Positions 1 through 64,000 of a stretch of DNA of 64,000 bases are shown piece after piece (within the stretch, counting starts at the first letter, position 1; every line of letters starts with the position of its first letter). A program made the position numbers and the translations under genes. The notes under the pieces are model-generated. The model was given only the letters and a program-made list of their open reading frames with translations, made no database searches and had not been told where the DNA came from. Origin of the DNA: an uncultured Bacteroidales bacterium. Lineage in GTDB: Bacteria > Bacteroidota > Bacteroidia > Bacteroidales > TTA-H9. The stretch spans positions 16,758 to 80,757 of the forward strand of contig CAZKHA010000002.1 in assembly GCA_964552325.1 (NCBI GenBank). The letters are read 5' to 3'.

Positions 1-115
1 TTAAAGGCTGGCTCTTTGGCTCAACTTAGGATAAAAGCAATTCAAACCAACTGTTAATTAAGCGTATAAGAAAAAAAAGCCCTACTTTATAAAATTTCTT
101 CATTATCTTTACAGC

Positions 116-1183
116 GTGAAAATTCTGGCCCTTCTTTTATTTCCCCTCGCCCTGCTGTACGGTTTTATTTCCTTTATTCGCAACTTACTGTTCGATCTGG
201 GATTTCCAAAACCTAGGAGGTATCCTTTTCCTGTAATTTCGGTGGGGAACCTTTCGATGGGGGGAACTGGTAAAACACCTCACATTGAATATCTTGTGCG
301 TTTGCTCGAAAAAAGCCAACAAATTGCAGTGCTATCTCGAGGCTATGGAAGAAAAACAAGGGGTTTCCTATTTGCTGATGAAACGTCTAACGCCCAATCA
401 ATTGGAGATGAACCATATCAATATTACAGGAAGTTTAAGAATATAGTGGTGGCAGTTTGTTCTATCCGCACCTATGGGATAAGCAAAATAAGAGAGGAGC
501 ACCCTAAAACCAGCGTAATTTTGTTAGATGATGCTTATCAGCACCGTTGGGTGAAACCTGGGCTGAACATTTTGCTTACCGATTTCAGGCATTTGTATGC
601 ACATGATTATGTTTTCCCCACAGGTACGCTTCGTGAATTTAGGAGCGGTGCAAAACGTGCTGATATTATTATCGTTACAAAAAACGACAAAGTATTGCCC
701 ATAATGCTGCGCAAGCATTTAATAACTCAGCTAAAACCTACCTCAAATCAACTTGTACTTTTCTCCTATATTACCTATGGTGAATGGGTTCCACTAACCA
801 ACATCGAAACCATAAAAACTGCTATTGCGCCGTACAAGAATTTGTTACTGCTAACTGGTATTGTTAATCCTTATCCTATAGAAGATTATCTTAAGACTTG
901 CAATTACAATGTTACAAAGTGTCAATTTGCTGATCATCATGTATATAGCGAAAAGGATGTGATTAAGATTAGCAATGTATTTGATGGCATACTATCCCAA
1001 TCGAAGGCGATAGTTACAACCGAAAAAGATGCCGCACGTCTTATTGGCACCAATGCGCTTGATCAATTAGCTCATTTACCCATCTATTATATTCCCATTC
1101 AAATTGAGTTCCATCACAATGATGCAGAAACATTAAGTGAGCAAGTAAATGGGCTGATAAACAAGAAAACTATCTCGTCATAA
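116..1183 (+). CDS. lpxK: Tetraacyldisaccharide 4'-kinase (lipid A biosynthesis)
   Basis: VISVGNLSMGGTGKTP, LSRGYG, GDEP, LLDDAYQH, P.G.LRE, TTEKD motifs; N-terminal hydrophobic helix; GTG start. Confidence 0.95.
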   Translation: MKILALLLFPLALLYGFISFIRNLLFDLGFPKPRRYPFPVISVGNLSMGGTGKTPHIEYLVRLLEKSQQIAVLSRGYGRKTRGFLFADETSNAQSIGDEPYQYYRKFKNIVVAVCSIRTYGISKIREEHPKTSVILLDDAYQHRWVKPGLNILLTDFRHLYAHDYVFPTGTLREFRSGAKRADIIIVTKNDKVLPIMLRKHLITQLKPTSNQLVLFSYITYGEWVPLTNIETIKTAIAPYKNLLLLTGIVNPYPIEDYLKTCNYNVTKCQFADHHVYSEKDVIKISNVFDGILSQSKAIVTTEKDAARLIGTNALDQLAHLPIYYIPIQIEFHHNDAETLSEQVNGLINKKTISS

Positions 1184-2420
1184 GCCAGCCAGATGGATTT
1201 TGCATGTCCTTGCCTCTCCATAATTCAAAATGGAGCTCCCCGTTTGCACTATCGCTGTCCTCGCTCACGTATCCAATTACTTGCCCTGTTTTTACTTTTT
1301 CGTCTTTTTTTACTTGTAGCTTACCAATATTTGAATACACCGTTCTAAATTCACCATGCCTAATAATAACAGTGTTTTGAAAACCTTCTATGAACATGAT
1401 AGCTGTAACAACCCCGTCGAACACACACTTGATTGGCTGATTTCGATTGGTTGAAATATTAATTCCATTGTTGCGGACCGTAACATTCTTTAATACCGGA
1501 TGCGGGTGATCGCCATAGTTTTCTGATACAATACCTTGGGCTAGGGGCCAAGGCAACTTACCTTTATTCTCATTAAAACTATTTGACAGCTTTGACTCTT
1601 CGGCAGTCATTGGTAAGGCGGCATATTTTGAGCCGGAATTCGTCTTTTTTGTGTTTGAAGCATTCGCAATATCCTTGCGGGTTTCTTCTTCAATAGCTTT
1701 TTGAATGGCTTTGGTGAGTTTAACGGCTGCTATCTTTTTGTCTTCAAGGGTTTTCCTTAATTCTCTTTCCTTCTTCGATAAATTTTGTAAACTCTTGTCA
1801 CTTTTTTGTTTTTCCTGAAGTAACTTAAGCTTAACCGTCTCTTCTTTAGCCTTTACCAAACGTTTGTATTCCTTTTCTGAAACGAAAAGCTTTTTGTTAT
1901 CAATTAGTTCTCCCTGAAGAGCTAAAATTCTATTAATCTGTAGTTTACGATAGTTTTGAAATTGCCTAAAGTACTTTATACGGCTATATGCTTGGTGGAA
2001 GGATTCAGAAGCAAAAACAAACATTAACATATTGTTTGAGCGACGCTGTTTTTCGTACGCCAGTACCATTTGATGGTATTCCTTCTTAAGCTCTTTGATC
2101 ATCTTTTCATTTGACCTAATTTTGGTTCCAATAACACTCAAATTATCATCGATAGAGGCGATTTGCTTATTCATTGTGTTAATTAACACCTCTCTTCCCT
2201 TGATATTTTTCTTAATTAGTTTAAGTTGTGATAGTGTGGCACTCTTGTTTTTTGAAGTTTCTTCAATAAGCTTGCTCGTATAAGATATCTCCTTTTCAAG
2301 CTTCGATTTTTCCTTTTCAAGCTTTACGCGATCTTGCTGTGCAAACAAATGCGATGCAATACCTATAAAAATAAGGTTAACAAGGAGCGTAAAAATGATA
2401 TGCCTCACAGGTTTACTCAT
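1170..2420 (-). CDS. envC: Murein hydrolase activator EnvC-like protein (coiled coil plus degenerate M23 domain)
   Basis: Signal peptide, long coiled coil, C-terminal KGKLPWP...NNGINI...IRHG...LHFELW M23-like domain lacking HxxxD. Confidence 0.8.
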   Translation of the reverse strand: MSKPVRHIIFTLLVNLIFIGIASHLFAQQDRVKLEKEKSKLEKEISYTSKLIEETSKNKSATLSQLKLIKKNIKGREVLINTMNKQIASIDDNLSVIGTKIRSNEKMIKELKKEYHQMVLAYEKQRRSNNMLMFVFASESFHQAYSRIKYFRQFQNYRKLQINRILALQGELIDNKKLFVSEKEYKRLVKAKEETVKLKLLQEKQKSDKSLQNLSKKERELRKTLEDKKIAAVKLTKAIQKAIEEETRKDIANASNTKKTNSGSKYAALPMTAEESKLSNSFNENKGKLPWPLAQGIVSENYGDHPHPVLKNVTVRNNGINISTNRNQPIKCVFDGVVTAIMFIEGFQNTVIIRHGEFRTVYSNIGKLQVKKDEKVKTGQVIGYVSEDSDSANGELHFELWRGKDMQNPSGWLMTR

Positions 2421-3246
2421 TTGATACCAAGTGTAAGGGTTTGTAGGTAGAAGGTATTTTAAACTGTAAGTTTATTGGTTCATCCAATACAACTTTAATA
2501 ATTTCCATGTTTACCGAAATGTCCTGTTCCGCCTTTATTAACACTTCGTAAGTAAAGGGCAGCAAATAATTGTTAATAGGCTTGTAATGCTTATAGTTAA
2601 CTTCCACAGCGGTGTTTTTTCGCATGGTTTCACGTATGCGAAATTTGGTAATCTTATAATTATCGTTGTTAAGCCACATATCTTGCAACAAGATGCGGGT
2701 AGAATCGCTTTGGTTTTTAATGAACTTACGGTAAAGGCGCCTATTATAATTGTAAAGGTAATACTCTTCGTTATCTACTTTTGCCATAAACTGCTCATTA
2801 TCATACGTTTTTAGGTCATTTGCAATGATAAGGCTTTGGATAATATCAAAGTCGAAATTTATGCCAAATATCTTAGCAATGTAATCGTAATTACCCACAA
2901 AGTACTGTGAATTAATTCGATCGATGTACTTAACCGAATCTGGTGTAAGCATTAAGCGCGAAACTTCAATACCGAGCAGGGGCACTATGGAAATCCATAT
3001 AGCACTATCCTTCACAATTTTGTAATTAATCTTAAAATTCACGGCATGGTTTTTATCTTTGAATTCAACATCGGCCTTGCCGCTGAGCTTGGCAAACTTT
3101 GTTTCGTTTTGACGAAGTTTTTCTAACAGGAAGCCTACCCCTTCTTCTTTAAGGGGTGCACGCAAGGCTTGTTTTGTGGGACTGCACGAAAATTGAATGA
3201 TTGCCAATAGCAACAACAATACATATCCTGCATTTCCTTTATTCAT
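2413..3246 (-). CDS. DUF4292-like lipoprotein
   Basis: Lipoprotein signal (IQFSC); DSAIWISIVPLLGIEVSRLMLTPDSV pattern; dut-TPR-DUF4292-EnvC synteny typical of Bacteroidota. Confidence 0.75.
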   Translation of the reverse strand: MNKGNAGYVLLLLLAIIQFSCSPTKQALRAPLKEEGVGFLLEKLRQNETKFAKLSGKADVEFKDKNHAVNFKINYKIVKDSAIWISIVPLLGIEVSRLMLTPDSVKYIDRINSQYFVGNYDYIAKIFGINFDFDIIQSLIIANDLKTYDNEQFMAKVDNEEYYLYNYNRRLYRKFIKNQSDSTRILLQDMWLNNDNYKITKFRIRETMRKNTAVEVNYKHYKPINNYLLPFTYEVLIKAEQDISVNMEIIKVVLDEPINLQFKIPSTYKPLHLVSNE

Positions 3247-4966
3247 ACAAATCGCTGTTTTTTAACTTTTTATCAAGTAATTCAGAATATCCTCCAAGTT
3301 TTTTGGCTTGTTCCCAATTTTCGATAGCCTTCGTTTTATCACCAAGTTTAAACAAAATATCGCCTAAGTGCTCATAAACCGTTCCGTCGGGTGTTTTACT
3401 CTCGAATATTGCGCGTTCTATCATTTCCTTGGCCTCTTTTAGTCTTCCAAGTTTATATAGCACCCATCCATAAGTATCGAGGTAAGTTGCATTATAGGGC
3501 TCAGTTTTTACGGTAATTGCTGACATTTTTAGCGCTTTCTCAAGATTGTGCCCACGTAAGGATAAGTAATAGCTGTAATTATTTAGTACGTAATTACTTA
3601 AACTATCCAATGCCAAGGCTTTTTCATAATAAAGATCTGATTTTACGAAGTTTTTAACCGAATTATAGGCATCACCCAAAGATGCATAAAATTGAACTGC
3701 AATACCCATGCTTTCATCAGTTAAAAGATTAACACCGCTTTCTAAAATTTCGATTGCTGATTTGTAATCCTTCTTTTGGAGCTTATCTATTCCTTGAAAA
3801 AATATTGGTAATGGCTGATATGGAAATAACATAGAAGAAGTATTGGCGGCCTCTAAAAGACCAATACTATCTTGTAATTGAGAACGGCAAAACAGTAAGC
3901 GTTCCCATGTATAATACATACTGCTATCTTCTTTAATTATCGCTAAATAAGCTGCTTCTGCTCGTTTAAAATCACCATAAAAATAACTAATATCTGCATT
4001 AAGCAGCACGACCTTCCGATGAGAAGGGTACATACTGGTTAAACTATTGCTTAAACGTGTTATTACATCTTTGTTCTGGTTATTTATTTCATTTACAGGA
4101 TAAAAGGCCAATAGATAATCAACCTTCGTATCCGGAGAAACAAACTTGTTTTGAATTCCTCTTTCAAACGATTCCACAAACAAGTCGTTTTTTTTAAGCT
4201 TCCTATAATACTCAGCGAGCGTAAAGCAAACATACTCATCATTTGGAAGCACTTTTTCTAATGAATTGAGCACCGCGATAGCCTCATCCGTTTTTTGATC
4301 CTTATAAAGCAACTCGGCTAAAAGATAATAGTTTTGGGCTTTTTCGGGCGAACGTTCAATAATTTTAGCGAGCTCTTTGGCTGCCTTATCCTTATTTCCA
4401 GATTGATCATAAATCACGTATTTCTTTTGGGCTAAATCATCAGAATACCCAAATTTTTCAATCATCTTGTCTAAAACGGCTACCGCTTCATTGGGTTTTT
4501 GCAGCATTAGATTAGCATTTACGAGCTTTTCGTAAAATTCTATTTTTTCGGGGCTTTCTTTCACCAATGTTGTTAAAATCTCTGCCCATTTCTTGTTATC
4601 GCCCGATGACTCGTAAAAATCGGAAAGCAACTTTTTATACCAAATATTCGTTGGATCGGCTTTTACTGCTGTTTCAATAAGCTCTGTTCCACGTGTAAAG
4701 TCTTTTTTGCGCAAATAAATCTGTGCTAATTCATACTTACTTGGTACATTATTGGGGTATTTTGAAAGCAAACTCTCAAATAATTGAATTGCTTTATCAT
4801 CTTCTTTTAACAAAGAGGCTTTTACGGCATCAAGATATAATCCCTGCTCTGATAGCTTTTGGGCAGCTACCGTTGAAACAATTAACGAATCGTCGTTTAT
4901 AGGTACTTCTTGGGCTACTAAGCTATAATTCAACAATATAAATAAAAAAAATCCTAACTTTTTCAT
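3239..4966 (-). CDS. Exported tetratricopeptide-repeat protein
   Basis: Signal peptide from ATG at 4966 (MKKLGFFL); many TPRs; C-terminal LNNYSYYL...YLDTYGWVLYK. Confidence 0.85.
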   Translation of the reverse strand: MKKLGFFLFILLNYSLVAQEVPINDDSLIVSTVAAQKLSEQGLYLDAVKASLLKEDDKAIQLFESLLSKYPNNVPSKYELAQIYLRKKDFTRGTELIETAVKADPTNIWYKKLLSDFYESSGDNKKWAEILTTLVKESPEKIEFYEKLVNANLMLQKPNEAVAVLDKMIEKFGYSDDLAQKKYVIYDQSGNKDKAAKELAKIIERSPEKAQNYYLLAELLYKDQKTDEAIAVLNSLEKVLPNDEYVCFTLAEYYRKLKKNDLFVESFERGIQNKFVSPDTKVDYLLAFYPVNEINNQNKDVITRLSNSLTSMYPSHRKVVLLNADISYFYGDFKRAEAAYLAIIKEDSSMYYTWERLLFCRSQLQDSIGLLEAANTSSMLFPYQPLPIFFQGIDKLQKKDYKSAIEILESGVNLLTDESMGIAVQFYASLGDAYNSVKNFVKSDLYYEKALALDSLSNYVLNNYSYYLSLRGHNLEKALKMSAITVKTEPYNATYLDTYGWVLYKLGRLKEAKEMIERAIFESKTPDGTVYEHLGDILFKLGDKTKAIENWEQAKKLGGYSELLDKKLKNSDLYE

Positions 4967-4973
4967 CGTATTC

Positions 4974-5408
4974 TTATATAATTCCGGTGTGTCCAAAACC
5001 ACCTTCGTTTCGATCGGTACTAGTTAAATTATCAACGCTATTCCATACAATTTGTTGGTGTGGAGCTACAACAAGTTGAGCAATTCGTTCGCCATCATTA
5101 ATTACAAACGCTTCGGTAGAAAGATTTATTAGAATAATCATCACCTCGCCTCTATAATCTGAATCAATAGTTCCTGGTGCATTCAAAACTGTAATTCCAT
5201 GTTTAATTGCCAGCCCACTGCGTGGTCGAATCTGTCCTTCAAAACCTTCAGGAATCTGGATAAACAGGCCCGTGGGAATCAAAACACGTTCCAATGGAGC
5301 TAAAGTCCTATTTTCGCTCAAATTTGCCCTTAAATCAAGACCTGCGGCAGAAGTACTTGCGTATTCGGGTAATGGATGCTTCGATCTGTTAATTACGTTA
5401 ACTTGCAT
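4974..5408 (-). CDS. dut: dUTP diphosphatase
   Basis: [35 protein letters not shown] motifs. Confidence 0.97.
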
Positions 5409-5430
5409 ACTTAAAATTGCTAAACGGCCT

Positions 5431-5438
5431 CAAAAGTA
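5431..5438 (-). promoter_or_regulatory. Bacteroidota -7 promoter element (TACTTTTG) upstream of dut operon
   Basis: Matches TAnnTTTG on minus strand about 23 nt upstream of dut ATG. Confidence 0.6.
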
Positions 5439-6078
5439 CAAAAAAATAGGCCATAAACCCACAAATGGTCTAAGTTCTTAAAGTAAACCTCACATTATTA
5501 GGAACTTAATCTTATCTATAAAAGTTTACGCCAACCATTCATGCTAAGTAATCGCTTCTGCTACTTGTTGCAACAAAAAGAATTGCAGTAGGCTCCAAAT
5601 GTTAGCTGGCGAACCTAAGTCAAAAAAGTAACTACAATATAATTAAGCATTTAGTTGCCGCTAAAAGTGCTTTTTTTATCAAGTGCTTCGCTGAGCATGC
5701 ACAGAGCCTGTTGAAATGTGCCGGAGCCTGCCGAAGCTGCACAAAATCACCAAGAAAAACTAAGTACAAATAATGGCAATGAAACTTGTTGATAATAGTT
5801 GATCATAAAAATTCTTGACTCATTCTTAGAGTTATGGCTTTACGGAAGAGTCGCACTATTAGATTAATGGTGTTGATTACATTAACTACTGAATTAAATA
5901 AGCAATTTTGAAAAATCGAAAACTAAACGGCTAACCCAAAGATAGCGCAAATGAGACCTTGCATCTGAAAATTGAGTTTAACACTTGTTAATCATAAAAT
6001 TACGCTTAAACAGAGTGCTTATGAATATGCCGAACAATCGTAAATCACCAAATTGGTATCACTAATTTAAACGCGCTA

Positions 6079-9000
6079 TTATGATTGGTTCAAGTTAGCA
6101 TCTGCAACTGATTGATCAATAGGTAAGATTATATAAAATGACGTTCCTTCGCCAAGTTTAGAATCAAACCATAGCTTCCCTCTGTGGTTATCTATTATTA
6201 CTTTAGACATAAAGAGCCCCAAACCCATGCCGCTGGATTTGGTTGTAAAATTTGGCTTGAATATTTGATCCACATTTTCGTTTGCGATACCCACACCATT
6301 ATCAAAAATCGAAAAATGAACCTCGTTATTAATCTGATTTACAGTAAATTGAATTTTAGCTAATTCATTGCCTCTAACTGCTTGTTCTGCATTTTTAAGC
6401 AAATTAACCAACACTCGAATAATCTGCATTTTATCACATTGAATAACCAAATCCCTTGTTCCATTAACAACATCAAATGAACCTTTAAACTCATTTAAAA
6501 CCATAACAGCTGGGGCTAATAAATCATCAATTTTTACTTGCGTATAAACAGCTTCTGGCAGCCGGGTGAACTCGGAAAAGGAATTCGCCATTTGGGTCAT
6601 CGATTCAATCTGTACTAATAAGGTATCCGAAAAAGACCGGAACCTCTCATTCCAGTCGGGGTCGTTGGCCTGTTTGGCTCGTATAAGAAACTGCAATCCC
6701 AACTTTATTGGAGTTAATGGATTTTTAATTTCGTGTGCTACTTGCTTTGCAACTTCCTTCCATGCAGATTCGCGCTCACGTTCTTTTAATTGATGTACAG
6801 TTTCATCTAACTGAACAACCATTTCGTTATACAATTCAATAAGTTGTCCGAGCTCATCCTTTCGAAAAATGGGTATCGTAATGTTCTTGCGTCCAATAGT
6901 AAGCTGCGAAAAATAACGGCTCAATGTATGCAGAGGCTTTACAAAATAATTGGTTATTATAATGGCAAGGAACACAGCTAGTATAGACAAAAACAAAAAT
7001 ACATTAACAAAGGTTGCCAAATACTTCGACACATCACGTTGAAATTCAGCGTGTCGTGCAAAAAATGGGACATTAATAACGCCTGTTACCAGGTTTTCGT
7101 TATCAACAATCGGAATAAACGCAGAATAATAAGAAAGTTTTCCGATCGTTTCACGTGTAACATAAATTGCTTCCCTATTACTAATAATAGTTTGAAAAGC
7201 ATTAGGGTTTAATCTAGACGAGATTAAACCCATCTGGAACAATTCGGGACGTGAAGTTGCATAGAGCAAGCCGTCCGGTTTATATATATGTATATCGGTA
7301 AAGAAGATTGAAGCAAATTTTGCTAGGTACGTTTCGAAACGAGAGCGGTTGGCTGAATTTATGGCACCAGTACTGGAAATTTTAGATAATACTTCAATTT
7401 GGATCGAATGAACCTTATCTTTGATAAAGTCAAGATTCTTACGTTCATAAAAGTCGCGATAAAAAGAAATGGAAAAGAAACCAATAGCCGCAAAACTTAC
7501 AAAAATAAAAAATATTATAAAAATTTGAATACGAGTACTCAAATAAAACGTTGGCATGGCAAAAGAACCTAAAGTTATAATACGATAAACTAATGATACA
7601 AATAAAAATACTAGTACCAAGAACAACCATACAAAAGTAAAAATGGAAAATATTTCGGTATAATAATTTATTTGTTTACTTAGAATAAGTCTTTCGTTGC
7701 TTCCTGTTTTAATAACTAAATGATCGTATCCATTATGATTACAGAAAAACTCTGTTTCATGTGAAACGAAGATAGGGTTTAGTATCTGCGGGAAATCGAA
7801 TTCGCCTGTTTTCGCTAGCAGATTTGTACTTGAATATCTAGCTAACGAATAATTTCCGAGATTCAGTTCTCCAATAACTCTTTGATCTATGAACAGTTCA
7901 GGTAAAGAAAAATCGTTGGATAACAAACGCGTTGCAAACTCAATAAAGATTCCAAACTCGCGTGGAGTTGCTTCATTAATTACAATTTTTCCAAAGTATC
8001 CGTTTAAGCATTGGTTTGTGTTTATCGATTTAAAATCTGCAATATCGTCATTATCGTGCTGTATTCCAGTTATTTGACTAAAATAATCATAGCAATTAGC
8101 TTCTACTCCTTCTGGTTTAATAAATAGTTGATCATTGGGCTTGCAAATTGTAATATTTGAAGTGAATTGTGACCAAAATCCTTGAAAATAGTTATGCTCA
8201 ATATAGTTAACAAGTTCATTTTCAGTTGAGTCAGTAAGGTTCTTCGCTAAATTTATAAACTTCTCATCATGTTGCAAGGCATCCCGCTGCATCAAAAAGT
8301 TGGCCAATGCTAAAGGATCATTATTCCTACTTTCAATCGCATAAAGAAGCAATTTACGCTTGGTATGTTCCTTTTCGTGAACAAGTTTAAACAAAAACAC
8401 AGAAAACAAGAGGCTTAAAACGGTTAAAACAACAGCAATTAATACAGTTGAACTTGTAAACACTTGTATGCGTTTAACTGCATAGTAGCCAATATGAATT
8501 AACAGTGGCACAAGCGTAAATGCACTAAATTCGTTAGTAATCAGATAATTAATAAGAAAAGTAGAAGGAACAATTATGCTATAATCCATTATATAAAGCT
8601 TAACTCGAGTTAAGTCAAACAATTGAAAAGCCCTATTCATTATAGTTAGTAAACTACTAAGTAACACAATAATGCACAAGAGTCCAACAATAACCTCGGT
8701 GGAAATTTCAAATGGATTAGTAAAAACGAATTCGAAAGAGGAGTTAGAAACAAGATCTCGGGCAAAAAAGAGCACTAGTAACCAACTTAATGACAAATAA
8801 TAGGTAATAAACCTATCAAAATTAGTAAATTTTACTCCAAAAATCCGCTCTTTAGAATTGCTTCTATATAAAATATAATACGAAATTAATAAAAGAGTAG
8901 TAGCGTTTAGAAACGCGTCGCCGAGTGAGGCTGAAAACCAACTTGATGCATAGTAATATGGAGAAAACACAGGAAAGTTAAAGAAGTATGCAGGAAATTC

Positions 9001-9762
9001 AGTCAAAAAAACTAGCCGAAAAAGGACGATTACAATTACAATGCACCATTCATAAATAGCACAAGCAAAATAGTTCGAATAATGTAAACTTAATAGGAAG
9101 GCAATAAATATAAAGATTATGCCAATTACAAATAGAAAAAAGCCTAAAAATGCTTTTAAATCTAAATAATTCTTGCCACTAGAAAATTTAACACCAAACA
9201 AAAAATCGCCATCTGACGATTTAATATTTAACTGACTCGGTTGTTCGGTAAGTATGTAAATATTATAGGGTGCATAAGCTTTTGAACAGCTTTCGGTTAA
9301 AAAATTATTTCTAATCGCATAAGATGACCAAATTTTTTGGTAAGTTACAATATGGTATTCGCTGTACTTGTTTGAATGAACCAAATACACACCATCGTTG
9401 GCAAACACACATTGAACTGTTTTATTTATAGTTAGCTGTTGAATTTGAGCCCTGTTTTCTGTCCAGGCAATTAATGAATCGGAAAAATAAACTTGAACCT
9501 GTATTTCGTTATTGTTTTCTTTTACGAAATCGGGTAAAACACTTAACTCAAAACCAGGGGTTGAAATGGTTGAAACCAATCTGTTCGAAATAAAATCAAG
9601 ATCCTGTAAGTCTTTTACAATTTTCTGTTGCAAACTTACAAAATTTGATCTGTAAGTTTTAAAATAGCCGCTTAAGCCGAATGAAACCAAAATAAGGATT
9701 ATACCTATAGCAAGCAGTAGGAATGTCCGTCGTCGCTTAAAAAGGTATAAAAAAATACGCAT
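6079..9762 (-). CDS. Large multi-TM sensor histidine kinase (HAMP-HisKA-HATPase, NtrY-like C-terminus)
   Basis: Many TM segments; HAMP (RKDELGQL); WKEVAKQVAHEIKNPLTP H-box; NLLKNA, DNGVGI, FKPNFTTK, GMGLGL boxes. Confidence 0.9.
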   Translation of the reverse strand: MRIFLYLFKRRRTFLLLAIGIILILVSFGLSGYFKTYRSNFVSLQQKIVKDLQDLDFISNRLVSTISTPGFELSVLPDFVKENNNEIQVQVYFSDSLIAWTENRAQIQQLTINKTVQCVFANDGVYLVHSNKYSEYHIVTYQKIWSSYAIRNNFLTESCSKAYAPYNIYILTEQPSQLNIKSSDGDFLFGVKFSSGKNYLDLKAFLGFFLFVIGIIFIFIAFLLSLHYSNYFACAIYEWCIVIVIVLFRLVFLTEFPAYFFNFPVFSPYYYASSWFSASLGDAFLNATTLLLISYYILYRSNSKERIFGVKFTNFDRFITYYLSLSWLLVLFFARDLVSNSSFEFVFTNPFEISTEVIVGLLCIIVLLSSLLTIMNRAFQLFDLTRVKLYIMDYSIIVPSTFLINYLITNEFSAFTLVPLLIHIGYYAVKRIQVFTSSTVLIAVVLTVLSLLFSVFLFKLVHEKEHTKRKLLLYAIESRNNDPLALANFLMQRDALQHDEKFINLAKNLTDSTENELVNYIEHNYFQGFWSQFTSNITICKPNDQLFIKPEGVEANCYDYFSQITGIQHDNDDIADFKSINTNQCLNGYFGKIVINEATPREFGIFIEFATRLLSNDFSLPELFIDQRVIGELNLGNYSLARYSSTNLLAKTGEFDFPQILNPIFVSHETEFFCNHNGYDHLVIKTGSNERLILSKQINYYTEIFSIFTFVWLFLVLVFLFVSLVYRIITLGSFAMPTFYLSTRIQIFIIFFIFVSFAAIGFFSISFYRDFYERKNLDFIKDKVHSIQIEVLSKISSTGAINSANRSRFETYLAKFASIFFTDIHIYKPDGLLYATSRPELFQMGLISSRLNPNAFQTIISNREAIYVTRETIGKLSYYSAFIPIVDNENLVTGVINVPFFARHAEFQRDVSKYLATFVNVFLFLSILAVFLAIIITNYFVKPLHTLSRYFSQLTIGRKNITIPIFRKDELGQLIELYNEMVVQLDETVHQLKERERESAWKEVAKQVAHEIKNPLTPIKLGLQFLIRAKQANDPDWNERFRSFSDTLLVQIESMTQMANSFSEFTRLPEAVYTQVKIDDLLAPAVMVLNEFKGSFDVVNGTRDLVIQCDKMQIIRVLVNLLKNAEQAVRGNELAKIQFTVNQINNEVHFSIFDNGVGIANENVDQIFKPNFTTKSSGMGLGLFMSKVIIDNHRGKLWFDSKLGEGTSFYIILPIDQSVADANLNQS
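7147..7162. promoter_or_regulatory. parS-like site (CGTTTCACGTGTAACA)
   Basis: 2 differences from TGTTTCACGTGAAACA; inside kinase CDS (encodes VTRET). Confidence 0.7.
7753..7768. promoter_or_regulatory. parS-like site (TGTTTCATGTGAAACG)
   Basis: 2 differences from the parS consensus; inside kinase CDS (encodes VSHET). Confidence 0.75.
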
Positions 9763-9767
9763 AGCAA

Positions 9768-11603
9768 TTATTGTCGGTTTAAATGAAGCAGTAAAAATGA
9801 AATATCGGATGGAGAAACACCTGCAATTCTACTTGCTTGCCCTAAAGTTGCGGGTCGTATGGTACTAAGCTTCTGCCGTGCTTCAATCGTTAGACTTTGC
9901 ATACTATTAAAATTGATATCAACAGGAAGCTTCAAATGCTCATATTTAATAAGCTTATCGGCTAATTCACGCTCTCTGCGAATATATGGCTCGTACTTAA
10001 TTATCACTTCAACCTCGGTCATTATCTCCTTGTCAATAACTAGCATTTCACCGATTTGTTTGCTAAGTTGGGTATTATCTTTAACTAATGATTCAAGCCT
10101 AACCTCTGGCCGTTGCAATATTTGCGCTAAGGTGGTGTTTGTGGCAGTATCTTTAATTTCCTCAAGAATAGTGACAAGTTTACTAATTAACTTCATTTTC
10201 TTAATCATTCTATCCATGCGCTCTTTGTCAGCCAATCCATAGCCATAACTTTTGGGCGTTAACCTAAAATCGGCGTTATCTTGTCGCAGCAATGTTCGAT
10301 ACTCCGCCCTGGAGGTAAACATTCGATATGGTTCATCTACAGTCTTTGTTATCAAATCATCAACCAGCACGCCAATATAGGCTTCATCACGCGAAAGCAA
10401 AAATGCTTGTAAACTGTGAGCAGCCTGATGAGCATTAATTCCGGCATAAAATCCTTGTCCAGCCGCTTCTTCATACCCGGTGGTTCCATTGATTTGTCCG
10501 GCAAAAAACAATCCCCGTATCAGCTTCGTCTCTAGGGTATTTGTTAATTGATCAGGAGGAAAATAATCGTATTCGATTGCATAGCCAGGTCGAAAGATTC
10601 GCGCTTGTTCAAATCCAGAAATTTGCCTTAAGGCTGCTAGTTGAATCGAATCTGGTAAGGAGGATGAAAATCCGTTAATGTAATATTCAATTGTATTCCA
10701 ACCTTCGGGTTCTACAAAAAGTTGATGTTCTGTCTTACTACTGAATCTATCAATCTTATCTTCGATGGAAGGACAATATCGTGGTCCAACCCCTTGTATT
10801 CTGCCCGTAAACATTGGCGACATCTCAAAACCTGTTCGAAGGATATTGTGGACATTCTGATTGGTATAAGCTAAATAACAAGGTCGTTGTTCGGTAAGTT
10901 GTACCGAATCTAAAAACGACATCCTACCAGGGTTCTGGTCACCAGGCTGAATAATTAACTTCGAAAAATCTATTGACCGGCCATCAACACGTACAGGAGT
11001 GCCGGTTTTTAAGCGATCGGAACGAAAACCTAAATTTTGCAAACTTTCAGTTATACCGATTGAATTGCGATCGCCCATACGTCCACCAGAAAAATTCCTT
11101 TCTCCAATATGTATCTTTCCATTAAGAAAAGTGCCATTAGTAAGTATTACAGACTTGGCATAAATAGTATATCCTAAACTCGTTTGAACACCTTGTATAA
11201 CCCCATCTTTTGTTAGGATATCAACAACTGTATCTTGTAGGAAATGTAAATTTTCGATTTGCTCAAGTGCATTACGCCATTCTATTGAAAAAAGCACTCG
11301 GTCGTTTTGCGCACGAGGACTCCACATTGCTGGCCCTTTTGAACTATTAAGCATCCGAAATTGTATCATGCTTTTATCACTAACCAGACCAGTATAACCG
11401 CCCATGGCATCAATTTCACGAACAATTTGCCCCTTCCCTACCCCGCCTATCGATGGATTGCAGGACATTTGACCCATGGCCATCATGTTCATGGTAATTA
11501 ACAACACCCTACTTCCCATATTGGCAGAAGCCGCGCTTGCTTCACATCCTGCATGCCCGGCTCCTACAACAATTACATCATATTTGTCAAACATTATCTT
11601 CAA
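9768..11603 (-). CDS. mnmG: tRNA uridine-5-carboxymethylaminomethyl(34) synthesis enzyme MnmG (GidA)
   Basis: VVGAGHAGCEA, MSCNPSIGG, GPRYCPSIEDK, GQINGTTGYEEAA, PYRMFTSRAEYR; start may be ATG at 11594. Confidence 0.97.
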   Translation of the reverse strand: MKIMFDKYDVIVVGAGHAGCEASAASANMGSRVLLITMNMMAMGQMSCNPSIGGVGKGQIVREIDAMGGYTGLVSDKSMIQFRMLNSSKGPAMWSPRAQNDRVLFSIEWRNALEQIENLHFLQDTVVDILTKDGVIQGVQTSLGYTIYAKSVILTNGTFLNGKIHIGERNFSGGRMGDRNSIGITESLQNLGFRSDRLKTGTPVRVDGRSIDFSKLIIQPGDQNPGRMSFLDSVQLTEQRPCYLAYTNQNVHNILRTGFEMSPMFTGRIQGVGPRYCPSIEDKIDRFSSKTEHQLFVEPEGWNTIEYYINGFSSSLPDSIQLAALRQISGFEQARIFRPGYAIEYDYFPPDQLTNTLETKLIRGLFFAGQINGTTGYEEAAGQGFYAGINAHQAAHSLQAFLLSRDEAYIGVLVDDLITKTVDEPYRMFTSRAEYRTLLRQDNADFRLTPKSYGYGLADKERMDRMIKKMKLISKLVTILEEIKDTATNTTLAQILQRPEVRLESLVKDNTQLSKQIGEMLVIDKEIMTEVEVIIKYEPYIRRERELADKLIKYEHLKLPVDINFNSMQSLTIEARQKLSTIRPATLGQASRIAGVSPSDISFLLLHLNRQ

Positions 11604-12058
11604 GTCTTTAGTGTTTCACGTGAAACAATCGTCTTATACGCTGTAAATCTGGCCATTAGGTCGTTTTCCAGCTCTCGCATCCTAGTCGATTGCTCGTCTG
11701 TTTTGTCCTTATTTCCTAACAAATGTAGCAACCCATGAAAAATAACACGCAAAAGCTCATTACTAAAAGAATCTCCAAACTTAACACTATTCTCCTTCAC
11801 TCTTTCTACACTTATAAAAATCTCACCGCTTAAGGTTGTACCTTCAGTATAATCAAATGTAATAATGTCAGTTAGTGTTTTATGCTTAAGGTATTGTTTG
11901 TTTAACTCTAACACCTTTTGATCCGTAGTAAAAGTATATGCTAACGGGCCAATACTTCTATTTGCTTCCGATACAACAGTATTAATAAAATTAGATAAAA
12001 CCCTTTTATCTTTTAAATTATCAGATACATCATCAAAATAAAAGTTGACTCTTTTCAT
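11600..12058 (-). CDS. ybeY: rRNA maturation endoribonuclease YbeY
   Basis: LNKQYL.H...TDIITF, GEIFIS, HGLLHLLG (usual third His region reads GNKD). Confidence 0.9.
   Translation of the reverse strand: MKRVNFYFDDVSDNLKDKRVLSNFINTVVSEANRSIGPLAYTFTTDQKVLELNKQYLKHKTLTDIITFDYTEGTTLSGEIFISVERVKENSVKFGDSFSNELLRVIFHGLLHLLGNKDKTDEQSTRMRELENDLMARFTAYKTIVSRETLKT
11612..11627. promoter_or_regulatory. Perfect parS site (TGTTTCACGTGAAACA)
   Basis: Exact 16-bp palindromic parS consensus in ybeY 3' end, just upstream of mnmG (encodes VSRET). Confidence 0.93.
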
Positions 12059-12534
12059 TTAACTATTTCCTTGCTTACTATGTTGCTATCAAAGTACATT
12101 TGTAAAAACTTCGTACGCCTAATACTATTGCTATTAGTAAAAGATAAAATATCAAATACCAATGAAATTGAATGATTATAATTATCAATAACAACAGAAT
12201 CACAAATGCTTTTAACTAAATCTAAACTTTCAACTACCGCTGATTCATTCTCAAATTCAACTGAAGGTGATAGCTCATATGAACTGACTTGTAATGTAAA
12301 AACAAGTCTATTATTTGTGTTGTGTGCACTAAAAATTATCTCGTTAGGTAACAGTTTTAAAACTTGTTGTATAAATTCAATGCTACTAACCTCAAATACG
12401 GCTAGGGCAATACAAGAATAATACGAATTAGAGATGAATAGCCCGCTGCAGGCCTTATCTACTTCTGTTTCGAGCATAGATCTAAACACAGCATCGGGTT
12501 TACCTTTAATTAAGACATTTTGAAGGGCTTGCAT
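12055..12534 (-). CDS. Hypothetical protein, possibly degenerate RsbW-like (HATPase_c_2) fold
   Basis: Position between the coiled-coil gene and ybeY; residual YY..IALAVFE and LVKSICDSV patterns; no N or G boxes. Confidence 0.45.
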   Translation of the reverse strand: MQALQNVLIKGKPDAVFRSMLETEVDKACSGLFISNSYYSCIALAVFEVSSIEFIQQVLKLLPNEIIFSAHNTNNRLVFTLQVSSYELSPSVEFENESAVVESLDLVKSICDSVVIDNYNHSISLVFDILSFTNSNSIRRTKFLQMYFDSNIVSKEIVK

Positions 12535-12538
12535 ATTT

Positions 12539-15500
12539 CTACTTAGAATGGGTTTTGAGAGAACTTGTATATTTTCGGTAATAGGTACGCAACTTTATTG
12601 GGTCGGGTTTCAATACCAATCTATTTTCTTTGGAATTAATCTCTCCAACTTTAAAGTTATCTAAATTCATCACCGATTGCTCATCTTTAAACTCGGTTGA
12701 CTTTCGCTGATTATCCATCTCCTGCATACGTTCAGCCTTTTCAGCCTCAAGTAAGCGGGTTTCAATTTCTTGCTGTCGTGCTAGCATTTCTGGAGTAATA
12801 GCTCTATTTATCAAATCATTCTCAATAGCTTCCATTTTCTTTCCAGCGTCTTTTAACAGTTCCTTCAAGCCTTTGTCGCCCGTTTCATTCATTAAGTCTT
12901 GCACAGCCTTCCGAATTTCGTATTGCTCAGCGGCAAGGCGAGCACGAGCTTCACTACCTTCTTTGCCTTCTTTACCCTCTTTAGAACCCGGCTTTTGTTG
13001 CCCCGGTTTTGGTTGCCCCATGCTTTGCTGTTGGCTTCCCTTATTAAGCTTTTGTTGTTGCTTGGTTAAGTTGCTAAGTTTAGCTCCTGACTTTCCTTTT
13101 TTCTTCTTTTTACTCGAACACATTCCACCCGAAGATTGGGGTTGCATCCGCGAGAAGTCCTCAAGATTCTCAGAAAGCATTAAGCTAATTTGATTCATAA
13201 CACCCAACGTACGTTGTTGTTTATCTTCGATATCGGGATAATTTCGGTTCTTAAAGCCTGTGTTTATCATTCCTTTATAAAGCGAAACTTTATCACTAGC
13301 CTCAACATAGGCTACCACATCAACCATTCCAGATTTAAGGAAATTAAGCAAGGAATCACGGAAAACCTCAAATTGGCGGTTAAAAAGGTGCTGATCAGAG
13401 AGAATCTTAGGGTTAAGTTGATTTTGTCGCTTTTGTGCATTAAAGCTAAGGAAATTATCCTCCTGAAAGAAGCTAAGATTGTTAATGTGCTTAATCAATT
13501 TTTTAACCTTTTCAATATTGAGCTCTAGCTCTTGCTCAAAAAGGCTATTCAGCATGTCGTTAAGTTCTTGCTGTGCGTTGTCAATTTTTTGGTCTACATC
13601 CTTCGCCTTTTCTTGCTGTTCGCCATCTTTTGAAGGTTTGTCAAGTGATTTTTGCAAATCCTCAAGGGCTTCATCAGCTTTTTGTACAGCTTCTTCCTTT
13701 AGCTCTTTCTTATTCATTTCATTAAAGGACTGCTCAACTTCCTTTACCAAGTCTTTGGCTTGTTTAAACAACCTATCTTTCTGCTCCGTGTTCAGGTTCT
13801 CGCCCTTTTGTAAAACTTCACTATTCAACTTATCAGCCTTACCCAAACTATCAATCATTGCCTGTAACTTAAGGGCTTGATCGAGCTGCTTGAGCAAATT
13901 CTTCTGCTGTTCCAACGCTAAGTCAGCTAAGTCCATCACCTTCTTTTCTTCTTGCTTGCGTTTTTCATCAAAGAATCCCTGCTTCTCGAGCTTCTCCATC
14001 TTTTCCTTAATCTGATCAAGAATCTTATTCAGGTTCTCTTCCTTCTTTTCAAGTATCTCTCTACTAGTTGAGTCCATCTCTTGAACCTGTTTAAACTGCT
14101 TCGAAATATCCTCTAGTTTATTACCACTTTCATCTAAACTATTCAAAATATCATTTTGAAGTTTTTGTTCCTCTGATATCCTTTCCATCTTCATAAAATC
14201 GCCCGCGAGTGAATCATTGCGCAGTTTTGTTTTTAATGATTTCTGCAATGTATTTAATGATTTGCTTTTGTTGGAGAGCTTTGCCAACTCTTCGCTTAAA
14301 TCATCAAGCTCTTTTAGCATTTGTTTCTTTTGAGGCTTGCTAATAGTAAACATTTGGCTTTTAACTGTATCACGTCTAAACGGATTTGCATCAAACAATA
14401 GCCATAGCGTATAGAGGGTATCGCGTCCTTGATTAAAATAGGAATTAAAATTGAAAGAATAATCAAACTCTTTGCTTTTAACACCATACAGATCAATTAT
14501 ACTCATATTCTTGAATAAAATATTCTTGTACTTATCTAACACAAGATGCTCTATTCGCTTAAGTGAGTTGTCATCATACACATTAACGCGGTACTGCTTA
14601 AAATAAAACAAACTATCATGTGAAATATCCGTAACATAAATACCTGGTCTATCATCGGGTAATGACTTGCTGCTTACAATTATGGTGTCAGCCATTAATT
14701 TATCGATGCTGTAAATCAAAAACTTTAGTGTAAAAGAAACACTGGAAGCCACGTCAAATGTGTAGTTGCCAGGGTCATCACTTATAACTTTTGAACTGAG
14801 GATAGTGGTTGAATCAATAACTGGCTGAATTTTCCCGCAGTACTTAGTAGCCAATGCAAACCTGTATGAAGTGTATGCTGGAGCAATGAAACTATACTTG
14901 TTGACAAAAACATCTGGTTTCATGTTTAAATAAGCCGGATAATTAAGAGTTGTACTAAATCTGGCAACAAGCGGTTTATTATAAACTTTTAACACAAATT
15001 CTTGCCCAATTTCATCAAAATTAACATTTAGTTTAAACCGGATATCGTTGTCAACTTTTTGAAATACATAGCTATAACTACCATCATTGTTAGGTGCAGC
15101 ATGAAAGGAGTTTCCGTTATAAGATACAAACAAATCAGTTGCTTTAAACTCACTTTCTATGTAAACAGTAAGCTTAAAGTCTTCGTATTGATTAACGTCT
15201 AAAGCTACGGGCGAGATAGAATAAGTGCAAATTGCTGGTTTGGCAAATGGGATATTATAATTGACTAAGCGTTCAATTGAATGAGAAAAGCGTTGCTGAT
15301 TCAGAAAATAAACTCCAGTATAAATTAGGATAAAACAAAGCAATAAAACAAACGGAATTTTCAGCTGCCTAAGGTTAATAATATTGCCAAAATCAAATCG
15401 TTCAACAACACCTTCCTTCTGGTTAGCTGCGGCGAGGGCTAAGTGTGAGCTTCCTAAAAACTTAAGCTCCAAATAATTCAAATAAACATCTTTAAGAGAT

Positions 15501-15787
15501 TCCTCTGAGGATAAGCGCTCGCCGAAACGTGAAAGTTTTGTTAAGTTAACTTTACGGCTAATACGCAACAAAAAAACCAGATAATACCCAAGTATCAATA
15601 TATTCACCCCAAGAAAACCAAATAATATAAGCGATTTACTCATAGGGGTCAAATAAAGCTTATCTTCGATATATAAGGCCGTCAGTATATAAAAAATATC
15701 AAAAATGAGCAAGTAAATCGACTTCCTTGCCAGGTTGATCAAGAGTTGCCGATGATAATATTTAAGTAGATACCTTGAAATGTTCAT
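12539..15787 (-). CDS. DUF4175-like membrane protein with long coiled coil
   Basis: N-terminal TMs, Ig-like middle (YPAYL), Q/E/K-rich coiled coils, C-terminal RQQEIETRLLEAEKAER motif; upstream of ybeY-mnmG. Confidence 0.7.
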   Translation of the reverse strand: MNISRYLLKYYHRQLLINLARKSIYLLIFDIFYILTALYIEDKLYLTPMSKSLILFGFLGVNILILGYYLVFLLRISRKVNLTKLSRFGERLSSEESLKDVYLNYLELKFLGSSHLALAAANQKEGVVERFDFGNIINLRQLKIPFVLLLCFILIYTGVYFLNQQRFSHSIERLVNYNIPFAKPAICTYSISPVALDVNQYEDFKLTVYIESEFKATDLFVSYNGNSFHAAPNNDGSYSYVFQKVDNDIRFKLNVNFDEIGQEFVLKVYNKPLVARFSTTLNYPAYLNMKPDVFVNKYSFIAPAYTSYRFALATKYCGKIQPVIDSTTILSSKVISDDPGNYTFDVASSVSFTLKFLIYSIDKLMADTIIVSSKSLPDDRPGIYVTDISHDSLFYFKQYRVNVYDDNSLKRIEHLVLDKYKNILFKNMSIIDLYGVKSKEFDYSFNFNSYFNQGRDTLYTLWLLFDANPFRRDTVKSQMFTISKPQKKQMLKELDDLSEELAKLSNKSKSLNTLQKSLKTKLRNDSLAGDFMKMERISEEQKLQNDILNSLDESGNKLEDISKQFKQVQEMDSTSREILEKKEENLNKILDQIKEKMEKLEKQGFFDEKRKQEEKKVMDLADLALEQQKNLLKQLDQALKLQAMIDSLGKADKLNSEVLQKGENLNTEQKDRLFKQAKDLVKEVEQSFNEMNKKELKEEAVQKADEALEDLQKSLDKPSKDGEQQEKAKDVDQKIDNAQQELNDMLNSLFEQELELNIEKVKKLIKHINNLSFFQEDNFLSFNAQKRQNQLNPKILSDQHLFNRQFEVFRDSLLNFLKSGMVDVVAYVEASDKVSLYKGMINTGFKNRNYPDIEDKQQRTLGVMNQISLMLSENLEDFSRMQPQSSGGMCSSKKKKKGKSGAKLSNLTKQQQKLNKGSQQQSMGQPKPGQQKPGSKEGKEGKEGSEARARLAAEQYEIRKAVQDLMNETGDKGLKELLKDAGKKMEAIENDLINRAITPEMLARQQEIETRLLEAEKAERMQEMDNQRKSTEFKDEQSVMNLDNFKVGEINSKENRLVLKPDPIKLRTYYRKYTSSLKTHSK

Positions 15788-15818
15788 AATTACTATTGGG
15801 GCAGGTGTTGCGAACCTG

Positions 15819-15826
15819 CAAAGATA
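15819..15826 (-). promoter_or_regulatory. -7 promoter element (TATCTTTG) for the DUF4175-ybeY-mnmG operon
   Basis: TAnnTTTG followed by CA, 32 nt upstream of ATG. Confidence 0.65.
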
Positions 15827-15980
15827 AGTATAATGCCCATGGAGAACCTTTACAACAGCATAAAAGTTGCTGTAAAGACGATGTTTGAACGTATAAATTT
15901 GAATTCCAGCAAATTTAGTAGAATGCTGCTTCGATTGGCTTTGCTAAACCTTAGATGATAGAAAGAAGGAAAATTTTTGG

Positions 15981-15988
15981 TAATTTTG
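15981..15988 (+). promoter_or_regulatory. -7 promoter element (TAATTTTG) for acyltransferase-ileS
   Basis: TAnnTTTGCA match; supports ATG at 16049 rather than TTG at 15977. Confidence 0.6.
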
Positions 15989-16048
15989 CACCCACCAAAT
16001 TTTACATGGTTTTATAAACACCTGAAATTAACATTAATAGCAGATATA

Positions 16049-17842
16049 ATGGCACTTGTAACCTCTAACGATATTCTCTCGATAGCCAAACCTATAAGGT
16101 TATTGGGTGGGCATTGGTTGGCAAAGAAGGTTTTGCGGTGGTTGGCTTTGGATAAAGCAAACAAACTTTACGATGCGTTAATACATTCAAAGGTAAAGGA
16201 TTATGAAGCCTTACAAAAAATTTTAGATACCCTCCCCGTTCATTATCAAATTAATGCAAATGCATTATCAGCTATTCCGGCTACGGGTCCATTCATAACT
16301 ATCTCAAATCATCCGTTTGGGTCCATAGACGGAATAATCCTAGCCCATGCTATAGCCAAAGTAAGGCCTGATTATAAGTTAGTGGTTAATTTTTTGCTAA
16401 ATAAAATTGAGCCTATTAACTCCTATTTTATCCCCGTAAACCCATTTGAAGAGCATAAAGACAAGTTTAATAGCACTTCAGGAATTAGAAATACTATTTC
16501 GCACGTTCGTAACGGTGGTGGTTTAGGGCTTTTTCCGGCCGGTGAGGTTTCGAGCTTTAGCCTAAAAACATTAACAATAAGTGATATTGAATGGCCTGAC
16601 CAAATTATAAAGTTGGTTAAAACGTTAAAAGTGCCGGTTATTCCTATCTATTTTGAGGGTCGGAACTCTAAAAGATTTTATCTGCTTGGCTTGTTGCACC
16701 CTCGCTTGCGAACCGCTAGACTTGCGAACGAAATGTTTAACAAGGTTAACAAAACCCTTAGGCTGCAGGTTGGTAAGCAAATAAGTGTTGAAACACAGGC
16801 TATTTTTACTGATTTGCAAGAATATAAGCACTTCTTAAGGTCGAAACTATACGCACAAAAACTTGCACTTACGAGTAATCAAGAACCTAAACATGTTTCA
16901 ACCAAGCCTGCTGAAGAAATAATTGCACCAATACCAGTTGATGAATTACTTACAGAACTTGTTTCCTTAGAATCTTCTCAACTCTTTAAGTTAAAGGAAT
17001 ATACGGTTTATTGCGCCCCCACGAGTGCTATGCCTAAACTTATGACTGAAATTGGCCGATTGAGGGAAATAACCTATCGCGAGGTTGGTGAAGGCACCAA
17101 TAAATCAATTGATATTGACAAATTTGATGCACATTACCATCAAATGTTTATTTGGAACGAAACCGATAAGCGAATAGTGGGGGCTTATCGCATTGGCTAC
17201 GGAAGAGAATTACTACAGATCAATGGATTAAAAAGCTTCTACATTAATAGCTTATTCCAAATAAAACGGCCTTTAGAGCCGTTGATGAATGATGCCATAG
17301 AATTAGGTCGCTCGTTTGTGGTTAAAGAATATCAACGCAAAGCCACTCCCCTATTTTTACTTTGGAAAGCCCTATTTGTAATTCTGGTAAAAGACGACTA
17401 TAGGTATCTTATTGGCCCCGTAAGCATTAGCGGAAAATTTAGCGACACGGCCAAAGCATTGGTAACAGTTTTCTTACGTAAAAACTATTTTAACGAGGCC
17501 TTTGCACAACATATTAAAAACCGTGTTAAAAAAGGCTTTGAAGTCCCAAATGAAATTGATATAGAAACATTTCTGCGCATAACCAATAAAGACTTTGCTA
17601 AACTTGATGCCTTTATTCAGGATTTTGATCCTCAATACACTACACCTATTTTAGTACGTCAATACATAAGCTTGCTGAAAACCGAGATAATTGGTTTTAA
17701 TATAGATCCAGATTTTAACTATTGCTTAGATGCCCTAATGTTAATGGATATAAAAGGTACGCCAAAGGCATTCATGGAATCGCTGTCAAAAGATTTAAAG
17801 GATTTATCGAAAGTTGAAAGTCTATTAAGTGAATTAGAATAA
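16049..17842 (+). CDS. Bifunctional PlsC-type acyltransferase plus GNAT N-acyltransferase (OlsF-like amino-lipid synthase)
   Basis: NHPFGSIDG (HxxxxD) and FPAGEV in N-half; GRLREITYREVGEG, GAYRIG, ELGRSFV in C-half. Confidence 0.8.
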   Translation: MALVTSNDILSIAKPIRLLGGHWLAKKVLRWLALDKANKLYDALIHSKVKDYEALQKILDTLPVHYQINANALSAIPATGPFITISNHPFGSIDGIILAHAIAKVRPDYKLVVNFLLNKIEPINSYFIPVNPFEEHKDKFNSTSGIRNTISHVRNGGGLGLFPAGEVSSFSLKTLTISDIEWPDQIIKLVKTLKVPVIPIYFEGRNSKRFYLLGLLHPRLRTARLANEMFNKVNKTLRLQVGKQISVETQAIFTDLQEYKHFLRSKLYAQKLALTSNQEPKHVSTKPAEEIIAPIPVDELLTELVSLESSQLFKLKEYTVYCAPTSAMPKLMTEIGRLREITYREVGEGTNKSIDIDKFDAHYHQMFIWNETDKRIVGAYRIGYGRELLQINGLKSFYINSLFQIKRPLEPLMNDAIELGRSFVVKEYQRKATPLFLLWKALFVILVKDDYRYLIGPVSISGKFSDTAKALVTVFLRKNYFNEAFAQHIKNRVKKGFEVPNEIDIETFLRITNKDFAKLDAFIQDFDPQYTTPILVRQYISLLKTEIIGFNIDPDFNYCLDALMLMDIKGTPKAFMESLSKDLKDLSKVESLLSELE

Positions 17843-17851
17843 ATATACTAC

Positions 17852-20800
17852 ATGTCTTCAGTTAAATACAACGTTTATAACCATTTGAATTTGCCCGAGT
17901 TAAGTTCGGGAATCAACCAGTTTTGGGAACAAAACCAGGTATTTGAAAAAAGTATGGCCGAGCGTAGCAACCATCCTCCCTACATATTCTATGAAGGTCC
18001 TCCCTCGGCAAATGGAATCCCGGGAATACACCATGTGATGGCCCGCGCCATTAAGGATATTTTTTGCCGTTACAAGAGTTTAAAGGGTTTTTATGTTGCC
18101 CGAAAGGCTGGCTGGGATACCCATGGTTTACCTGTTGAAATTGGCGTTGAGAAAAAACTTGGCATAACCAAAGAAGACATCGGTCAATCGATTTCAGTTC
18201 AAGAGTATAATGCCGAATGCCGCAAAGAAGTAATGAAGTACAAGGATTTGTGGGATGAACTGACCGTTAAAATGGGCTATTGGGTTGATCTTTCTGATCC
18301 GTATATCACCTTCGAAAACAAGTATATTGAATCGATTTGGTATTTATTATCAAAACTTTACGAAAAAGGTTTATTGTACAAGGGCTATATGATTCAGCCC
18401 TTCTCCCCTGCCGCAGGTACGGGCTTAAGCACCCATGAACTTAATCAGCCAGGTTGTTACCGGATGATAAAAGACAACTCCTTGGTGGCTCAGTTTAAGG
18501 TGGTTGAAAATGAGAAATCAGCCTTTCTATTTCACGATAAAAGCGAAGAACTATTTATACTAGCCTGGACTACTACACCTTGGACCCTACCAAGCAATAC
18601 AGGCTTAGCCGTTGGAAAAAACATAACCTATGTAAAAGTCAAGACTTACAATCCATATACGTTTTTGCCCATCACGGTTATTTTGGCTAAAGATGCCTTA
18701 GGAAGATACTTTGACCAAGCAAACAGCAATTTAGCTTATGAAGAATATGAACCCGGAAGCAAAAAAATCCCCTTTGTTGTTTTAGGCGAATATCTAGGTT
18801 CTCAACTTGCCGAGGTTCAATTCGAACAATTATTGCCGTATGCTCAACCTATTGATGGTAATCCATTTAGAGTGGTAATTGGCGACTTTGTTACAACCGA
18901 AGATGGAACCGGCATCGTACACATAGCTCCAAGTTTTGGTGCTGATGACTTTAAAGTAGGCAGAATTTATGGATTAGGTTCTCTTACCTTGGTTGACAGG
19001 CAGGGCCGGTTTACACCTGAAATGGGCGAGTTTGCTGGCCGTTTTGTAAAACCTGAATTTGAGCCAAATTACGACCCCAAAAACCCGAACAACGTTGATG
19101 TTGATATAATTGTAAAACTTAAAAAAGAGAATCGGGCTTTCCGCTCCGAGAAATATGAGCATTCGTACCCTCATTGTTGGCGTACCGATAAGCCCATTTT
19201 GTACTATCCGCTTGATTCTTGGTTTATAAAGACAACGGCCTTTAAAGATCGGCTAATCGAACTCAATAAAACAATTCATTGGAAGCCAGAAGCCACCGGC
19301 ACTGGAAGGTTTGGCAATTGGCTCGAAAATCTTGTTGATTGGAATCTTTCACGTTCCCGTTTTTGGGGGACACCACTGCCCATCTGGCGAACCGAAGATG
19401 GCACCGAGGAAATTTGTATTGGTTCTGTTGAACAGCTTTATAATGAGCTAAATAAATCTGTTGAAACTGGATTTATGGCGAGCAATCCGTTGGCCAATTT
19501 CAAACCAGGCGACTTTAGTTCAAAAAACTACGAACAATTCGACCTTCATCGCCCAATTGTTGATGACATAATCTTGGTTTCGCCAAGCGGCAAAAAAATG
19601 GTACGTGAAACCGACCTTATTGACGTATGGTTCGATTCTGGTGCAATGCCGTATGCACAGTTTCACTTCCCTTTCGAAAAAACCGATAAACTTGCTGAAT
19701 TTTTCCCAGCCGATTTTATTGCGGAAGGCGTTGACCAAACACGTGGGTGGTTTTATACACTCCATGCCATAGCTACCTTGGTATTTGATTCAGTATCCTT
19801 TAAAACTGTGGTTGCCAATGGTTTGGTTTTAGATAAAGACGGCAATAAAATGTCGAAAAGGCTAGGCAATGCCGTTGATCCATTCGAAACCATTGCCAAA
19901 TATGGCCCCGATGCCACACGTTGGTATATGATTACCAATTCACAACCTTGGGATAACCTAAAATTTGACATTAATGGTATTGCAGAAGTACAACGTAAGT
20001 TTTTCGGGACGCTCTATAATACCTATTCATTCTTTGCACTTTATGCAAATATTGATGGGTTTAACTATAAAGAAGCCGATATTCCCATAGCGCAAAGGCC
20101 CGAAATTGATCGTTGGATACTTTCGGAACTCAACACACTCATAAAACAGGTTGATGAAAGTTATGCAGATTATGAGCCCACAAAAGCTGGCAGATTAATT
20201 GCCTGGTTTGTAGATGAATACCTAAGTAACTGGTACGTACGTCTGTGTCGTAGGCGTTTCTGGAAAGGTGAATATACCGAGGATAAAATTTCGGCCTATC
20301 AAACCTTGTACCGCTGCCTCGAAGTAATTGCACAACTGGCTTCACCCATCGCACCCTTCTACAGTGAACGCCTTTTCTTAGACTTGAACTCGGTTACAGG
20401 CCGCTTTTCGAAGATTTCTGTTCATATGACCGATTTCCCCATTGCTGACGACACTTGCATTGATAAAGCCTTGGAAGAGCGGATGGAGCTTGCGCAAAAA
20501 ATCACTTCGATGGTGCTAGCCCTACGCAAAAAAATGAACTTGCGCGTAAGGCAGCCCTTGAACAAAATCATTATACCCACAGCCAATCAAACGCTTATAG
20601 AGCAAATAAACCAAGTTAGCTCGCTCATTTTAAATGAATTAAATCTAAAATCCTTAGAATTTGTATCCGAGGACAACGGTTTATTGGTTAAAAAAATAAA
20701 GGCTGACTTTAAAAAACTGGGTCCAAAGTATGGCAAACTTATGAAGAGTATAGCCAATGCAATTGGACAACTATCGCAGACCGAAATAAGGGTTTTGGAG

Positions 20801-21220
20801 GCCATCGGTAGCTTACCTATTCAAATTGAAGGACAAGAACTTATAATTGCTTCTGATGATTGTGAAATAACAACCGATGATATCCCTGGATGGGTGGTAA
20901 GCACACAGGGTTCATTAACAGTTGCTTTGGACGTAACCCTTACCGACGAGCTGATAGAAGAAGGGTATGCCCGCGACCTCGTAAACCGAATACAGAACCT
21001 ACGCAAAGATAGTAACTTTGAGGTAACTGACCGTATTAACGTACTCATTGTCAGTCATCCCAAGCTCAATTCTTGTATTCAAAACAATTATTCATACATT
21101 TGCTCAGAAACTCTGGCCAACCAAATCCAACTGCTAGAAATGGATGAAACTACCAGTGAATTCGAGGAAACTGAACTATCGGACGACATTAAAACCCGTA
21201 TCCGAATTTTAAAATCATAA
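17852..21220 (+). CDS. ileS: Isoleucine--tRNA ligase (type II)
   Basis: EGPPSANG.PGIHH, GWDTHGLP, WTTTPWT, GTGIVH, DWNLSRSRFWG, KMSKR. Confidence 0.97.
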   Translation: MSSVKYNVYNHLNLPELSSGINQFWEQNQVFEKSMAERSNHPPYIFYEGPPSANGIPGIHHVMARAIKDIFCRYKSLKGFYVARKAGWDTHGLPVEIGVEKKLGITKEDIGQSISVQEYNAECRKEVMKYKDLWDELTVKMGYWVDLSDPYITFENKYIESIWYLLSKLYEKGLLYKGYMIQPFSPAAGTGLSTHELNQPGCYRMIKDNSLVAQFKVVENEKSAFLFHDKSEELFILAWTTTPWTLPSNTGLAVGKNITYVKVKTYNPYTFLPITVILAKDALGRYFDQANSNLAYEEYEPGSKKIPFVVLGEYLGSQLAEVQFEQLLPYAQPIDGNPFRVVIGDFVTTEDGTGIVHIAPSFGADDFKVGRIYGLGSLTLVDRQGRFTPEMGEFAGRFVKPEFEPNYDPKNPNNVDVDIIVKLKKENRAFRSEKYEHSYPHCWRTDKPILYYPLDSWFIKTTAFKDRLIELNKTIHWKPEATGTGRFGNWLENLVDWNLSRSRFWGTPLPIWRTEDGTEEICIGSVEQLYNELNKSVETGFMASNPLANFKPGDFSSKNYEQFDLHRPIVDDIILVSPSGKKMVRETDLIDVWFDSGAMPYAQFHFPFEKTDKLAEFFPADFIAEGVDQTRGWFYTLHAIATLVFDSVSFKTVVANGLVLDKDGNKMSKRLGNAVDPFETIAKYGPDATRWYMITNSQPWDNLKFDINGIAEVQRKFFGTLYNTYSFFALYANIDGFNYKEADIPIAQRPEIDRWILSELNTLIKQVDESYADYEPTKAGRLIAWFVDEYLSNWYVRLCRRRFWKGEYTEDKISAYQTLYRCLEVIAQLASPIAPFYSERLFLDLNSVTGRFSKISVHMTDFPIADDTCIDKALEERMELAQKITSMVLALRKKMNLRVRQPLNKIIIPTANQTLIEQINQVSSLILNELNLKSLEFVSEDNGLLVKKIKADFKKLGPKYGKLMKSIANAIGQLSQTEIRVLEAIGSLPIQIEGQELIIASDDCEITTDDIPGWVVSTQGSLTVALDVTLTDELIEEGYARDLVNRIQNLRKDSNFEVTDRINVLIVSHPKLNSCIQNNYSYICSETLANQIQLLEMDETTSEFEETELSDDIKTRIRILKS

Positions 21221-21250
21221 CGTGAAATAACTTAAATACATACCAGCACT

Positions 21251-21655
21251 ATGGCTACGAAAGATTCGAAAACTAAGACCCGCTATTCGGATGAAGAGCT
21301 GGCAGAATTCAGACAGATTATTCTTGAAAAGCTCGGAAAAGCTAAAAACGATCTCGTACTTTTAACTGAGGCTTATACCAATACCGACGAACATGGCACC
21401 AATGATACTTCACCAACTTTTAAAGTATTAGAAGAAGGATACCAAGTACTTTCGAAAGAGGAAAACGGAAAGCTGGCTGCACGCCAGCATAAGTTTATCA
21501 CCTCGCTTGAAAACGCCTTGGTACGCATCGAGAATAAGACCTATGGTATTTGCCGTGAAACGGGGGATTTAATACCAAAAGAACGGCTAAGAATTGTGCC
21601 TCATGCCACCTTAAGCATTGACGCCAAGCTAAATCAAAATAAAAAAGGCAGCTAA
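21251..21655 (+). CDS. TraR/DksA-family transcription factor
   Basis: LENALVRIENKTYGICRETG..IPKERLRIVPHATLS; conserved ileS-DksA-lspA order. Confidence 0.85.
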   Translation: MATKDSKTKTRYSDEELAEFRQIILEKLGKAKNDLVLLTEAYTNTDEHGTNDTSPTFKVLEEGYQVLSKEENGKLAARQHKFITSLENALVRIENKTYGICRETGDLIPKERLRIVPHATLSIDAKLNQNKKGS

Positions 21656-21674
21656 TAAATTAACTTACCATTTA

Positions 21675-22322
21675 GTGAAGCCAAAAAATGCAACATGGCT
21701 GGCATTTGCCATAATTGGGTTTATAATTATTGTAGATCAGTCTGTTAAGTATTGGATAAAAACCAATATGTTCCTTGGACAGGAGTTCCATGTTTTTGGC
21801 AATTGGTTCATTATCCATTTTACAGAGAATGAAGGAATGGCCTTTGGATGGAGTTTTGGAGCGGAGTTAGGAAAACTATTCCTCTCAATATTTCGGATTC
21901 TAGCCTTGATTGCCATTGGATACTACCTTACGAAAACCATACGAAAAGAACCTAAGCTCATACAGATTATCGTGTTATCACTCATCTTTGCAGGAGCTTT
22001 GGGCAATATAATTGACAGTTGTTTTTATGGGATGATCTTTAACGAAAGCACCTATTATCAAACGGCCGTTCTCTTTCCCGAAAAAGGCGGATATGCTGGT
22101 TTTCTATATGGAAAGGTAGTGGATATGCTTTATTTTCCAATCATCCAAACAACACTACCTACTTGGTTTCCAATTGGTGGTGGTGAGGAATTTCGATTTT
22201 TTAGGCCGGTTTTCAATATAGCTGATGCCGCCATTTCTATTGGTATCATGCTTATATTGTTATTCCAAAAAAGAGTTTTTGCTCCTAATGAACAAAAGAC
22301 CGAAACCGAAGTTACTAACTAG
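21675..22322 (+). CDS. lspA: Lipoprotein signal peptidase
   Basis: DQSVK, NEGMAFG, GALGNIID, VVDM, PVFNIAD. Confidence 0.95.
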   Translation: MKPKNATWLAFAIIGFIIIVDQSVKYWIKTNMFLGQEFHVFGNWFIIHFTENEGMAFGWSFGAELGKLFLSIFRILALIAIGYYLTKTIRKEPKLIQIIVLSLIFAGALGNIIDSCFYGMIFNESTYYQTAVLFPEKGGYAGFLYGKVVDMLYFPIIQTTLPTWFPIGGGEEFRFFRPVFNIADAAISIGIMLILLFQKRVFAPNEQKTETEVTN

Positions 22323-22385
22323 CAATATACCAGTAAAAGATAACGAATTACCAAACATACATTACCAAGCGTAAGCAAAAAAAAC

Positions 22386-22393
22386 TAATTTTG
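22386..22393 (+). promoter_or_regulatory. -7 promoter element (TAATTTTG) for atpDC
   Basis: TAnnTTTG match 27 nt upstream of ATG. Confidence 0.6.
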
Positions 22394-22405
22394 CTCACCT
22401 ACTAA

Positions 22406-23926
<1,521 letters not shown>

Positions 23927-23943
23927 TTATAAAACATTATTGT

Positions 23944-24183
23944 ATGAATGTTGAAATTATAACCCCGGAAACTACCATTTTTACCGGTGCTGATATTAGC
24001 CTCGTGCAGCTTCCGGGATTAGATGGATCGTTTGAAATACTCAACAACCACGCTCCCTTGATTGCAGCCTTGCGAAAAGGAAAGGTGAAGCTACTAAATC
24101 AAGACAAAACGACCACGTTTTTTGATATTTCAGGAGGGATGGTTGAGGTTACAAAAAACAAGATTTTAATACTTGCAGAATAA
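23944..24183 (+). CDS. atpC: F1 ATP synthase subunit epsilon (short form, N-terminal domain only)
   Basis: EIITPE, LPG..GSFEILNNHAP, SGG; 79 aa; follows atpD. Confidence 0.92.
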   Translation: MNVEIITPETTIFTGADISLVQLPGLDGSFEILNNHAPLIAALRKGKVKLLNQDKTTTFFDISGGMVEVTKNKILILAE

Positions 24184-24187
24184 TAGA

Positions 24188-24210
24188 GGAGGGGATACCC
24201 TCCTTTTTTT
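24188..24210 (+). terminator. Intrinsic terminator after atpC
   Basis: GGAGGG-GATA-CCCTCC hairpin followed by T7. Confidence 0.85.
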
Positions 24211-24358
24211 GTGTTAAAAATGCCGCTTTGGTAAAAAGTTTTGATTCGGCATACAAATTTCACTAATTGTTTATAATTTTACTAAGTTGTGCCAAATGCC
24301 TTCTTTTTAGTAGGCTTTTAAGCATATTCCATACTAACATTATAAATATTAGACCATT

Positions 24359-26371
24359 ATGAAGGAGGAGAAATTCAACATTTTGATTGTTGATGATACA
24401 CCTGAGAACCTTCTTACACTCGAAAGCATTCTCGAAAGCCCAGAGTTGAATATTGTAAAGGCAACTTCTGGTAACGAAGCGCTTGCACTAACATGGGAAC
24501 ATGATTTTTCGTTGGTGCTTATGGATGTTCAAATGCCGGGTATGGATGGATTTGAAACTGCAGAAATCATGCGTTCGCGCGAAAAAACGAAATCAATCCC
24601 CCTCATATTTGTAACTGCCATAAATAAAGAACGCAGCCATATTTTTAGGGGTTATGATACAGGGGCAGTTGATTACTTGTACAAACCTCTTGATTTAGAG
24701 GTTCTTAGAATAAAAATCAAGGCTTTCCTCGAATTTTTTAAAAGCCAAGAAGCCTTAAAACGAACATCACGTCAATTGGAACAAACGGTGGTGGAGCTTG
24801 AGAAAGCCCGATTGGCAGCCGAAGAAGCCACCAAAGCCAAAAGCAACTTTTTGGCCTCTATGAGCCATGAAATTAGAACTCCCATGAATGGCATAATAGG
24901 CATGGCAGAACTGTTGATGTTGGATAAACTAACTCAAAATCAAAAAGATAAAGTACTAGCCATCAAAGAAAGCGGAGAATCGCTGCTCGATATAATTAAC
25001 GATATACTCGACATTTCGAAAATTGAAGCGGAAAAAGTCCAACTTGATCAAATACCCTTTGATATTCAGGATATTTGTTCGAAGATTTCGAAAATGCTTG
25101 CCATAAAAGCTCATCAAAAAGGTCTGGATCTGGTATTTACTATCGACCCAAAGATTCCTGAATTGATTGGTGATCCCATCCGAATCCGGCAAATTCTCAT
25201 CAACTTGATTGGTAACTCAATAAAATTTACACACTCAGGTTATATAGAACTTGCTATTGGCTTTTCCCAAAAACAAGACAGCGTTCTACTCCAGATTGCA
25301 GTTACCGATACCGGCATCGGCATACCTTCGGATAAGATAAATAGCCTATTCGAGCGCTATAACCAAGCAGATGCCTCTATAAGCCGTAAATATGGAGGAA
25401 CGGGATTGGGATTGGCTATTTGTCAAAAGCTTGTACAACTTATGAATGGAAGTATTAAAGTTGAAAGCATTATGGATGCAGGAAGTTGTTTTAGCATTCA
25501 CTTGCCACTAAAAGCTCAAAGCAACAATCCGTCATTGCCAGCGCCCCTATCTTCAACCATTTTTAATTGTACCCTAATTGGACCCGATAACCACTCAAAT
25601 AGAGCAGTGGTTGCTACCTTACAAAATGCCGGTATTAGCTGCCACCAAGTTTCTGATTGCACTTTAAAGAACCTCCAATATATTGATAACACTTGTTATT
25701 TAATTGATGTTGATAAGATTAATAAAGAAGAAATGGCTGAATTGGCGCATTGCCTCCAAAAGAACAATCAAACAGCCAAAACCTATAAAACCATTCTTAT
25801 TGGCAAAAATCCATTAAGCTACCCTGACTTGGATACTAATTGGCAAACCTATCTAGGCTTCCTTTCAAAACCATTTGTATTAAAGGAGTTTATAACCTTA
25901 TATACACAAAACCAAGCGTTCTGCAATACAGATAAGTTGACTTCTACAACAGTAGGCCTAGAAAAGAAAACAAAATGTTTACGTATTTTAGTTGCTGAAG
26001 ACCAAGTTATTAACCGTAGAATAGTTTATGAGTTGCTTACTAAACACGGTTGGGCTGTTGAAACGGCTGAAAATGGACTAATTGCCGTTGAAAAATTCAA
26101 AGACGCGGTATTCGATATCATCTTGATGGATGTGCAAATGCCGATTATGGATGGATATGAGGCTACCAAGTTAATAAGAGAATTGGAAAAAAATACAGGC
26201 AAACACATTCCAATTTTGGCTATGACAGCACATGCAATGGTGGGCGATGCTGAAAAATCGTTAGCGTGTGGCATGGATGATCATATTACAAAACCCTTTA
26301 AACCACTCGAGCTTTACCAGACGATAGAAAACGCAGTAAAACAAAAAATTGATTCGTATGAAACTTATTAG
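24359..26371 (+). CDS. Cytoplasmic hybrid histidine kinase (REC-HisKA-HATPase-degenerate REC-REC)
   Basis: [51 protein letters not shown]-terminal ILVAED/LMDVQMP. Confidence 0.93.
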   Translation: MKEEKFNILIVDDTPENLLTLESILESPELNIVKATSGNEALALTWEHDFSLVLMDVQMPGMDGFETAEIMRSREKTKSIPLIFVTAINKERSHIFRGYDTGAVDYLYKPLDLEVLRIKIKAFLEFFKSQEALKRTSRQLEQTVVELEKARLAAEEATKAKSNFLASMSHEIRTPMNGIIGMAELLMLDKLTQNQKDKVLAIKESGESLLDIINDILDISKIEAEKVQLDQIPFDIQDICSKISKMLAIKAHQKGLDLVFTIDPKIPELIGDPIRIRQILINLIGNSIKFTHSGYIELAIGFSQKQDSVLLQIAVTDTGIGIPSDKINSLFERYNQADASISRKYGGTGLGLAICQKLVQLMNGSIKVESIMDAGSCFSIHLPLKAQSNNPSLPAPLSSTIFNCTLIGPDNHSNRAVVATLQNAGISCHQVSDCTLKNLQYIDNTCYLIDVDKINKEEMAELAHCLQKNNQTAKTYKTILIGKNPLSYPDLDTNWQTYLGFLSKPFVLKEFITLYTQNQAFCNTDKLTSTTVGLEKKTKCLRILVAEDQVINRRIVYELLTKHGWAVETAENGLIAVEKFKDAVFDIILMDVQMPIMDGYEATKLIRELEKNTGKHIPILAMTAHAMVGDAEKSLACGMDDHITKPFKPLELYQTIENAVKQKIDSYETY

Positions 26372-29300
26372 AAACCTGAGAATCAGACATAAACTTTATC
26401 TAATAACAGCAATCTCCGTTGTTAACATCATCTTGGTGGGGTTTACCGCCAATTACTTCTTTAAAACCAGCGATGTAGTAGCCTATATTTTAAAGGGACA
26501 CAGATTACATAATGTAAACTTTCATGCTGGTATTAAAGACTTTTACAAATATCAGCTTACCCGCGATACAAATGACCTGCGAAGCGCCTTAGCACATTTA
26601 GAATACGCTGATAAGCTTTCCTATTTATTTGGTAACGTGAATATTTTACCCTATCAGCAAACACATGCCGAGTTTGAGAAAACCTTGTACAACTCGTTTG
26701 GAGAAGCTTTTGGATACGACTTTAATGCCGCAAAGATTACAGCAAACCGGGTAAAGCTCTTACTAAAGCTCAATAGCCCAAACTTTAACCAAAGCCTTGA
26801 AATAGCTCGCGAGGTTAACAAGCGCGGACGAGACGTGTTGAAATATATGAAACTATATATGGAAACACCTGATGATAAAGATGTTACATTAAAGCTAAAC
26901 GACGCTATAAATTCGGTCATCAGCTATGAAATAACCTTTGCCAATGGCGTTAATGGAATTAACACCTACGTAATGAAGTTGTTGCTGTTGGGCATTGTTG
27001 TAATTGTACTTTTTCTTGGAACATTAACCCTTGTAACGAGTCTTTACATTGCTGGACTTATTTCAAAACCAATACTAACCATTGTTGACAGCTTTAAAAA
27101 CCTGGCCGATGGTGATTTAAGCAACGAAATAGCCATCACCTCAAAAGATGAAATTGGTACCTTATCAAAAGCCATCAATTCAACCTTACAAATACTTAAA
27201 GACATTACCAATCAGGCTAATACTATAGCAACCGGCAATTATGACCTGAAAATAACCCCACGCTCTGAGAAAGATGTACTTGGGATTGCCCTAGGCCATA
27301 TGACCGACCAATTGCGCACTAATGCACTTACCATTAGTCAACAAAACTGGCTTAAGGAAGGATTGGCATCCTTAAATGATATGGTAAGGGGCGATAAAGA
27401 GCTCCAAAAAATTACCAAGGAGATTATCAGTTTTATAACCAAATCAATCAACGGTCATGTTGGAATATTGTATCTTATTGACCATGAGGGATTTTTAAAA
27501 ATGACCTCTACTTATGCGTATCATGATAGAAGGGGCAACTTTAGTAAGATAAAGGTTGGGGAAGGTATAATTGGCCAATGTGCCGCCGAAAAAGAAATCA
27601 TTGAATTTTTAGGGCTAAAGCAAGATGCGCCCATGTACAACAATGGGCTTATAGAAGGCATTCCAACCTACATACTTACGGCTCCCCTTATTTTTGAGGA
27701 CTCGTTAATTGGGGTTATTTTATTAGGTAAGCAAGAAGCTTTTACTTCGATACAGAAGACATTTATTACCACGGCCCTCGAAAATACGGCCATTTCGATA
27801 AACTCGACCCAAACTCGCAGCAAAATCGAGCTACTGCTCAAGCAAACGCAAGAACAAACCGAAAGGCTTCAGGTACAGCAAGAAGAATTAAGGCAAAGCA
27901 ACGAAGAACTTGAGGAGCAAACACGTGCACTTAAAGCCTCGGAAGAGGCCTTACAATCGCAACAAGAAGAACTTCGTGTTACGAATGAAGAACTAGAAGA
28001 ACGTACACGAACCCTTGAAAAAGAACGGGATACGATTACTAAAAAGAATCAGGAGCTTAGGTTAATGCAGGAAGAAGTTGAAAAGAAAGCCAGTGACCTT
28101 GAAGCGGCCAGTAAATATAAATCGGAGTTTCTGGCCAATATGAGCCATGAATTACGAACCCCACTCAATAGTATTCTGGTTTTATCGCAACTATTGGCTG
28201 ATAATAAAAATGGCAACCTGGTTGATAAGCAGATAGAATTCGCCAAAACCATCAATTCATCGGGTGCTGATTTGCTTTCGCTTATAAATGATATACTTGA
28301 CCTATCAAAAATAGAATCAGGTCGCATTGATATTCATCCAGAACGTATTGTACTTACCGAACTCGCCTCATGGACCGAAAAGGCATTTATGCATATTGCC
28401 CAAGAAAAAGGTATTGCCTTCGAAACCCATGTTGATCCAAGCCTTCCTTCTTTCTTTTTATCAGATTATAAGCGCCTAAATCAAATTCTTAAGAACCTAC
28501 TATCAAACGCTATTAAATTTACTGACAAGGGAATGGTGAAGCTTACAATAGCCAAGCCGAAACCTAGCACAACCTTCAAACGCGCCACATTAACCACCAA
28601 CGATGCCATTGCTTTTATTATTTCGGATACTGGTATTGGAATAGCACCTGAAAAACAGCAGGTTATTTTCGAAGCCTTTCAACAAGCTGATGGAACCACC
28701 AGCCGCCGATATGGAGGCACTGGGTTGGGATTAACTATTTCGAAAAGCTTTGCGCAAATTCTTGATGGCGAGATACATTTAGAAAGTAGGGTAGGGGAGG
28801 GGAGCTCGTTTACATTGTATCTTCCTTTGGCGGTTTCAGCATCTGATCTTGCCTTGGCCAACACAACCGTAGAGTCGCAAGAAGAACACAGAGCCGAAGA
28901 AAATGCAACTCAACCTAAAAGTACCCCAGCTATTGTTAGCCAGTTAATTCCTGATGACCGCGATAACCTACACCCTGGCGACCGAATTTTGTTGATTATT
29001 GAAGATGACACAAATTTTGCCTCGGTGCTTTACAACCTAGCCCTTGAAAAAGGCTTTAAATGCATTATGGCCCACGAGGGCGAAACAGGCTTGCACTACG
29101 CTGATTTCTATAAACCTAATGCAATTATACTTGACATAGGCTTACCCGGCATTGATGGGTATGAAGTGCTGCGCCGAATTAAGGAAAACCCTGAAACACG
29201 TCATATTCCGGTTCATTTCATGTCAGCTCACGAAGAATCGAACGATGCCTTGAAAATGGGGGCCATTGGCTTTCTTTCGAAGCCTGTAAGCCTCGAAAAA

Positions 29301-30152
29301 CTAACCACTGCTTTTAAACGGATCGAAGATTTTATCTCGAAAGAAGTACGACGATTATTGATTGTGGAAGATGATGCCAATATGCGTAAAAGCATCAAAG
29401 AACTTATTGGCGATAAAGATGTTAGCACCATTGCTGTGGATAATGGCGACAAGGCATATGAACTCCTTCAGCAAGAACAGTTTGATTGTATCATACTTGA
29501 TCTCGGGCTTAAAGGATCGAGTGGTTACGAGGTGCTTGAAAAAATCAGGAAAAACGAAGCCATCTCTCGCATACCAATAGTTATATACACCGGAAAAGAT
29601 TTGAGCCAAGAAGAAGAGACTATGCTCAAAAAATATGCGGATAGTATTATCATAAAAGGGGCAAAATCACCCGAACGATTATTGGCTGAGACATCAATTT
29701 TCTTGCATAGGGTAGAAGCCAGCTTGCCAAAAGACAAACAAAAACAACTTGATATGCTTCAAGATAAAGAAGATGTATTCAAGAACAAGAAAATTTTGGT
29801 AGTGGATGATGATATGCGAAATGTATTTGCCCTTTCGAGTGTACTCGAAGAAAAGGGTATGAGCATAGTGGTAGGCCGCAATGGACGCGATGGAATTGAA
29901 AAACTGGAGAAAAATACGGATACCAACCTCATTATTATGGATATTATGATGCCAGAAATGGATGGTTATGAGGCTATAAGCCTAATAAGGAAAGCCCCTA
30001 AACTCCAAAAAATCCCCATCATAGCCCTAACGGCAAAAGCCATGAAAGATGACAGGGAAAAGTGTATAGCCGCTGGTGCAAATGATTATCTTACCAAACC
30101 CGTTGACACGGCAAGGCTTCTCTCATTATTAAGGGTCTGGTTATATAAATAA
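26358..30152 (+). CDS. Membrane hybrid histidine kinase (TM-sensor-TM-2xHAMP-GAF-coiled coil-HisKA-HATPase-3xREC)
   Basis: Two TMs, SKDEIG and SEKDVLG HAMPs, [18 protein letters not shown] repeats, [15 protein letters not shown], three receiver domains; ATG at 26358. Confidence 0.93.
27867..28016 (+). repeat. Two 28-aa (84-nt period) coiled-coil repeats LQxQQEELRxxNEELEExTRxL
   Basis: [22 protein letters not shown] at 27867 and [22 protein letters not shown] at 27951. Confidence 0.85.
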
Positions 30153-30159
30153 GAAAACG

Positions 30160-31812
30160 ATGGATACAAATAAACCCAAAATACTTATAGTTGATGATAA
30201 GGAGCAAAACCTTATAACCCTTGAAGCCGTTTTGGGCGACTTTGAGGTAATATTTAACCGTGCCCTATCGGGTAACGAAGCACTTGCGTTAAGCCTTGAG
30301 CATGACTTTGCCCTTGCCATTATCGATATTCAGATGCCCGATATGGACGGATACGAAACTGTGAAGTTGATGCGGCAGGTAAACCGAACGAAAAACCTCC
30401 CAATCATATATGTATCTGCAATTTACAAAGAAGAATTTCATGTTGTAAAGGGTATTGAAGCCGGTGCTGTTGACTTTATTGTGAAACCCATTTTACCAGA
30501 AATACTTAAAGGCAAGGTAAAGGTATTCTTAGAACTGTATAAACACAAGGTAAACCTAGAAGAGTTGGTAAAACAACGCACCAACGAGCTACAACGAAAG
30601 AACGAACAGTTTTTGCAGGAAAAACAAAAAGCAGAAGCAGCAACCAATTCAAAATCAATGTTTTTGGCCAATATGAGCCACGAAATCAGGACCCCTCTAA
30701 ACGGTATAATTGGTATGACCAATTTGCTGAAACGAACTGACTTAAACAATGAACAAACTGAAATGCTTGATATCATTTCCATATCCAGCGATTACCTTCT
30801 TACTGTTATCAACGATATCCTTGACTTCTCGAAGATTGAATCGGGCCAAGTTGATTTAGAAAACATTGCTTTTAACCTTACCGATACCCTTAATGAAACC
30901 ATCACCATTTTTAGACCTAGATTACTTGGTAGCGAAATAAAAATGCAACTCACACAAAGCCAAACCGTGCCTAAATATGTAAAAGGTGATCAGGTGCGTT
31001 TAAAACAAATCCTCAGCAATTTGCTTGGCAATGCTGTTAAGTTTACCGAAAAAGGAAACATAACCATTGAAGTTCGGGTACTTGAAGAAGCTGCCGATTA
31101 CATAAAACTTAAATTTGATGTAAAAGATACCGGAATAGGCATTGATGAAGAAAACCTGTCAAAACTGTTTAAATCGTTTTCGCAAGCCGATGCATCAACA
31201 ACCCGCAAATATGGTGGGACCGGGCTTGGATTGGCAATTAGCAAGAGTTTGACTGAAATGATGGGCGGCAATATTGGCGTTACCAGTAAAAAAGGCAGTG
31301 GTTCTGATTTCTATTTTACGATTGTGTTTAACAAAGTAACTGACGAACAAGAAATACTTAAGCTGTTGAAGCCGCCTAAAAATGAACCTATTGAATCGCA
31401 ACCTAAAAAAATCCTTTTAGCCGAGGATAACCTCATCAATCAAAAAGTGGCTACTTACACCCTCAAAAACCTGGGATGCTCGTTTAAAATAGCCTCAAAT
31501 GGACTTCAGGCTTTAGAACTTTACAAGGCCGAACCATTCGATATCATCTTGATGGATATACAAATGCCTGAAATGGATGGTCTTGAGGCTACGCAAGCCA
31601 TTCGTGAATACGAACAAGAAAAAGGAATTGTACCCGGAGTAACCATTATTGCCTTAACCGCTAATGCAATAAAAGAAGCCATAGATGAGTATTTGTCGAA
31701 GGGCATGAACGGCTTTTTACCAAAGCCCTTTAAACCCGATGAGCTTCAAAACCTAATTAAAAACATTTCAAGTAAACCTAGCAATTATGAGCCAAGAAAA
31801 CCTCAATATTGA
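30160..31812 (+). CDS. Cytoplasmic hybrid histidine kinase (REC-HisKA-HATPase-REC)
   Basis: [50 protein letters not shown]. Confidence 0.93.
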
Positions 31813-32626
31813 ACTAAAGCTTTTATTAGAAGCTCTTTATCTCAAATATGGCTATGATTTTAGGAGTTATTCGCAAGCCCATATTAAGCGGAGATTACTT
31901 CATAGGATGAATCTTGCCAATTGCAGCAGCTTATCAGAGATGCAATATAAGATACTGTATGATCAGGCATTTGCCCAACAGGTTCTGTACGATTTCTCGA
32001 TAAACGTAACCGAAATGTTTCGCGACCCAGACTTTTATAAGGCTGTTAGAGAACAAGTTATACCAATTCTAAAAACATACCCGTTTATTAAGATTTGGCA
32101 TGCAGGCTGTTCTACGGGCGAGGAAGTATATTCAATGGCTATACTGTTGAAAGAAGAAGGCTTGTTTGACCGTTCGCAGATATATGCCACCGATTTTAAC
32201 CAAAAAGTGCTTAAAACGGCAAAAGATGGTATCTATCCAATAGATAAGATCAAAGAGTACACCTATAATTATCAAAAAGCAGGCGGTAAGGAATCTTTCT
32301 CAAACTATTATGATGCTGATTACAACTCCGTTATAATAGATAAAAACCTTAAAAAAAACATTGTATTTGCCGATCATAACCTTGTAACGGATAGTGTGTT
32401 TGCCGAGGTTAACATTGTTTTTTGCCGAAATGTGCTCATTTATTTTACCAAAGACCTTCAAGACAGGGTAATACGCTTATTTCTTGAAAGCCTAATACCT
32501 GGGGGGGTTTTATGCCTTGGTTCGAAGGAAAACATACAATTTTCAGAACATGGGCAACACTTTTCTGTTATTAACAGAAACGAAAAGATATTTAAGAAGG
32601 AATACTCATATAAAAACACCTTGTGA
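31787..32626 (+). CDS. cheR: CheR-family protein-glutamate O-methyltransferase
   Basis: [46 protein letters not shown]. Confidence 0.93.
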
Positions 32627-33198
32627 AGCCTAAAAACCCATATAAAGCTGTTGTTATTGGAGCGTCGGCTGGCGGTCTCGATGCCCTGTCGCGGCTACTG
32701 GGGGCTATCCCTTTGGGCTTTAAGCTTCCAATAATGGTAGTGCAGCATTTGAGCCCACATTCTGATAATTACCTGGCACAACATCTTGATAATCTTTCAA
32801 AATATACGGTTAAAGAGGCCGAAGAAAAAGAGGCCATCAAAAGCCATACGGTTTATATTGCTCCTCCAAACTATCACTTGATGGTTGAAGAGAACTTTAC
32901 GCTTTCGTTAAGCGTTGATGAAAAAGTGAATTATGCCCGTCCTTCGCTTGATGTTCTATTTGAAACAGCGGCATATGCTTATGGCAAAAATTTGATTTGT
33001 ATAGTTTTAACTGGTGCTAACAACGATGGGAGCAAGGGTGCCCTAACAATTAAGAAAAACGGTGGATTGGTTATTATCCAAGATCCAGAAACGGCTTATG
33101 TAAAAACCATGCCTGAATCTGTACTATCGCTTTTAAAACCCGATTACAGTGTTTCTATCGAGTCAATGCCTGAAATTTTGATGGGTTTGGTAAAATAA
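32623..33198 (+). CDS. cheB: CheB methylesterase domain only (no receiver)
   Basis: IGASAGG (Ser), VVQH (His), RPSLDVLF, LTGANNDG (Asp), QDPETA...MP. Confidence 0.92.
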   Translation: MKPKNPYKAVVIGASAGGLDALSRLLGAIPLGFKLPIMVVQHLSPHSDNYLAQHLDNLSKYTVKEAEEKEAIKSHTVYIAPPNYHLMVEENFTLSLSVDEKVNYARPSLDVLFETAAYAYGKNLICIVLTGANNDGSKGALTIKKNGGLVIIQDPETAYVKTMPESVLSLLKPDYSVSIESMPEILMGLVK

Positions 33199-33226
33199 AA
33201 AAAGCCCCCTAACTGGAGGCTATTTT
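33197..33226. terminator. Probable bidirectional terminator between cheB and tRNA-Phe
   Basis: A-run, imperfect AGCC...GGCT stem, T-rich tail. Confidence 0.55.
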
Positions 33227-33237
33227 ATTCTTAGCGG

Positions 33238-33310
<73 letters not shown>

Positions 33311-33326
33311 GTCGTAATTGGAGGTG

Positions 33327-33334
33327 CAAAGATA
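33327..33334 (-). promoter_or_regulatory. -7 element (TATCTTTG) for tRNA-Phe
   Basis: TAnnTTTGCA 16 nt upstream of tRNA 5' end; a divergent TACTTTTG at 33388-33395 serves coaX. Confidence 0.65.
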
Positions 33335-33413
33335 CATCCATTTTTATAATCTCCAAATTTTTTTTCCAGAATTGCGGATTCCACCCGTACTTTTGCAGTC
33401 AAATTTTTGCGCT

Positions 33414-34160
33414 ATGACCACCCTTGTGCTTGATTTAGGTAATACCAATCAAAAGGCTGCCATTTTTAATAATGCTGAATTACAATCAATTATTATACAT
33501 CCTGAATTGAGGCCTGATCTTTTAGACAGCTTTATTGACCAACAAGCAACCGTAAAACCATTTTCATGCTTAATGGCCTCGGTAGTACCTGTAGAGCCAA
33601 GTTTAGTTACTTACTTAACAGCAAATTATAGGTTTGCTCAACTATCTTATGCTATGCCCCTGCCAATAACGCTCAATTACCAAACACCCGAAACATTGGG
33701 TGCCGATCGCATTGCGGCTGCCACGGCCATATCCTATCGGTCGCCCAATCAAACTTCGCTTTCGATTATAGCAGGCTCATGCATAATTTATGATCTTGTT
33801 GATAAAAATAAGGTTTACCAAGGAGGTGCAATATCTCCGGGCCTAGAAATGCGCCTCAAAGCTTTAAATACTTTCAGCAAGAAGTTGCCGTTAGTACCCT
33901 TACAGCCGTTTGATGAGTTAACGGGAGCTACTACCCACCAATCGATTTTATCAGGGGTACTCAATGGAATTGCGTTTGAAATTGACGGTTTTATTGAGCA
34001 TTTGAAGTTAAAATATCCCGATATTAACGTATTTGTTAGTGGTGGAGACCTCAATTATTTTGATAAACGACTAAAAAATAACATCTTTGCAGTCCCAAAT
34101 CTTGTTCTTGAGGGACTTAACAAAATCTTACTATTTAATGAAAACCAACTATCGGTTTAG
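33414..34160 (+). CDS. coaX: Type III pantothenate kinase
   Basis: LVLDLGNT, ASVV, Y.TPETLGADR, GGAISPGL.MR, SGGD, LVLEGL; ATG at 33414. Confidence 0.93.
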   Translation: MTTLVLDLGNTNQKAAIFNNAELQSIIIHPELRPDLLDSFIDQQATVKPFSCLMASVVPVEPSLVTYLTANYRFAQLSYAMPLPITLNYQTPETLGADRIAAATAISYRSPNQTSLSIIAGSCIIYDLVDKNKVYQGGAISPGLEMRLKALNTFSKKLPLVPLQPFDELTGATTHQSILSGVLNGIAFEIDGFIEHLKLKYPDINVFVSGGDLNYFDKRLKNNIFAVPNLVLEGLNKILLFNENQLSV

Positions 34161-35427
34161 TTACGTACTTGCACTGAGTTTTCTGCTGTTTCCTATAGCA
34201 CAAAGTTTCGGTCAAACTAATTATAACTCAGCTTATTCCAACTATGGGCTGGGCGATCTCTCGAACAATACCAACACACGAAATTTCTCGATGGGAGGCA
34301 TTACACAAGGTATGCGTGGCTATTACAACATCAACCACCAAAACCCTGCATCTTACACCGCTTTCGACTCCTTATCGTTTGTTTTTGAGGGCGCTATGTA
34401 TTCAAATTTCACTACTCATAAAACCGAAGCCACGTCAGAGCAAGCCAGTAATGCCGGACTATCGTACTTGACCTTTGGCTTTCCTATAACCCATTGGATG
34501 AGTGCAAGTTTTGGTGTTTTACCCTACAGTATGATAGGTTACAACATTTATAACCTCGAAACCGATCCCTTTTATGGCGAAGTAAATCAAGTTTTTTCTG
34601 GTGATGGCGGTACAACCCAATATTATATTGGGACAGGCTTTAAACTTACCAAAAACCTCTCTCTAGGGGTAAATGCTTGGTATTTAAATGGTAACCTAGA
34701 AAACTCGAGAATTCTAAGCTTTCAAGATTCATCGTATGTTTTTAACACAAGGGTAAAACGCAATATATTTATTGGCGACGTTAACTTTACAGCTGGCCTT
34801 CAGTACACCAAGTATTTTGGCAAAAGCAAAAGGTTTACGGCTGGTTTAACCTATGGGCATGGTAAAAACATGGCAATTACCAACGAAGAACTGGTTGAAA
34901 CGCTTTTTGGTGGCCTTAACAATTCGAATGAATACTATAAAGATACGATCTATTACCAAGCACCTACTGATGGAAACCTTTACCTACCAATGGTTTTAGG
35001 TGGGGGCTTTGTTCTTGAGAAAGCGGAAAGATGGCTTGTTGGTGCGGATATTGAATATGGTTTTTGGCAAGATTATAAGCTAAATGATGTTTCGGATAGT
35101 TTGCGCAATTCGCTAAAAATTAAAGTTGGGGGAGAACTGATACCAAGCTCCTCTAGTATTTCCAAATACTGGCAAAAAGTTAGGTATCGTGCTGGTTTCC
35201 ATTATTCTAAGTCTTACCTTAAATTAAAAAACACTGGGGTTGATGAATTTGGCCTGAGTTTTGGTCTTGGGTTGCCAATAAAACGCTTAGCAACCACGGT
35301 TAACCTTGGAATGGAAATAGGCAAAAGGGGCACTGTGGAGAACAACCTTATACAAGATAACTTTATACAGTTTAGGTTGGGTATATCCATAACCGAACGA
35401 TGGTTTGTTAAACGAAAATATAACTAA
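34138..35427 (+). CDS. Outer-membrane beta-barrel protein (FadL/OmpP1-like)
   Basis: Signal peptide; NSAYSNYGLG, SMGG, NPAS, LPYS..GY; C-terminal ERWF. Confidence 0.75.
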   Translation: MKTNYRFSYVLALSFLLFPIAQSFGQTNYNSAYSNYGLGDLSNNTNTRNFSMGGITQGMRGYYNINHQNPASYTAFDSLSFVFEGAMYSNFTTHKTEATSEQASNAGLSYLTFGFPITHWMSASFGVLPYSMIGYNIYNLETDPFYGEVNQVFSGDGGTTQYYIGTGFKLTKNLSLGVNAWYLNGNLENSRILSFQDSSYVFNTRVKRNIFIGDVNFTAGLQYTKYFGKSKRFTAGLTYGHGKNMAITNEELVETLFGGLNNSNEYYKDTIYYQAPTDGNLYLPMVLGGGFVLEKAERWLVGADIEYGFWQDYKLNDVSDSLRNSLKIKVGGELIPSSSSISKYWQKVRYRAGFHYSKSYLKLKNTGVDEFGLSFGLGLPIKRLATTVNLGMEIGKRGTVENNLIQDNFIQFRLGISITERWFVKRKYN

Positions 35428-35460
35428 TTGAAATACTTTCTATTGAAAATTTGAACTACT

Positions 35461-36822
35461 ATGAAAACCCGTATTGTCCTTTTAAGCCTTATCTCAGTTG
35501 TACTCCTGGGATTTCAGAAGCCAGCCTTTTCGCAATGCAGTGGCTCGGCTAAGTTTGGTTCCGATAGCATTACTTGTGTGACCAACTTATCGCTTTACCG
35601 CGAATTTTATAAGCAAAAAAACTACAAGGATGCCTACACCCCATGGCGTTGGATTATCGAAAACTGCCCATGTGCAAAACTATCACCTTATGTTGATGGC
35701 ATTAAGATAATGGATAGCCGCATACAAAGCATTAAAGATCCTCAAGCACGTGAATTGGCAATTGATTCTTTATTAGCTATTTATGATTTAAGAATAAAAA
35801 ACTTTCCTATAAGCCCAACCACAAAGAAAAACCAAGTTGGCGAAATCTTAACCCGTAAAGGAATGGATTACTTCAACTATAGGCCTAATGATGCTGGCAA
35901 AGCATTCGAAATTCTTCAAAATGCTATTAAGGTTGATAGCACCCACGTTATGGTTGAAGGTATAGTAACCATTATGCAGGTTGGCATTAAAATGGTGAAA
36001 GATGGAAAAGCCGAAAAAACCGTGGTTATTGACACTTACGACCAACTGAGCGATTTGATTGAAAACAATATCAACTACTATGCTAACGATTCCACAGCCC
36101 AATCAGTTTATATCCAAGCTAGGGGCAACCTTGAGTTTTTGTTTGAGCCTTTTGCAACCTGCGAAGATTTGGTAGCCATTTATACCCCAAAGTTTGAGCA
36201 AAACCCCAATGATGCGAGCCTGCTCAAGAAGATTACGAAAATCCTTGACAAAAAGAAATGTACTGACTCGCCTTTATTCTTTGGTGCTACCGAAAACCTT
36301 CACAAGCTCGAGCCTTCAGCTACTTCGGCCTACCTTATGGCTCGCAAGTATTTAAAAGAAGAGAAATACGAAGTTGCGGCTCAATACCTTAAAGAAGCTA
36401 TTAACCTATTTGGCCCCGACGATATTGATAAGAAAGCTAAAGCCTTCTTACTGTTAGGCAATGTATATTTGGGAGAAAAGAATTATACGTTGGCCAAACA
36501 ATATGCACTTAAAGTTCTTGAATTGAAACCAAGTGATGGCAATGCATACATTCTTATTGGTGATGCTTATGCTGCAGGTGCAGGTGCTTGTGGTGACAAC
36601 GATTTAACTAAGCGCGCCCCCTATTGGGCAGCAGTTGACAAATATCAGACTGCCAAGCGCATTGACCCTTCAATAGCTCCAATTGCTGACAAGCGTATCA
36701 GTTCCTATGCAGCATCATTCCCTTCAATGGAAACCATCTTCTTTTATGGTCTAAAACAAGGCGAGGGTTACAGGGTTGAGTGTTGGATTAATGAAAGTAC
36801 CACTGTAAGAACCTCTCGTTAA
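35461..36822 (+). CDS. Exported TPR protein
   Basis: Signal peptide; LSLYRE..K.KNY.DAY.PW; TPRs; C-terminal CWINESTTVR. Confidence 0.8.
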   Translation: MKTRIVLLSLISVVLLGFQKPAFSQCSGSAKFGSDSITCVTNLSLYREFYKQKNYKDAYTPWRWIIENCPCAKLSPYVDGIKIMDSRIQSIKDPQARELAIDSLLAIYDLRIKNFPISPTTKKNQVGEILTRKGMDYFNYRPNDAGKAFEILQNAIKVDSTHVMVEGIVTIMQVGIKMVKDGKAEKTVVIDTYDQLSDLIENNINYYANDSTAQSVYIQARGNLEFLFEPFATCEDLVAIYTPKFEQNPNDASLLKKITKILDKKKCTDSPLFFGATENLHKLEPSATSAYLMARKYLKEEKYEVAAQYLKEAINLFGPDDIDKKAKAFLLLGNVYLGEKNYTLAKQYALKVLELKPSDGNAYILIGDAYAAGAGACGDNDLTKRAPYWAAVDKYQTAKRIDPSIAPIADKRISSYAASFPSMETIFFYGLKQGEGYRVECWINESTTVRTSR

Positions 36823-36834
36823 ATACTATAACCT

Positions 36835-37401
36835 GTGTTTAACCTAAGAACACGGAATACGTTCTCAGTCATTGCCATAGCCACGGTTATGGCAATGCTG
36901 TTTTCATGTGAGAACGATATGAAGACCATCCAGAAGTTTACCCAAGGCGATACCTTGCCCGATGAGATGATACGGGACTTCGAGATGACCTATACCGATT
37001 CTGGATATACTACTTTTAGGCTTACCAGCCCATTATTGTACAGTTTTGAAGGCGCAGAGCCTAAAATGGTGTTTCCTCAAGGCCTTTTTGTTCAGAGCTA
37101 CGACAAAAACAACAACCTAAAAACCACCTTAAGAGCTAATTATGCCATAAATTACCCTCAACGAAAGCTAATGGAGGTACACAAAAACGTGGTGGTTGAG
37201 AATAAAGAACGAGGGGAGTTGCTTTATACTGAATTCCTTATTTGGGATCAGCGGATTAAGAAAATTCACACAGAGGCGTTTATCCGTATTCGCACTGTTG
37301 ACAAAATACTTTTTGGCAAAGGCCTTGAGGCTGATGAAGGTTTCAAGAAAAGGACAATACGCCAAATTTCAGGCGAAATACTTGTAAACGCTGATGAATA
37401 A
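36835..37401 (+). CDS. lptC: LPS export periplasmic protein LptC (lipoprotein form)
   Basis: Lipobox LFSC; YTDSG, FPQG, A.YA, NVVV.N, LYTEFLIWD, I.G.G. Confidence 0.8.
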   Translation: MFNLRTRNTFSVIAIATVMAMLFSCENDMKTIQKFTQGDTLPDEMIRDFEMTYTDSGYTTFRLTSPLLYSFEGAEPKMVFPQGLFVQSYDKNNNLKTTLRANYAINYPQRKLMEVHKNVVVENKERGELLYTEFLIWDQRIKKIHTEAFIRIRTVDKILFGKGLEADEGFKKRTIRQISGEILVNADE

Positions 37402-37420
37402 CAACCAACACTAGCCATAA

Positions 37421-38686
37421 ATGGGATATGAAGCTTACGTTATAATAGTTCTTTCACTTTTGCTATCTGCCTTGTTTTCGGGTACCGAAATTGCTTTTTT
37501 AACCGCGAACAAACTGAAAATAGAACTTGATAAAAATCAAGGAATATTGACAGCCAGATTATTATCAAGATTTTTAACTAAACCATCGGCTTTATTGGGT
37601 ACCGTTTTGTTAGGTAATAATATTGCGCTGGTGGTATATGGTTTAGCTATAGAGCCCGTTCTTGACAGAACCATAAAGATTAGTTGGGGGCTAAACCAGC
37701 TAAACGAGGCAAGCATCCTTATTCTTCAAACCCTCATTTCGACTCTTATCATTCTTTTCCTTGCAGAATTTCTTCCGAAGGCATTATTTCGTTTAAACCC
37801 CAACAAAATCCTAAACTGGGTTGCTTTACCAATATTTTTAGTTTATATTCTTCTCTATCCAATTGTATATCTGTTTATTAGCACTTCCGAAATTATTCTA
37901 TACTTTTTTCTTGGCAGCAAACTTCCTCGCCATGCTTATGAGTACAGCCCTGTTGACCTTGATCATTTTATCAGGGAATTTACCGAATCAAAGCCTTCGG
38001 ACGATTTGGCCCAAGAAATACAAATGTTTCAAAACGTTCTAGATTTCAAGGAAATAAAACTGCGTGAATGTATGGTTCCTCGCCCTTACATAGTTGCTAT
38101 ACCCCTTGACACTCCCATTGATGTTGCCAATAAGCGTTTTATTGATACTGGGCATTCTAAGTTATTGGTATTCAATAAAACAATTGACGATATTATTGGT
38201 TACATCCATTCATTTGACATGTTCAGCAACCCTACTACCATTAAAAACGTACTTAAGCCTGTTATGCTAATGCCTGAAAGCATGCAAGCCAACAAAGCAC
38301 TCAAAACCCTTATCCAAGAAAAAAAGAGTGTGGCCGTAGTGATGGATGAATTTGGAGGAACCTCGGGCATGGTAACTGTTGAAGATTTGATTGAAGAAAT
38401 AGTAGGTGAGATTAATGATGAGTTTGATACCAGCAAAATAGTTGAAAAACAGTTGAATGAAAAGGAATACATATTTTCGGCCCGTGCAGAAATTGACCAT
38501 ATCAACCTAAAGTATACCCTTAGTTTGCCCGAATCAGAAGAATATGAAACCCTTGGTGGCTTAATTATAAGCATACACGAAAACATTCCATCGGAGGGCG
38601 ACGAAATTGAAACGGACGACTATACATTCCGCATTATCCAGTCATCGGATAAAAAGATTGAAAAAGTTAAGTTAACGGTTAAGTAA
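37421..38686 (+). CDS. HlyC/CorC-family (DUF21-CBS-CorC) transporter
   Basis: SALFSGTEIA, GNNIA, EFLPK, ECMVPR, DEFGGTSG.VT.ED, ETLGG. Confidence 0.9.
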   Translation: MGYEAYVIIVLSLLLSALFSGTEIAFLTANKLKIELDKNQGILTARLLSRFLTKPSALLGTVLLGNNIALVVYGLAIEPVLDRTIKISWGLNQLNEASILILQTLISTLIILFLAEFLPKALFRLNPNKILNWVALPIFLVYILLYPIVYLFISTSEIILYFFLGSKLPRHAYEYSPVDLDHFIREFTESKPSDDLAQEIQMFQNVLDFKEIKLRECMVPRPYIVAIPLDTPIDVANKRFIDTGHSKLLVFNKTIDDIIGYIHSFDMFSNPTTIKNVLKPVMLMPESMQANKALKTLIQEKKSVAVVMDEFGGTSGMVTVEDLIEEIVGEINDEFDTSKIVEKQLNEKEYIFSARAEIDHINLKYTLSLPESEEYETLGGLIISIHENIPSEGDEIETDDYTFRIIQSSDKKIEKVKLTVK

Positions 38687-38943
38687 AGCCGAGCACCCAT
38701 TGTGCGCAAAAAATTTTAATAACTTATTGTTAATCTTTACTTTATGTTTCAATAAAAAGATGCTTCTTGATTTAAAAACTCGCTTCAATATAGGCTCATA
38801 ACCTTGCGAGGCGTTGAAATGGGTGGCTAAAATCGGAAGTTTTTTGAAGAAAAAGAAACTTACACAGGGCTAAGAAGTTAAAAGCGCTCAAAAACAGGTA
38901 CAAGCTGATTATCAAAAAATTTTGCCCTTTAAACATCTTATCG

Positions 38944-38951
38944 TAAATTTG
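38944..38951 (+). promoter_or_regulatory. -7 element (TAAATTTG) for PPIase gene
   Basis: TAnnTTTGCA 25 nt upstream of ATG. Confidence 0.6.
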
Positions 38952-38976
38952 CAGCCTTTTATAAAAATTAATAGAA

Positions 38977-41088
38977 ATGGCTATTTTAGGAAACATTAGA
39001 AAACGTTCGGGACTTGCAGTAATTTTTGTGGGTGTGGCCATAGCTGCCTTTGTTCTGGGAGATATTGGAAAACGGACATGGAGATCAGTGCCACCAATGG
39101 GTGAAATTGCTGGTGAAAAGATTGCTGGTAAAGACTTTGAGCTTAAGGTAGAAGAAAACTTGAAGTTTGCAAAACAAAGTGCAAAAAAGGAAAACCTCAC
39201 ATCGGAAGAGACTTTCCAGGTAAGGCAAAACACCTGGAGCCAAATGGTTAATGAAATCGTAATGAATAACGCCTACGAAGAATTAGGTCTTACCATTACC
39301 GAGGACGAGCTTACCGAACAAATTCAAGGTAAGAACCCTCATAAATACATCGTAAGCAATTTTACGGATCCCAAAACGGGTCAATTCAGCCGTGAGATGC
39401 TTGTTAATTTTTTCCAGAACATCGACAAACTGGAACCAGAAGTAAAGCAACAAGTAGAAAGCCTTATAACAGCCATCAAATCAGACCGGCTCAATTCCAA
39501 ATTTATGAGCTTAGTTGGAAAAGGCTACTATATGCCAAAAGCTTTGGCTCAAAAAGACTATCAACTAAAGAACCAAAAAGCAAAATTTACTTACGTATCA
39601 CAAAGCTTTACACTTATTTCTGATAGTGCTGTTACACTAACCGATAAAGATTACCAAGCTTACTATGAGAAGAACAAAAAGAGTTATGAACAAGAAGAAT
39701 CACGTGATTTAGACTATGTGATTTTTGAAGTTCAGCCCTCGGCCGCTGACCGCGAAGAAGCGTCAAAGGCAATTAATAAGCTTTATACTGACATGCAAGC
39801 CGCCAATGATTTGGTTGACTTTGTAAACTTCAACTCCGAAGAGCGCTACGATAGCACCTTTAAGAAAAAAGGTTCACTACCTATACAAATCGATTCGATA
39901 TTATTCAACTCAGCAATAGGCACAATGGTAGGCCCAATCCTTGACAACAACACTTACACCATTGCCAAGCTGGTTGACGTGCAAACACGCCCAGATTCCT
40001 TAAAAGCATCACACATTTTGATTGCTTACAAAGATGCTTTTGGCGCACAAGATGTAAAACGCACAAAAGAACAAGCCAAAAAACTTGCTGATAGTATTTT
40101 TGCTGCCGCTAAAGGTGACAAAAAGAAATTCGAAGATTTGGCACTTAAATATTCTAACGATCCTACAGCCAAAGAAAAGAAAGGCGATTTAGGTTGGTTT
40201 GCCGATGGCAATATGGTATATCCTTTTAACAAGGCTGTGCTTGATGCTAAGGTTGGAGACATTACCAAGGCAGAAAGCCAATTTGGCTTCCATGTAATTA
40301 ATGTAACTGGTAAAACCACTCCATCCAAAAAAGTAAGGGTTGCTTTAGTTAAGCAGACTATTACCCCAAGTAACAAAACCCGTCAAGAGATTTACACACA
40401 AGCAAGTTCTTTTGCTGGCCAAAACCGTACTACAGAAGCTTTTAACAAAGCCGTTGCAGATCAAAGCCTCAACAAAAGGACCAAAGATTTTACCTCGGCC
40501 ATGGAAATGGGACTACCAGGCATTGAAACCGGAAGGGAAGTTGTTCGTTGGGCGTTTAGCCAAGACGTAAAAGCAGGTGATGTTTCGGATGTGAAAGATA
40601 TTGATGGAAAATATGTAGTTGTAAACCTTAAAAAAATCAAAGCTAAAGGAATTGCATCACTCGAAGATTTGAAGCAAAGCATTGAGCCAATGATTAAGAA
40701 GGAGAAAAAAATAGAAATGCTTGCCGAAAAGATGTCAAAAGTTGGTGCTACCAATCTAGCAGCCCTTGCTCAGAATTTGAACGCAAAGGTTGATACAGCC
40801 TCTGATATCACTTTCTTTACATACAATTTACCAGGAGCTGGCCGTGAGCCACGTGTACTGGGTGAAGTATTCTCGATGAATCAAGGCGAAACTTCCAAAC
40901 CCATTAAAGGCGAGAATTTTGCTTTTGTGGTACGTGTTGAAGAATTTACCGATGCACCCGCAAAATCAGATTTGAGCGCTGAAGCCCGCCAACTGGAAGG
41001 TAGTTTTAATGCGCGCATCTCAAATTCGATTATTCGAACCCTTGAAAAGTTAGCTGATGTAAAAGACAATCGTGTATTATACTACTAG
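38977..41088 (+). CDS. PpiD-like membrane-anchored parvulin peptidylprolyl isomerase
   Basis: MAILGNIRK N-terminal TM; KASHILI, S.D....KGDLGWF, MV.PF, SQFGFHVI; C-terminal DNR. Confidence 0.88.
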   Translation: MAILGNIRKRSGLAVIFVGVAIAAFVLGDIGKRTWRSVPPMGEIAGEKIAGKDFELKVEENLKFAKQSAKKENLTSEETFQVRQNTWSQMVNEIVMNNAYEELGLTITEDELTEQIQGKNPHKYIVSNFTDPKTGQFSREMLVNFFQNIDKLEPEVKQQVESLITAIKSDRLNSKFMSLVGKGYYMPKALAQKDYQLKNQKAKFTYVSQSFTLISDSAVTLTDKDYQAYYEKNKKSYEQEESRDLDYVIFEVQPSAADREEASKAINKLYTDMQAANDLVDFVNFNSEERYDSTFKKKGSLPIQIDSILFNSAIGTMVGPILDNNTYTIAKLVDVQTRPDSLKASHILIAYKDAFGAQDVKRTKEQAKKLADSIFAAAKGDKKKFEDLALKYSNDPTAKEKKGDLGWFADGNMVYPFNKAVLDAKVGDITKAESQFGFHVINVTGKTTPSKKVRVALVKQTITPSNKTRQEIYTQASSFAGQNRTTEAFNKAVADQSLNKRTKDFTSAMEMGLPGIETGREVVRWAFSQDVKAGDVSDVKDIDGKYVVVNLKKIKAKGIASLEDLKQSIEPMIKKEKKIEMLAEKMSKVGATNLAALAQNLNAKVDTASDITFFTYNLPGAGREPRVLGEVFSMNQGETSKPIKGENFAFVVRVEEFTDAPAKSDLSAEARQLEGSFNARISNSIIRTLEKLADVKDNRVLYY

Positions 41089-41108
41089 CCAATTAATTAA
41101 GTTATACG

Positions 41109-41135
41109 AAGCCGGCCATTGAGCCGGCTTTTTTT
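41109..41135 (+). terminator. Intrinsic terminator after PPIase gene
   Basis: AAGCCGGC-CATTGA-GCCGGCTT plus T-run. Confidence 0.85.
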
Positions 41136-41205
41136 ATAAAGTGGCATCAACAAACCAACGCCATTCGCCTTTTTAAGATAATTTAGCAGCATAAAATAAG
41201 CCTTC

Positions 41206-43149
41206 GTGATCCGACAAGAAACCATAGCCAAAATACTTGATGCCGCACGCGTTGAAGAAGTTGTGGGTGAATTTGTTTCCCTTAAAAAGAAGGGAGGCAA
41301 TTACACGGGCCTATGTCCTTTCCATAACGAAAAAACGCCCTCGTTTTATGTTTCGCCCGTAAAAGGCATTTACAAATGCTTTGGTTGCAGTGCTTCGGGT
41401 ACTGCGGTGCGCTTTTTAATGGATCATGAGCATTATACCTATCCTGAAGCGCTTAGGTACCTTGCTAAAAAATACAATATTGAAGTTGAGGAACATGAGC
41501 AAACCGCCGAGGATATAAAGGCAGCGGGCGAACGCGAGAGCCTTTACAGCGTAACGGCATTGGCTGCAAGCTTTTTTACCGAAACCCTATGGAACACCGA
41601 GCCAGGCCGCTCTATTGCCTTATCATACTTTGAAGAACGCGATTTTTCGCATGCCACTATTACCAAATTTGGATTGGGCTTTGCCCCCGATAGCCGTGAT
41701 GCACTGTTTAAATTTGCTGCCACAAAAGGATATAAACCCGAATACCTCGAAAAAGCCGGTTTGGTTTTAGATAAAGATGGTACATATATTGACCGCTTCA
41801 GAAACCGTGTAATTTTCCCCATACACAACCTCTCGGGCAGGGTAATTGGATTTGGTGGCAGGATACTCACCCGCGAAAAAAACCTCGCCAAATACATCAA
41901 TTCGCCCGAATCCGAGATCTACCACAAAACCAATGTGCTTTATGGAATATCATTTGCCAAAAAAGACATTGCCAGCCTCGACAATTGCTACTTGGTAGAA
42001 GGCTATACCGATGTGATATCAATGCATCAGGCTGGAATTACCAATGTGGTAGCCTCCTCGGGAACCTCGCTTACTACCGAACAGATTCGACTTATAAAAC
42101 GCTATACCTCAAATATTACCATTTTATATGATGGAGATTTGGCAGGTATAAAAGCTTCTTTTAGAGGCATTGATATGGTTTTGCAGGAAGCTTTAAACGT
42201 GCGAATCGTATTGTTTCCGGATGGAGAAGACCCAGATTCGTTTTCGCGAAAAAAACGCCCCGAAGAAGTTAAGGAATACATTACAACCCAAGCTAATGAT
42301 TTCATCGTATTTAAAACCAACCTCTTACTAAAAGAAGCAGAGGGAGACCCAATTAAACGGGCTGGACTAATCAAAGAAATTATTTCTTCTATTGCCCTGA
42401 TTCCAGATGGTATTATCCGTGAGGCTTATGTGCGGGAGTGCTCATCGTTGATGGATATGCGCGAGCAAACTTTAATTTTTGAACTCAACAAACTGCTGCG
42501 CAAGGGCCAAAAAAAAGAAGATGCCCCAGCCGAGCCAATAGCTTCTGAAAATCAACCTATTGAAATTCCTGCTCAGAAGGATAACGATCGGCTGAACCTA
42601 AAGACCCAAGAACTAAACATCATACGAATTTTGATTAGCTATGGCGACCAAGATTTTTCATTTCCTGTTATAAAACCCAAAGGCATTATTGAAGAAGTAC
42701 CTGTTAAAACCGGACTATTTATTGTAAATGAACTAATTGAAGATGAATACACCTTCGAAAATCCCATTTACCATAAAATCTTTAGCGAGTACAAGGAAGC
42801 ATTTAAAAATGAGTTGGTTCCTGGTGAGCAGTTCTTTATAAACCATTCAGATACCGAAATTTCTGACTTTACCATTTCCTTAATAGCTACACCCTTTCAG
42901 TTAAGCCCCAATTGGTTCGATCGGAAAGGAATTCATACCCCCACCGAACTCGAAAAACTCAAAGACTTGGTAATTAACTCGGTATATTCGCTAAAACTGC
43001 GAAAAATCGAAATAATGATTGCTGAAATACAGGAAGAAATAAAAACAGCCGACGAGATAGATGTAATGCTATTATTGAAAAAACAGTTTGATTTACAAAC
43101 ACTAAGAAGTGCCGTTTCGAAACAGCTTGGAAGGATTATCCTTAATTGA
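41206..43149 (+). CDS. dnaG: DNA primase
   Basis: CPFHNEKTPSF...CFGC zinc finger, FRNRVIFPI, KYINSPE, VEGYTD, YDGD, DPD. Confidence 0.97.
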   Translation: MIRQETIAKILDAARVEEVVGEFVSLKKKGGNYTGLCPFHNEKTPSFYVSPVKGIYKCFGCSASGTAVRFLMDHEHYTYPEALRYLAKKYNIEVEEHEQTAEDIKAAGERESLYSVTALAASFFTETLWNTEPGRSIALSYFEERDFSHATITKFGLGFAPDSRDALFKFAATKGYKPEYLEKAGLVLDKDGTYIDRFRNRVIFPIHNLSGRVIGFGGRILTREKNLAKYINSPESEIYHKTNVLYGISFAKKDIASLDNCYLVEGYTDVISMHQAGITNVVASSGTSLTTEQIRLIKRYTSNITILYDGDLAGIKASFRGIDMVLQEALNVRIVLFPDGEDPDSFSRKKRPEEVKEYITTQANDFIVFKTNLLLKEAEGDPIKRAGLIKEIISSIALIPDGIIREAYVRECSSLMDMREQTLIFELNKLLRKGQKKEDAPAEPIASENQPIEIPAQKDNDRLNLKTQELNIIRILISYGDQDFSFPVIKPKGIIEEVPVKTGLFIVNELIEDEYTFENPIYHKIFSEYKEAFKNELVPGEQFFINHSDTEISDFTISLIATPFQLSPNWFDRKGIHTPTELEKLKDLVINSVYSLKLRKIEIMIAEIQEEIKTADEIDVMLLLKKQFDLQTLRSAVSKQLGRIILN

Positions 43150-46100
43150 CAAGAAATTTTTGCAAGACTGTTGAACCTTTAATCCGTACGAAATAAGCTC
43201 CTTTTGCAAAAGCGCTCAAATCAATACGCAGCTGATTGATTGTTGATACAAGCTTTTGTGCATAAACAATCTTTCCATTTGCATCCATTATCTCCAATTC
43301 GCTATCAGCATTAACAGGCAAATTGAATTTGATGCCTAAATATGTACTTGCCGGATTGGGAAACAACCCAAGCAAATTTGCTCTTAATGGATCGTTTAGG
43401 CCCCAGCCTGGGCAGTGGGTCATACTAACCTTAATTGAATCAGAGGTTTCACAAGCATTACCATCAACCACCTTTACACTAAAAATTGCCGAAGATCCCA
43501 CAGGAACCACTATCGAATCAATTTCTAAAAAACGGCTTGCGGAACCAGTGGACCATTGATAGGACGAAAAGTCAGCACCTGCATCAAGGATAAGGGTTTG
43601 AAGTGTGCAAATGGATGTATCGGTACCTAAATGGATGCTGGGTAGTTGAAAAACGGTAACGCGTATCGAATCGCAAGGTGAATCGCCACATGCGTTGCTA
43701 ATTTGGGCATAATACGTTTGTGAGGAAGTTGGCGCAAGAACATTGTTATGGTAGGCTGTTCCCGCAATGCTCCCATTACAAGCTCCTAAATACCATATAA
43801 TTGAATCACCTGATACTGAATCGGCAGCAAGTTGAATAGCGGAAACAGCACCTAAGCAGTAACTTGATGGGGTTGCAAGTAGGTTGGTGGGTTGCGTTGG
43901 TGGACTTTGAATAAAGACCATTAAAGAATCTTCGGTGGTGGCCATATTGGTAATAGCCTTAAGCTTAAGGCGAACCTTTCCATTGGTTATATCTTGTAAT
44001 CCAGGAAAATAATCGGTTATTAAGGCTTGTGGCTGGCTAAAAACACCATCACCCATAGTTGTCCATGTAATGGATGCATAATTAGAGCCAACCGCCTCAA
44101 TATGAACCGAATCTTGATTAGCACAAATACCTCGATCAGTTCCTGCTTCAACCTGTGGCAGGTTAAATATTGGCAGTGAAATATAATCAACCCAGACCTT
44201 ATCTTCACCTGCCGAAAAATAAGGATCTTTGCTATACTGCCACCTAAGCGTATGATTACCTGCTGGAACCATATAAGCAACACGTTTCCAATCACGTATG
44301 CCCGACCATTTTCCGTACCGTATATTATCAACATAAAACTGCAATTGGTCATAATTTGATTCGGTGGAAGTTTTATACCAGAACGAAACCGAATCATCGG
44401 AGGCTATTTGGTATGAAAGGTATAAAACAGATTCTTCTTCATCGTCTATATCGCCAGACGCTGCACAGAAATGGCCTTCGTATGGCAAGTTTGAGGCAAT
44501 TGAAAAGAGCTTGTTGCCGCTGCGCATCCAGGGATACTTTTGAAAACTGCCCGTTTCCCAATCTTCAACAATAAGTCCAACACGGGAGAAAAAATCCTTT
44601 TGTGCAAAAAATAAGCCCGATTGTGCTTCGAAGTGGAACATTATATTTATTCCATAAGGAGCTGTAGGCGCCAGTTTTACACTAAAATAAGCTGTATCTA
44701 TTTGATTACTTACCAATTGTGGAATAATTGAACTTGACTGCAGCACCTGAAGCTCAGGAGTGGAGGTAGTTAGGCTGCATAAAACCGATTCCAACGGAAA
44801 ATCGCCAGTATTCTGCACCCACAGCTTAAGGATGGCTTGCTCGCCAGGATCAAGAATTTTGTTTGCATTTCCTTCTTCATCATTGATGGCATAGGTGAGT
44901 ATTGCAAGTTGTGGAGCTTTTGAAACAATTCTAAAATGGCTGTACCAAGTACTATCGCCATCGGTTGCTTTAAGGTCAAAGCGTACGTTTATACCATCGG
45001 GAATTGTATCGGAGACTTTTAGGGTGTAAGCTTCTTCTTTAGCTATGGATTGGCCGATATTGAAACTACCATAGTTTTCGATGCTATCGGTGATAGTGAC
45101 ATAAGGTGAGGTGCTTAAAAGTGTAACAACAACATTTTGAGCAGGTTCATCACCAATATTTTTCATTGTAATGGTAAAGTGCACCGAATCGCCAAAAATC
45201 AATTCGGGCTCGTTGCTAGGGTCGGCGGGTGTTATTTCAAGGTTTTGATAAATCACATATGGCTGATTTGGCGGAGGTCCGGTTTCAAAAGGGCTGGTAT
45301 AGGCGAGGGTATTACCGGAACGATTGTCGCTCCAAACGGGATAAACTTTTCGATCGTAGGCCGTAATTCCCAAATAATCACCCATATAGCCACCTCCAAG
45401 GCCTGGAATAGGGGAGGGGGTAAACGCAAAATCGCTCACCCTGAAATCGTCCCATGCTTGGCCTCCATCATACGAATTTGCAACCCAAACCTCACAATCC
45501 TCGGGACCTGTATTACGGTCGTCGAAAAAAATTACACTTAAGGTTCCCGTAACGGGGTCGCAGGTAATCCAGGGCATGAAATGTTCTTTGCCCAAACCCG
45601 GCGCATCTTGGTTTATTTTAATCGGATCGCTCCACGATGCCCCATTATTGCTCGATTTTATGAGGTAAAGGTCAATATCCGGACCGGTATTTACACCCGG
45701 AAATCCCAAATTATTCCACACCACATAAATTGTTCCCCGGTTTGGGCCGTTACTTTGGTCAACAGCCATAACCGGAAAACCGCTTACTCGCATATTTTTT
45801 GATGTTAAAGAATTACGCAAACCATTGATATTATTTATAATACGGTAAGCAGGCTCAAAGGTTTGGCCACCATCAAATGAGCGTGCAAAACCCAAGGCAT
45901 TTTCATCGCCCGGCCAAGTATCATAAATGGCCCAAACTAAGTACAGCTCTCCATTGGGCCCTGTTTGTATGTTTACACCTTGGCTATGTGCCAATGCATT
46001 TACACCAAGACTTACATTCATTGGAGAGGACCATGAAATACCATTGTTGATGGACCGTGCAAGTTGAATTAATCCATTGTTGTTGCCACCAAAACGTGTC

Positions 46101-46798
46101 CAAGCGGCATAAACATTGCCTAAGTACGGGCTGGTTGTACTGTTATCAACCCATAAATGATTCTTATCAAGTAGGTTAGGATATCCTGTAACACTTGCCA
46201 GAACCACATCATCCCAGGTTTGGCCACCATTAACCGAACGAGCCACCGACTGGCCATAAAAAGCATTTATTTTGCCAATGTACATGGTACTGTTTAACGA
46301 AATAGCAGCAGCAGGATCACCTGCATTATCCTCGCCAGCACCATATAGTTGGCCTTCCCACGATTGCCCAGCGTCCTCTGAAAGTTGGTAATTAGCACCA
46401 AACATCATTTGGGCAGGATAATCGGAACTATTGTTTGAATTGAGAATGCTATCATTATCGTTGGGATTGACAAACACCGAGTTTTCACTTTGAGTTGTTA
46501 AGCCTTCTTCAATTAAAACATCGGGCGAATCCTGAATACTACCCTGACGCATAATAAGTTGGCTTCCTTTAAAAATCGGTGGTTTATAACCTTTATCATC
46601 GGCCACTTTAATCAACCCATTCTTGGCTTGCTGCCTCCAATAAAACATATTATCAACCCGATTATCATAGTAAGGTGATGGATTGGCCAGTAGGTTCAAT
46701 TGCCGGTCAATTCCTTTCTTTTGAGCATTAGAATATGGGCATGCTGCAAAAAACAGTATAAACCAAAGGCATACGCTAAAAGCATTCGAACTTCTCAT
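43142..46798 (-). CDS. T9SS cargo: BNR/Asp-box beta-propeller plus Ig-like and adhesin-like domains and CTD
   Basis: Six SxxxGxxW/F boxes (SEDAGQSW, SVNGGQTW, SINNGISW, SFDGGQTF, SSNNGASW, SYDGGQAW); C-terminal FPNPA...G.YFVRI...K. Confidence 0.75.
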   Translation of the reverse strand: MRSSNAFSVCLWFILFFAACPYSNAQKKGIDRQLNLLANPSPYYDNRVDNMFYWRQQAKNGLIKVADDKGYKPPIFKGSQLIMRQGSIQDSPDVLIEEGLTTQSENSVFVNPNDNDSILNSNNSSDYPAQMMFGANYQLSEDAGQSWEGQLYGAGEDNAGDPAAAISLNSTMYIGKINAFYGQSVARSVNGGQTWDDVVLASVTGYPNLLDKNHLWVDNSTTSPYLGNVYAAWTRFGGNNNGLIQLARSINNGISWSSPMNVSLGVNALAHSQGVNIQTGPNGELYLVWAIYDTWPGDENALGFARSFDGGQTFEPAYRIINNINGLRNSLTSKNMRVSGFPVMAVDQSNGPNRGTIYVVWNNLGFPGVNTGPDIDLYLIKSSNNGASWSDPIKINQDAPGLGKEHFMPWITCDPVTGTLSVIFFDDRNTGPEDCEVWVANSYDGGQAWDDFRVSDFAFTPSPIPGLGGGYMGDYLGITAYDRKVYPVWSDNRSGNTLAYTSPFETGPPPNQPYVIYQNLEITPADPSNEPELIFGDSVHFTITMKNIGDEPAQNVVVTLLSTSPYVTITDSIENYGSFNIGQSIAKEEAYTLKVSDTIPDGINVRFDLKATDGDSTWYSHFRIVSKAPQLAILTYAINDEEGNANKILDPGEQAILKLWVQNTGDFPLESVLCSLTTSTPELQVLQSSSIIPQLVSNQIDTAYFSVKLAPTAPYGINIMFHFEAQSGLFFAQKDFFSRVGLIVEDWETGSFQKYPWMRSGNKLFSIASNLPYEGHFCAASGDIDDEEESVLYLSYQIASDDSVSFWYKTSTESNYDQLQFYVDNIRYGKWSGIRDWKRVAYMVPAGNHTLRWQYSKDPYFSAGEDKVWVDYISLPIFNLPQVEAGTDRGICANQDSVHIEAVGSNYASITWTTMGDGVFSQPQALITDYFPGLQDITNGKVRLKLKAITNMATTEDSLMVFIQSPPTQPTNLLATPSSYCLGAVSAIQLAADSVSGDSIIWYLGACNGSIAGTAYHNNVLAPTSSQTYYAQISNACGDSPCDSIRVTVFQLPSIHLGTDTSICTLQTLILDAGADFSSYQWSTGSASRFLEIDSIVVPVGSSAIFSVKVVDGNACETSDSIKVSMTHCPGWGLNDPLRANLLGLFPNPASTYLGIKFNLPVNADSELEIMDANGKIVYAQKLVSTINQLRIDLSAFAKGAYFVRIKGSTVLQKFLVN

Positions 46799-46833
46799 GA
46801 CAAACAGGGGTTGATATTCAGGCATAAAAGTAT

Positions 46834-46859
46834 AAAAAAAGCCGGGCATACACCCGGCT
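46834..46859 (-). terminator. Intrinsic terminator after deiminase gene
   Basis: Minus strand AGCCGGG...CCCGGCT followed by T-run. Confidence 0.8.
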
Positions 46860-46880
46860 CATTCAATAAAGAAGTTATTT

Positions 46881-48929
46881 TTAACGTACTAGCACTACCC
46901 GAGCCTGTTTAACCTCCTTATTGGAAGTCATACGAATTATGTACACGCCTTGGGGTAAATCTTGGCCTGCTTGCCCGGTTCCATCCCATTGAATTGAATG
47001 GATTCCTGCTGTAATATACTGATTTAAAATATTCTTAACACAAGTTCCTGCCAAATCATAAACTCCTAAATCAATACTAGTACTTTCCGTGACATTCAGT
47101 TTGATAAGCGTATTTGCCGTAAAAGGATTTGGTGTAATGTTAATTTGGGCTACAGAAACTGGTTTCGTGATTCCAACACCAGAGTTAACCTCAAAAGTAA
47201 CTAAGATTGAATCCTTTGGCAAATCAGGGTCGTTGGAGTTTACATAGATTTTACCCTGATAGGTACCTACCGATAAGAGACTTGCATCGAGCAATACATT
47301 AATTTGGGCATTGGCACTTGGGCTTAGCACTCCTCCTGTGCTTTGCGGAATTATCCAAGTTGAAGAGCTAGCATCGGCAGCTACGGTATAAATAAGGTCG
47401 GCACTACCCGTATTTTCAATTGTAAATGAACTATTTACAGTATTTCCGGGTGTGGATACAGTATCAATAACATGATTATCAATTGCCATATGTGCATGAA
47501 CAGCAGCGCCTACCGTAAACACATGTGGGTCAGGCTCTCCAATATAAGGATGCAGCATAACGTTGCCGCTGGCATCTTTGGCTTTAAGATAATAGGCTAT
47601 GGTACTTCCTTCGGCTTGTCGTGGAATAGTTGCAGAATAGGAGCGGTAGCCGGTTTTGGTTAAAGGAAGGGTTTGATAGCTTCCGCCGTTTACTTTATAA
47701 TAAACCAAGGTAGAATCAGCTACAAGAGCTGAACCACTTAAAGGGGCTATTATGGCTGAAAGATGATAATCTTCGTCACTGGGCTGCTGGGTTAAAATGG
47801 GCATATGCTTCACATAAAGCATGTTTTTATCCCCCATTTCATGTGTGCGACAGTGCAATGCATCAGTTGATTCCCAAGGAGTTGAAGCAGCTTCATAAAC
47901 CCCAACAATCTCATATCCAGGCATTGCGTTTTGATAAACGAGCATTGCTTGGTTATCGTAAGTAGCGTTTCCTTTTAAAGGCACAAACACTTTTTTATTG
48001 ATAATATAGGAATTGGTATAGGGCTGATCATTGGGTGTATTTACCCTAAAAACCTGGTAAGTAGTTCCATAACCGCTGATGGCTGTTTGCCAGAATGCCG
48101 CTGCTGCTTCAATAAGTGCATATTGTGGGTGTGAGGTGGGGACTTGCCGTACAAGGATTTTATCAACATCCAAAAATTTTGACCAGCAGTCAATATGATC
48201 AATGTAAGTTCCATTAGGGTCAGGGCGAATGTAGTAGGTTTCAACACCCAGGTAATCCTTAAATTTCTGGTTGATCTCAGCAACTGTTTGGGTTGGATTT
48301 TCTTCTACAACCAAATCGGTTGAGGCTGCTTTGCCCATGCCATCGCACATATAATTGCCGCCGGTATGAATTACATTCATTCCAAAAAGCGGGTAGTTCA
48401 TCAATTGGGCAACTTTTACTGGGATATCATCGTCTTGTGGACGGCTGGGTCGGTTATACGGAAAATCGGAAACACTAACGGTATAACTACTATCTAGTAC
48501 AAACCAAGGGCCGTAATCACGTGTCCAATAACTATTTGAAGGTGCTATTAAAAAATCGCAATTAGCTGTGTTAACGCCATTGCTTGTGTATTGGTTTAAG
48601 ACGGTGGTTTGTTGCGACGCACTTGAAACGATGGTAGTAACTTGATAGTCTTCTGCTATTGCTTTGATCAACGTAATAGGAATTCCGAACGGATACCTGA
48701 CCAATGTACCTTGGGCATGGTTAAATTCGGCCAGATTAACAACCGGTGCCAAAGGAGGGTCGGTGGGGGTAAAACTTTTTATGGGACTAAAAAAATCTAA
48801 CAGATTGGCAGCAGCGTGCGCTTGGTTAGAAACAATGCCATGATTTTTTTCAGGATTTTGTGCTAAAGAAGCTATTGAAAAAAAACATAAGCAGCTTATA
48901 ACCAATAAAATAGTGTAAAACTGTTTCAT
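46881..48929 (-). CDS. Secreted peptidylarginine deiminase (PPAD-like, agmatine deiminase superfamily) with Ig-like domains and T9SS CTD
   Basis: Signal peptide from ATG 48929; LVRYPFGIP, YWTRD, YNRPSRP, GGNYM, DPNGTYIDHIDCW, QPYTN, TDALHCRTHE, IGEPDP; CTD PNPF...WDG...GVY. Confidence 0.88.
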   Translation of the reverse strand: MKQFYTILLVISCLCFFSIASLAQNPEKNHGIVSNQAHAAANLLDFFSPIKSFTPTDPPLAPVVNLAEFNHAQGTLVRYPFGIPITLIKAIAEDYQVTTIVSSASQQTTVLNQYTSNGVNTANCDFLIAPSNSYWTRDYGPWFVLDSSYTVSVSDFPYNRPSRPQDDDIPVKVAQLMNYPLFGMNVIHTGGNYMCDGMGKAASTDLVVEENPTQTVAEINQKFKDYLGVETYYIRPDPNGTYIDHIDCWSKFLDVDKILVRQVPTSHPQYALIEAAAAFWQTAISGYGTTYQVFRVNTPNDQPYTNSYIINKKVFVPLKGNATYDNQAMLVYQNAMPGYEIVGVYEAASTPWESTDALHCRTHEMGDKNMLYVKHMPILTQQPSDEDYHLSAIIAPLSGSALVADSTLVYYKVNGGSYQTLPLTKTGYRSYSATIPRQAEGSTIAYYLKAKDASGNVMLHPYIGEPDPHVFTVGAAVHAHMAIDNHVIDTVSTPGNTVNSSFTIENTGSADLIYTVAADASSSTWIIPQSTGGVLSPSANAQINVLLDASLLSVGTYQGKIYVNSNDPDLPKDSILVTFEVNSGVGITKPVSVAQINITPNPFTANTLIKLNVTESTSIDLGVYDLAGTCVKNILNQYITAGIHSIQWDGTGQAGQDLPQGVYIIRMTSNKEVKQARVVLVR

Positions 48930-48971
48930 AAATACATCGGTTTGTTTGAATTTGGTGCAAAAAAATTTATG

Positions 48972-48979
48972 CAAAAGTA
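48972..48979 (-). promoter_or_regulatory. -7 element (TACTTTTG) for the PPAD-like gene
   Basis: TAnnTTTGCA on minus strand; a divergent TACCTTTG lies at 49055-49062. Confidence 0.55.
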
Positions 48980-49091
48980 GCAAAGTTTGCATCTATTAAT
49001 AATATCATTCCTAAGCCCAAGCCTTTGCTATTGATCAAAAACTCAATAAGTAGCTACCTTTGGAACTTGAATGTATGATAAACCAATACCT

Positions 49092-49427
49092 ATGGAACAT
49101 AACTGGACCGAAAACCTAAACATTGCAATAACAGTTTGCAATACAGAGGCTGACATTATTTATATGAATGCGAAATCGAGAGCAACCTTTGCCAAGTACG
49201 GTGAAAACCTCTTGAATCAAAGCCTATACAATTGCCATGGCGAGGCTTCGTCAGAAAAAATTAGGCAAATGCTAAGCGATGGAAGCGAAAATATTTACAC
49301 CATTGAGAAAGCTGGTGTTAAAAAAATCATTGTTCAGATGCCCTGGAAACAAGATGAACTTATTGCAGGATTGGTAGAACTTTCGATTGAACTACCCAAG
49401 GATATGGCACATTTTGTTAGAAAATGA
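49092..49427 (+). CDS. Stand-alone PAS-domain protein
   Basis: AITVC...IIYMN...L.NCH...N.YTIEK.G.KK PAS pattern; start 49092 or 49071. Confidence 0.7.
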   Translation: MEHNWTENLNIAITVCNTEADIIYMNAKSRATFAKYGENLLNQSLYNCHGEASSEKIRQMLSDGSENIYTIEKAGVKKIIVQMPWKQDELIAGLVELSIELPKDMAHFVRK

Positions 49428-49727
49428 TTCACAATACGAAGTGTTAAGTAATTATAATTTAGGTTTTTAACATTCCTACAAACTCACTTGCACCTAAGTT
49501 GAATGTTAATAACTTGTTGAAGTTGGCTGTTTGCAAAAGTTTTGTATATTTTTGTAAAATGCGTGATTATGCATCAAACTGTTCAAATACTATATTGTCA
49601 TTGATTAAGTTATACAAGTTTGCGGGACTTCGAGGCCTATAAACTTCCGTTTTCTAAAAGAATTTGAAGTGCAGAAAGCATAATCATTTGTAAATGAAAC
49701 ATTAATAGTGAAACTAAAATACATAGT

Positions 49728-51506
49728 ATGCTAATTATTAAAAAGTTAGGACTTAGCATTGCAGCCACGCTCTGCCTGACTTCCGTTTTTTCGCAGCAGG
49801 TGCAAACCCAGCCCGATACAATACCGGTAGCTGATACAGCCCAAGAATTTGCAATATTTCAAAAACCCAAGATCAACAAAAACGACCTGGTGACTGATTC
49901 ACCCATAGTGGCAGCTCTTGACAGCTTGGCCAATATTAGGTTTTTTCAGGACTATTACATGAACCTTGATCCAACGCTTTTAAACGTTTTTAAATTTCCA
50001 GTTGACTTTGTACCTACCTATCCTGATTCAGTTTATATAGCACGTATTAAAAAACTAGATGCCCAAACGCCTATCGATCTTACATTTAACCAACATGTTA
50101 AAGATTACATTCTGTTGTATGCCAACCGTAAGCGCGGGCTAACTACCCGTGTTTTAGGTCTTTCGTATGTTTATTTCCCTTTGTATGAGGAGATGCTTGA
50201 TAAATATGACATGCCGTTGGAGCTTAAATACTTATCAGTAATTGAATCAGCTTTAAACCCTGTGGCCGGCTCACCTGTGGGGGCTAAAGGCCTTTGGCAG
50301 TTTATGTATGGCACAGGTAAGGTTTATGGACTAACTGCAACTTCCTATATTGATGATCGGTTTGATCCGTATTTGGCTACTGATGCCGCATGCAGGCATA
50401 TGAAAGACCTATACGATATTTATGGAGATTGGTTTTTGGTATTAGCGGCCTACAATTCGGGAGCCGGAAACGTTAATAAGGCCATCCGAAAAGCTGGAGG
50501 CACCAAAAATTACTGGGCTATTTGGCCATTTTTGCCTCGTGAAACCCGTGGCTATGTACCTGCTTTTATCGCCGTAACCTATGTAATGAACTATGCCAAA
50601 GAGCATAACCTTTATCCATTGCATCCTGGAATATTGTACAATGGAATTGATACTGTTATAGTTAGGCAACCTTTATCGTTTGAGCAAATTCACGAAAAAC
50701 TAGGGATTTCAGTAGCAGATCTAAAATTTTTAAACCCAGCCTATAAATTGGGTGTGATTCCTTCAACACCTGAAAAACAATATTATCTGCGTTTACCTCG
50801 CGAGTATATAGGTCTGTTTATTAACAACGAGATTGCTTTGTACAACTATCGTACTTCAAAAGGTATTGAAAAGGAAAGGCTTATTGAGCAAATTAAACTA
50901 GCTAAAGAGCAGGTAATCCACATAGTGAAAAAAGGTGAAACCCTAGCCTCCATTGCCAAAAAATACAAGGTATCAGTTGGCGATATAAAACGCTGGAACA
51001 ACCTGACAAAGAACTATGTAAAACGAAAAAAGCGCCTTACCATATACCCAGGTGCTAGCTCTGAACAAGCAAAACAAACTGCAGAAATTGATCCTAAAAA
51101 AGAAGAACAAAAGCCTAAAGAAGAACCTAAAAATGATGTGGAATCAAGCTTCCATATTGTACAAGCAGGTGAGACGCTGTTAAAAATATCGAAACAATAT
51201 GGCTGCAGTATCGATGATTTGAAAAAATGGAATGATTTATCTGGCTCGGCTATTCAAGTTAAACAAAAGCTGTTTATAAAAGAACACACTTCAAAGAAGG
51301 AAGACAAAAGCAAACAAGATTCCGTAGTTCAGAATGCTCCTAAAAAAGCAAAAGTTAAAACTTACAAAGTAAAGGATGGAGATACTTTGTGGGAAATTGC
51401 TGAAAAGTTTGATGGTGTAACCGTTGATCAAATTAAAAAGCTTAACAAGATGAAATCGAATAATTTAAAAGTGGGACAAAATCTTAAGATACCGATTATT
51501 AACTAA
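49728..51506 (+). CDS. mltD: Lytic murein transglycosylase D-like (SLT plus 3 LysM)
   Basis: YLSVIES, GLWQFM, AAYNSG, LPRETRGYVP; three LysM repeats. Confidence 0.9.
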   Translation: MLIIKKLGLSIAATLCLTSVFSQQVQTQPDTIPVADTAQEFAIFQKPKINKNDLVTDSPIVAALDSLANIRFFQDYYMNLDPTLLNVFKFPVDFVPTYPDSVYIARIKKLDAQTPIDLTFNQHVKDYILLYANRKRGLTTRVLGLSYVYFPLYEEMLDKYDMPLELKYLSVIESALNPVAGSPVGAKGLWQFMYGTGKVYGLTATSYIDDRFDPYLATDAACRHMKDLYDIYGDWFLVLAAYNSGAGNVNKAIRKAGGTKNYWAIWPFLPRETRGYVPAFIAVTYVMNYAKEHNLYPLHPGILYNGIDTVIVRQPLSFEQIHEKLGISVADLKFLNPAYKLGVIPSTPEKQYYLRLPREYIGLFINNEIALYNYRTSKGIEKERLIEQIKLAKEQVIHIVKKGETLASIAKKYKVSVGDIKRWNNLTKNYVKRKKRLTIYPGASSEQAKQTAEIDPKKEEQKPKEEPKNDVESSFHIVQAGETLLKISKQYGCSIDDLKKWNDLSGSAIQVKQKLFIKEHTSKKEDKSKQDSVVQNAPKKAKVKTYKVKDGDTLWEIAEKFDGVTVDQIKKLNKMKSNNLKVGQNLKIPIIN

Positions 51507-51523
51507 TTATAAAATTTTTCTTT

Positions 51524-52555
51524 ATGAAAAGCAAGGCAAGTATTTTGGCTATTGTACTTTTATCGAGCATGCTGATTTCGTGTAACGAGAACAAAAAAGG
51601 CCTATCGAACTCAACTGGCGGATCATGCGAAATAATGGTGGTTACTGATAATGCAGAACAATGGAAAGGCCAAATTGGAGACACTATCCGGCATTTTTTC
51701 AATCAGTATTTGCCTGGTTTGCCTATGCCCGAGGCATCGTTTGATGCCACAACAACTGTTTTAAACAAATTTAACCAAAACAGCTTGTTTAGGACTCATC
51801 ATGCTATATTAATTGTTACCATAAATCCCAAAGCCCAGCATGATACAATAGAAGCACGCGCAAACCTTTGGTCATTTCCTCAAAAAGTAGTTAAGATTAC
51901 TGCAAAATCCGACACTTCGTTTGCACGAATCTTCACCAACTACTATCCTTCAATGTTCAAGCTGTACCGCGATGTAGAAAAACAACGCATATTAAAACTT
52001 TTTTCAACCTCCCCAGCAAAGTCGATTAGCGATAAACTTAAACGAAACTTTGGCATTGATATGGTTATACCGGGTGGATTTGCAGAATCGACTAGTAACC
52101 AAAATTTTATATGGATACGCCAAAAAATACACCGCAAAAAACAAGATACAGAATTAGGCTTTCTAATCTATACCCGACCCTATAAAGATACAGCCGATTT
52201 TGGTCCAAAACGGATTGTTTACTTGCGCGATTCTATCGTTAGCAAATTTATTCCAGGACCTTCAGAAGGTTCGTATATGATTACATCAACCGAGGTAATT
52301 CCGCCAGATTTTAAACGAACCTCCAACTTTTCAACAGGCTTTGCCGTAGAAACCCGTGGATTGTGGAAGGTTGTTCACGACTTTATGGGTGGGCCGTTTA
52401 TAAGTTACACGTTTATTGATAAATACACGAACAATATTGTAACTGCCGAAGGTTATCTATACAGCCCTGGCACCGAACAACGGAAATTTGCTTTACAAAT
52501 TGAAGCCCTATTAAACACCATAAAAGTTGTTGATAAAAAAGAAGTTACAAATTAG
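51524..52555 (+). CDS. DUF4837-like lipoprotein
   Basis: Lipobox LISC; GLPMPE, W..PQ, IPGP..GSYM, ETRGLW, MGGPF; follows mltD. Confidence 0.75.
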   Translation: MKSKASILAIVLLSSMLISCNENKKGLSNSTGGSCEIMVVTDNAEQWKGQIGDTIRHFFNQYLPGLPMPEASFDATTTVLNKFNQNSLFRTHHAILIVTINPKAQHDTIEARANLWSFPQKVVKITAKSDTSFARIFTNYYPSMFKLYRDVEKQRILKLFSTSPAKSISDKLKRNFGIDMVIPGGFAESTSNQNFIWIRQKIHRKKQDTELGFLIYTRPYKDTADFGPKRIVYLRDSIVSKFIPGPSEGSYMITSTEVIPPDFKRTSNFSTGFAVETRGLWKVVHDFMGGPFISYTFIDKYTNNIVTAEGYLYSPGTEQRKFALQIEALLNTIKVVDKKEVTN

Positions 52556-52575
52556 TATCAAACATAAACCTTTTG

Positions 52576-52620
52576 AGCCATGTTGATAATAGAGCTTTTA
52601 CCCTATTATTACATGGCTTT
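52576..52620 (+). terminator. Long hairpin, likely terminator
   Basis: AGCCATGT..TAATAG / CTATTA..ACATGGCT inverted repeat followed by T-rich tail. Confidence 0.6.
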
Positions 52621-52659
52621 ATATTTATTCTTACTTTAGCCAAACCTAATACCTGACAT

Positions 52660-54801
52660 ATGAAAAGAATCATACTTACAACTTTAGTTATAGTATTATT
52701 TATCAGTCAACTACAACTAAGTGCACAAAAATTATTTACGCCCGAAGATGCTTCGTACAACAATACATCGTTGTATGCAAAAGGCTTATCAAATCTTCAA
52801 TGGTTGCCAAATACCACTCAATTTACTTATGTATCAAACAATTGCCTTGTTAAAGGGACTCCTGAGTCCGAATCGAGGGATACGATTCTTAAGCTTAGCA
52901 AGTTGAACGATGCTTTTGTGCAACAAGGCCTTAAAGCTAGTAAGAACTTCCCTGCAATAAAATGGGTTGATGAAGCTCGTTTTACGGTTACTAAATCGAA
53001 TAAGATATTTTTATATGATATTATAAATCATGGTATTAAATTGTTAAACGCATATCCTGACGATGCCACAAATACCGATGTGGCACCCGTTACTAATTTT
53101 GTTGCTTATACCCGCGACAACAATTTATTTGTAAGCTTTGATGGCAACGAACAAGCTGTAAGCAACGAAACAAATACGGGGATACTTTATGGCTCAGAAC
53201 GCGTACATCGGAATGAATTTGGCATTGAAAAAGGAACTTTCTGGTCGCCAAATGGTAAACTATTGGCTTTTTATCGCATGGATGAAACCATGGTTACCAA
53301 TTATCCATTAGTTGATATCTCAACACGTATTGCCGAACTAAAAAACACACGCTATCCTATGGCCGGAATGACCAGCCACCAAGTGACAATTGGAGTGTAT
53401 AATACTGAAAATAAAAAAATTACATACTTAAATACGGGATTACCAGCCGATCAGTACCTTACAACCGTAACATGGGATCCCAAATCGGAGCATATTTATG
53501 TAGCTGTGTTGAATCGTGATCAAAACCACATGAAATTTAATAAGTACGATGCTAAAACAGGAAAACTTGTTAGAACCTTGTTCGAAGAGCACAATGAACG
53601 TTATGTTGAGCCAGAAAACGATCCTGAGTTTTTGCCAAATGATGATTCAAAATTTATTTGGTTAAGCGAACGCGATGGCTACAAGCATATGTACCTTTAC
53701 GATACTACTGGAAAGCTTTTGAGTCAGCTCACCAAAGGAAACTGGATGGTGAACAAAATCATAGGATTTAACCCGAAACTCGGATTAGCTTATTTTAACG
53801 CAACCAAGGACAGCCCATTACAAAGCAATGCTTACAGTATTGATATTAAAAAGCTTACAATTAAGCGCCTAACCCCTGAACATGGTACCCACACAGCTAT
53901 GATCAGTACAAATGGTAACTATATAATTGATAGCTATTCAAGTAGTGATATCGCAAAAAGAATAGTGGTTTATGATGCCAAAAACAAGCTTGTACAAGAA
54001 TTGCTTAAAAATACCAACCCTTTAAGTGATTACAATGTACCCTCTACAAAAGTGTTTTCAATTAAAAGTTCAGATGGCACTGATTTGTATTGCCGATTGA
54101 TAAGACCTGTTGATTTTGATAGTACTAAAAAGTACCCGGTAATAGTTTACGTTTATGGAGGTCCCCATGCCCAGCTTATTACGGATACTTGGTTATGGGG
54201 CGCTGGTATCTATCTAAATTACTTAGCCCAACAAGGATATTTGGTATTTACGCTCGATAATCGTGGTTCGGCCAACAGGGGTTTTGAGTTTGAAAGCATT
54301 ATACATCGTAACTGCGGGAAAATGGAAGTTGAGGATCAAATGGCTGGAGTACGTTATTTAAAGACCTTGCCTTACGTTGACATAGAACGAATTGGGGTGG
54401 ATGGTTGGAGCTACGGTGGATTCATGACCATCAATTTATTGTTGGAAAACCCGGGAGTATTTAAAGCTGGTTGCGCCGGTGGACCTGTGTGTGATTGGAA
54501 ATATTATGAGGTGATGTACGGCGAACGGTACATGGACACACCCGAAAGCAATCCGGAAGGGTATAAAGCTTCTAGCTTAATTGAGAATGCTGATAAGTTA
54601 AGCGATAAACTAATGATTATTCATTGCACCACCGATCCGGTTGTGGTTTGGCAAAACAGTTTATCGTTTGTTCAAAAATGCATCGAAAACAAGCAATTAC
54701 TCGAGTATTTTGTGTATCCCGGACATGACCATAATGTTGGAGGGATAGATAGAGCCCATTTAATCAGGAAAATAGAAGACTACTTTAAGCGAACTCTTTA
54801 A
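52660..54801 (+). CDS. S9B peptidase (DPP IV / prolyl tripeptidyl peptidase-like)
   Basis: FWSPNG, YPMAG, YVYGGPH, DNRGS, GWSYGG, D.VV, YPGHDH catalytic triad. Confidence 0.92.
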   Translation: MKRIILTTLVIVLFISQLQLSAQKLFTPEDASYNNTSLYAKGLSNLQWLPNTTQFTYVSNNCLVKGTPESESRDTILKLSKLNDAFVQQGLKASKNFPAIKWVDEARFTVTKSNKIFLYDIINHGIKLLNAYPDDATNTDVAPVTNFVAYTRDNNLFVSFDGNEQAVSNETNTGILYGSERVHRNEFGIEKGTFWSPNGKLLAFYRMDETMVTNYPLVDISTRIAELKNTRYPMAGMTSHQVTIGVYNTENKKITYLNTGLPADQYLTTVTWDPKSEHIYVAVLNRDQNHMKFNKYDAKTGKLVRTLFEEHNERYVEPENDPEFLPNDDSKFIWLSERDGYKHMYLYDTTGKLLSQLTKGNWMVNKIIGFNPKLGLAYFNATKDSPLQSNAYSIDIKKLTIKRLTPEHGTHTAMISTNGNYIIDSYSSSDIAKRIVVYDAKNKLVQELLKNTNPLSDYNVPSTKVFSIKSSDGTDLYCRLIRPVDFDSTKKYPVIVYVYGGPHAQLITDTWLWGAGIYLNYLAQQGYLVFTLDNRGSANRGFEFESIIHRNCGKMEVEDQMAGVRYLKTLPYVDIERIGVDGWSYGGFMTINLLLENPGVFKAGCAGGPVCDWKYYEVMYGERYMDTPESNPEGYKASSLIENADKLSDKLMIIHCTTDPVVVWQNSLSFVQKCIENKQLLEYFVYPGHDHNVGGIDRAHLIRKIEDYFKRTL

Positions 54802-54806
54802 AAAAC

Positions 54807-54840
54807 AAAAGCGGCCCAACAAATAGGCCGCTTTTTTTTT
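54807..54840. terminator. Bidirectional terminator between S9 peptidase and tRNA-Thr
   Basis: AAAAGCGGCC-9nt-GGCCGCTTTT with T9. Confidence 0.85.
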
Positions 54841-54915
54841 GGAGCCACTCATGGGACTCGAACCCACGACCCGCGCATTACGAATGCGCTGCTCTACCGA
54901 CTGAGCTAAAGTGGC
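54840..54915 (-). tRNA. tRNA-Thr(CGT)
   Basis: Reverse complement GCCACTT TAGCTCAGTCGGTAGAGC A GCGCA TTCGTAA TGCGC...GGTTCGAGTCC..GAGTGGC T CCA; TATATTTG promoter at 54927-54934. Confidence 0.97.
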
Positions 54916-54957
54916 AAAACAGGCTGCAAATATACAACTTTCGATTTATTTCATCAC

Positions 54958-55902
54958 TTATACCAAGCCAAGCTTTCGTGATATGGACAGCATACGTACA
55001 ATCGGCTCTCGGGCTTTTTCCATCACATCAACATCAATATTGATTTCGGGTGTTTCGTTTTTAAGGCACAAATAGAGCTTCTCAAGGGTGTTCAGTTTCA
55101 TGTAAGGGCAATCGTTGCACGAGCAGGTTTCGTTCGAAGGAACCACCAAGAACGACTTCGTGGGCGACTCTTTCTTCATCTGGTAAAGAATGCCAGTTTC
55201 ACTAGCTATGATATATTTTTGGCAAGGATCTGTCTTCGTAAACTTAATCATGCCATTTGTTGAACCAATATAATCAGCAATATGGAGCACAGCTGGATTA
55301 CACTCCGGATGCGCTACAACTTTAGCATCAGGGTTTTGCAGCTTCAGTTTCAAAATCCCTTCGGTAGTAAGCAAATCGTGCACCGTGCAAGTACCATCCC
55401 ACAAAACCATATTCCTGCCGCTCATCCTGTTTATGTACCCACCAAGATTTTTATCGGGGGCAAAGATAATTTTTTGCTCGGGTGGCAATGATTCAACAAT
55501 CTGCAACGCATTGCCCGATGTACAGATTATATCGGATAAGGTCTTGATGGCTGCAGTCGAATTTATATAAGTAATTACAAGATGATCAGGATATTGACTT
55601 TTGAATTGTTTGAAAGACTCAAAGTCGCAGCTATCGGCCAAACTACAACCCGCGTTTAAATCGGGCAATAGGACTTTTTTGCTTGGATTGAGTATTTTTG
55701 CAGTTTCGGCCATAAAGTGCACACCACAAAAAACGATCAGATTAGCATCCGTTTCACTGGCTTTTTGCGACAAAGCCAAACTATCGCCCTTAAAGTCGGC
55801 CAGCTCCTGTATTTCGTCGGTTTGATAATAGTGAGCCAAGATAACCGCATTTTTCTCGTTTTTGAGCTTTAAGATATCTGCCGAAAAATTTCGGATTCCC
55901 AT
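54958..55902 (-). CDS. nadA: Quinolinate synthase
   Basis: LAHYYQ, GDSL, FCGVHFMAETAK, GCSLA, YINS, CTS.NA, C.VH, HPEC, CPYMK. Confidence 0.96.
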   Translation of the reverse strand: MGIRNFSADILKLKNEKNAVILAHYYQTDEIQELADFKGDSLALSQKASETDANLIVFCGVHFMAETAKILNPSKKVLLPDLNAGCSLADSCDFESFKQFKSQYPDHLVITYINSTAAIKTLSDIICTSGNALQIVESLPPEQKIIFAPDKNLGGYINRMSGRNMVLWDGTCTVHDLLTTEGILKLKLQNPDAKVVAHPECNPAVLHIADYIGSTNGMIKFTKTDPCQKYIIASETGILYQMKKESPTKSFLVVPSNETCSCNDCPYMKLNTLEKLYLCLKNETPEINIDVDVMEKAREPIVRMLSISRKLGLV

Positions 55903-55920
55903 AAACGCTTTCTTTGTATT

Positions 55921-56406
55921 AAGATTTATATATAAAGTAAGATGAAGAATAATGCCTGTTGATAACCCTGAAAAGTTTGATAAAAAAAGTTTGGAATTGT
56001 CGTTATCCCCACTTCATCAACAATCAAAACAAGCCATTGTTAATAAAACACCATTCAAAACCAATCAAAAGGCTCGGTTTTCAACAACTGTTAACAACTT
56101 CGCCTGTTAGTAAAATGAGGTTGCAAAAATACACCCGAATTGTTGATTAGTTGTGGAAAACTGCTTAAAAATAAACGTAACTTTTTTAAAAGAGCCAAAA
56201 TTGAGCGGCTTTGAGGTCTTATCAGAATTTATCCACAACTTTTAGGTAGTTTTTCACATTGGGTTGTTGATAAAATGTAAGGCTTGAAAAACAAGGCTAT
56301 ATAAACACCATGAGGCAATACCATGGATATAAACACTTAATAAATAGACAGCTATCGGTTGTTAACAAATATTGCCGTACCTTTGTTATCCGAAATTTTA
56401 TTAACA
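55921..56406. other. Candidate chromosomal replication origin (oriC)
   Basis: About 12 DnaA-box-like 9-mers including TTATCCACA at 56229; box-GGC-trio-AT-rich arrangement at 55921-55965; parS and mnmG within 50 kb. Confidence 0.7.
56378..56385 (+). promoter_or_regulatory. -7 element (TACCTTTG) for rpiB
   Basis: TAnnTTTG 21 nt upstream of ATG 56407. Confidence 0.55.
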
Positions 56407-56859
56407 ATGCACACACAATCCCGAATTTTGGCATTAGGATGCGACCATGCCGGATTTGAACTTAAAGAATATCTTAAGAACGAGCTAGTTGCGTTAGGCT
56501 TTGAAATAGAGGACTTTGGAACAAACAGCATTGAGAGTGTGGATTATCCAGACATTATCCATCCACTTGCAAGGGCCATTGACCAAGGAAGGCAGACAAC
56601 GGGCATCATAATTTGCGGAAGCGGAATTGGCGTAAGTATGGTTGCCAACAAATACCCGAACGTACGCGCCGCACTATGCTGCGACGTGGAACGCGCCCAA
56701 TTATCCCGGGAGCATAACAATGCTAATATTTTAGCCATGGGTGCACGTTTTATGCCCTTTGAGCAAGCCTTAGAAATGGTAAAAGTGTTTGTTGAAACTC
56801 CATTCGCAGGTGGCCGACATGCAACAAGGGTTAATAAAATTTCGATAGATAAGCTGTAA
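56407..56859 (+). CDS. rpiB: Ribose-5-phosphate isomerase B
   Basis: GCDHAG, DYPD, ICGSGIG, ANK, REHNNAN, GGRH. Confidence 0.95.
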   Translation: MHTQSRILALGCDHAGFELKEYLKNELVALGFEIEDFGTNSIESVDYPDIIHPLARAIDQGRQTTGIIICGSGIGVSMVANKYPNVRAALCCDVERAQLSREHNNANILAMGARFMPFEQALEMVKVFVETPFAGGRHATRVNKISIDKL

Positions 56860-56880
56860 GAAATTTAAAATTAGCAACGT

Positions 56881-58257
56881 ATGTCAGATAGTGCCACCAT
56901 ATTCCATCAAAAATCCGAAGAAATGGCCTTTGATGTTGACCACCGCCGGAAGATTAACTTTAATATAGGTCGTTATGACGAATCGGTAAAGAAAGGCCGT
57001 TTGTATTATTCCAATCTCGAGTTGGCCCGCAAGCGAGCCGGTCACATAAAATACAAAGCCATAAACGAGCTCGAAAAACTTTTGGCTGAGTTTGAATCAA
57101 AGTTTACGTCGAAAGGCGGAAAAGTAATTTGGACGATTGATGCTCAAGATGCCATAAAACAGATACTCGCCATCGTTAAAAAGCACGACATCCGTGCGGT
57201 AGTCAAATCAAAATCAATGACTACCGAAGAAATTGCTTTTAACGATGCCCTCAAGGCCAAAAAGGTGGAAGCTACCGAAACCGATTTGGGTGAATTTATA
57301 GTTCAACAAGCTGGCCAAAAACCCTACCACATTGTTACCCCGGCCATGCATATGTCAAAAGAAGATGTGGCTGATTTGTTTGGTAAGAAATATCCCAGCC
57401 TAGGACCAAGCGCATCACCCGATGAAATAACAGCATTTGTTCGCAACCTTTTGCGCGAAAAGTTTTTACATGCCGATGCGGGCGTTACGGGAGCAAATTT
57501 TTTGATAGCCGACACAGGCTCAATTGCACTTACCGAAAACGAAGGCAATGGTTTTATGTCCATGGCATTCCCACGGGTACATATTGTAATAGCAGGTATC
57601 GAGAAAATTATACCCTCTCTTAATGACCTTGATTTATTTTGGCCTCTTTTGGCCACGCATGGAACAGGGCAGTACCTAACCGTTTACAACTCCATTATCT
57701 CAGGGCCTCGCCAAGATGGAGAAACAGATGGCCCTTTAGATATGTATGTAATCTTAATCGACAATGGCAGAACCAATTTATTGGCACAAGAACATCAACG
57801 CCAAGCCCTTACCTGTATTCGCTGCGGAGCTTGCCTGAATGCATGCCCTGTGTATAAGAATATTGGTGGCCATGCCTATGGTACCACATACTCTGGCCCA
57901 ATAGGATCTGTTATTACACCGTATTTGACTGATTTAAAAGATTATAATCATTTAAGTTTTGCGTCCTCGCTGTGTGGCAAATGCACCGATGTTTGTCCTG
58001 TAAAAATCCCACTGCATGAGCTCTTGCTTTATAACCGCCGCGATGCGGTTCAAAAAGGATTTGCACAAACAAACTGGAAATGGGGAATGAATGTTTTGAA
58101 GAAAAGATGGATGATGGATCAAGGAGTAGGAATAAAAAGTGTGGTTATGAAAACGTTTATTAAGAACTTATGGGGCTCTAGGCGTACCTTGCCTGAGTTT
58201 CCTTCACGTAATTTTAAACAGCTTTGGGAGGCCGAGAGAGGTAAAAACCATAAATAG
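56881..58257 (+). CDS. lutB: Lactate utilization protein B (LutB/LldF iron-sulfur protein)
   Basis: KSKSMTTEE, ETDLGE, HIVTPA.H, ENEGN, CIRCGACLNACP, SLCGKC..VCP. Confidence 0.9.
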   Translation: MSDSATIFHQKSEEMAFDVDHRRKINFNIGRYDESVKKGRLYYSNLELARKRAGHIKYKAINELEKLLAEFESKFTSKGGKVIWTIDAQDAIKQILAIVKKHDIRAVVKSKSMTTEEIAFNDALKAKKVEATETDLGEFIVQQAGQKPYHIVTPAMHMSKEDVADLFGKKYPSLGPSASPDEITAFVRNLLREKFLHADAGVTGANFLIADTGSIALTENEGNGFMSMAFPRVHIVIAGIEKIIPSLNDLDLFWPLLATHGTGQYLTVYNSIISGPRQDGETDGPLDMYVILIDNGRTNLLAQEHQRQALTCIRCGACLNACPVYKNIGGHAYGTTYSGPIGSVITPYLTDLKDYNHLSFASSLCGKCTDVCPVKIPLHELLLYNRRDAVQKGFAQTNWKWGMNVLKKRWMMDQGVGIKSVVMKTFIKNLWGSRRTLPEFPSRNFKQLWEAERGKNHK

Positions 58258-58294
58258 ATACTCTTACAAACAATCACCTAAACCAACTAATAAC

Positions 58295-60340
58295 ATGTAC
58301 AAGTCAGTTTTTTTGTTGTTTGCCCTTGCGATGCTAGTATCATGCAAGAACACCAACACCCCGGGTAATAGCAGTAAGGCTTTTATAGCCGAAAACATTC
58401 AAAAACAGGCAATTGATAGCCTAAAAGCACACTATAGTACCGAAGAAGCATTTCGGGTTGAACGCGGGGTTGCCCAAGTTGCTCAACTTTGGAGCGAAAA
58501 AGATGGATCTGCAGAGGCTTTTGTAACCTTTTGCTCCCAAAATTTTGTTCCACAAGGAGGCAAGCTCGACACGCTTTTTGGCAAACTTTCGCACAATTTC
58601 GAAGTTGTTTGGGGCAATTTCCTCAAAATGAACATCGAACTAATGGAACCCTTGCATCTTGATAAAGGCGAGATTACAGCTATTGACGAGAAGTTTGGCA
58701 GTTTTAATCCTTCGGCCCACCTTACCGAAGACTTATTTCAAAACCAAGTAGCTTTTTTGGTAGCCCTTAATTTCCCTTTCTACAATCTTGGCGAAAAAAA
58801 TCAAAAAGGCGCAGATTGGACACCAAAACAATGGGCCGATGCCCGAATGGGCGATGTTTTTACTTCGCGTGTGCCAGCCGAATTGCAGCAAAAAGCATCA
58901 GATGCTGCCACAACATCAGATACTTATATCTCAGAATACAACATCTGCATGGATAAGCTTGTGGATGACAAGGGCAATCCCATGTTTGAAGAGGGTTTAA
59001 AGCTCATAACCCATTGGGGCTTGCGAGATGAACTGAAATCGAATTATGGCATGGATGGCGGACAGCAAAAACAGGAAATGATTTTTGAAGTGATGAAGCG
59101 AATCGTGGATCAATCAATTCCGTCGCAAGTTATTAACAACCCTGAGTTCACATGGAACCCGGTTTCGAATGTTGTAACCAAAGAAGGCAAAAAGGTAGAA
59201 GCCGGCGCGGAGCCGGATACCCGCTACCAAATGCTGTTGGGCAATTTTAAGGCCATGCAAGCCATTGATGCCTATTCGCCACAGTATCCTACGTTTATAA
59301 AGCGCAAGTTCGAGAGCGAGATGGAGCTTACACAAGAAGAGGTAGAAAAACTGTTTATCAATTTTGTTTCTTCCCCTCAAGTTAAACAGGTAGCCTCGCT
59401 AATAAGCAAACGCCTAGGCCGCCAATTACGCCCCTATGATATTTGGTACAATGGTTTTAAGGCAAGCAGCGGAATTAATGAAAGCGATTTGGACAAAAAG
59501 ACCCGAGCACTCTACCCAAACCCAGCAGCAGTTCAAAGCGATTTGCCAAACATGCTAAAAAAATTGGGCTTTGCACAAGCCGATGCGTCCTTTATCGCTT
59601 CAAAAGTACAGGTTGATGGAAGCCGTGGTGCGGGCCATGCCCAGGGCGCAGCCATGAAATCGGAAAAGGCACGCTTGCGTACCCGAATTGCAGCTGACGG
59701 CATGAATTATAAAGGATATAACATTGCTGTTCATGAATTTGGCCATAATGTTGAGCAAACAATTACCTTACATAATGTGCCTGATTATATGCTAAATGGG
59801 GTGCCCAATACAGCCTTTACCGAAGCTTTGGCGTTTATCTTTCAAAAGCGCGACTTAGAACTCCTTGGATTTAAGGAGACCAATCCCGATAAGGAGACCA
59901 TGATGGTGCTCGACCACTTTTGGGCATGTTATGAAATTATGGGGGTTTCGCTTGTGGACATGAATGTTTGGAAATGGCTTTACGAGCACCCAGATGCAAC
60001 ACCCGCACAACTTAAGGAAGCAGTACTCAAAATCTCGAAAGAAGTTTGGAACACCTATTATGCCGATGTTTTTGGATCAAAAGATGAGGCTATCTTAGCC
60101 ATATATTCGCATATGATTGATGCCCCGCTCTACTTATCAGCCTATCCAATTGGCCATTTAATTGACTTCCAGATAGAAAAATTTTTGGTGGGCAAGGATT
60201 TCGCCACCGAAGTAAAACGCATGTACAGTATTGGTCGTGTAGCACCACAGGTTTGGATGAAAAATGCTGTAGGAGAGGAGCTTTCAGAGAAACCCTTGCT
60301 CGAAGCAACATCTAAGGCTGTACAAGACTTGACTAATTAG
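58295..60340 (+). CDS. Uncharacterised lipoprotein with gluzincin metallopeptidase motif
   Basis: Lipobox LVSC; HEFGH and downstream FTEALA; C-terminal H...PLY..Y..G..I.FQ pattern. Confidence 0.65.
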   Translation: MYKSVFLLFALAMLVSCKNTNTPGNSSKAFIAENIQKQAIDSLKAHYSTEEAFRVERGVAQVAQLWSEKDGSAEAFVTFCSQNFVPQGGKLDTLFGKLSHNFEVVWGNFLKMNIELMEPLHLDKGEITAIDEKFGSFNPSAHLTEDLFQNQVAFLVALNFPFYNLGEKNQKGADWTPKQWADARMGDVFTSRVPAELQQKASDAATTSDTYISEYNICMDKLVDDKGNPMFEEGLKLITHWGLRDELKSNYGMDGGQQKQEMIFEVMKRIVDQSIPSQVINNPEFTWNPVSNVVTKEGKKVEAGAEPDTRYQMLLGNFKAMQAIDAYSPQYPTFIKRKFESEMELTQEEVEKLFINFVSSPQVKQVASLISKRLGRQLRPYDIWYNGFKASSGINESDLDKKTRALYPNPAAVQSDLPNMLKKLGFAQADASFIASKVQVDGSRGAGHAQGAAMKSEKARLRTRIAADGMNYKGYNIAVHEFGHNVEQTITLHNVPDYMLNGVPNTAFTEALAFIFQKRDLELLGFKETNPDKETMMVLDHFWACYEIMGVSLVDMNVWKWLYEHPDATPAQLKEAVLKISKEVWNTYYADVFGSKDEAILAIYSHMIDAPLYLSAYPIGHLIDFQIEKFLVGKDFATEVKRMYSIGRVAPQVWMKNAVGEELSEKPLLEATSKAVQDLTN

Positions 60341-60387
60341 GCATTGATTTTTAAAATATTATAGATTAAGTTATAGTTAACTTTAAC

Positions 60388-60413
60388 AAAGGTCGGGCTT
60401 ATGTCCGGCCTTT
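60388..60413 (+). terminator. Hairpin, probable terminator
   Basis: AAAGGTCGGGC-TTAT-GTCCGGCCTTT. Confidence 0.7.
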
Positions 60414-60578
60414 AGTGTTGATAAAGGTTCAGCTTTAGTGTAATTTTGTAGTAATGCAGAATCCTTAAATTGTAAATGCTTTCGATGCAATGCCTAACGT
60501 GTCTGCGCATTTCAATTTTACAAACCGTTAACCCAACGCACTTTAAAGCTTGAATAATTTGGCAAACATGATTTAACT

Positions 60579-63500
60579 ATGAAACACTTTTTTATCCTCG
60601 TTATAACCGTTTTTTGTTCAACTACTGTTTTTGCACAAAACACACCCAAATTCATAAACAAGGCTGATACTGCCGCACTACACAAATTGGCCTTGGAGGC
60701 CAAATCCTATTTTACCACCCAACGTAACTTAGCATTGGGGAGCGTTCAGCGCAATAAGTTGGATATTACAAAATTAGCTGACAATGGGGGTACCTTGGAA
60801 CCCGTTGGCATTGAACCTGACGGAAAACCCTTGTTTTTTGGCACATCAAATCTAAATGCAGCAAAAACCGTATCTACTGACAAAGTGTGGCCAGGAGGTT
60901 CCGCGGGATTAAGTTTAACAGGCAGTGGAATGACGATAGGCGTTTGGGATGGGGGAAAAATCCTAAGCACACACGACGAGTTTGGCGGCAGGGCCATACA
61001 AGCCGATGCCGCTGTAATAAATGGCAACTCGAATCACGCAACCCATGTTTCGGGAACCATGATAGCCGCTGGTGTAAACCCAAGCGCTAAAGGCATGGCT
61101 TATCAAGCCAATTTAAGGGCACACGATTGGGCCTTTGATGTAATGGAAATGGCCAACGAAGCTGCTGACGGCCAGATTCTTTCTAACCATTCATATAAAC
61201 ATATTTCGGGATGGGAAGGTAGGTATTGGTATGGTGATACAACTATTAGCAGGGTAAAAGATTATAAATTCGGGTTTTATGGAACCAGCACACGGCAGTT
61301 TGATTTAATCTGCAATTATGCACCTTATTATTTACCAGTGGTTGCTGCCAGCAACGACCGAAACAACACATCCACGTATCCCGGCAAACTTAACACAGGG
61401 TATTGTTGGAATGGAGTTGCTTGGGTTTATAGCAGTTCTGCACGTCCACCTGATGGGCCTTATGATTGTATCCCAACTTTTTGCACAGCAAAAAATATTC
61501 TTACGGTTGGTAATGTAAACGATATTACGGCTGGATATGCCAGCCCTGCAAACGTTGTTTTGGTTAGTTCGAGCTCATGCGGACCAACCGACGATGGACG
61601 GATTAAACCAGATATTGTTGCAAATGGACAAAGCCTACTTTCTTCTGTAAGTACAGGCGTTAGCGCTTATTCAACACTTACAGGCACCTCCATGGCTACG
61701 CCAAACACTTCAGGATCGCTGTTGTTGGTTCAGCAGCACCATCACAACTTTTATGGCCAGTATCTTAAAAGCGCAACGCTAAAAGCATTGGTTATCAACA
61801 CGGCTGATGAAGCTGGAGCTGGCAATGGCCCCGATTATCAGTTTGGCTGGGGTTTGTTAAACACCAAAAAGGCTTGTGATGCAATCACAAACAATGATAG
61901 TGTAAGCATTATTAAGGAAATAAGCCTTAAACAAGGCCAAACCTTTAGCATGGATTTTTATGCCGATGGCACCACAGCAATTAGAAGTGTGATAGCCTGG
62001 AACGACCCTGCAGCCAGTATTTCGCCTTGGGTAAACGACCCAACAACCCCCAAATTGGTGAACAACCTCAACATGGTCCTCACGAAATCAGCCGCTACTT
62101 GGAATCCGTATATTTTAAATCCTTCAAGCCCTTCAAGCATGGCTACTACTGGCAGCAACAGCCTTGATAATGTTGAACGCATAGACATTAACACGCCCGC
62201 AGCAGGAGTTTATACCCTTACGGTAACCCATTCCGGAGTCTTGCAAAACGGCGAACAAGAATTTTCGTTGGTAATTACCGGTATTAGAAATTATGCTCCC
62301 AAACAGTTTAAAGCGGTTGTGGCTTCAGAAAGCCAAATTGACCTAAGCTGGGAGCTCAACAGTAGCAAGCCCGTGATTATTGCAACAAGTCTTGATGGGG
62401 TTTTTGGCAATCCTGTTGATGGGGCTAGCTATACACCGGGCAGCACACTACCTGGCGGAGGAACAATTTTGTACATAGGTTCCGCAACCACGTTTGCACA
62501 TTCGAGCCTTACACAACACAGCACTCATTTTTACCGCATTTGGTCACAAATAAACGGTACTCCCGACTATTCCGAAGGCCTTCCTGCCAATGCCACAACG
62601 TGGTGTTCTTCAATAGCATTACCTTATACACAATCATTTGACACCACTGCCATGCCCCCATGTTGGCAAATCTTGAAATCGGGCAATGCCGAAGGCTGGA
62701 CAATTTCAAACACTAATTATGGCAATGGAACACCAACGGAGCTGTATCATACTTGGGAAGATTTGTACACAAACACCAGCGCTGGGTTAGCAACTGCTGA
62801 AAGCAGAGCCGTTTTACCCCCTGTTAATACGCTGGGTATGTCGTCCTTAACGATTACTTTCACACATTACTATAAAGACCCAACGTGGAGTAGCTATGGC
62901 ACAGCAACCATTAAGGTGCAAAGCAGTAGCGATGGCATAAACTGGACCACCGAAGGATTGAGCCATGCATCACATACAGGGAGCTTGGGCCCAGAGATAA
63001 AACAAGTGTTGATAACCAACAACCTAAACCAGCCTAAAACGTTTATTGCCTTCACTATAACTGGTGATTTATTAGACTTTTGGTATTGGGCCATTGATGA
63101 TATTTATTTGGATCAAACAATTTTTTCACCTAAGGCAGTTAGTTTAAAAGTGCTTCACGAGGGTTTGTGGAATGGCAGTGGTTTATCAAAAGCAAAGGAT
63201 GGGTCGAGCGATAAGTTTGCAGGCCTGATTTCTGATAGATTGTCCATTAATTTGCATGATGCATTAGCCTATAGCACAATACATTATTCTTTGGATAGTA
63301 TTAATCTTGCAAGCAATGGGCAGGCCATGTTTTTGGTTCCTTACAACTACAATGGCTCATATTATTTAAGCGTAAAACACCGCAATTTGGTTGAAACCGT
63401 TAGTGCTTCACCCATTTCTTTTGCAGGCACTACGGTAAGCTATGATTTTAGCACAAGTGCTTCCCAAGCCTTTGGTGGAAACCAAAAAGAAATTGCACCC

Positions 63501-63707
63501 GGCATCTTTGGTCTTTATTGTGGTGATGCCGATGGTGATGGACAAGTGGATGAGGATGACATACTTAACATATCTTCCGATGCTACGGGTTTTAATTCAG
63601 GGTATTTATCCACCGATTTAAATGGCGATGGAATAGTAGATGCTCTTGATTTGATTTTGTTGGATAACAATGCACGTAATTTGGTGGGAAGCATTACTCC
63701 GCCGTAA
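60579..63707 (+). CDS. Secreted S8 subtilase with FN3/adhesin-like domains and C-terminal dockerin-like module
   Basis: GVWDGG (Asp), HATHVSGT (His), GTSMATP (Ser), DGRIKPD; GDADGDGQVD and DLNGDGIVDALD at C-terminus. Confidence 0.88.
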   Translation: MKHFFILVITVFCSTTVFAQNTPKFINKADTAALHKLALEAKSYFTTQRNLALGSVQRNKLDITKLADNGGTLEPVGIEPDGKPLFFGTSNLNAAKTVSTDKVWPGGSAGLSLTGSGMTIGVWDGGKILSTHDEFGGRAIQADAAVINGNSNHATHVSGTMIAAGVNPSAKGMAYQANLRAHDWAFDVMEMANEAADGQILSNHSYKHISGWEGRYWYGDTTISRVKDYKFGFYGTSTRQFDLICNYAPYYLPVVAASNDRNNTSTYPGKLNTGYCWNGVAWVYSSSARPPDGPYDCIPTFCTAKNILTVGNVNDITAGYASPANVVLVSSSSCGPTDDGRIKPDIVANGQSLLSSVSTGVSAYSTLTGTSMATPNTSGSLLLVQQHHHNFYGQYLKSATLKALVINTADEAGAGNGPDYQFGWGLLNTKKACDAITNNDSVSIIKEISLKQGQTFSMDFYADGTTAIRSVIAWNDPAASISPWVNDPTTPKLVNNLNMVLTKSAATWNPYILNPSSPSSMATTGSNSLDNVERIDINTPAAGVYTLTVTHSGVLQNGEQEFSLVITGIRNYAPKQFKAVVASESQIDLSWELNSSKPVIIATSLDGVFGNPVDGASYTPGSTLPGGGTILYIGSATTFAHSSLTQHSTHFYRIWSQINGTPDYSEGLPANATTWCSSIALPYTQSFDTTAMPPCWQILKSGNAEGWTISNTNYGNGTPTELYHTWEDLYTNTSAGLATAESRAVLPPVNTLGMSSLTITFTHYYKDPTWSSYGTATIKVQSSSDGINWTTEGLSHASHTGSLGPEIKQVLITNNLNQPKTFIAFTITGDLLDFWYWAIDDIYLDQTIFSPKAVSLKVLHEGLWNGSGLSKAKDGSSDKFAGLISDRLSINLHDALAYSTIHYSLDSINLASNGQAMFLVPYNYNGSYYLSVKHRNLVETVSASPISFAGTTVSYDFSTSASQAFGGNQKEIAPGIFGLYCGDADGDGQVDEDDILNISSDATGFNSGYLSTDLNGDGIVDALDLILLDNNARNLVGSITPP

Positions 63708-63720
63708 AACTTTTTTTGGA

Positions 63721-63728
63721 TAGATTTG
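63721..63728 (+). promoter_or_regulatory. -7 element (TAGATTTG) for recO
   Basis: TAnnTTTGCA match just upstream of the recO frame. Confidence 0.55.
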
Positions 63729-63754
63729 CATTGTAAAACTTACTGGAGGCCACC

Positions 63755-64000
63755 ATCGCACCAACCCTTAAAACCCGCGCAATTGTTTTGAGCCATCTAA
63801 AATATGGTGATAATAGCATTATTGCACGTCTTTATACACGTGAGGCTGGGGTAAAATCCTTCATCGTTAAGGGTGTGCACAAATCAACCGCAAAACCTAA
63901 AATTGCTTATTTTCAGCCCTTGATGGTACTAGATATTGTTATGGAGACACCACTCCGTAGTACATTATGTTATATAAAAGATGCGGTGGTGGTTGGCGAT
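63755..64000 (+). CDS. recO: DNA repair protein RecO, 5' part (runs off window; absent from the ORF track)
   Basis: Manual translation: LKTRAIVLSHLKYGDNSIIARLYTREAGVKSFIVKGV...KIAYFQPLMVLD, the RecO N-terminal OB-fold; start codon non-canonical. Confidence 0.85.
   Translation, partial: MAPTLKTRAIVLSHLKYGDNSIIARLYTREAGVKSFIVKGVHKSTAKPKIAYFQPLMVLDIVMETPLRSTLCYIKDAVVVGD

Follow-up and report, generated by a model that had tools for sequence, protein, structure and literature searches.

The MAC classes are reportedly defined by a study of Wuichet and Zhulin from 2010, and their profile HMMs are part of MiST 3.0. In a MAC2 system, as outlined in the available text of two sources (bioRxiv 10.1101/2022.05.07.491037; PMC6943060), the kinase is its own receptor and is accompanied by a separate CheR and CheB, with no MCP, CheA or CheW. 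The available part of the preprint describes MAC proteins as experimentally uncharacterized as of 2022, and reports that some proteome clusters have MAC components, seemingly without another chemotaxis system (bioRxiv 10.1101/2022.05.07.491037). The sequence-only reading that preceded this analysis likewise knew of no experimental characterization of the class, and full-text literature searches found no experimental study of it after the preprint, including of methylation of any member.

The DNA analysed here (the window) is a stretch of 64 kb from one genome. Five plus-strand genes at 24359-33198 overlap or almost abut (ORF list), and the junctions between HK1, HK2, HK3, CheR and CheB measure -23, +7, -26 and -4 nt in that order. 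From 5' to 3' the genes encode REC-HK-REC (HK1), TM-sensor-HAMP-GAF-coiled coil-HK-3xREC (HK2), REC-HK-REC (HK3), CheR and a receiver-less CheB. The window also contains T9SS markers, and the nearest relative of the IleRS encoded in it is from an uncultured Bacteroidales. The features are as follows.

23944-24183: atpC (ATP-synt_DE_N)
24185-24206, plus strand: terminator-like hairpin and T-run 3' of atpC; upstream boundary of the cluster
24359-26371, plus strand: HK1, REC-HisKA-HATPase_c-(degenerate REC)-REC, 670 residues
26349-30152, plus strand: HK2, TM-sensor-TM-HAMP-GAF-coiled coil-HisKA-HATPase_c-REC-REC-REC
26454-26993, plus strand: HK2 periplasmic sensor domain, residues 36-215; all-helical bundle, family not assignable
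27048-27800, plus strand: HK2 HAMP (residues 234-283) and GAF (residues 351-484) (Pfam)
27861-28028, plus strand: HK2 acidic coiled-coil module, residues 505-560; two 28-residue units
27885-27968, plus strand: extra 28-residue unit of HK2, e.g. residues 513-540; the indel frame within the repeat is arbitrary
28119-28832, plus strand: HK2 catalytic core, HisKA residues 591-658 (His600) and HATPase_c residues 706-828 (Pfam)
28974-30149, plus strand: three HK2 receivers, about residues 876-1000, 1000-1125 and 1146-1267
30160-31812, plus strand: HK3, REC-HisKA-HATPase_c-REC, 550 residues
31787-32626, plus strand: CheR, CheR_N and CheR (Pfam), 279 residues
32623-33198, plus strand: CheB, CheB_methylest only (Pfam), 191 residues
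33203-33221, unstranded: hairpin located after the cheB stop and before the convergent tRNA-Phe gene; downstream boundary of the cluster
33236-33310: tRNA-Phe gene, convergent with cheB

The five tightly coupled genes and their architectures had been described in the sequence-only reading; the ORFs lie at exactly those coordinates and the Pfam domains agree. The same reading placed the cluster between terminators. Upstream this stands, with a hairpin and T-run 3' of atpC and about 150 nt of noncoding DNA before HK1. Downstream it is less certain: the hairpin was scored on the minus strand (read on the plus strand, it is then followed by ATTTTATTC), where it would end the tRNA-Phe gene; it is possibly a bidirectional terminator. 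Terminator-like sites in the region as a whole show no excess over shuffles (12 found against 9.4 +/- 3.1).

The cluster agrees with MAC2, as had been proposed, when it is compared with the description in the available text rather than with the MiST MAC2 profile: receptor and histidine kinase are joined in one protein, CheR and CheB are separate, and MCP, CheA and CheW are absent (PMC6943060; bioRxiv 10.1101/2022.05.07.491037). In this comparison by description, nothing tested speaks against membership. A Pfam scan of the five proteins at E<=0.01 gave no MCPsignal, CheW, CheA-type, Hpt or DNA-binding domain, in line with the earlier statement that the cluster has no MCP, CheA, CheW, HPt or DNA-binding regulator. 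The other 39 ORFs scanned across the window contain no MCPsignal, CheW, CheA-type or Hpt domain, and neither MCPsignal, CheW, CheA nor Hpt was found in 82 same-strand neighbours around 32 related loci (82 of the 189 neighbour ORFs listed).

HK2 (HAMP, GAF, HisKA, HATPase_c and three Response_reg domains in Pfam) is 1267 residues long from TTG 26349 and 1264 from ATG 26358. The latter is probably the start, giving a 14-nt overlap with HK1, because near-identical homologues have 1264 residues. Two hydrophobic segments (residues 14-38 and about 207-236 by hydropathy) flank a sensor that is predicted to consist entirely of helices (mean pLDDT 93.9, AF2). The cluster is thus MCP-less and not, as it had been called, receptor-less, since HK2 has its own periplasmic helical-bundle sensor. 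The sensor has no match in the PDB at E<=0.001 (best E 0.18), the Atlas gave only weak leads (CHASE3, 4HB and TarH at 0.90), and only 34 representatives at E<=1e-3 were found among 1.84 billion; the domain is confined to the kinase lineage of HK2. The H-box is invariant in the homologue alignment. The receivers are predicted to have the canonical fold (pLDDT 92.7); the third shows the highest conservation, and some Flavobacteriia and Chitinophagia loci encode it as a gene of its own.

The acidic coiled-coil module of HK2 lies between GAF and DHp. Each of its two units comprises 28 residues, or four heptads, of the pattern QQEELRxxNEELEE..., with Leu at d, polar residues at a and Glu-Glu at b/c. 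The module has a net charge of -8, and its heptads continue in register to His600. In 32 homologues with 31-81% identity to HK2 over the whole length, E512, E513, L514, N518, E520, L521, E523 and Q524 are invariant (32/32), as are E540, E541, L542, N546, E547, E548, L549 and E551 (32/32), so that the solvent-facing Glu pairs are kept in all 32 diverse sequences. This invariance equals that of the catalytic boxes and extends to the solvent-facing b, c, e and f positions, which fits a recognition surface and not a mere spacer. HK1, HK2 and HK3 all lack a match to the consensus of classical MCP methylation sites ([ASTG][ASTG]xx[EQ][EQ]xx[ASTG][ASTG] or EExxA[ST]); inspection of HK2 by eye shows only heptads that resemble E-E-x-x-x-[ST]. 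Judging from its position, the candidate substrate helix is presumably a two-stranded parallel coiled coil, and HK2 alone among the three kinases carries such a candidate methyl-accepting module. The earlier picture of a system built on three hybrid kinases needs correction, since the three are not equivalent: the linkers of HK1 and HK3 are short and net basic (+3 and +4), with no Glu-Glu-Leu heptads or Glu pairs.

The two-unit coiled coil tracks cheR across phyla. Among 80 related loci from many phyla, retrieved with the kinase alignment, 28 evaluable ones match the coiled-coil HMM strongly, and 23 of these have cheR, compared with 5/43 that give no strong match (Fisher p = 2e-9, with the loci taken as independent and phylogeny uncorrected). 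In 22 of the 23, cheR is on the same strand and starts no more than 415 nt downstream; in the remaining one (L006) it lies within a fused CheB-CheR kinase. Two E[LM]xxxNxx[LM] units precede the H-box in 23/30 cheR-positive loci compared with 1/43 cheR-negative loci (Fisher p = 7e-12, loci taken as independent), and one-unit kinases align to HK2 with a gap of exactly 28 columns. The median number of acidic [ED]E[LMIV] triplets is four in cheR-positive and one in cheR-negative loci. The exceptions are five of the 28 strong-coiled-coil loci, which have no cheR nearby (L008, L014, L017, L019 and L046), and seven of the 30 cheR-positive loci, which do not have two units.

The coiled coil could instead be purely a signalling helix from GAF to DHp, with CheR and CheB acting on another target, for example a receiver, one of the partner kinases or some unlinked protein, or regulating by noncatalytic binding. 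A single QQEELxxxNxEL unit does occur in 31 related kinases, mostly from actinomycetes, that have no cheR in the surrounding 10 kb or so; methylation thus cannot be deduced from the motif alone, which may be kept for signalling mechanics. The CheR lineage is also found fused to partner-type REC-HK proteins, and a partner REC-HK adjoins the kinase in 19/23 CheR-linked and 3/5 CheR-less strong-coiled-coil loci. However, the feature that covaries with cheR is the extra 28-residue unit, the surface positions of the coiled coil are invariant, the partner linkers have no Glu pairs and the catalytic motifs of both enzymes are intact. We regard this explanation as unlikely.

CheR (152 bits, with no TPR domain) is predicted to be a CheR-type SAM-dependent protein-glutamate methyltransferase. 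Among solved structures it matches B. subtilis CheR best (5ftw, E 5e-35), in an alignment that includes the SAM-site stretch CSTGEE and CRNVxIYF, and it is 43-58% identical to CheRs in the same position beside related kinases in distant phyla. R35 and R36 of the N-terminal basic stretch KRR are invariant in 20/20 sequences; given the role that we take this stretch to have in canonical CheR, it suits an acidic helical substrate. CheB (190.5 bits) is a catalytic domain that aligns to 3sft and 1chd, with Ser14 of GASxGG, His42 of QH and Asp135 of NDG in what we take to be the catalytic-triad columns. The earlier observation that it is receiver-less extends to the class: 18 of the CheR-linked strong-coiled-coil loci have a CheB, and in the 14 of them with a called CheB ORF it is 189-248 residues long. 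Natural fusions of the CheR lineage include CheR-CheB, the commonest architecture among the best 120 listed, CheR-REC-HisKA-HATPase (P0182, P0202), REC x3-CheR (P0130) and CheR-REC-GGDEF-EAL (P0160). Two kinase-CheR fusions have the coiled-coil motif (P0158, 36 bits, and P0235); their incomplete REC and CheR domain boundaries may reflect deletions or assembly artefacts.

HK1 and HK3 (each with two Response_reg domains, HisKA and HATPase_c in Pfam) are members of a conserved REC-HK partner family that accompanies the coiled-coil module. L007 and L002 have full-length relatives of HK1 on the upstream side of the MAC kinase (50% identity over 666 residues and 48% over 669), and collinear relatives of HK3 lie downstream of cheB or cheR in L056 (41%, 553 residues), L066 (38%, 539) and L005 (39%, 546). 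HK1 has no hydrophobic segment by hydropathy. The count of seven intact receivers in HK1-HK3 was correct, with the acidic pair, phospho-acceptor Asp, Thr/Ser and Lys kept in all seven; a degenerate eighth lies at about residues 400-535 of HK1 (receiver alignment).

A further explanation is that CheR and CheB simply carry out the usual adaptation of canonical chemoreceptors whose genes lie elsewhere, with the adjacency to kinases reflecting co-regulation only. The view taken here covers 64 kb of the genome, and HK1-HK3 carry no classical methylation consensus, both of which favour it. Against it, the kinase-cheR adjacency recurs across many phyla and follows the two-unit coiled coil, the CheR lineage includes fusions with partner-type kinases and with receivers, and no MCP or CheW was seen among the 82 neighbours scanned. 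The window also carries T9SS markers and an IleRS closest to uncultured Bacteroidales, a generally non-flagellated group. We consider it improbable. That the cluster is a multi-kinase phosphorelay in which cheR and cheB are decaying leftovers from chemotaxis genes since lost, as the receiver-less CheB and the lack of MCP, CheA and CheW in the window might suggest, is very improbable: neither gene is truncated, each overlaps the genes beside it and has intact catalytic motifs, CheR is 43-58% identical to its counterparts in distant phyla, and a CheB without receiver is normal for the class and is also reported, in the available text, from C. jejuni, where the chemotaxis system works (PMC2147049).

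Other known systems resemble the operon in part. A MAC1-type Nostoc protein (L006:14052-18275(-)) has CheB-CheR, then NEEL(Q/E)(S/T)x heptads, then PAS-HK-REC, and so shares Glu-Glu-Leu coiled-coil heptads that lie by CheR/CheB and precede a receiver-bearing HisKA/HATPase_c kinase. It differs in having CheB and CheR fused into the kinase, where the present operon has separate genes, and in the placing of its heptads (NEELQST) between CheR and PAS, where HK2 has two 28-residue units between GAF and DHp; the HMM similarity of the two is not significant (12.9 bits, high bias), and the likeness is one of motif only. Canonical MCP-CheW-CheA pathways share CheR and CheB, a candidate substrate in the form of an acidic, helical coiled coil whose Glu pairs recur at heptad spacing, and the presumed logic that reversible methylation resets kinase activity. 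They differ in that the operon has no MCPsignal, CheW, CheA, classical consensus or receiver on CheB, in that HK2 is a HisKA-type dimeric kinase on the same polypeptide as the substrate, and in that the canonical substrate is a four-helix hairpin bundle. ACF-type clusters have cheR amid multidomain REC-HK, REC-GGDEF and REC-phosphatase proteins and a second-tier REC-HK, but keep MCP, CheW and CheA, as far as the available text describes them (PMC3447774); the present CheR differs in having no TPR domain. The top-scoring NCBIfam models for the kinase cores are of the BarA, TorS, ArcB and RcsC phosphorelay types and HrmK (which spans HK2 residues 453-987), but all scores are far under the curated cut-offs (e.g. 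BarA 371.8 against 890 and HrmK 359.7 against 725), and the cluster has no HPt domain.

It is fairly probable that the operon is a MAC2-type signalling system in which HK2 is methylated and demethylated by CheR and CheB, with HK1 and HK3 as a second tier; the methylation target is probably HK2 itself and not a chemoreceptor. HK2 would be receptor and kinase in one, with signals passing from sensor to HAMP, GAF, the long parallel coiled coil and His600. We infer that CheR would methylate exposed Glu residues of the tandem units and that CheB would remove the methyl groups. Methylation would alter how a marginally stable helix pair with a polar core is charged and packed, thereby resetting kinase output. 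Feedback would rest on a preference of the enzymes for one substrate conformation, because both are without a receiver. Soluble HK1 and HK3 may accept phosphoryl groups from HK2 on their N-terminal receivers and form a second kinase tier leading to an output encoded elsewhere; the cluster contains no HPt or output domain.

The MAC2 kind itself has been catalogued since 2010, and the present operon adds a member. Three points were observed in this analysis, with no claim of priority over the 2010 MAC study: the two-unit rule, the REC-HK partner and the lineage-specific sensor. The CheR/CheB-linked kinase arrangement is widespread and, if the proposed reading is true, would place chemoreceptor-style adaptation directly inside a two-component kinase, with adaptation achieved by methylation of the kinase itself rather than of a chemoreceptor.

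The sequence-only reading had proposed a cluster of five genes at 24359-33198, and five plus-strand ORFs were found at exactly these positions. They encode three hybrid kinases (HK1, HK2 and HK3) followed by CheR and CheB, with the following Pfam domains.

24359-26371, plus strand: HK1, 670 aa; two Response_reg domains, HisKA and HATPase_c
26349-30152, plus strand: HK2, 1267 aa; HAMP, GAF, HisKA, HATPase_c and three Response_reg stretches
30160-31812, plus strand: HK3, 550 aa; two Response_reg domains, HisKA and HATPase_c
31787-32626, plus strand: CheR; CheR_N plus CheR (152 and 40.8 bits)
32623-33198, plus strand: CheB, 191 aa; CheB_methylest alone

The junctions between the genes are, in order, -23, +7, -26 and -4 nt. 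The start of HK2 is more likely to be the ATG at 26358, since near-identical homologues are 1264 aa long and align with a three-residue offset. Among the three kinases only HK2 has hydrophobic segments (residues 14-38 and about 207-236). The count of seven intact receivers was borne out: each retains its acidic pair, acceptor Asp, Thr/Ser and Lys, and a degenerate eighth receiver is present in HK1 at about residues 400-535. Upstream of the cluster lie atpD and atpC, which are ended by a hairpin plus T-run at 24185-24206. The downstream hairpin (33203-33221) is situated between the cheB stop codon and a convergent tRNA-Phe gene (33236-33310) and is scored as a minus-strand terminator. The only Rfam matches in the window are two tRNAs. 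Beyond the tRNA-Phe gene, a type III pantothenate kinase (33318-34160, plus strand) is listed with a TTG start 8 nt from the end of that gene; its true start is probably further downstream, as the Pan_kinase match starts only at residue 36.

Both modification enzymes keep their catalytic motifs. CheR comprises CheR_N and a SAM-binding domain with conserved SAM-site motifs, and aligns with Bacillus subtilis CheR (5ftw; E = 5e-35) and with 1bc5. An alignment of CheB to the catalytic domains 3sft and 1chd puts Ser14, His42 and Asp135 in the triad columns; we take these residues to be the Ser-His-Asp catalytic triad. As had been proposed, CheB is receiver-less, its 191 residues forming the catalytic domain only. 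A receiver-less CheB is also reported for Campylobacter jejuni (PMC2147049).

The architecture of the locus fits published descriptions of the MAC2 class of methyl-accepting coiled-coil kinases. HK2 carries HisKA and HATPase_c in one polypeptide with a sensory and coiled-coil part, and separate cheR and cheB genes overlap within the same operon as the kinase. No CheB or CheR domain is fused into HK1, HK2 or HK3, as would be expected for MAC1. MCPsignal (PF00015), CheW, CheA-type, Hpt and DNA-binding domains gave no match in the five cluster proteins (Pfam, E <= 0.01), and the cluster contains no output domain. Likewise, no MCPsignal, CheW, CheA-type or Hpt domain was found in the 39 other ORFs scanned within the 64 kb window, or among 82 same-strand ORFs scanned from the 189 neighbour ORFs listed around 32 related loci with a strong coiled-coil match (defined below). 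Neither the elements of a canonical chemosensory system (MCPsignal receptor, CheA and CheW) within the window, nor the HPt domain or protein of a multistep His-Asp-His-Asp phosphorelay in the cluster, the window ORFs or the 82 neighbours, were thus detected. The earlier description of a MAC2-like system built on three kinases stands as regards the cluster but not the kinases: there is one methyl-accepting candidate, HK2, and HK1 and HK3 are partner kinases. The term 'receptor-less' had to be abandoned in favour of 'MCP-less', as HK2 has its own periplasmic sensor domain. The locus is one of an already catalogued kind of system. One preprint describes the whole MAC class as lacking experimental characterization (bioRxiv 10.1101/2022.05.07.491037), and an experimental study of a MAC2-like system was not found in the full-text literature, a search whose coverage leaves out most subscription journals.

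The candidate methyl-accepting region of HK2 lies between the GAF domain and the H-box, where residues 505-560 form two 28-residue coiled-coil units with heptads in register as far as His600. Position d is Leu, position a is polar (Asn, Thr, Glu or Gln) and positions b and c are Glu-Glu, giving the two-unit segment a net charge of -8. When HK2 is aligned to 31 homologues (31-81% overall identity), the surface positions of the coiled coil are conserved equally to the catalytic boxes, and the invariant ones include Glu512, Glu513, Glu520, Glu523, Gln524, Glu540, Glu541, Glu547, Glu548 and Glu551. HK1 and HK3 have short linkers with a net basic charge (+3 and +4) and no such heptads. Classical MCP methylation sites follow the consensus [ASTG][ASTG]xx[EQ][EQ]xx[ASTG][ASTG] or EExxA[ST]; a regular-expression scan found neither form in HK1, HK2 or HK3. 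The coiled-coil segment was matched by 7220 of 7999 scored candidates (E <= 1e-3). The 120 matches listed have GAF and a histidine-kinase core (HisKA and/or HATPase_c); HAMP is nearly always present, receivers in most cases and dCache or CHASE3 in some, and in none of them is there a CheR or CheB domain. Complex prediction for two copies of HK2 residues 498-600 with CheR, run without controls and with the mark set at 0.32, scored 0.00, 0.34 and 0.00 and is neutral on binding.

Comparison across loci links this coiled coil to cheR. Among GTDB species representatives the kinase alignment had at least 615 matches; the best 80 provided 80 loci from many phyla, and all of their ORFs were searched with an HMM of the 57-residue two-unit segment built from 120 homologues. 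A score of at least 30 bits, which we term strong, was reached in 32 of the 80. Four of these loci are cut within 1.5 kb downstream and were set aside (L001, L002, L010 and L060); cheR is present in 23 of the 28 that could be evaluated. In 22 of the 23, the gene shares the strand of the kinase and begins 22-415 nt beyond it; in the other, the Nostoc locus L006, it is part of a fused protein. A cheB gene directly follows cheR in 18 of the 23, and a receiver would be too large for these CheBs, as the ORF, where called (14 of 18), is only 189-248 aa long. The other 48 loci include five of less than 12 kb, which were left out (L011, L055, L069, L073 and L078; cheR is present in L055 and L078), and only five of the remaining 43 carry cheR (Fisher p = 2e-9 against 23 of 28, treating loci as independent, as do the tests that follow).

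An HMM-independent count drew the line more sharply. Units of the form E[LM]xxxNxx[LM] were counted in the 103 residues upstream of the H-box, leaving out seven truncated or short loci. Two units are present in 23 of 30 cheR-positive loci versus one of 43 cheR-negative loci (L019; Fisher p = 7e-12), and the median number of acidic triplets is four with cheR versus one without (Mann-Whitney p = 5e-10). In the alignment, a gap of exactly 28 columns separates the one-unit kinases (L003, L021, L058, L041, L015 and L053) from the two-unit kinases, and the remaining length differences are single heptads. There are exceptions on both sides: L008 and L017 lack cheR and each have two degenerate units, and the Firmicutes loci L043 and L062 have cheR and runs of QSEELQT heptads in place of 28-residue units. 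We propose as a hypothesis from these sequence comparisons that two 28-residue units go with cheR and one unit goes without. The QSEELQT runs, which are upstream of the H-box, are nearer in style to the heptads of the MAC1-type protein described next.

Natural fusions of CheR were also surveyed. The window CheR has 1306 longer relatives at E <= 1e-3, and among the 120 listed the commonest architecture is a CheR-CheB fusion of about 500-590 aa, at most 61% identical to the window CheR. Fusions with complete domains include CheR-REC-HisKA-HATPase (P0182 and P0202), REC x3-CheR (P0130) and CheR-REC-GGDEF-EAL (P0160). Two proteins, P0158 and P0235, are arranged as HAMP-GAF-coiled coil-kinase-REC-CheR and retain the coiled-coil motif; they count as weak evidence because the junction cuts short both the REC and the CheR domain. 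In L006, a MAC1-type protein (CheB-CheR-...-PAS-HK-REC) adjoins a two-unit kinase. After its CheR domain this fused protein has the NEEL-type heptads NEEILSS NEELQST NEELETA KEEIQAT NEELNTI, whereas HK2 has 28-residue units and separate CheR and CheB; the likeness between the two is at the motif level only (12.9 bits, high bias).

The periplasmic domain of HK2 (residues 36-215) is predicted to be an all-helical bundle (pLDDT 93.9). It gave no PDB fold match at E <= 0.001, no Pfam family and only weak leads in the Atlas, and its 34 representative relatives in 1.84 billion proteins are almost all orthologous kinases or fragments, which argues that the HK2 input is lineage-specific. At the other end of the protein, the third receiver (29784-30149; residues 1146-1267) is far better conserved than the first and second, being 57-89% identical to homologues. 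In four Flavobacteriia/Chitinophagia loci it has a gene of its own, which encodes 121 aa and lies between those for the kinase and CheR (43-49% identity).

L030, 7144-7512: separate third-receiver gene
L049, 15123-15488: separate third-receiver gene
L050, 14814-15179: separate third-receiver gene
L063, 14811-15176: separate third-receiver gene

The fused third receivers terminate in a near-invariant LLRVWLY. In MCPs, a C-terminal pentapeptide with W-x-x-F spacing tethers CheR and CheB. LLRVWLY has W-x-Y spacing, which does not suit an analogue of the pentapeptide, and a role as a CheR/CheB docking tail is unsupported, as in the AF2 model the motif falls within helix alpha-5 of a canonical receiver. 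In NCBIfam, every match fell below the curated cut-off; the HrmK profile spans HK2 residues 453-987 (coiled coil, kinase core and first receiver) with 359.7 bits, half its cut-off. HrmK, a hybrid kinase reportedly linked to the development of hormogonia in Nostoc, may have this coiled coil too, in its one- or two-unit form.

Of the 23 CheR-linked loci, 19 have a receiver-fused kinase (REC-HK, REC-PAS-HK, REC-HK-REC or REC-HWE_HK) adjoining the module; its place is upstream in loci of Bacteroidota type and elsewhere downstream of cheB or cheR. Three of the five strong loci lacking CheR have such a neighbour as well. Over about 666 aa, HK1 is collinear with the upstream kinases of the Bacteroidales loci L007 (50% identity) and L002 (48% identity), and HK3 is collinear with the downstream REC-HK-REC proteins of L056, L066 and L005 (38-41% identity over about 540-553 aa). 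The window thus holds both positional variants of one partner family. Kinase, CheR, CheB and REC-HK very likely constitute a conserved module. In the Paenibacillus loci L020 (7862-9091) and L056 (8023-9204), a REC-SpoIIE (PP2C) protein adjoins the cheR-linked kinase, and L056 also encodes a STAS protein (15644-15982). Locus L046, which is actinobacterial and lacks cheR, encodes a REC-GAF-SpoIIE-HATPase_c_2 protein (12838-14952) after a two-unit-type kinase. These neighbours suggest a partner-switching or sigma-factor output in the Paenibacillus and L046 lineages.

The window contains T9SS C-terminal sorting domains and Bacteroidota-typical DUFs, with a GC content of about 0.35-0.43, and the IleRS it encodes shares about 70% identity with proteins named 'MAG Bacteroidales', Lentimicrobium or Sphingobacteriia. 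We regard the source as an uncultured bacterium of Bacteroidales-like type. A second large sensor kinase (6079-9762, minus strand; 1227 aa) has HAMP-HisKA-HATPase_c in its last 300 residues only, preceded by about 930 residues without a Pfam match; it is not of MAC type, given that it has no coiled-coil HMM match. A 703-aa protein (46881-48992, minus strand) combines PAD_porph, the Porphyromonas-type peptidyl-arginine deiminase, with Ig-like domains, and may be secreted in view of a weak match to the T9SS C-terminal sorting domain (23.4 bits against a 27-bit cut-off). The neighbouring gene (43142-46849) encodes a 1235-aa BNR/Ig protein with a T9SS tail. Three ORFs match no Pfam family at the thresholds used: 12539-15787 (minus strand, 1082 aa), 34087-35427 (plus strand, 446 aa) and 58295-60340 (plus strand, 681 aa).

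Direct observation covers the parts, the gene order, the intactness of the catalytic and receiver motifs and the link, seen across phyla, between the extra acidic unit and cheR. Judged from sequence, HK2 is rather likely to be the substrate of CheR and CheB. The exposed Glu pairs of its coiled coil would be methylated by CheR and demethylated by CheB; the helix pair has a polar core, and neutralizing its charge could shift its packing and so change kinase activity. The N-terminal receivers of HK1 and HK3 may then take over phosphoryl groups from HK2 for relay to an unlinked output. As neither CheB nor CheR has a receiver, feedback would need conformation-selective enzyme action, a reading modelled on chemoreceptor adaptation. 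More tentatively, and at somewhat less than even confidence, we suggest that adaptation of the chemoreceptor kind was grafted onto an otherwise ordinary HAMP-GAF hybrid kinase through duplication of an acidic four-heptad (28-residue) coiled-coil unit, with the duplicated unit as methyl acceptor, CheR and receiver-less CheB as writer and eraser of a memory that operates without CheA, CheW or arrays, and the REC-HK tier as readout. On this reading, bacteria that lack flagella, among them this Bacteroidales-like organism, would have time-derivative sensing for an output other than motility.

The association of two units with cheR offers a precise and cheap hypothesis, which singles out four Glu pairs for mutation and one unit for deletion, and together with the conserved REC-HK partner the 28-residue rule makes the MAC class directly testable. 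Cultured relatives that have the module would be the better test beds: Flavobacterium (L063), Chryseobacterium (L049), Sphingobacterium (L066), Paenibacillus (L056) and Nostoc (L006). What the window locus contributes is a variant that has two partner kinases and whose sensor is restricted to its lineage. If CheR and CheB do methylate the kinase, adaptation by reversible glutamate methylation reaches beyond chemoreceptor arrays. Adaptation would then be portable, a module open to acquisition by two-component kinases.

Follow-up and report, generated by a model that had tools for sequence, protein, structure and literature searches.

The gene at positions 46881..48929 (minus strand) of the window, the whole 64,000-nucleotide stretch of Bacteroidales DNA analysed here, raises two questions: whether its product is a true counterpart of PPAD, the protein-citrullinating deiminase of Porphyromonas gingivalis, rather than an agmatine deiminase (AguA), and what a PPAD-type enzyme would do in an organism that is not a Porphyromonas. 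In excerpts of three papers (PMC6367333, PMC11756583, PMC10394638) PPAD is said to occur only in P. gingivalis, or only in three species of Porphyromonas.

Gene, domain layout and type of deiminase

The minus-strand open reading frame (48992..46881) is 703 aa long, with an upstream in-frame ATG at 48992; we preferred the start at 48929, giving 682 aa plus stop, because homologues start at the same MK... signal peptide. The initial annotation had listed seven motifs of PPAD, and all seven are present, in the order and at the positions claimed for them. On the minus strand these are LVRYPFGIP (residues 76-84, 48678-48704), YWTRD (residues 134-138, 48516-48530), YNRPSRP (residues 158-164, 48438-48458), DPNGTYIDHIDCW in the Michaelis-loop region (residues 237-249, 48183-48221), QPYTN (residues 302-306, 48012-48026), TDALHCRTHE (residues 355-364, 47838-47867) and IGEPDP (residues 463-468, 47526-47543). 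The nucleophile codon, that of Cys360 (C351 in PPAD), is at 47850-47852, exactly where it had been placed, and all 189 PPAD-type sequences have a cysteine in this column.

[quoted passage not shown] The predicted signal peptide covers residues 1-23 (48861..48929, minus strand), with a helix modelled over this region at residues 2-24 and Gln24 as the predicted mature N-terminus. Among 100 aligned homologues Ala23 is found in 69 and Gln24 in 90; signal-peptidase-I substrates of Bacteroidota tend to start with Gln. A lipoprotein signal peptide (Cys13 after VIS) was ruled out, as Cys13 is not conserved and Ala23-Gln24 is. The N-terminal pro-segment (residues 24-52, 48774..48860, minus strand) does not contain LTHWMTPEE, a motif conserved in the deiminase family, and is modelled with low pLDDT across residues 23-38. 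In its last part stands Lys51, where PPAD has Arg43, which we take to be the processing site of the PPAD pro-segment; the residue counts at this position in homologues were R 45, K 28 and L 24 (n = 100).

The catalytic alpha/beta-propeller domain (residues 53 to about 369, 47823..48773, minus strand) was delineated by Pfam, phmmer, the model and the fold match; in the Pfam scan PF04371 (E 3.7e-32) spans residues 86-364. It is followed by an Ig-like (IgSF) domain that PPAD also has (residues about 370-473, 47511..47822, minus strand), all-beta in the model; the alignment with PPAD chains reaches residue 473, and the structural overlay extends over 420-425 columns. Residues 474-585 (47175..47510, minus strand) make up an extra Ig-like domain absent from P. 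gingivalis PPAD, identified as PF22544 (28.9 bits, residues 484-570), with a weak match to NF012200, and modelled as a confident beta-sandwich. Such a domain had been pointed out in the initial annotation; it is indeed present, but it is common, since 60 of the 189 family members have one extra Ig-like domain and 76 have several. The type A CTD (residues 594-682, 46884..47150, minus strand) was recognized by TIGR04183 (34.6 bits versus a cut-off of 23, residues 598-679); the score for Pfam PF18962, 23.4 bits, was under the cut-off of 27.

In a phmmer search against PDB the best PPAD match, over query residues 53-473, had an E-value of 9.9e-131 and is therefore far beyond chance. PPAD chains 6i0x, 4yt9, 5ak7, 4ytg and 5ak8 were found with E-values from 1e-127 to 1e-130, the best AguA-type chain with 2e-13. 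Scores against the AguA equivalogs were far below their cut-offs (58.5 bits versus 381.8 for TIGR03380, 54 bits versus 483 for NF010070), and PF03068, the animal-type PAD family, had no match in the Pfam scan at E-values up to 0.01. An AF2 model built from the alignment (pLDDT 91.1) ranked all seven PPAD entries first, with TM(target) of 0.96-0.98, rmsd of 1.2-1.7 A and identity of 46-47%; for agmatine deiminases TM was 0.70-0.79 and rmsd 2.9-4.8 A. In the phylogeny, a PPAD-type clade of 67 of the 74 tree rows (SH-aLRT 100) holds the window protein and P0180, the tree's stand-in for P. gingivalis PPAD (E 3.9e-170 to a PPAD crystal chain). The AguA-like relatives are outside this clade; the check for clustering with AguA, proposed together with the initial annotation, has thus turned out in favor of the PPAD type.

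Equivalents of the PPAD catalytic core, Cys351-His236-Asn297, and of the guanidinium-binding Asp130 and Asp238 are present as C360, H245, N306, D138 and D247; W127, G182 and C239 of PPAD correspond to W135, G191 and C248. The likely carboxylate-binding residues, as read from the alignment, are R160 (R152 in PPAD), R163 (R154) and Y242 (Y233), with S162 inserted between the two arginines. [quoted passage not shown] Among the 189 PPAD-type sequences R152 is conserved in 187, R154 in 188 and Y233 in 173, while three AguA-like relatives have G/A, S/A/W and T at these positions. AguA-type enzymes had been said to lack the carboxylate-binding residues as well as the CTD; in the three relatives examined the residues are absent. 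With sequence matches, NCBIfam scores, fold, residue columns and tree all in agreement, assignment of the window protein to the PPAD type, and not to AguA, is supported.

Host, neighboring genes and spread of the family

The host is an uncultured Bacteroidales lineage of lake and freshwater metagenomes and, as first suspected, not a Porphyromonas: window GC is 0.33-0.44, the best named relatives of its MnmG are only 'Bacteroidales bacterium' MAGs (63-65% identity), and the deiminase gene was met again in metagenomes from lakes and other freshwater. A search of the window with Rfam returned two tRNAs only, with no rRNA for taxonomy. The label Lentimicrobium sp. on one member of a protein cluster with 67% identity is only a hint. 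The DPP-IV encoded in the window gave a 650-bit match, about 673 residues long, to PDB 2d5l, presumably a P. gingivalis structure; nothing was drawn from that.

The genome encodes two PorU sortases over the cut-off and SprA; together with the signal peptide and the CTD scoring over its cut-off, they make secretion of the deiminase by T9SS the predicted route. All but one of 12 genomes in the family carry an orthologue (61-80% identity) and flanking genes are conserved, which suggests that the gene has been inherited vertically within the family. Downstream, after a 31-nt gap, there is a gene for a 1235-aa T9SS cargo with BNR/Asp-box, DUF11/CARDB and Ig_7 (43142..46849, minus strand), a neighbor kept in eight of nine loci of the same GTDB family; the two genes may be co-transcribed. 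A 118-aa ORF in divergent orientation that matches no Pfam family (49071..49427, plus strand) adjoins the deiminase gene in six of the nine loci. RNA evidence is weak, consisting of a few contigs of 151-185 nt from two metatranscriptome libraries of one study without DNA carry-over control; deiminase stretches with no RNA contigs are uninformative. A single 201-nt contig from an activated sludge RNA run (X24) had eight differences, hence it represents a relative and not the window gene.

The initial annotation implied that a PPAD gene is a rarity outside Porphyromonas, an expectation that had to be given up. Of 401 genomes sampled from the order, 113 carry a PPAD-type gene, about a quarter of the sampled Bacteroidales genomes and genera, freshwater organisms included, so its presence here is unexceptional; full-length matches formed >150 clusters at 50% identity. 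No sequence in the 401-genome sample was >50% identical to P0180, and the comparison contained no PPAD-bearing Porphyromonas. The family is large and has hardly been studied, and the window gene is an ordinary representative of it. Our search of the literature (main texts) for PPAD homologues outside Porphyromonas or for PPAD-gingipain operons gave nothing beyond the papers cited here. These results argue against taking 'PPAD-like' matches in metagenomes as a sign of Porphyromonas, and they offer non-pathogenic relatives in which the benefit of PPAD-type enzymes to a bacterium can be studied.

A gingipain-like partner and the proposed role

The same genome carries, on contig C62, a gene for an RgpB-like protease of 1279 aa with Propeptide_C25, Peptidase_C25, C25_C, PKD and T9SS CTD domains. 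It matched RgpB with an E-value of 9e-108 in the mature domain and 3.4e-38 in the pro-domain, versus only 5.6e-17 for Kgp. His211 and Cys244 of RgpB, which we take to be catalytic, and Asp163, presumably of the S1 pocket, are identical in this protease; Glu152 is replaced by Gln. With a C25 pro-domain, the His/Cys pair, the S1 Asp, an Ig-like domain and a CTD it is, judged by its sequence, a probable RgpB-like enzyme. The genome's remaining C25 genes have 20-27% identity to it, and a second C25 protein that we tested had no gingipain match in PDB.

Across the 401 genomes a gingipain-like gene was present in 109 of the 113 with a PPAD-type gene and in 79 of the 288 without one; thresholds for co-occurrence were chosen after part of the results had been seen, and related genomes are non-independent samples. 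At the family level the distribution is nested: both genes in 49 families, the deiminase only in none, the protease only in 31 and neither in 68. Because PorU was found in 365 of the 401 genomes, T9SS presence alone does not explain the co-occurrence; the 79 genomes having the protease without the deiminase indicate that the protease is independent of the deiminase. In 10 of 11 loci of one clade (L007-L017) the deiminase gene is immediately preceded, in the same orientation, by the RgpB-like gene, with a gap of 41 nt in L012, and in family G015 the gene order is protease, S8 subtilase, deiminase. In the window's genome the deiminase gene is on contig C2, apart from the protease gene, and in none of four family relatives did the 14-kb locus show them side by side.

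We consider it probable that the product is a PPAD-type deiminase, a secreted cysteine hydrolase, acting on peptides with C-terminal Arg left by the RgpB-like gingipain and serving peptide scavenging. The protein would be exported by the Sec pathway, with removal of the signal peptide exposing Gln24; the type A CTD would direct it to the T9SS, where PorU would remove the CTD and anchor the enzyme on the surface or on vesicles, and the pro-segment would probably be clipped near Lys51. In the active site Asp138 and Asp247 would hold the guanidinium of the C-terminal arginine of a peptide, with Arg160, Arg163 and Tyr242 holding the free carboxylate, and Cys360, His245 and Asn306 would turn the arginine into citrulline with release of ammonia. 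The substrates, as the data in part show, would most likely be Arg-ending peptides made extracellularly by the RgpB-like gingipain of the same genome. For a free-living freshwater organism the likely purpose would be scavenging of proteins and peptides, by which nitrogen is released and the positive charge at the terminus is lost; host manipulation seems unlikely. Ammonia release, pH control and inactivation of peptides, the purposes put forward in the initial annotation, would be candidate roles.

PPAD has some activity on free arginine. One could propose that, with the same chemistry and secretion, the enzyme acts in nature on free L-arginine or very short peptides and works as an extracellular nitrogen scavenger, making citrulline and ammonia from arginine independently of any protease. 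The arginine-binding pocket is fully kept, free arginine also offers the free carboxylate that is the key recognition element in the excerpted text of PMC4487231, and the two genes are non-adjacent in this genome and family. Still, the near-invariant R154 of the carboxylate site, together with the nested co-occurrence and the L007-L017 operon, both pointing to protease-made substrates, leads us to regard this as rather unlikely.

The insertion of Ser162 could reshape the carboxylate site and change specificity in the sub-clade, for instance towards tolerance of C-terminally extended or amidated arginines. An insertion between the arginines was seen in 21 of 189 family members only; it is common to the four closest sequences, a clade with SH-aLRT 100, and such insertions have at least four independent origins on the tree. 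[quoted passage not shown] However, both arginines and Tyr242 are kept, the model still overlays substrate-bound PPAD with an rmsd of 1.2-1.3 A, and pLDDT is 85-90 across residues 151-170; a change of specificity is doubtful enough that we give it little weight.

That the protein is a secreted AguA-like agmatine deiminase would follow the public annotation, 'agmatine deiminase family protein'. Homologues are so named by NCBI and JGI, PF04371 spans both kinds of enzyme, and no other PF04371 gene was found in the genome, which is 89% complete. Against the equivalog scores, the far worse fit of AguA structures and AguA-like relatives that are without the three carboxylate-site residues and outside the clade, this reading is very improbable. 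A role at the surface without catalysis, as an adhesin or the remnant of an enzyme, would suit the two Ig-like domains with a CTD and the divergent pro-segment, but with an intact reading frame, every catalytic residue kept and an orthologue in nearly all genomes of the family its probability is negligible.

Having preferred deimination of peptides made by the RgpB-like protease, we can ask how general the pairing is. There is perhaps an even chance that the two enzymes, the RgpB-like protease and the PPAD-type deiminase, make up an extracellular two-step module, old and widespread among free-living Bacteroidales, in which cleavage after Arg is followed by deimination of the newly exposed C-terminal Arg, and which is sometimes encoded as an operon. 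The gingipain-PPAD pair of P. gingivalis is a known virulence pair linked to rheumatoid arthritis autoantigens, and the co-occurrence data provide an evolutionary frame for it; if the module is real, that pair would not have been invented in Porphyromonas but would have descended, with adaptation to a host, from a module for scavenging nutrients.

Comparison with known systems

The animal-type and cyanobacterial PADs (PF03068) catalyze the same peptidyl-arginine reaction and belong to the same superfamily, as a separate lineage (excerpts of PMC8826395); these enzymes target internal arginines and are calcium-dependent (excerpts of PMC4487231). AguA structures (2JER, 1VKP/3H7C, 6NIB, 3HVM, 6B10, 1XKN) share the superfamily fold and the Cys-His-Asn core with two Asp residues, at 16-20% identity to the window protein; the three AguA-like relatives, with ORFs of 347-354 aa, are also without the IgSF domain. 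A second deiminase subfamily seen in relatives (L047-L050, 549-732 aa) has 28-34% identity over the whole 421-residue query and adjoins the PPAD-type clade in the tree from outside, with R152 in two of the four and Y233 in none; no deiminase of this type was found in the window's own genome.

The closest known system is PPAD of P. gingivalis (4YT9, 4YTB, 4YTG, 5AK7, 5AK8, 6I0X). Signal peptide, pro-segment, five-bladed catalytic domain, IgSF domain and CTD are the same, all catalytic and substrate-binding residues are identical, and both hosts have an Arg-gingipain-type protease. The window protein differs in having one more Ig-like domain ahead of its CTD (682 aa versus 561 aa in the close PPAD relative P0180), in the Ser162 insertion, in Lys for Arg at the boundary of a divergent pro-segment, and in its host, a freshwater, uncultured Bacteroidales lineage.

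Assignment of the deiminase to the PPAD type

The minus-strand reading frame extending from 48992 to 46881 of the window is uninterrupted, and a start at 48929, the same as that preceding the signal peptide of the homologues, gives a deiminase of 682 residues (46881..48929, minus strand). The seven motifs listed in the initial annotation, which had claimed a true orthologue of Porphyromonas gingivalis peptidylarginine deiminase (PPAD), were all found, in order and where it had placed them, with the codon of the nucleophile Cys exactly at 47850-47852. Pfam matched PF04371 to residues 86-364 (E 3.7e-32) and the Ig-like family PF22544 to residues 484-570. For the T9SS tail the Pfam match stayed under Pfam's own cut-off; the type A sorting domain TIGR04183 of NCBIfam was passed at residues 598-679 (34.6 bits versus a cut-off of 23). 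Both NCBIfam agmatine deiminase (AguA) models scored far below cut-off (58.5 versus 381.8 bits and 54 versus 483 bits). The window deiminase is the one PF04371 gene in its genome (3.95 Mb in 314 contigs, 89% complete).

In a search against all PDB sequences, five distinct PPAD chains matched residues 53-473, the catalytic and IgSF domains, with E-values of 1e-127 to 1e-130, against 2e-13 to 1e-4 for the top agmatine-deiminase-like chains. With PPAD numbered as PDB chain index + 43, each functionally defined PPAD residue has a counterpart: W127, D130, R152, R154, G182, Y233, H236, D238, C239, N297 and C351 correspond to W135, D138, R160, R163, G191, Y242, H245, D247, C248, N306 and C360, respectively (residue roles as given in sections of Goulas et al. 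2015, PMC4487231). According to the same sections, R152, R154 and Y233 clamp the free C-terminal carboxylate, which is why PPAD targets C-terminal, not internal, arginines.

An AF2 model of the deiminase, built from a 100-sequence alignment, had a pLDDT of 91.1, dropping to low values solely at residues 23-38 of the pro-segment and at a linker spanning 586-590. When this model was used in Foldseek, all seven PPAD entries came out on top, at 46-47% identity with a TM by target of 0.96-0.98 and an rmsd of 1.2-1.7 A; agmatine deiminases ranked after them (TM 0.70-0.79, rmsd 2.9-4.8 A, 16-20% identity).

Of 8000 candidates scored in the homologue search, 5557 proteins reached E <=1e-3. The 120 highest-ranking of these had 55-100% identity at 96-100% query coverage, and the named ones among them were 'agmatine deiminase family protein' entries from Bacteroidales, Bacteroidota or Cloacimonetes MAGs. 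Among 1.84 billion representatives of 50%-identity clusters there were 3053 matches at E <=1e-3; tightening the threshold to 1e-10 left 1606, and to 1e-30, 585. The top 150 of the 3053 all had E <1e-103 and near-full coverage. These 150 were aligned with the query together with three additional proteins and 43 locus-derived ORFs (196 relatives in total). In the 189 PPAD-type sequences of this alignment C351, H236, N297 and G182 were kept without exception, D130, D238 and R154 in 188, R152 in 187, W127 in 186 and Y233 in 173. At the columns of R152, R154 and Y233 the three AguA-like relatives had G/A, S/A/W and T.

A quick IQ-TREE tree was made from 74 of the 197 alignment rows (the query, the 43 locus ORFs, five chosen proteins and each sixth remaining representative). 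One clade on a long stem (SH-aLRT 100) took in 67 of the 74 rows, leaving outside a second subfamily (four rows) and the AguA-like rows (three). As P. gingivalis PPAD was absent from the stored sequences, it was represented by P0180, a close relative of 561 aa that matches chain 5ak7 with E 3.9e-170 (the alignment reaching into the start of the C-terminal sorting domain, CTD) and that fell inside the PPAD-type clade; its closest sister was not fixed by the tree (deep nodes 85-92). Sequences of the window's GTDB family made up one clade of 13 rows. The PDB search, the model cut-offs, the residues, the fold and the tree thus bear out the claim that the enzyme is of PPAD type rather than AguA.

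The second subfamily (loci L047-L050, from genomes G045, G044, G004 and G009) comprises proteins of 549-732 aa with 28-34% identity over full length, lies outside the PPAD-type clade and has R152 in two and Y233 in none of the four. Several genomes of the window's family hold it; a search of the window's own genome (89% complete) did not detect it.

The host organism and the spread of PPAD-type genes

That the host is not a Porphyromonas, as the initial annotation had held, is settled in practice. The GC content of the window is 0.33-0.44; for P. gulae, part of a review gives 51 mol% (PMC11756583). The deiminase is flanked by core chromosomal genes (LpxK, MnmG, IleRS, DnaG, a SurA-like protein, a LysM transglycosylase, DPP-IV and NadA). 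Relatives of MnmG were unnamed at 89, 84 and 75% identity, followed at 63-65% only by 'Bacteroidales bacterium' MAGs, and one member of a 67%-identical deiminase cluster was labelled Lentimicrobium sp. Near-identical deiminase copies were seen in 18 runs, each containing half or more of the sampled words and each labelled as a lake water or freshwater metagenome (15 coded studies, the source itself possibly among them). A few contigs of 151-185 nt from two freshwater metatranscriptome libraries of one study lie within the gene with 0-2 differences, a weak hint of expression given possible DNA carry-over.

An orthologue with 61-80% identity was present in 11 of the 12 genomes of the window's GTDB family. 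Across nine family loci the flanks were kept (BNR/T9SS gene in 8/9, a 118-aa ORF in 6/9, LysM transglycosylase in 8/9), indicating vertical descent. We then took an even sample of the order (401 genomes, 148 families, 237 genera), counting matches to the PPAD stand-in at E <=1e-80. Matches appeared in 113 of the 401 genomes and 63 of the 237 genera; the implied rarity of the gene therefore does not hold. The named matches from the GTDB contig collection comprised 17 MAGs, of which 11 belonged to Bacteroidales, three to Bacteroidota and one apiece to Marinilabiliales, Lentimicrobiaceae and Candidatus Delongbacteria.

Several neighbouring genes deserve mention. A 1235-aa T9SS cargo with BNR/Asp-box, DUF11/CARDB and Ig_7 domains is encoded 31 nt downstream of the deiminase (43142-46849, minus strand); within it, residues 997-1147 are similar to repeats in GhpA, the grappling-hook protein of Aureispira (E 1.5e-14). 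The 118-aa ORF (49071-49427, plus strand), divergent from the deiminase, belongs to no Pfam family and shows 47-72% identity in the family loci that have it. At 24359-32626 (plus strand) three genes for hybrid histidine kinases/response regulators stand in a row, with a CheR-type methyltransferase gene after them. A DPP-IV-type S9 peptidase (52660-54801, plus strand) and a 1042-aa S8 subtilase (60579-63707, plus strand), both near the deiminase, fit a proteolytic lifestyle.

Pairing with RgpB-like proteases

The consistent pairing of PPAD-type deiminases with proteases like RgpB (gingipain R2) is the most interesting result. The window's genome encodes SprA and has eight Peptidase_C25 matches, two of them PorU sortases. 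One of the others is a 1279-aa protease (G000:C62:2469-6308, equal to L061:170-4009, minus strand) with Propeptide_C25, Peptidase_C25, C25 Ig-like, PKD and T9SS CTD domains. It matched the gingipain R2 mature domain with E 9e-108 (PDB 4ief_B) and the pro-domain with 3.4e-38, and Lys-gingipain with just 5.6e-17. In the alignment to RgpB, His211 and Cys244, which we take to be catalytic, and Asp163, presumably of the S1 pocket, are identical, and Glu152 is replaced by Gln. A second, more distant C25 gene adjoins it on the same contig. The PorU sortases are full-length tandem paralogues (G000:C99:1347-8486; 1359 and 1223 bits), and two matches are also seen in many relatives.

Gingipain-like matches (E <=1e-50) were found in 188 of the 401 sampled genomes. 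Both genes were present in 109 genomes, the deiminase only in four, the protease only in 79 and neither in 209; by family (148) the numbers were 49, 0, 31 and 68, to be read with the caution that thresholds were chosen after part of the results had been seen and that related genomes are not independent. This nesting is not accounted for by the presence of a T9SS, since PorU occurs in 365 of the 401 genomes.

In some other lineages the two genes are neighbours. Of the 11 loci L007-L017, 10 have the RgpB-like gene as the immediate upstream neighbour of the deiminase, in the same orientation; in L015 the flank is too short to tell. This arrangement (in L012: protease 2399-5800, deiminase 5842-7563, gap 41 nt) looks like an operon, and in genome G015 (L054:2975-11130) the protease is followed by a T9SS subtilase and then the deiminase. 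Loci L001-L006 (0/6) showed no linkage, nor did four 14-kb loci from the family of the window (0/4).

Comparison with P. gingivalis PPAD

The window deiminase differs from PPAD in carrying Ser162 between the two arginines (YNRPSRP versus YNRPRP). Among the first 121 proteins 17 have an insertion at this site, as do 21 of the 189 family members; on the tree it requires no fewer than four changes. A further difference is the additional Ig-like domain (474-585) before the CTD; with 49 PPAD-like tails, 60 with one extra domain, 76 with several and four truncated, such a domain is not unusual within the family. Where PPAD has its processing arginine, presumably Arg43, the window deiminase has Lys51, in a column with R in 45, K in 28 and L in 24 of 100 sequences. 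The pro-segment lacks the conserved family motif LTHWMTPEE; Glu42 is conserved in 97 and Gln24, directly after the signal peptide, in 90 of 100 aligned sequences. In the window deiminase and its 90%-identical relative P0003, unrelated sequence replaces the motif (48774-48860, minus strand, residues 24-52).

A clinical PPAD variant (crystal 6I0X) departs from the reference at three positions, G231N/E232T/N235D. At these columns the window deiminase has G, T and D (within residues 240-244; 48198-48212, minus strand), T (70/189) and D (62/189) being the most frequent family residues at the second and third.

PPAD has repeatedly been termed unique to P. gingivalis or the sole characterised bacterial PAD (in the abstract of PMC6367333 and passages of bioRxiv 10.1101/2020.07.16.207027); P. 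gulae and P. loveana were subsequently added as carriers (excerpts of PMC11756583 and PMC10394638). In a passage of PMC8826395, Cummings et al. briefly mention that pPAD genes have a wider distribution than had been assumed. Our literature search found no account of an order-wide distribution of the PPAD type or of gingipain-PPAD gene linkage. Judged by sequence, the initial observation and the PPAD-type identification are correct. On the same grounds the deiminase is a new, predicted representative of an established enzyme type, one far commoner than the PPAD literature implies.
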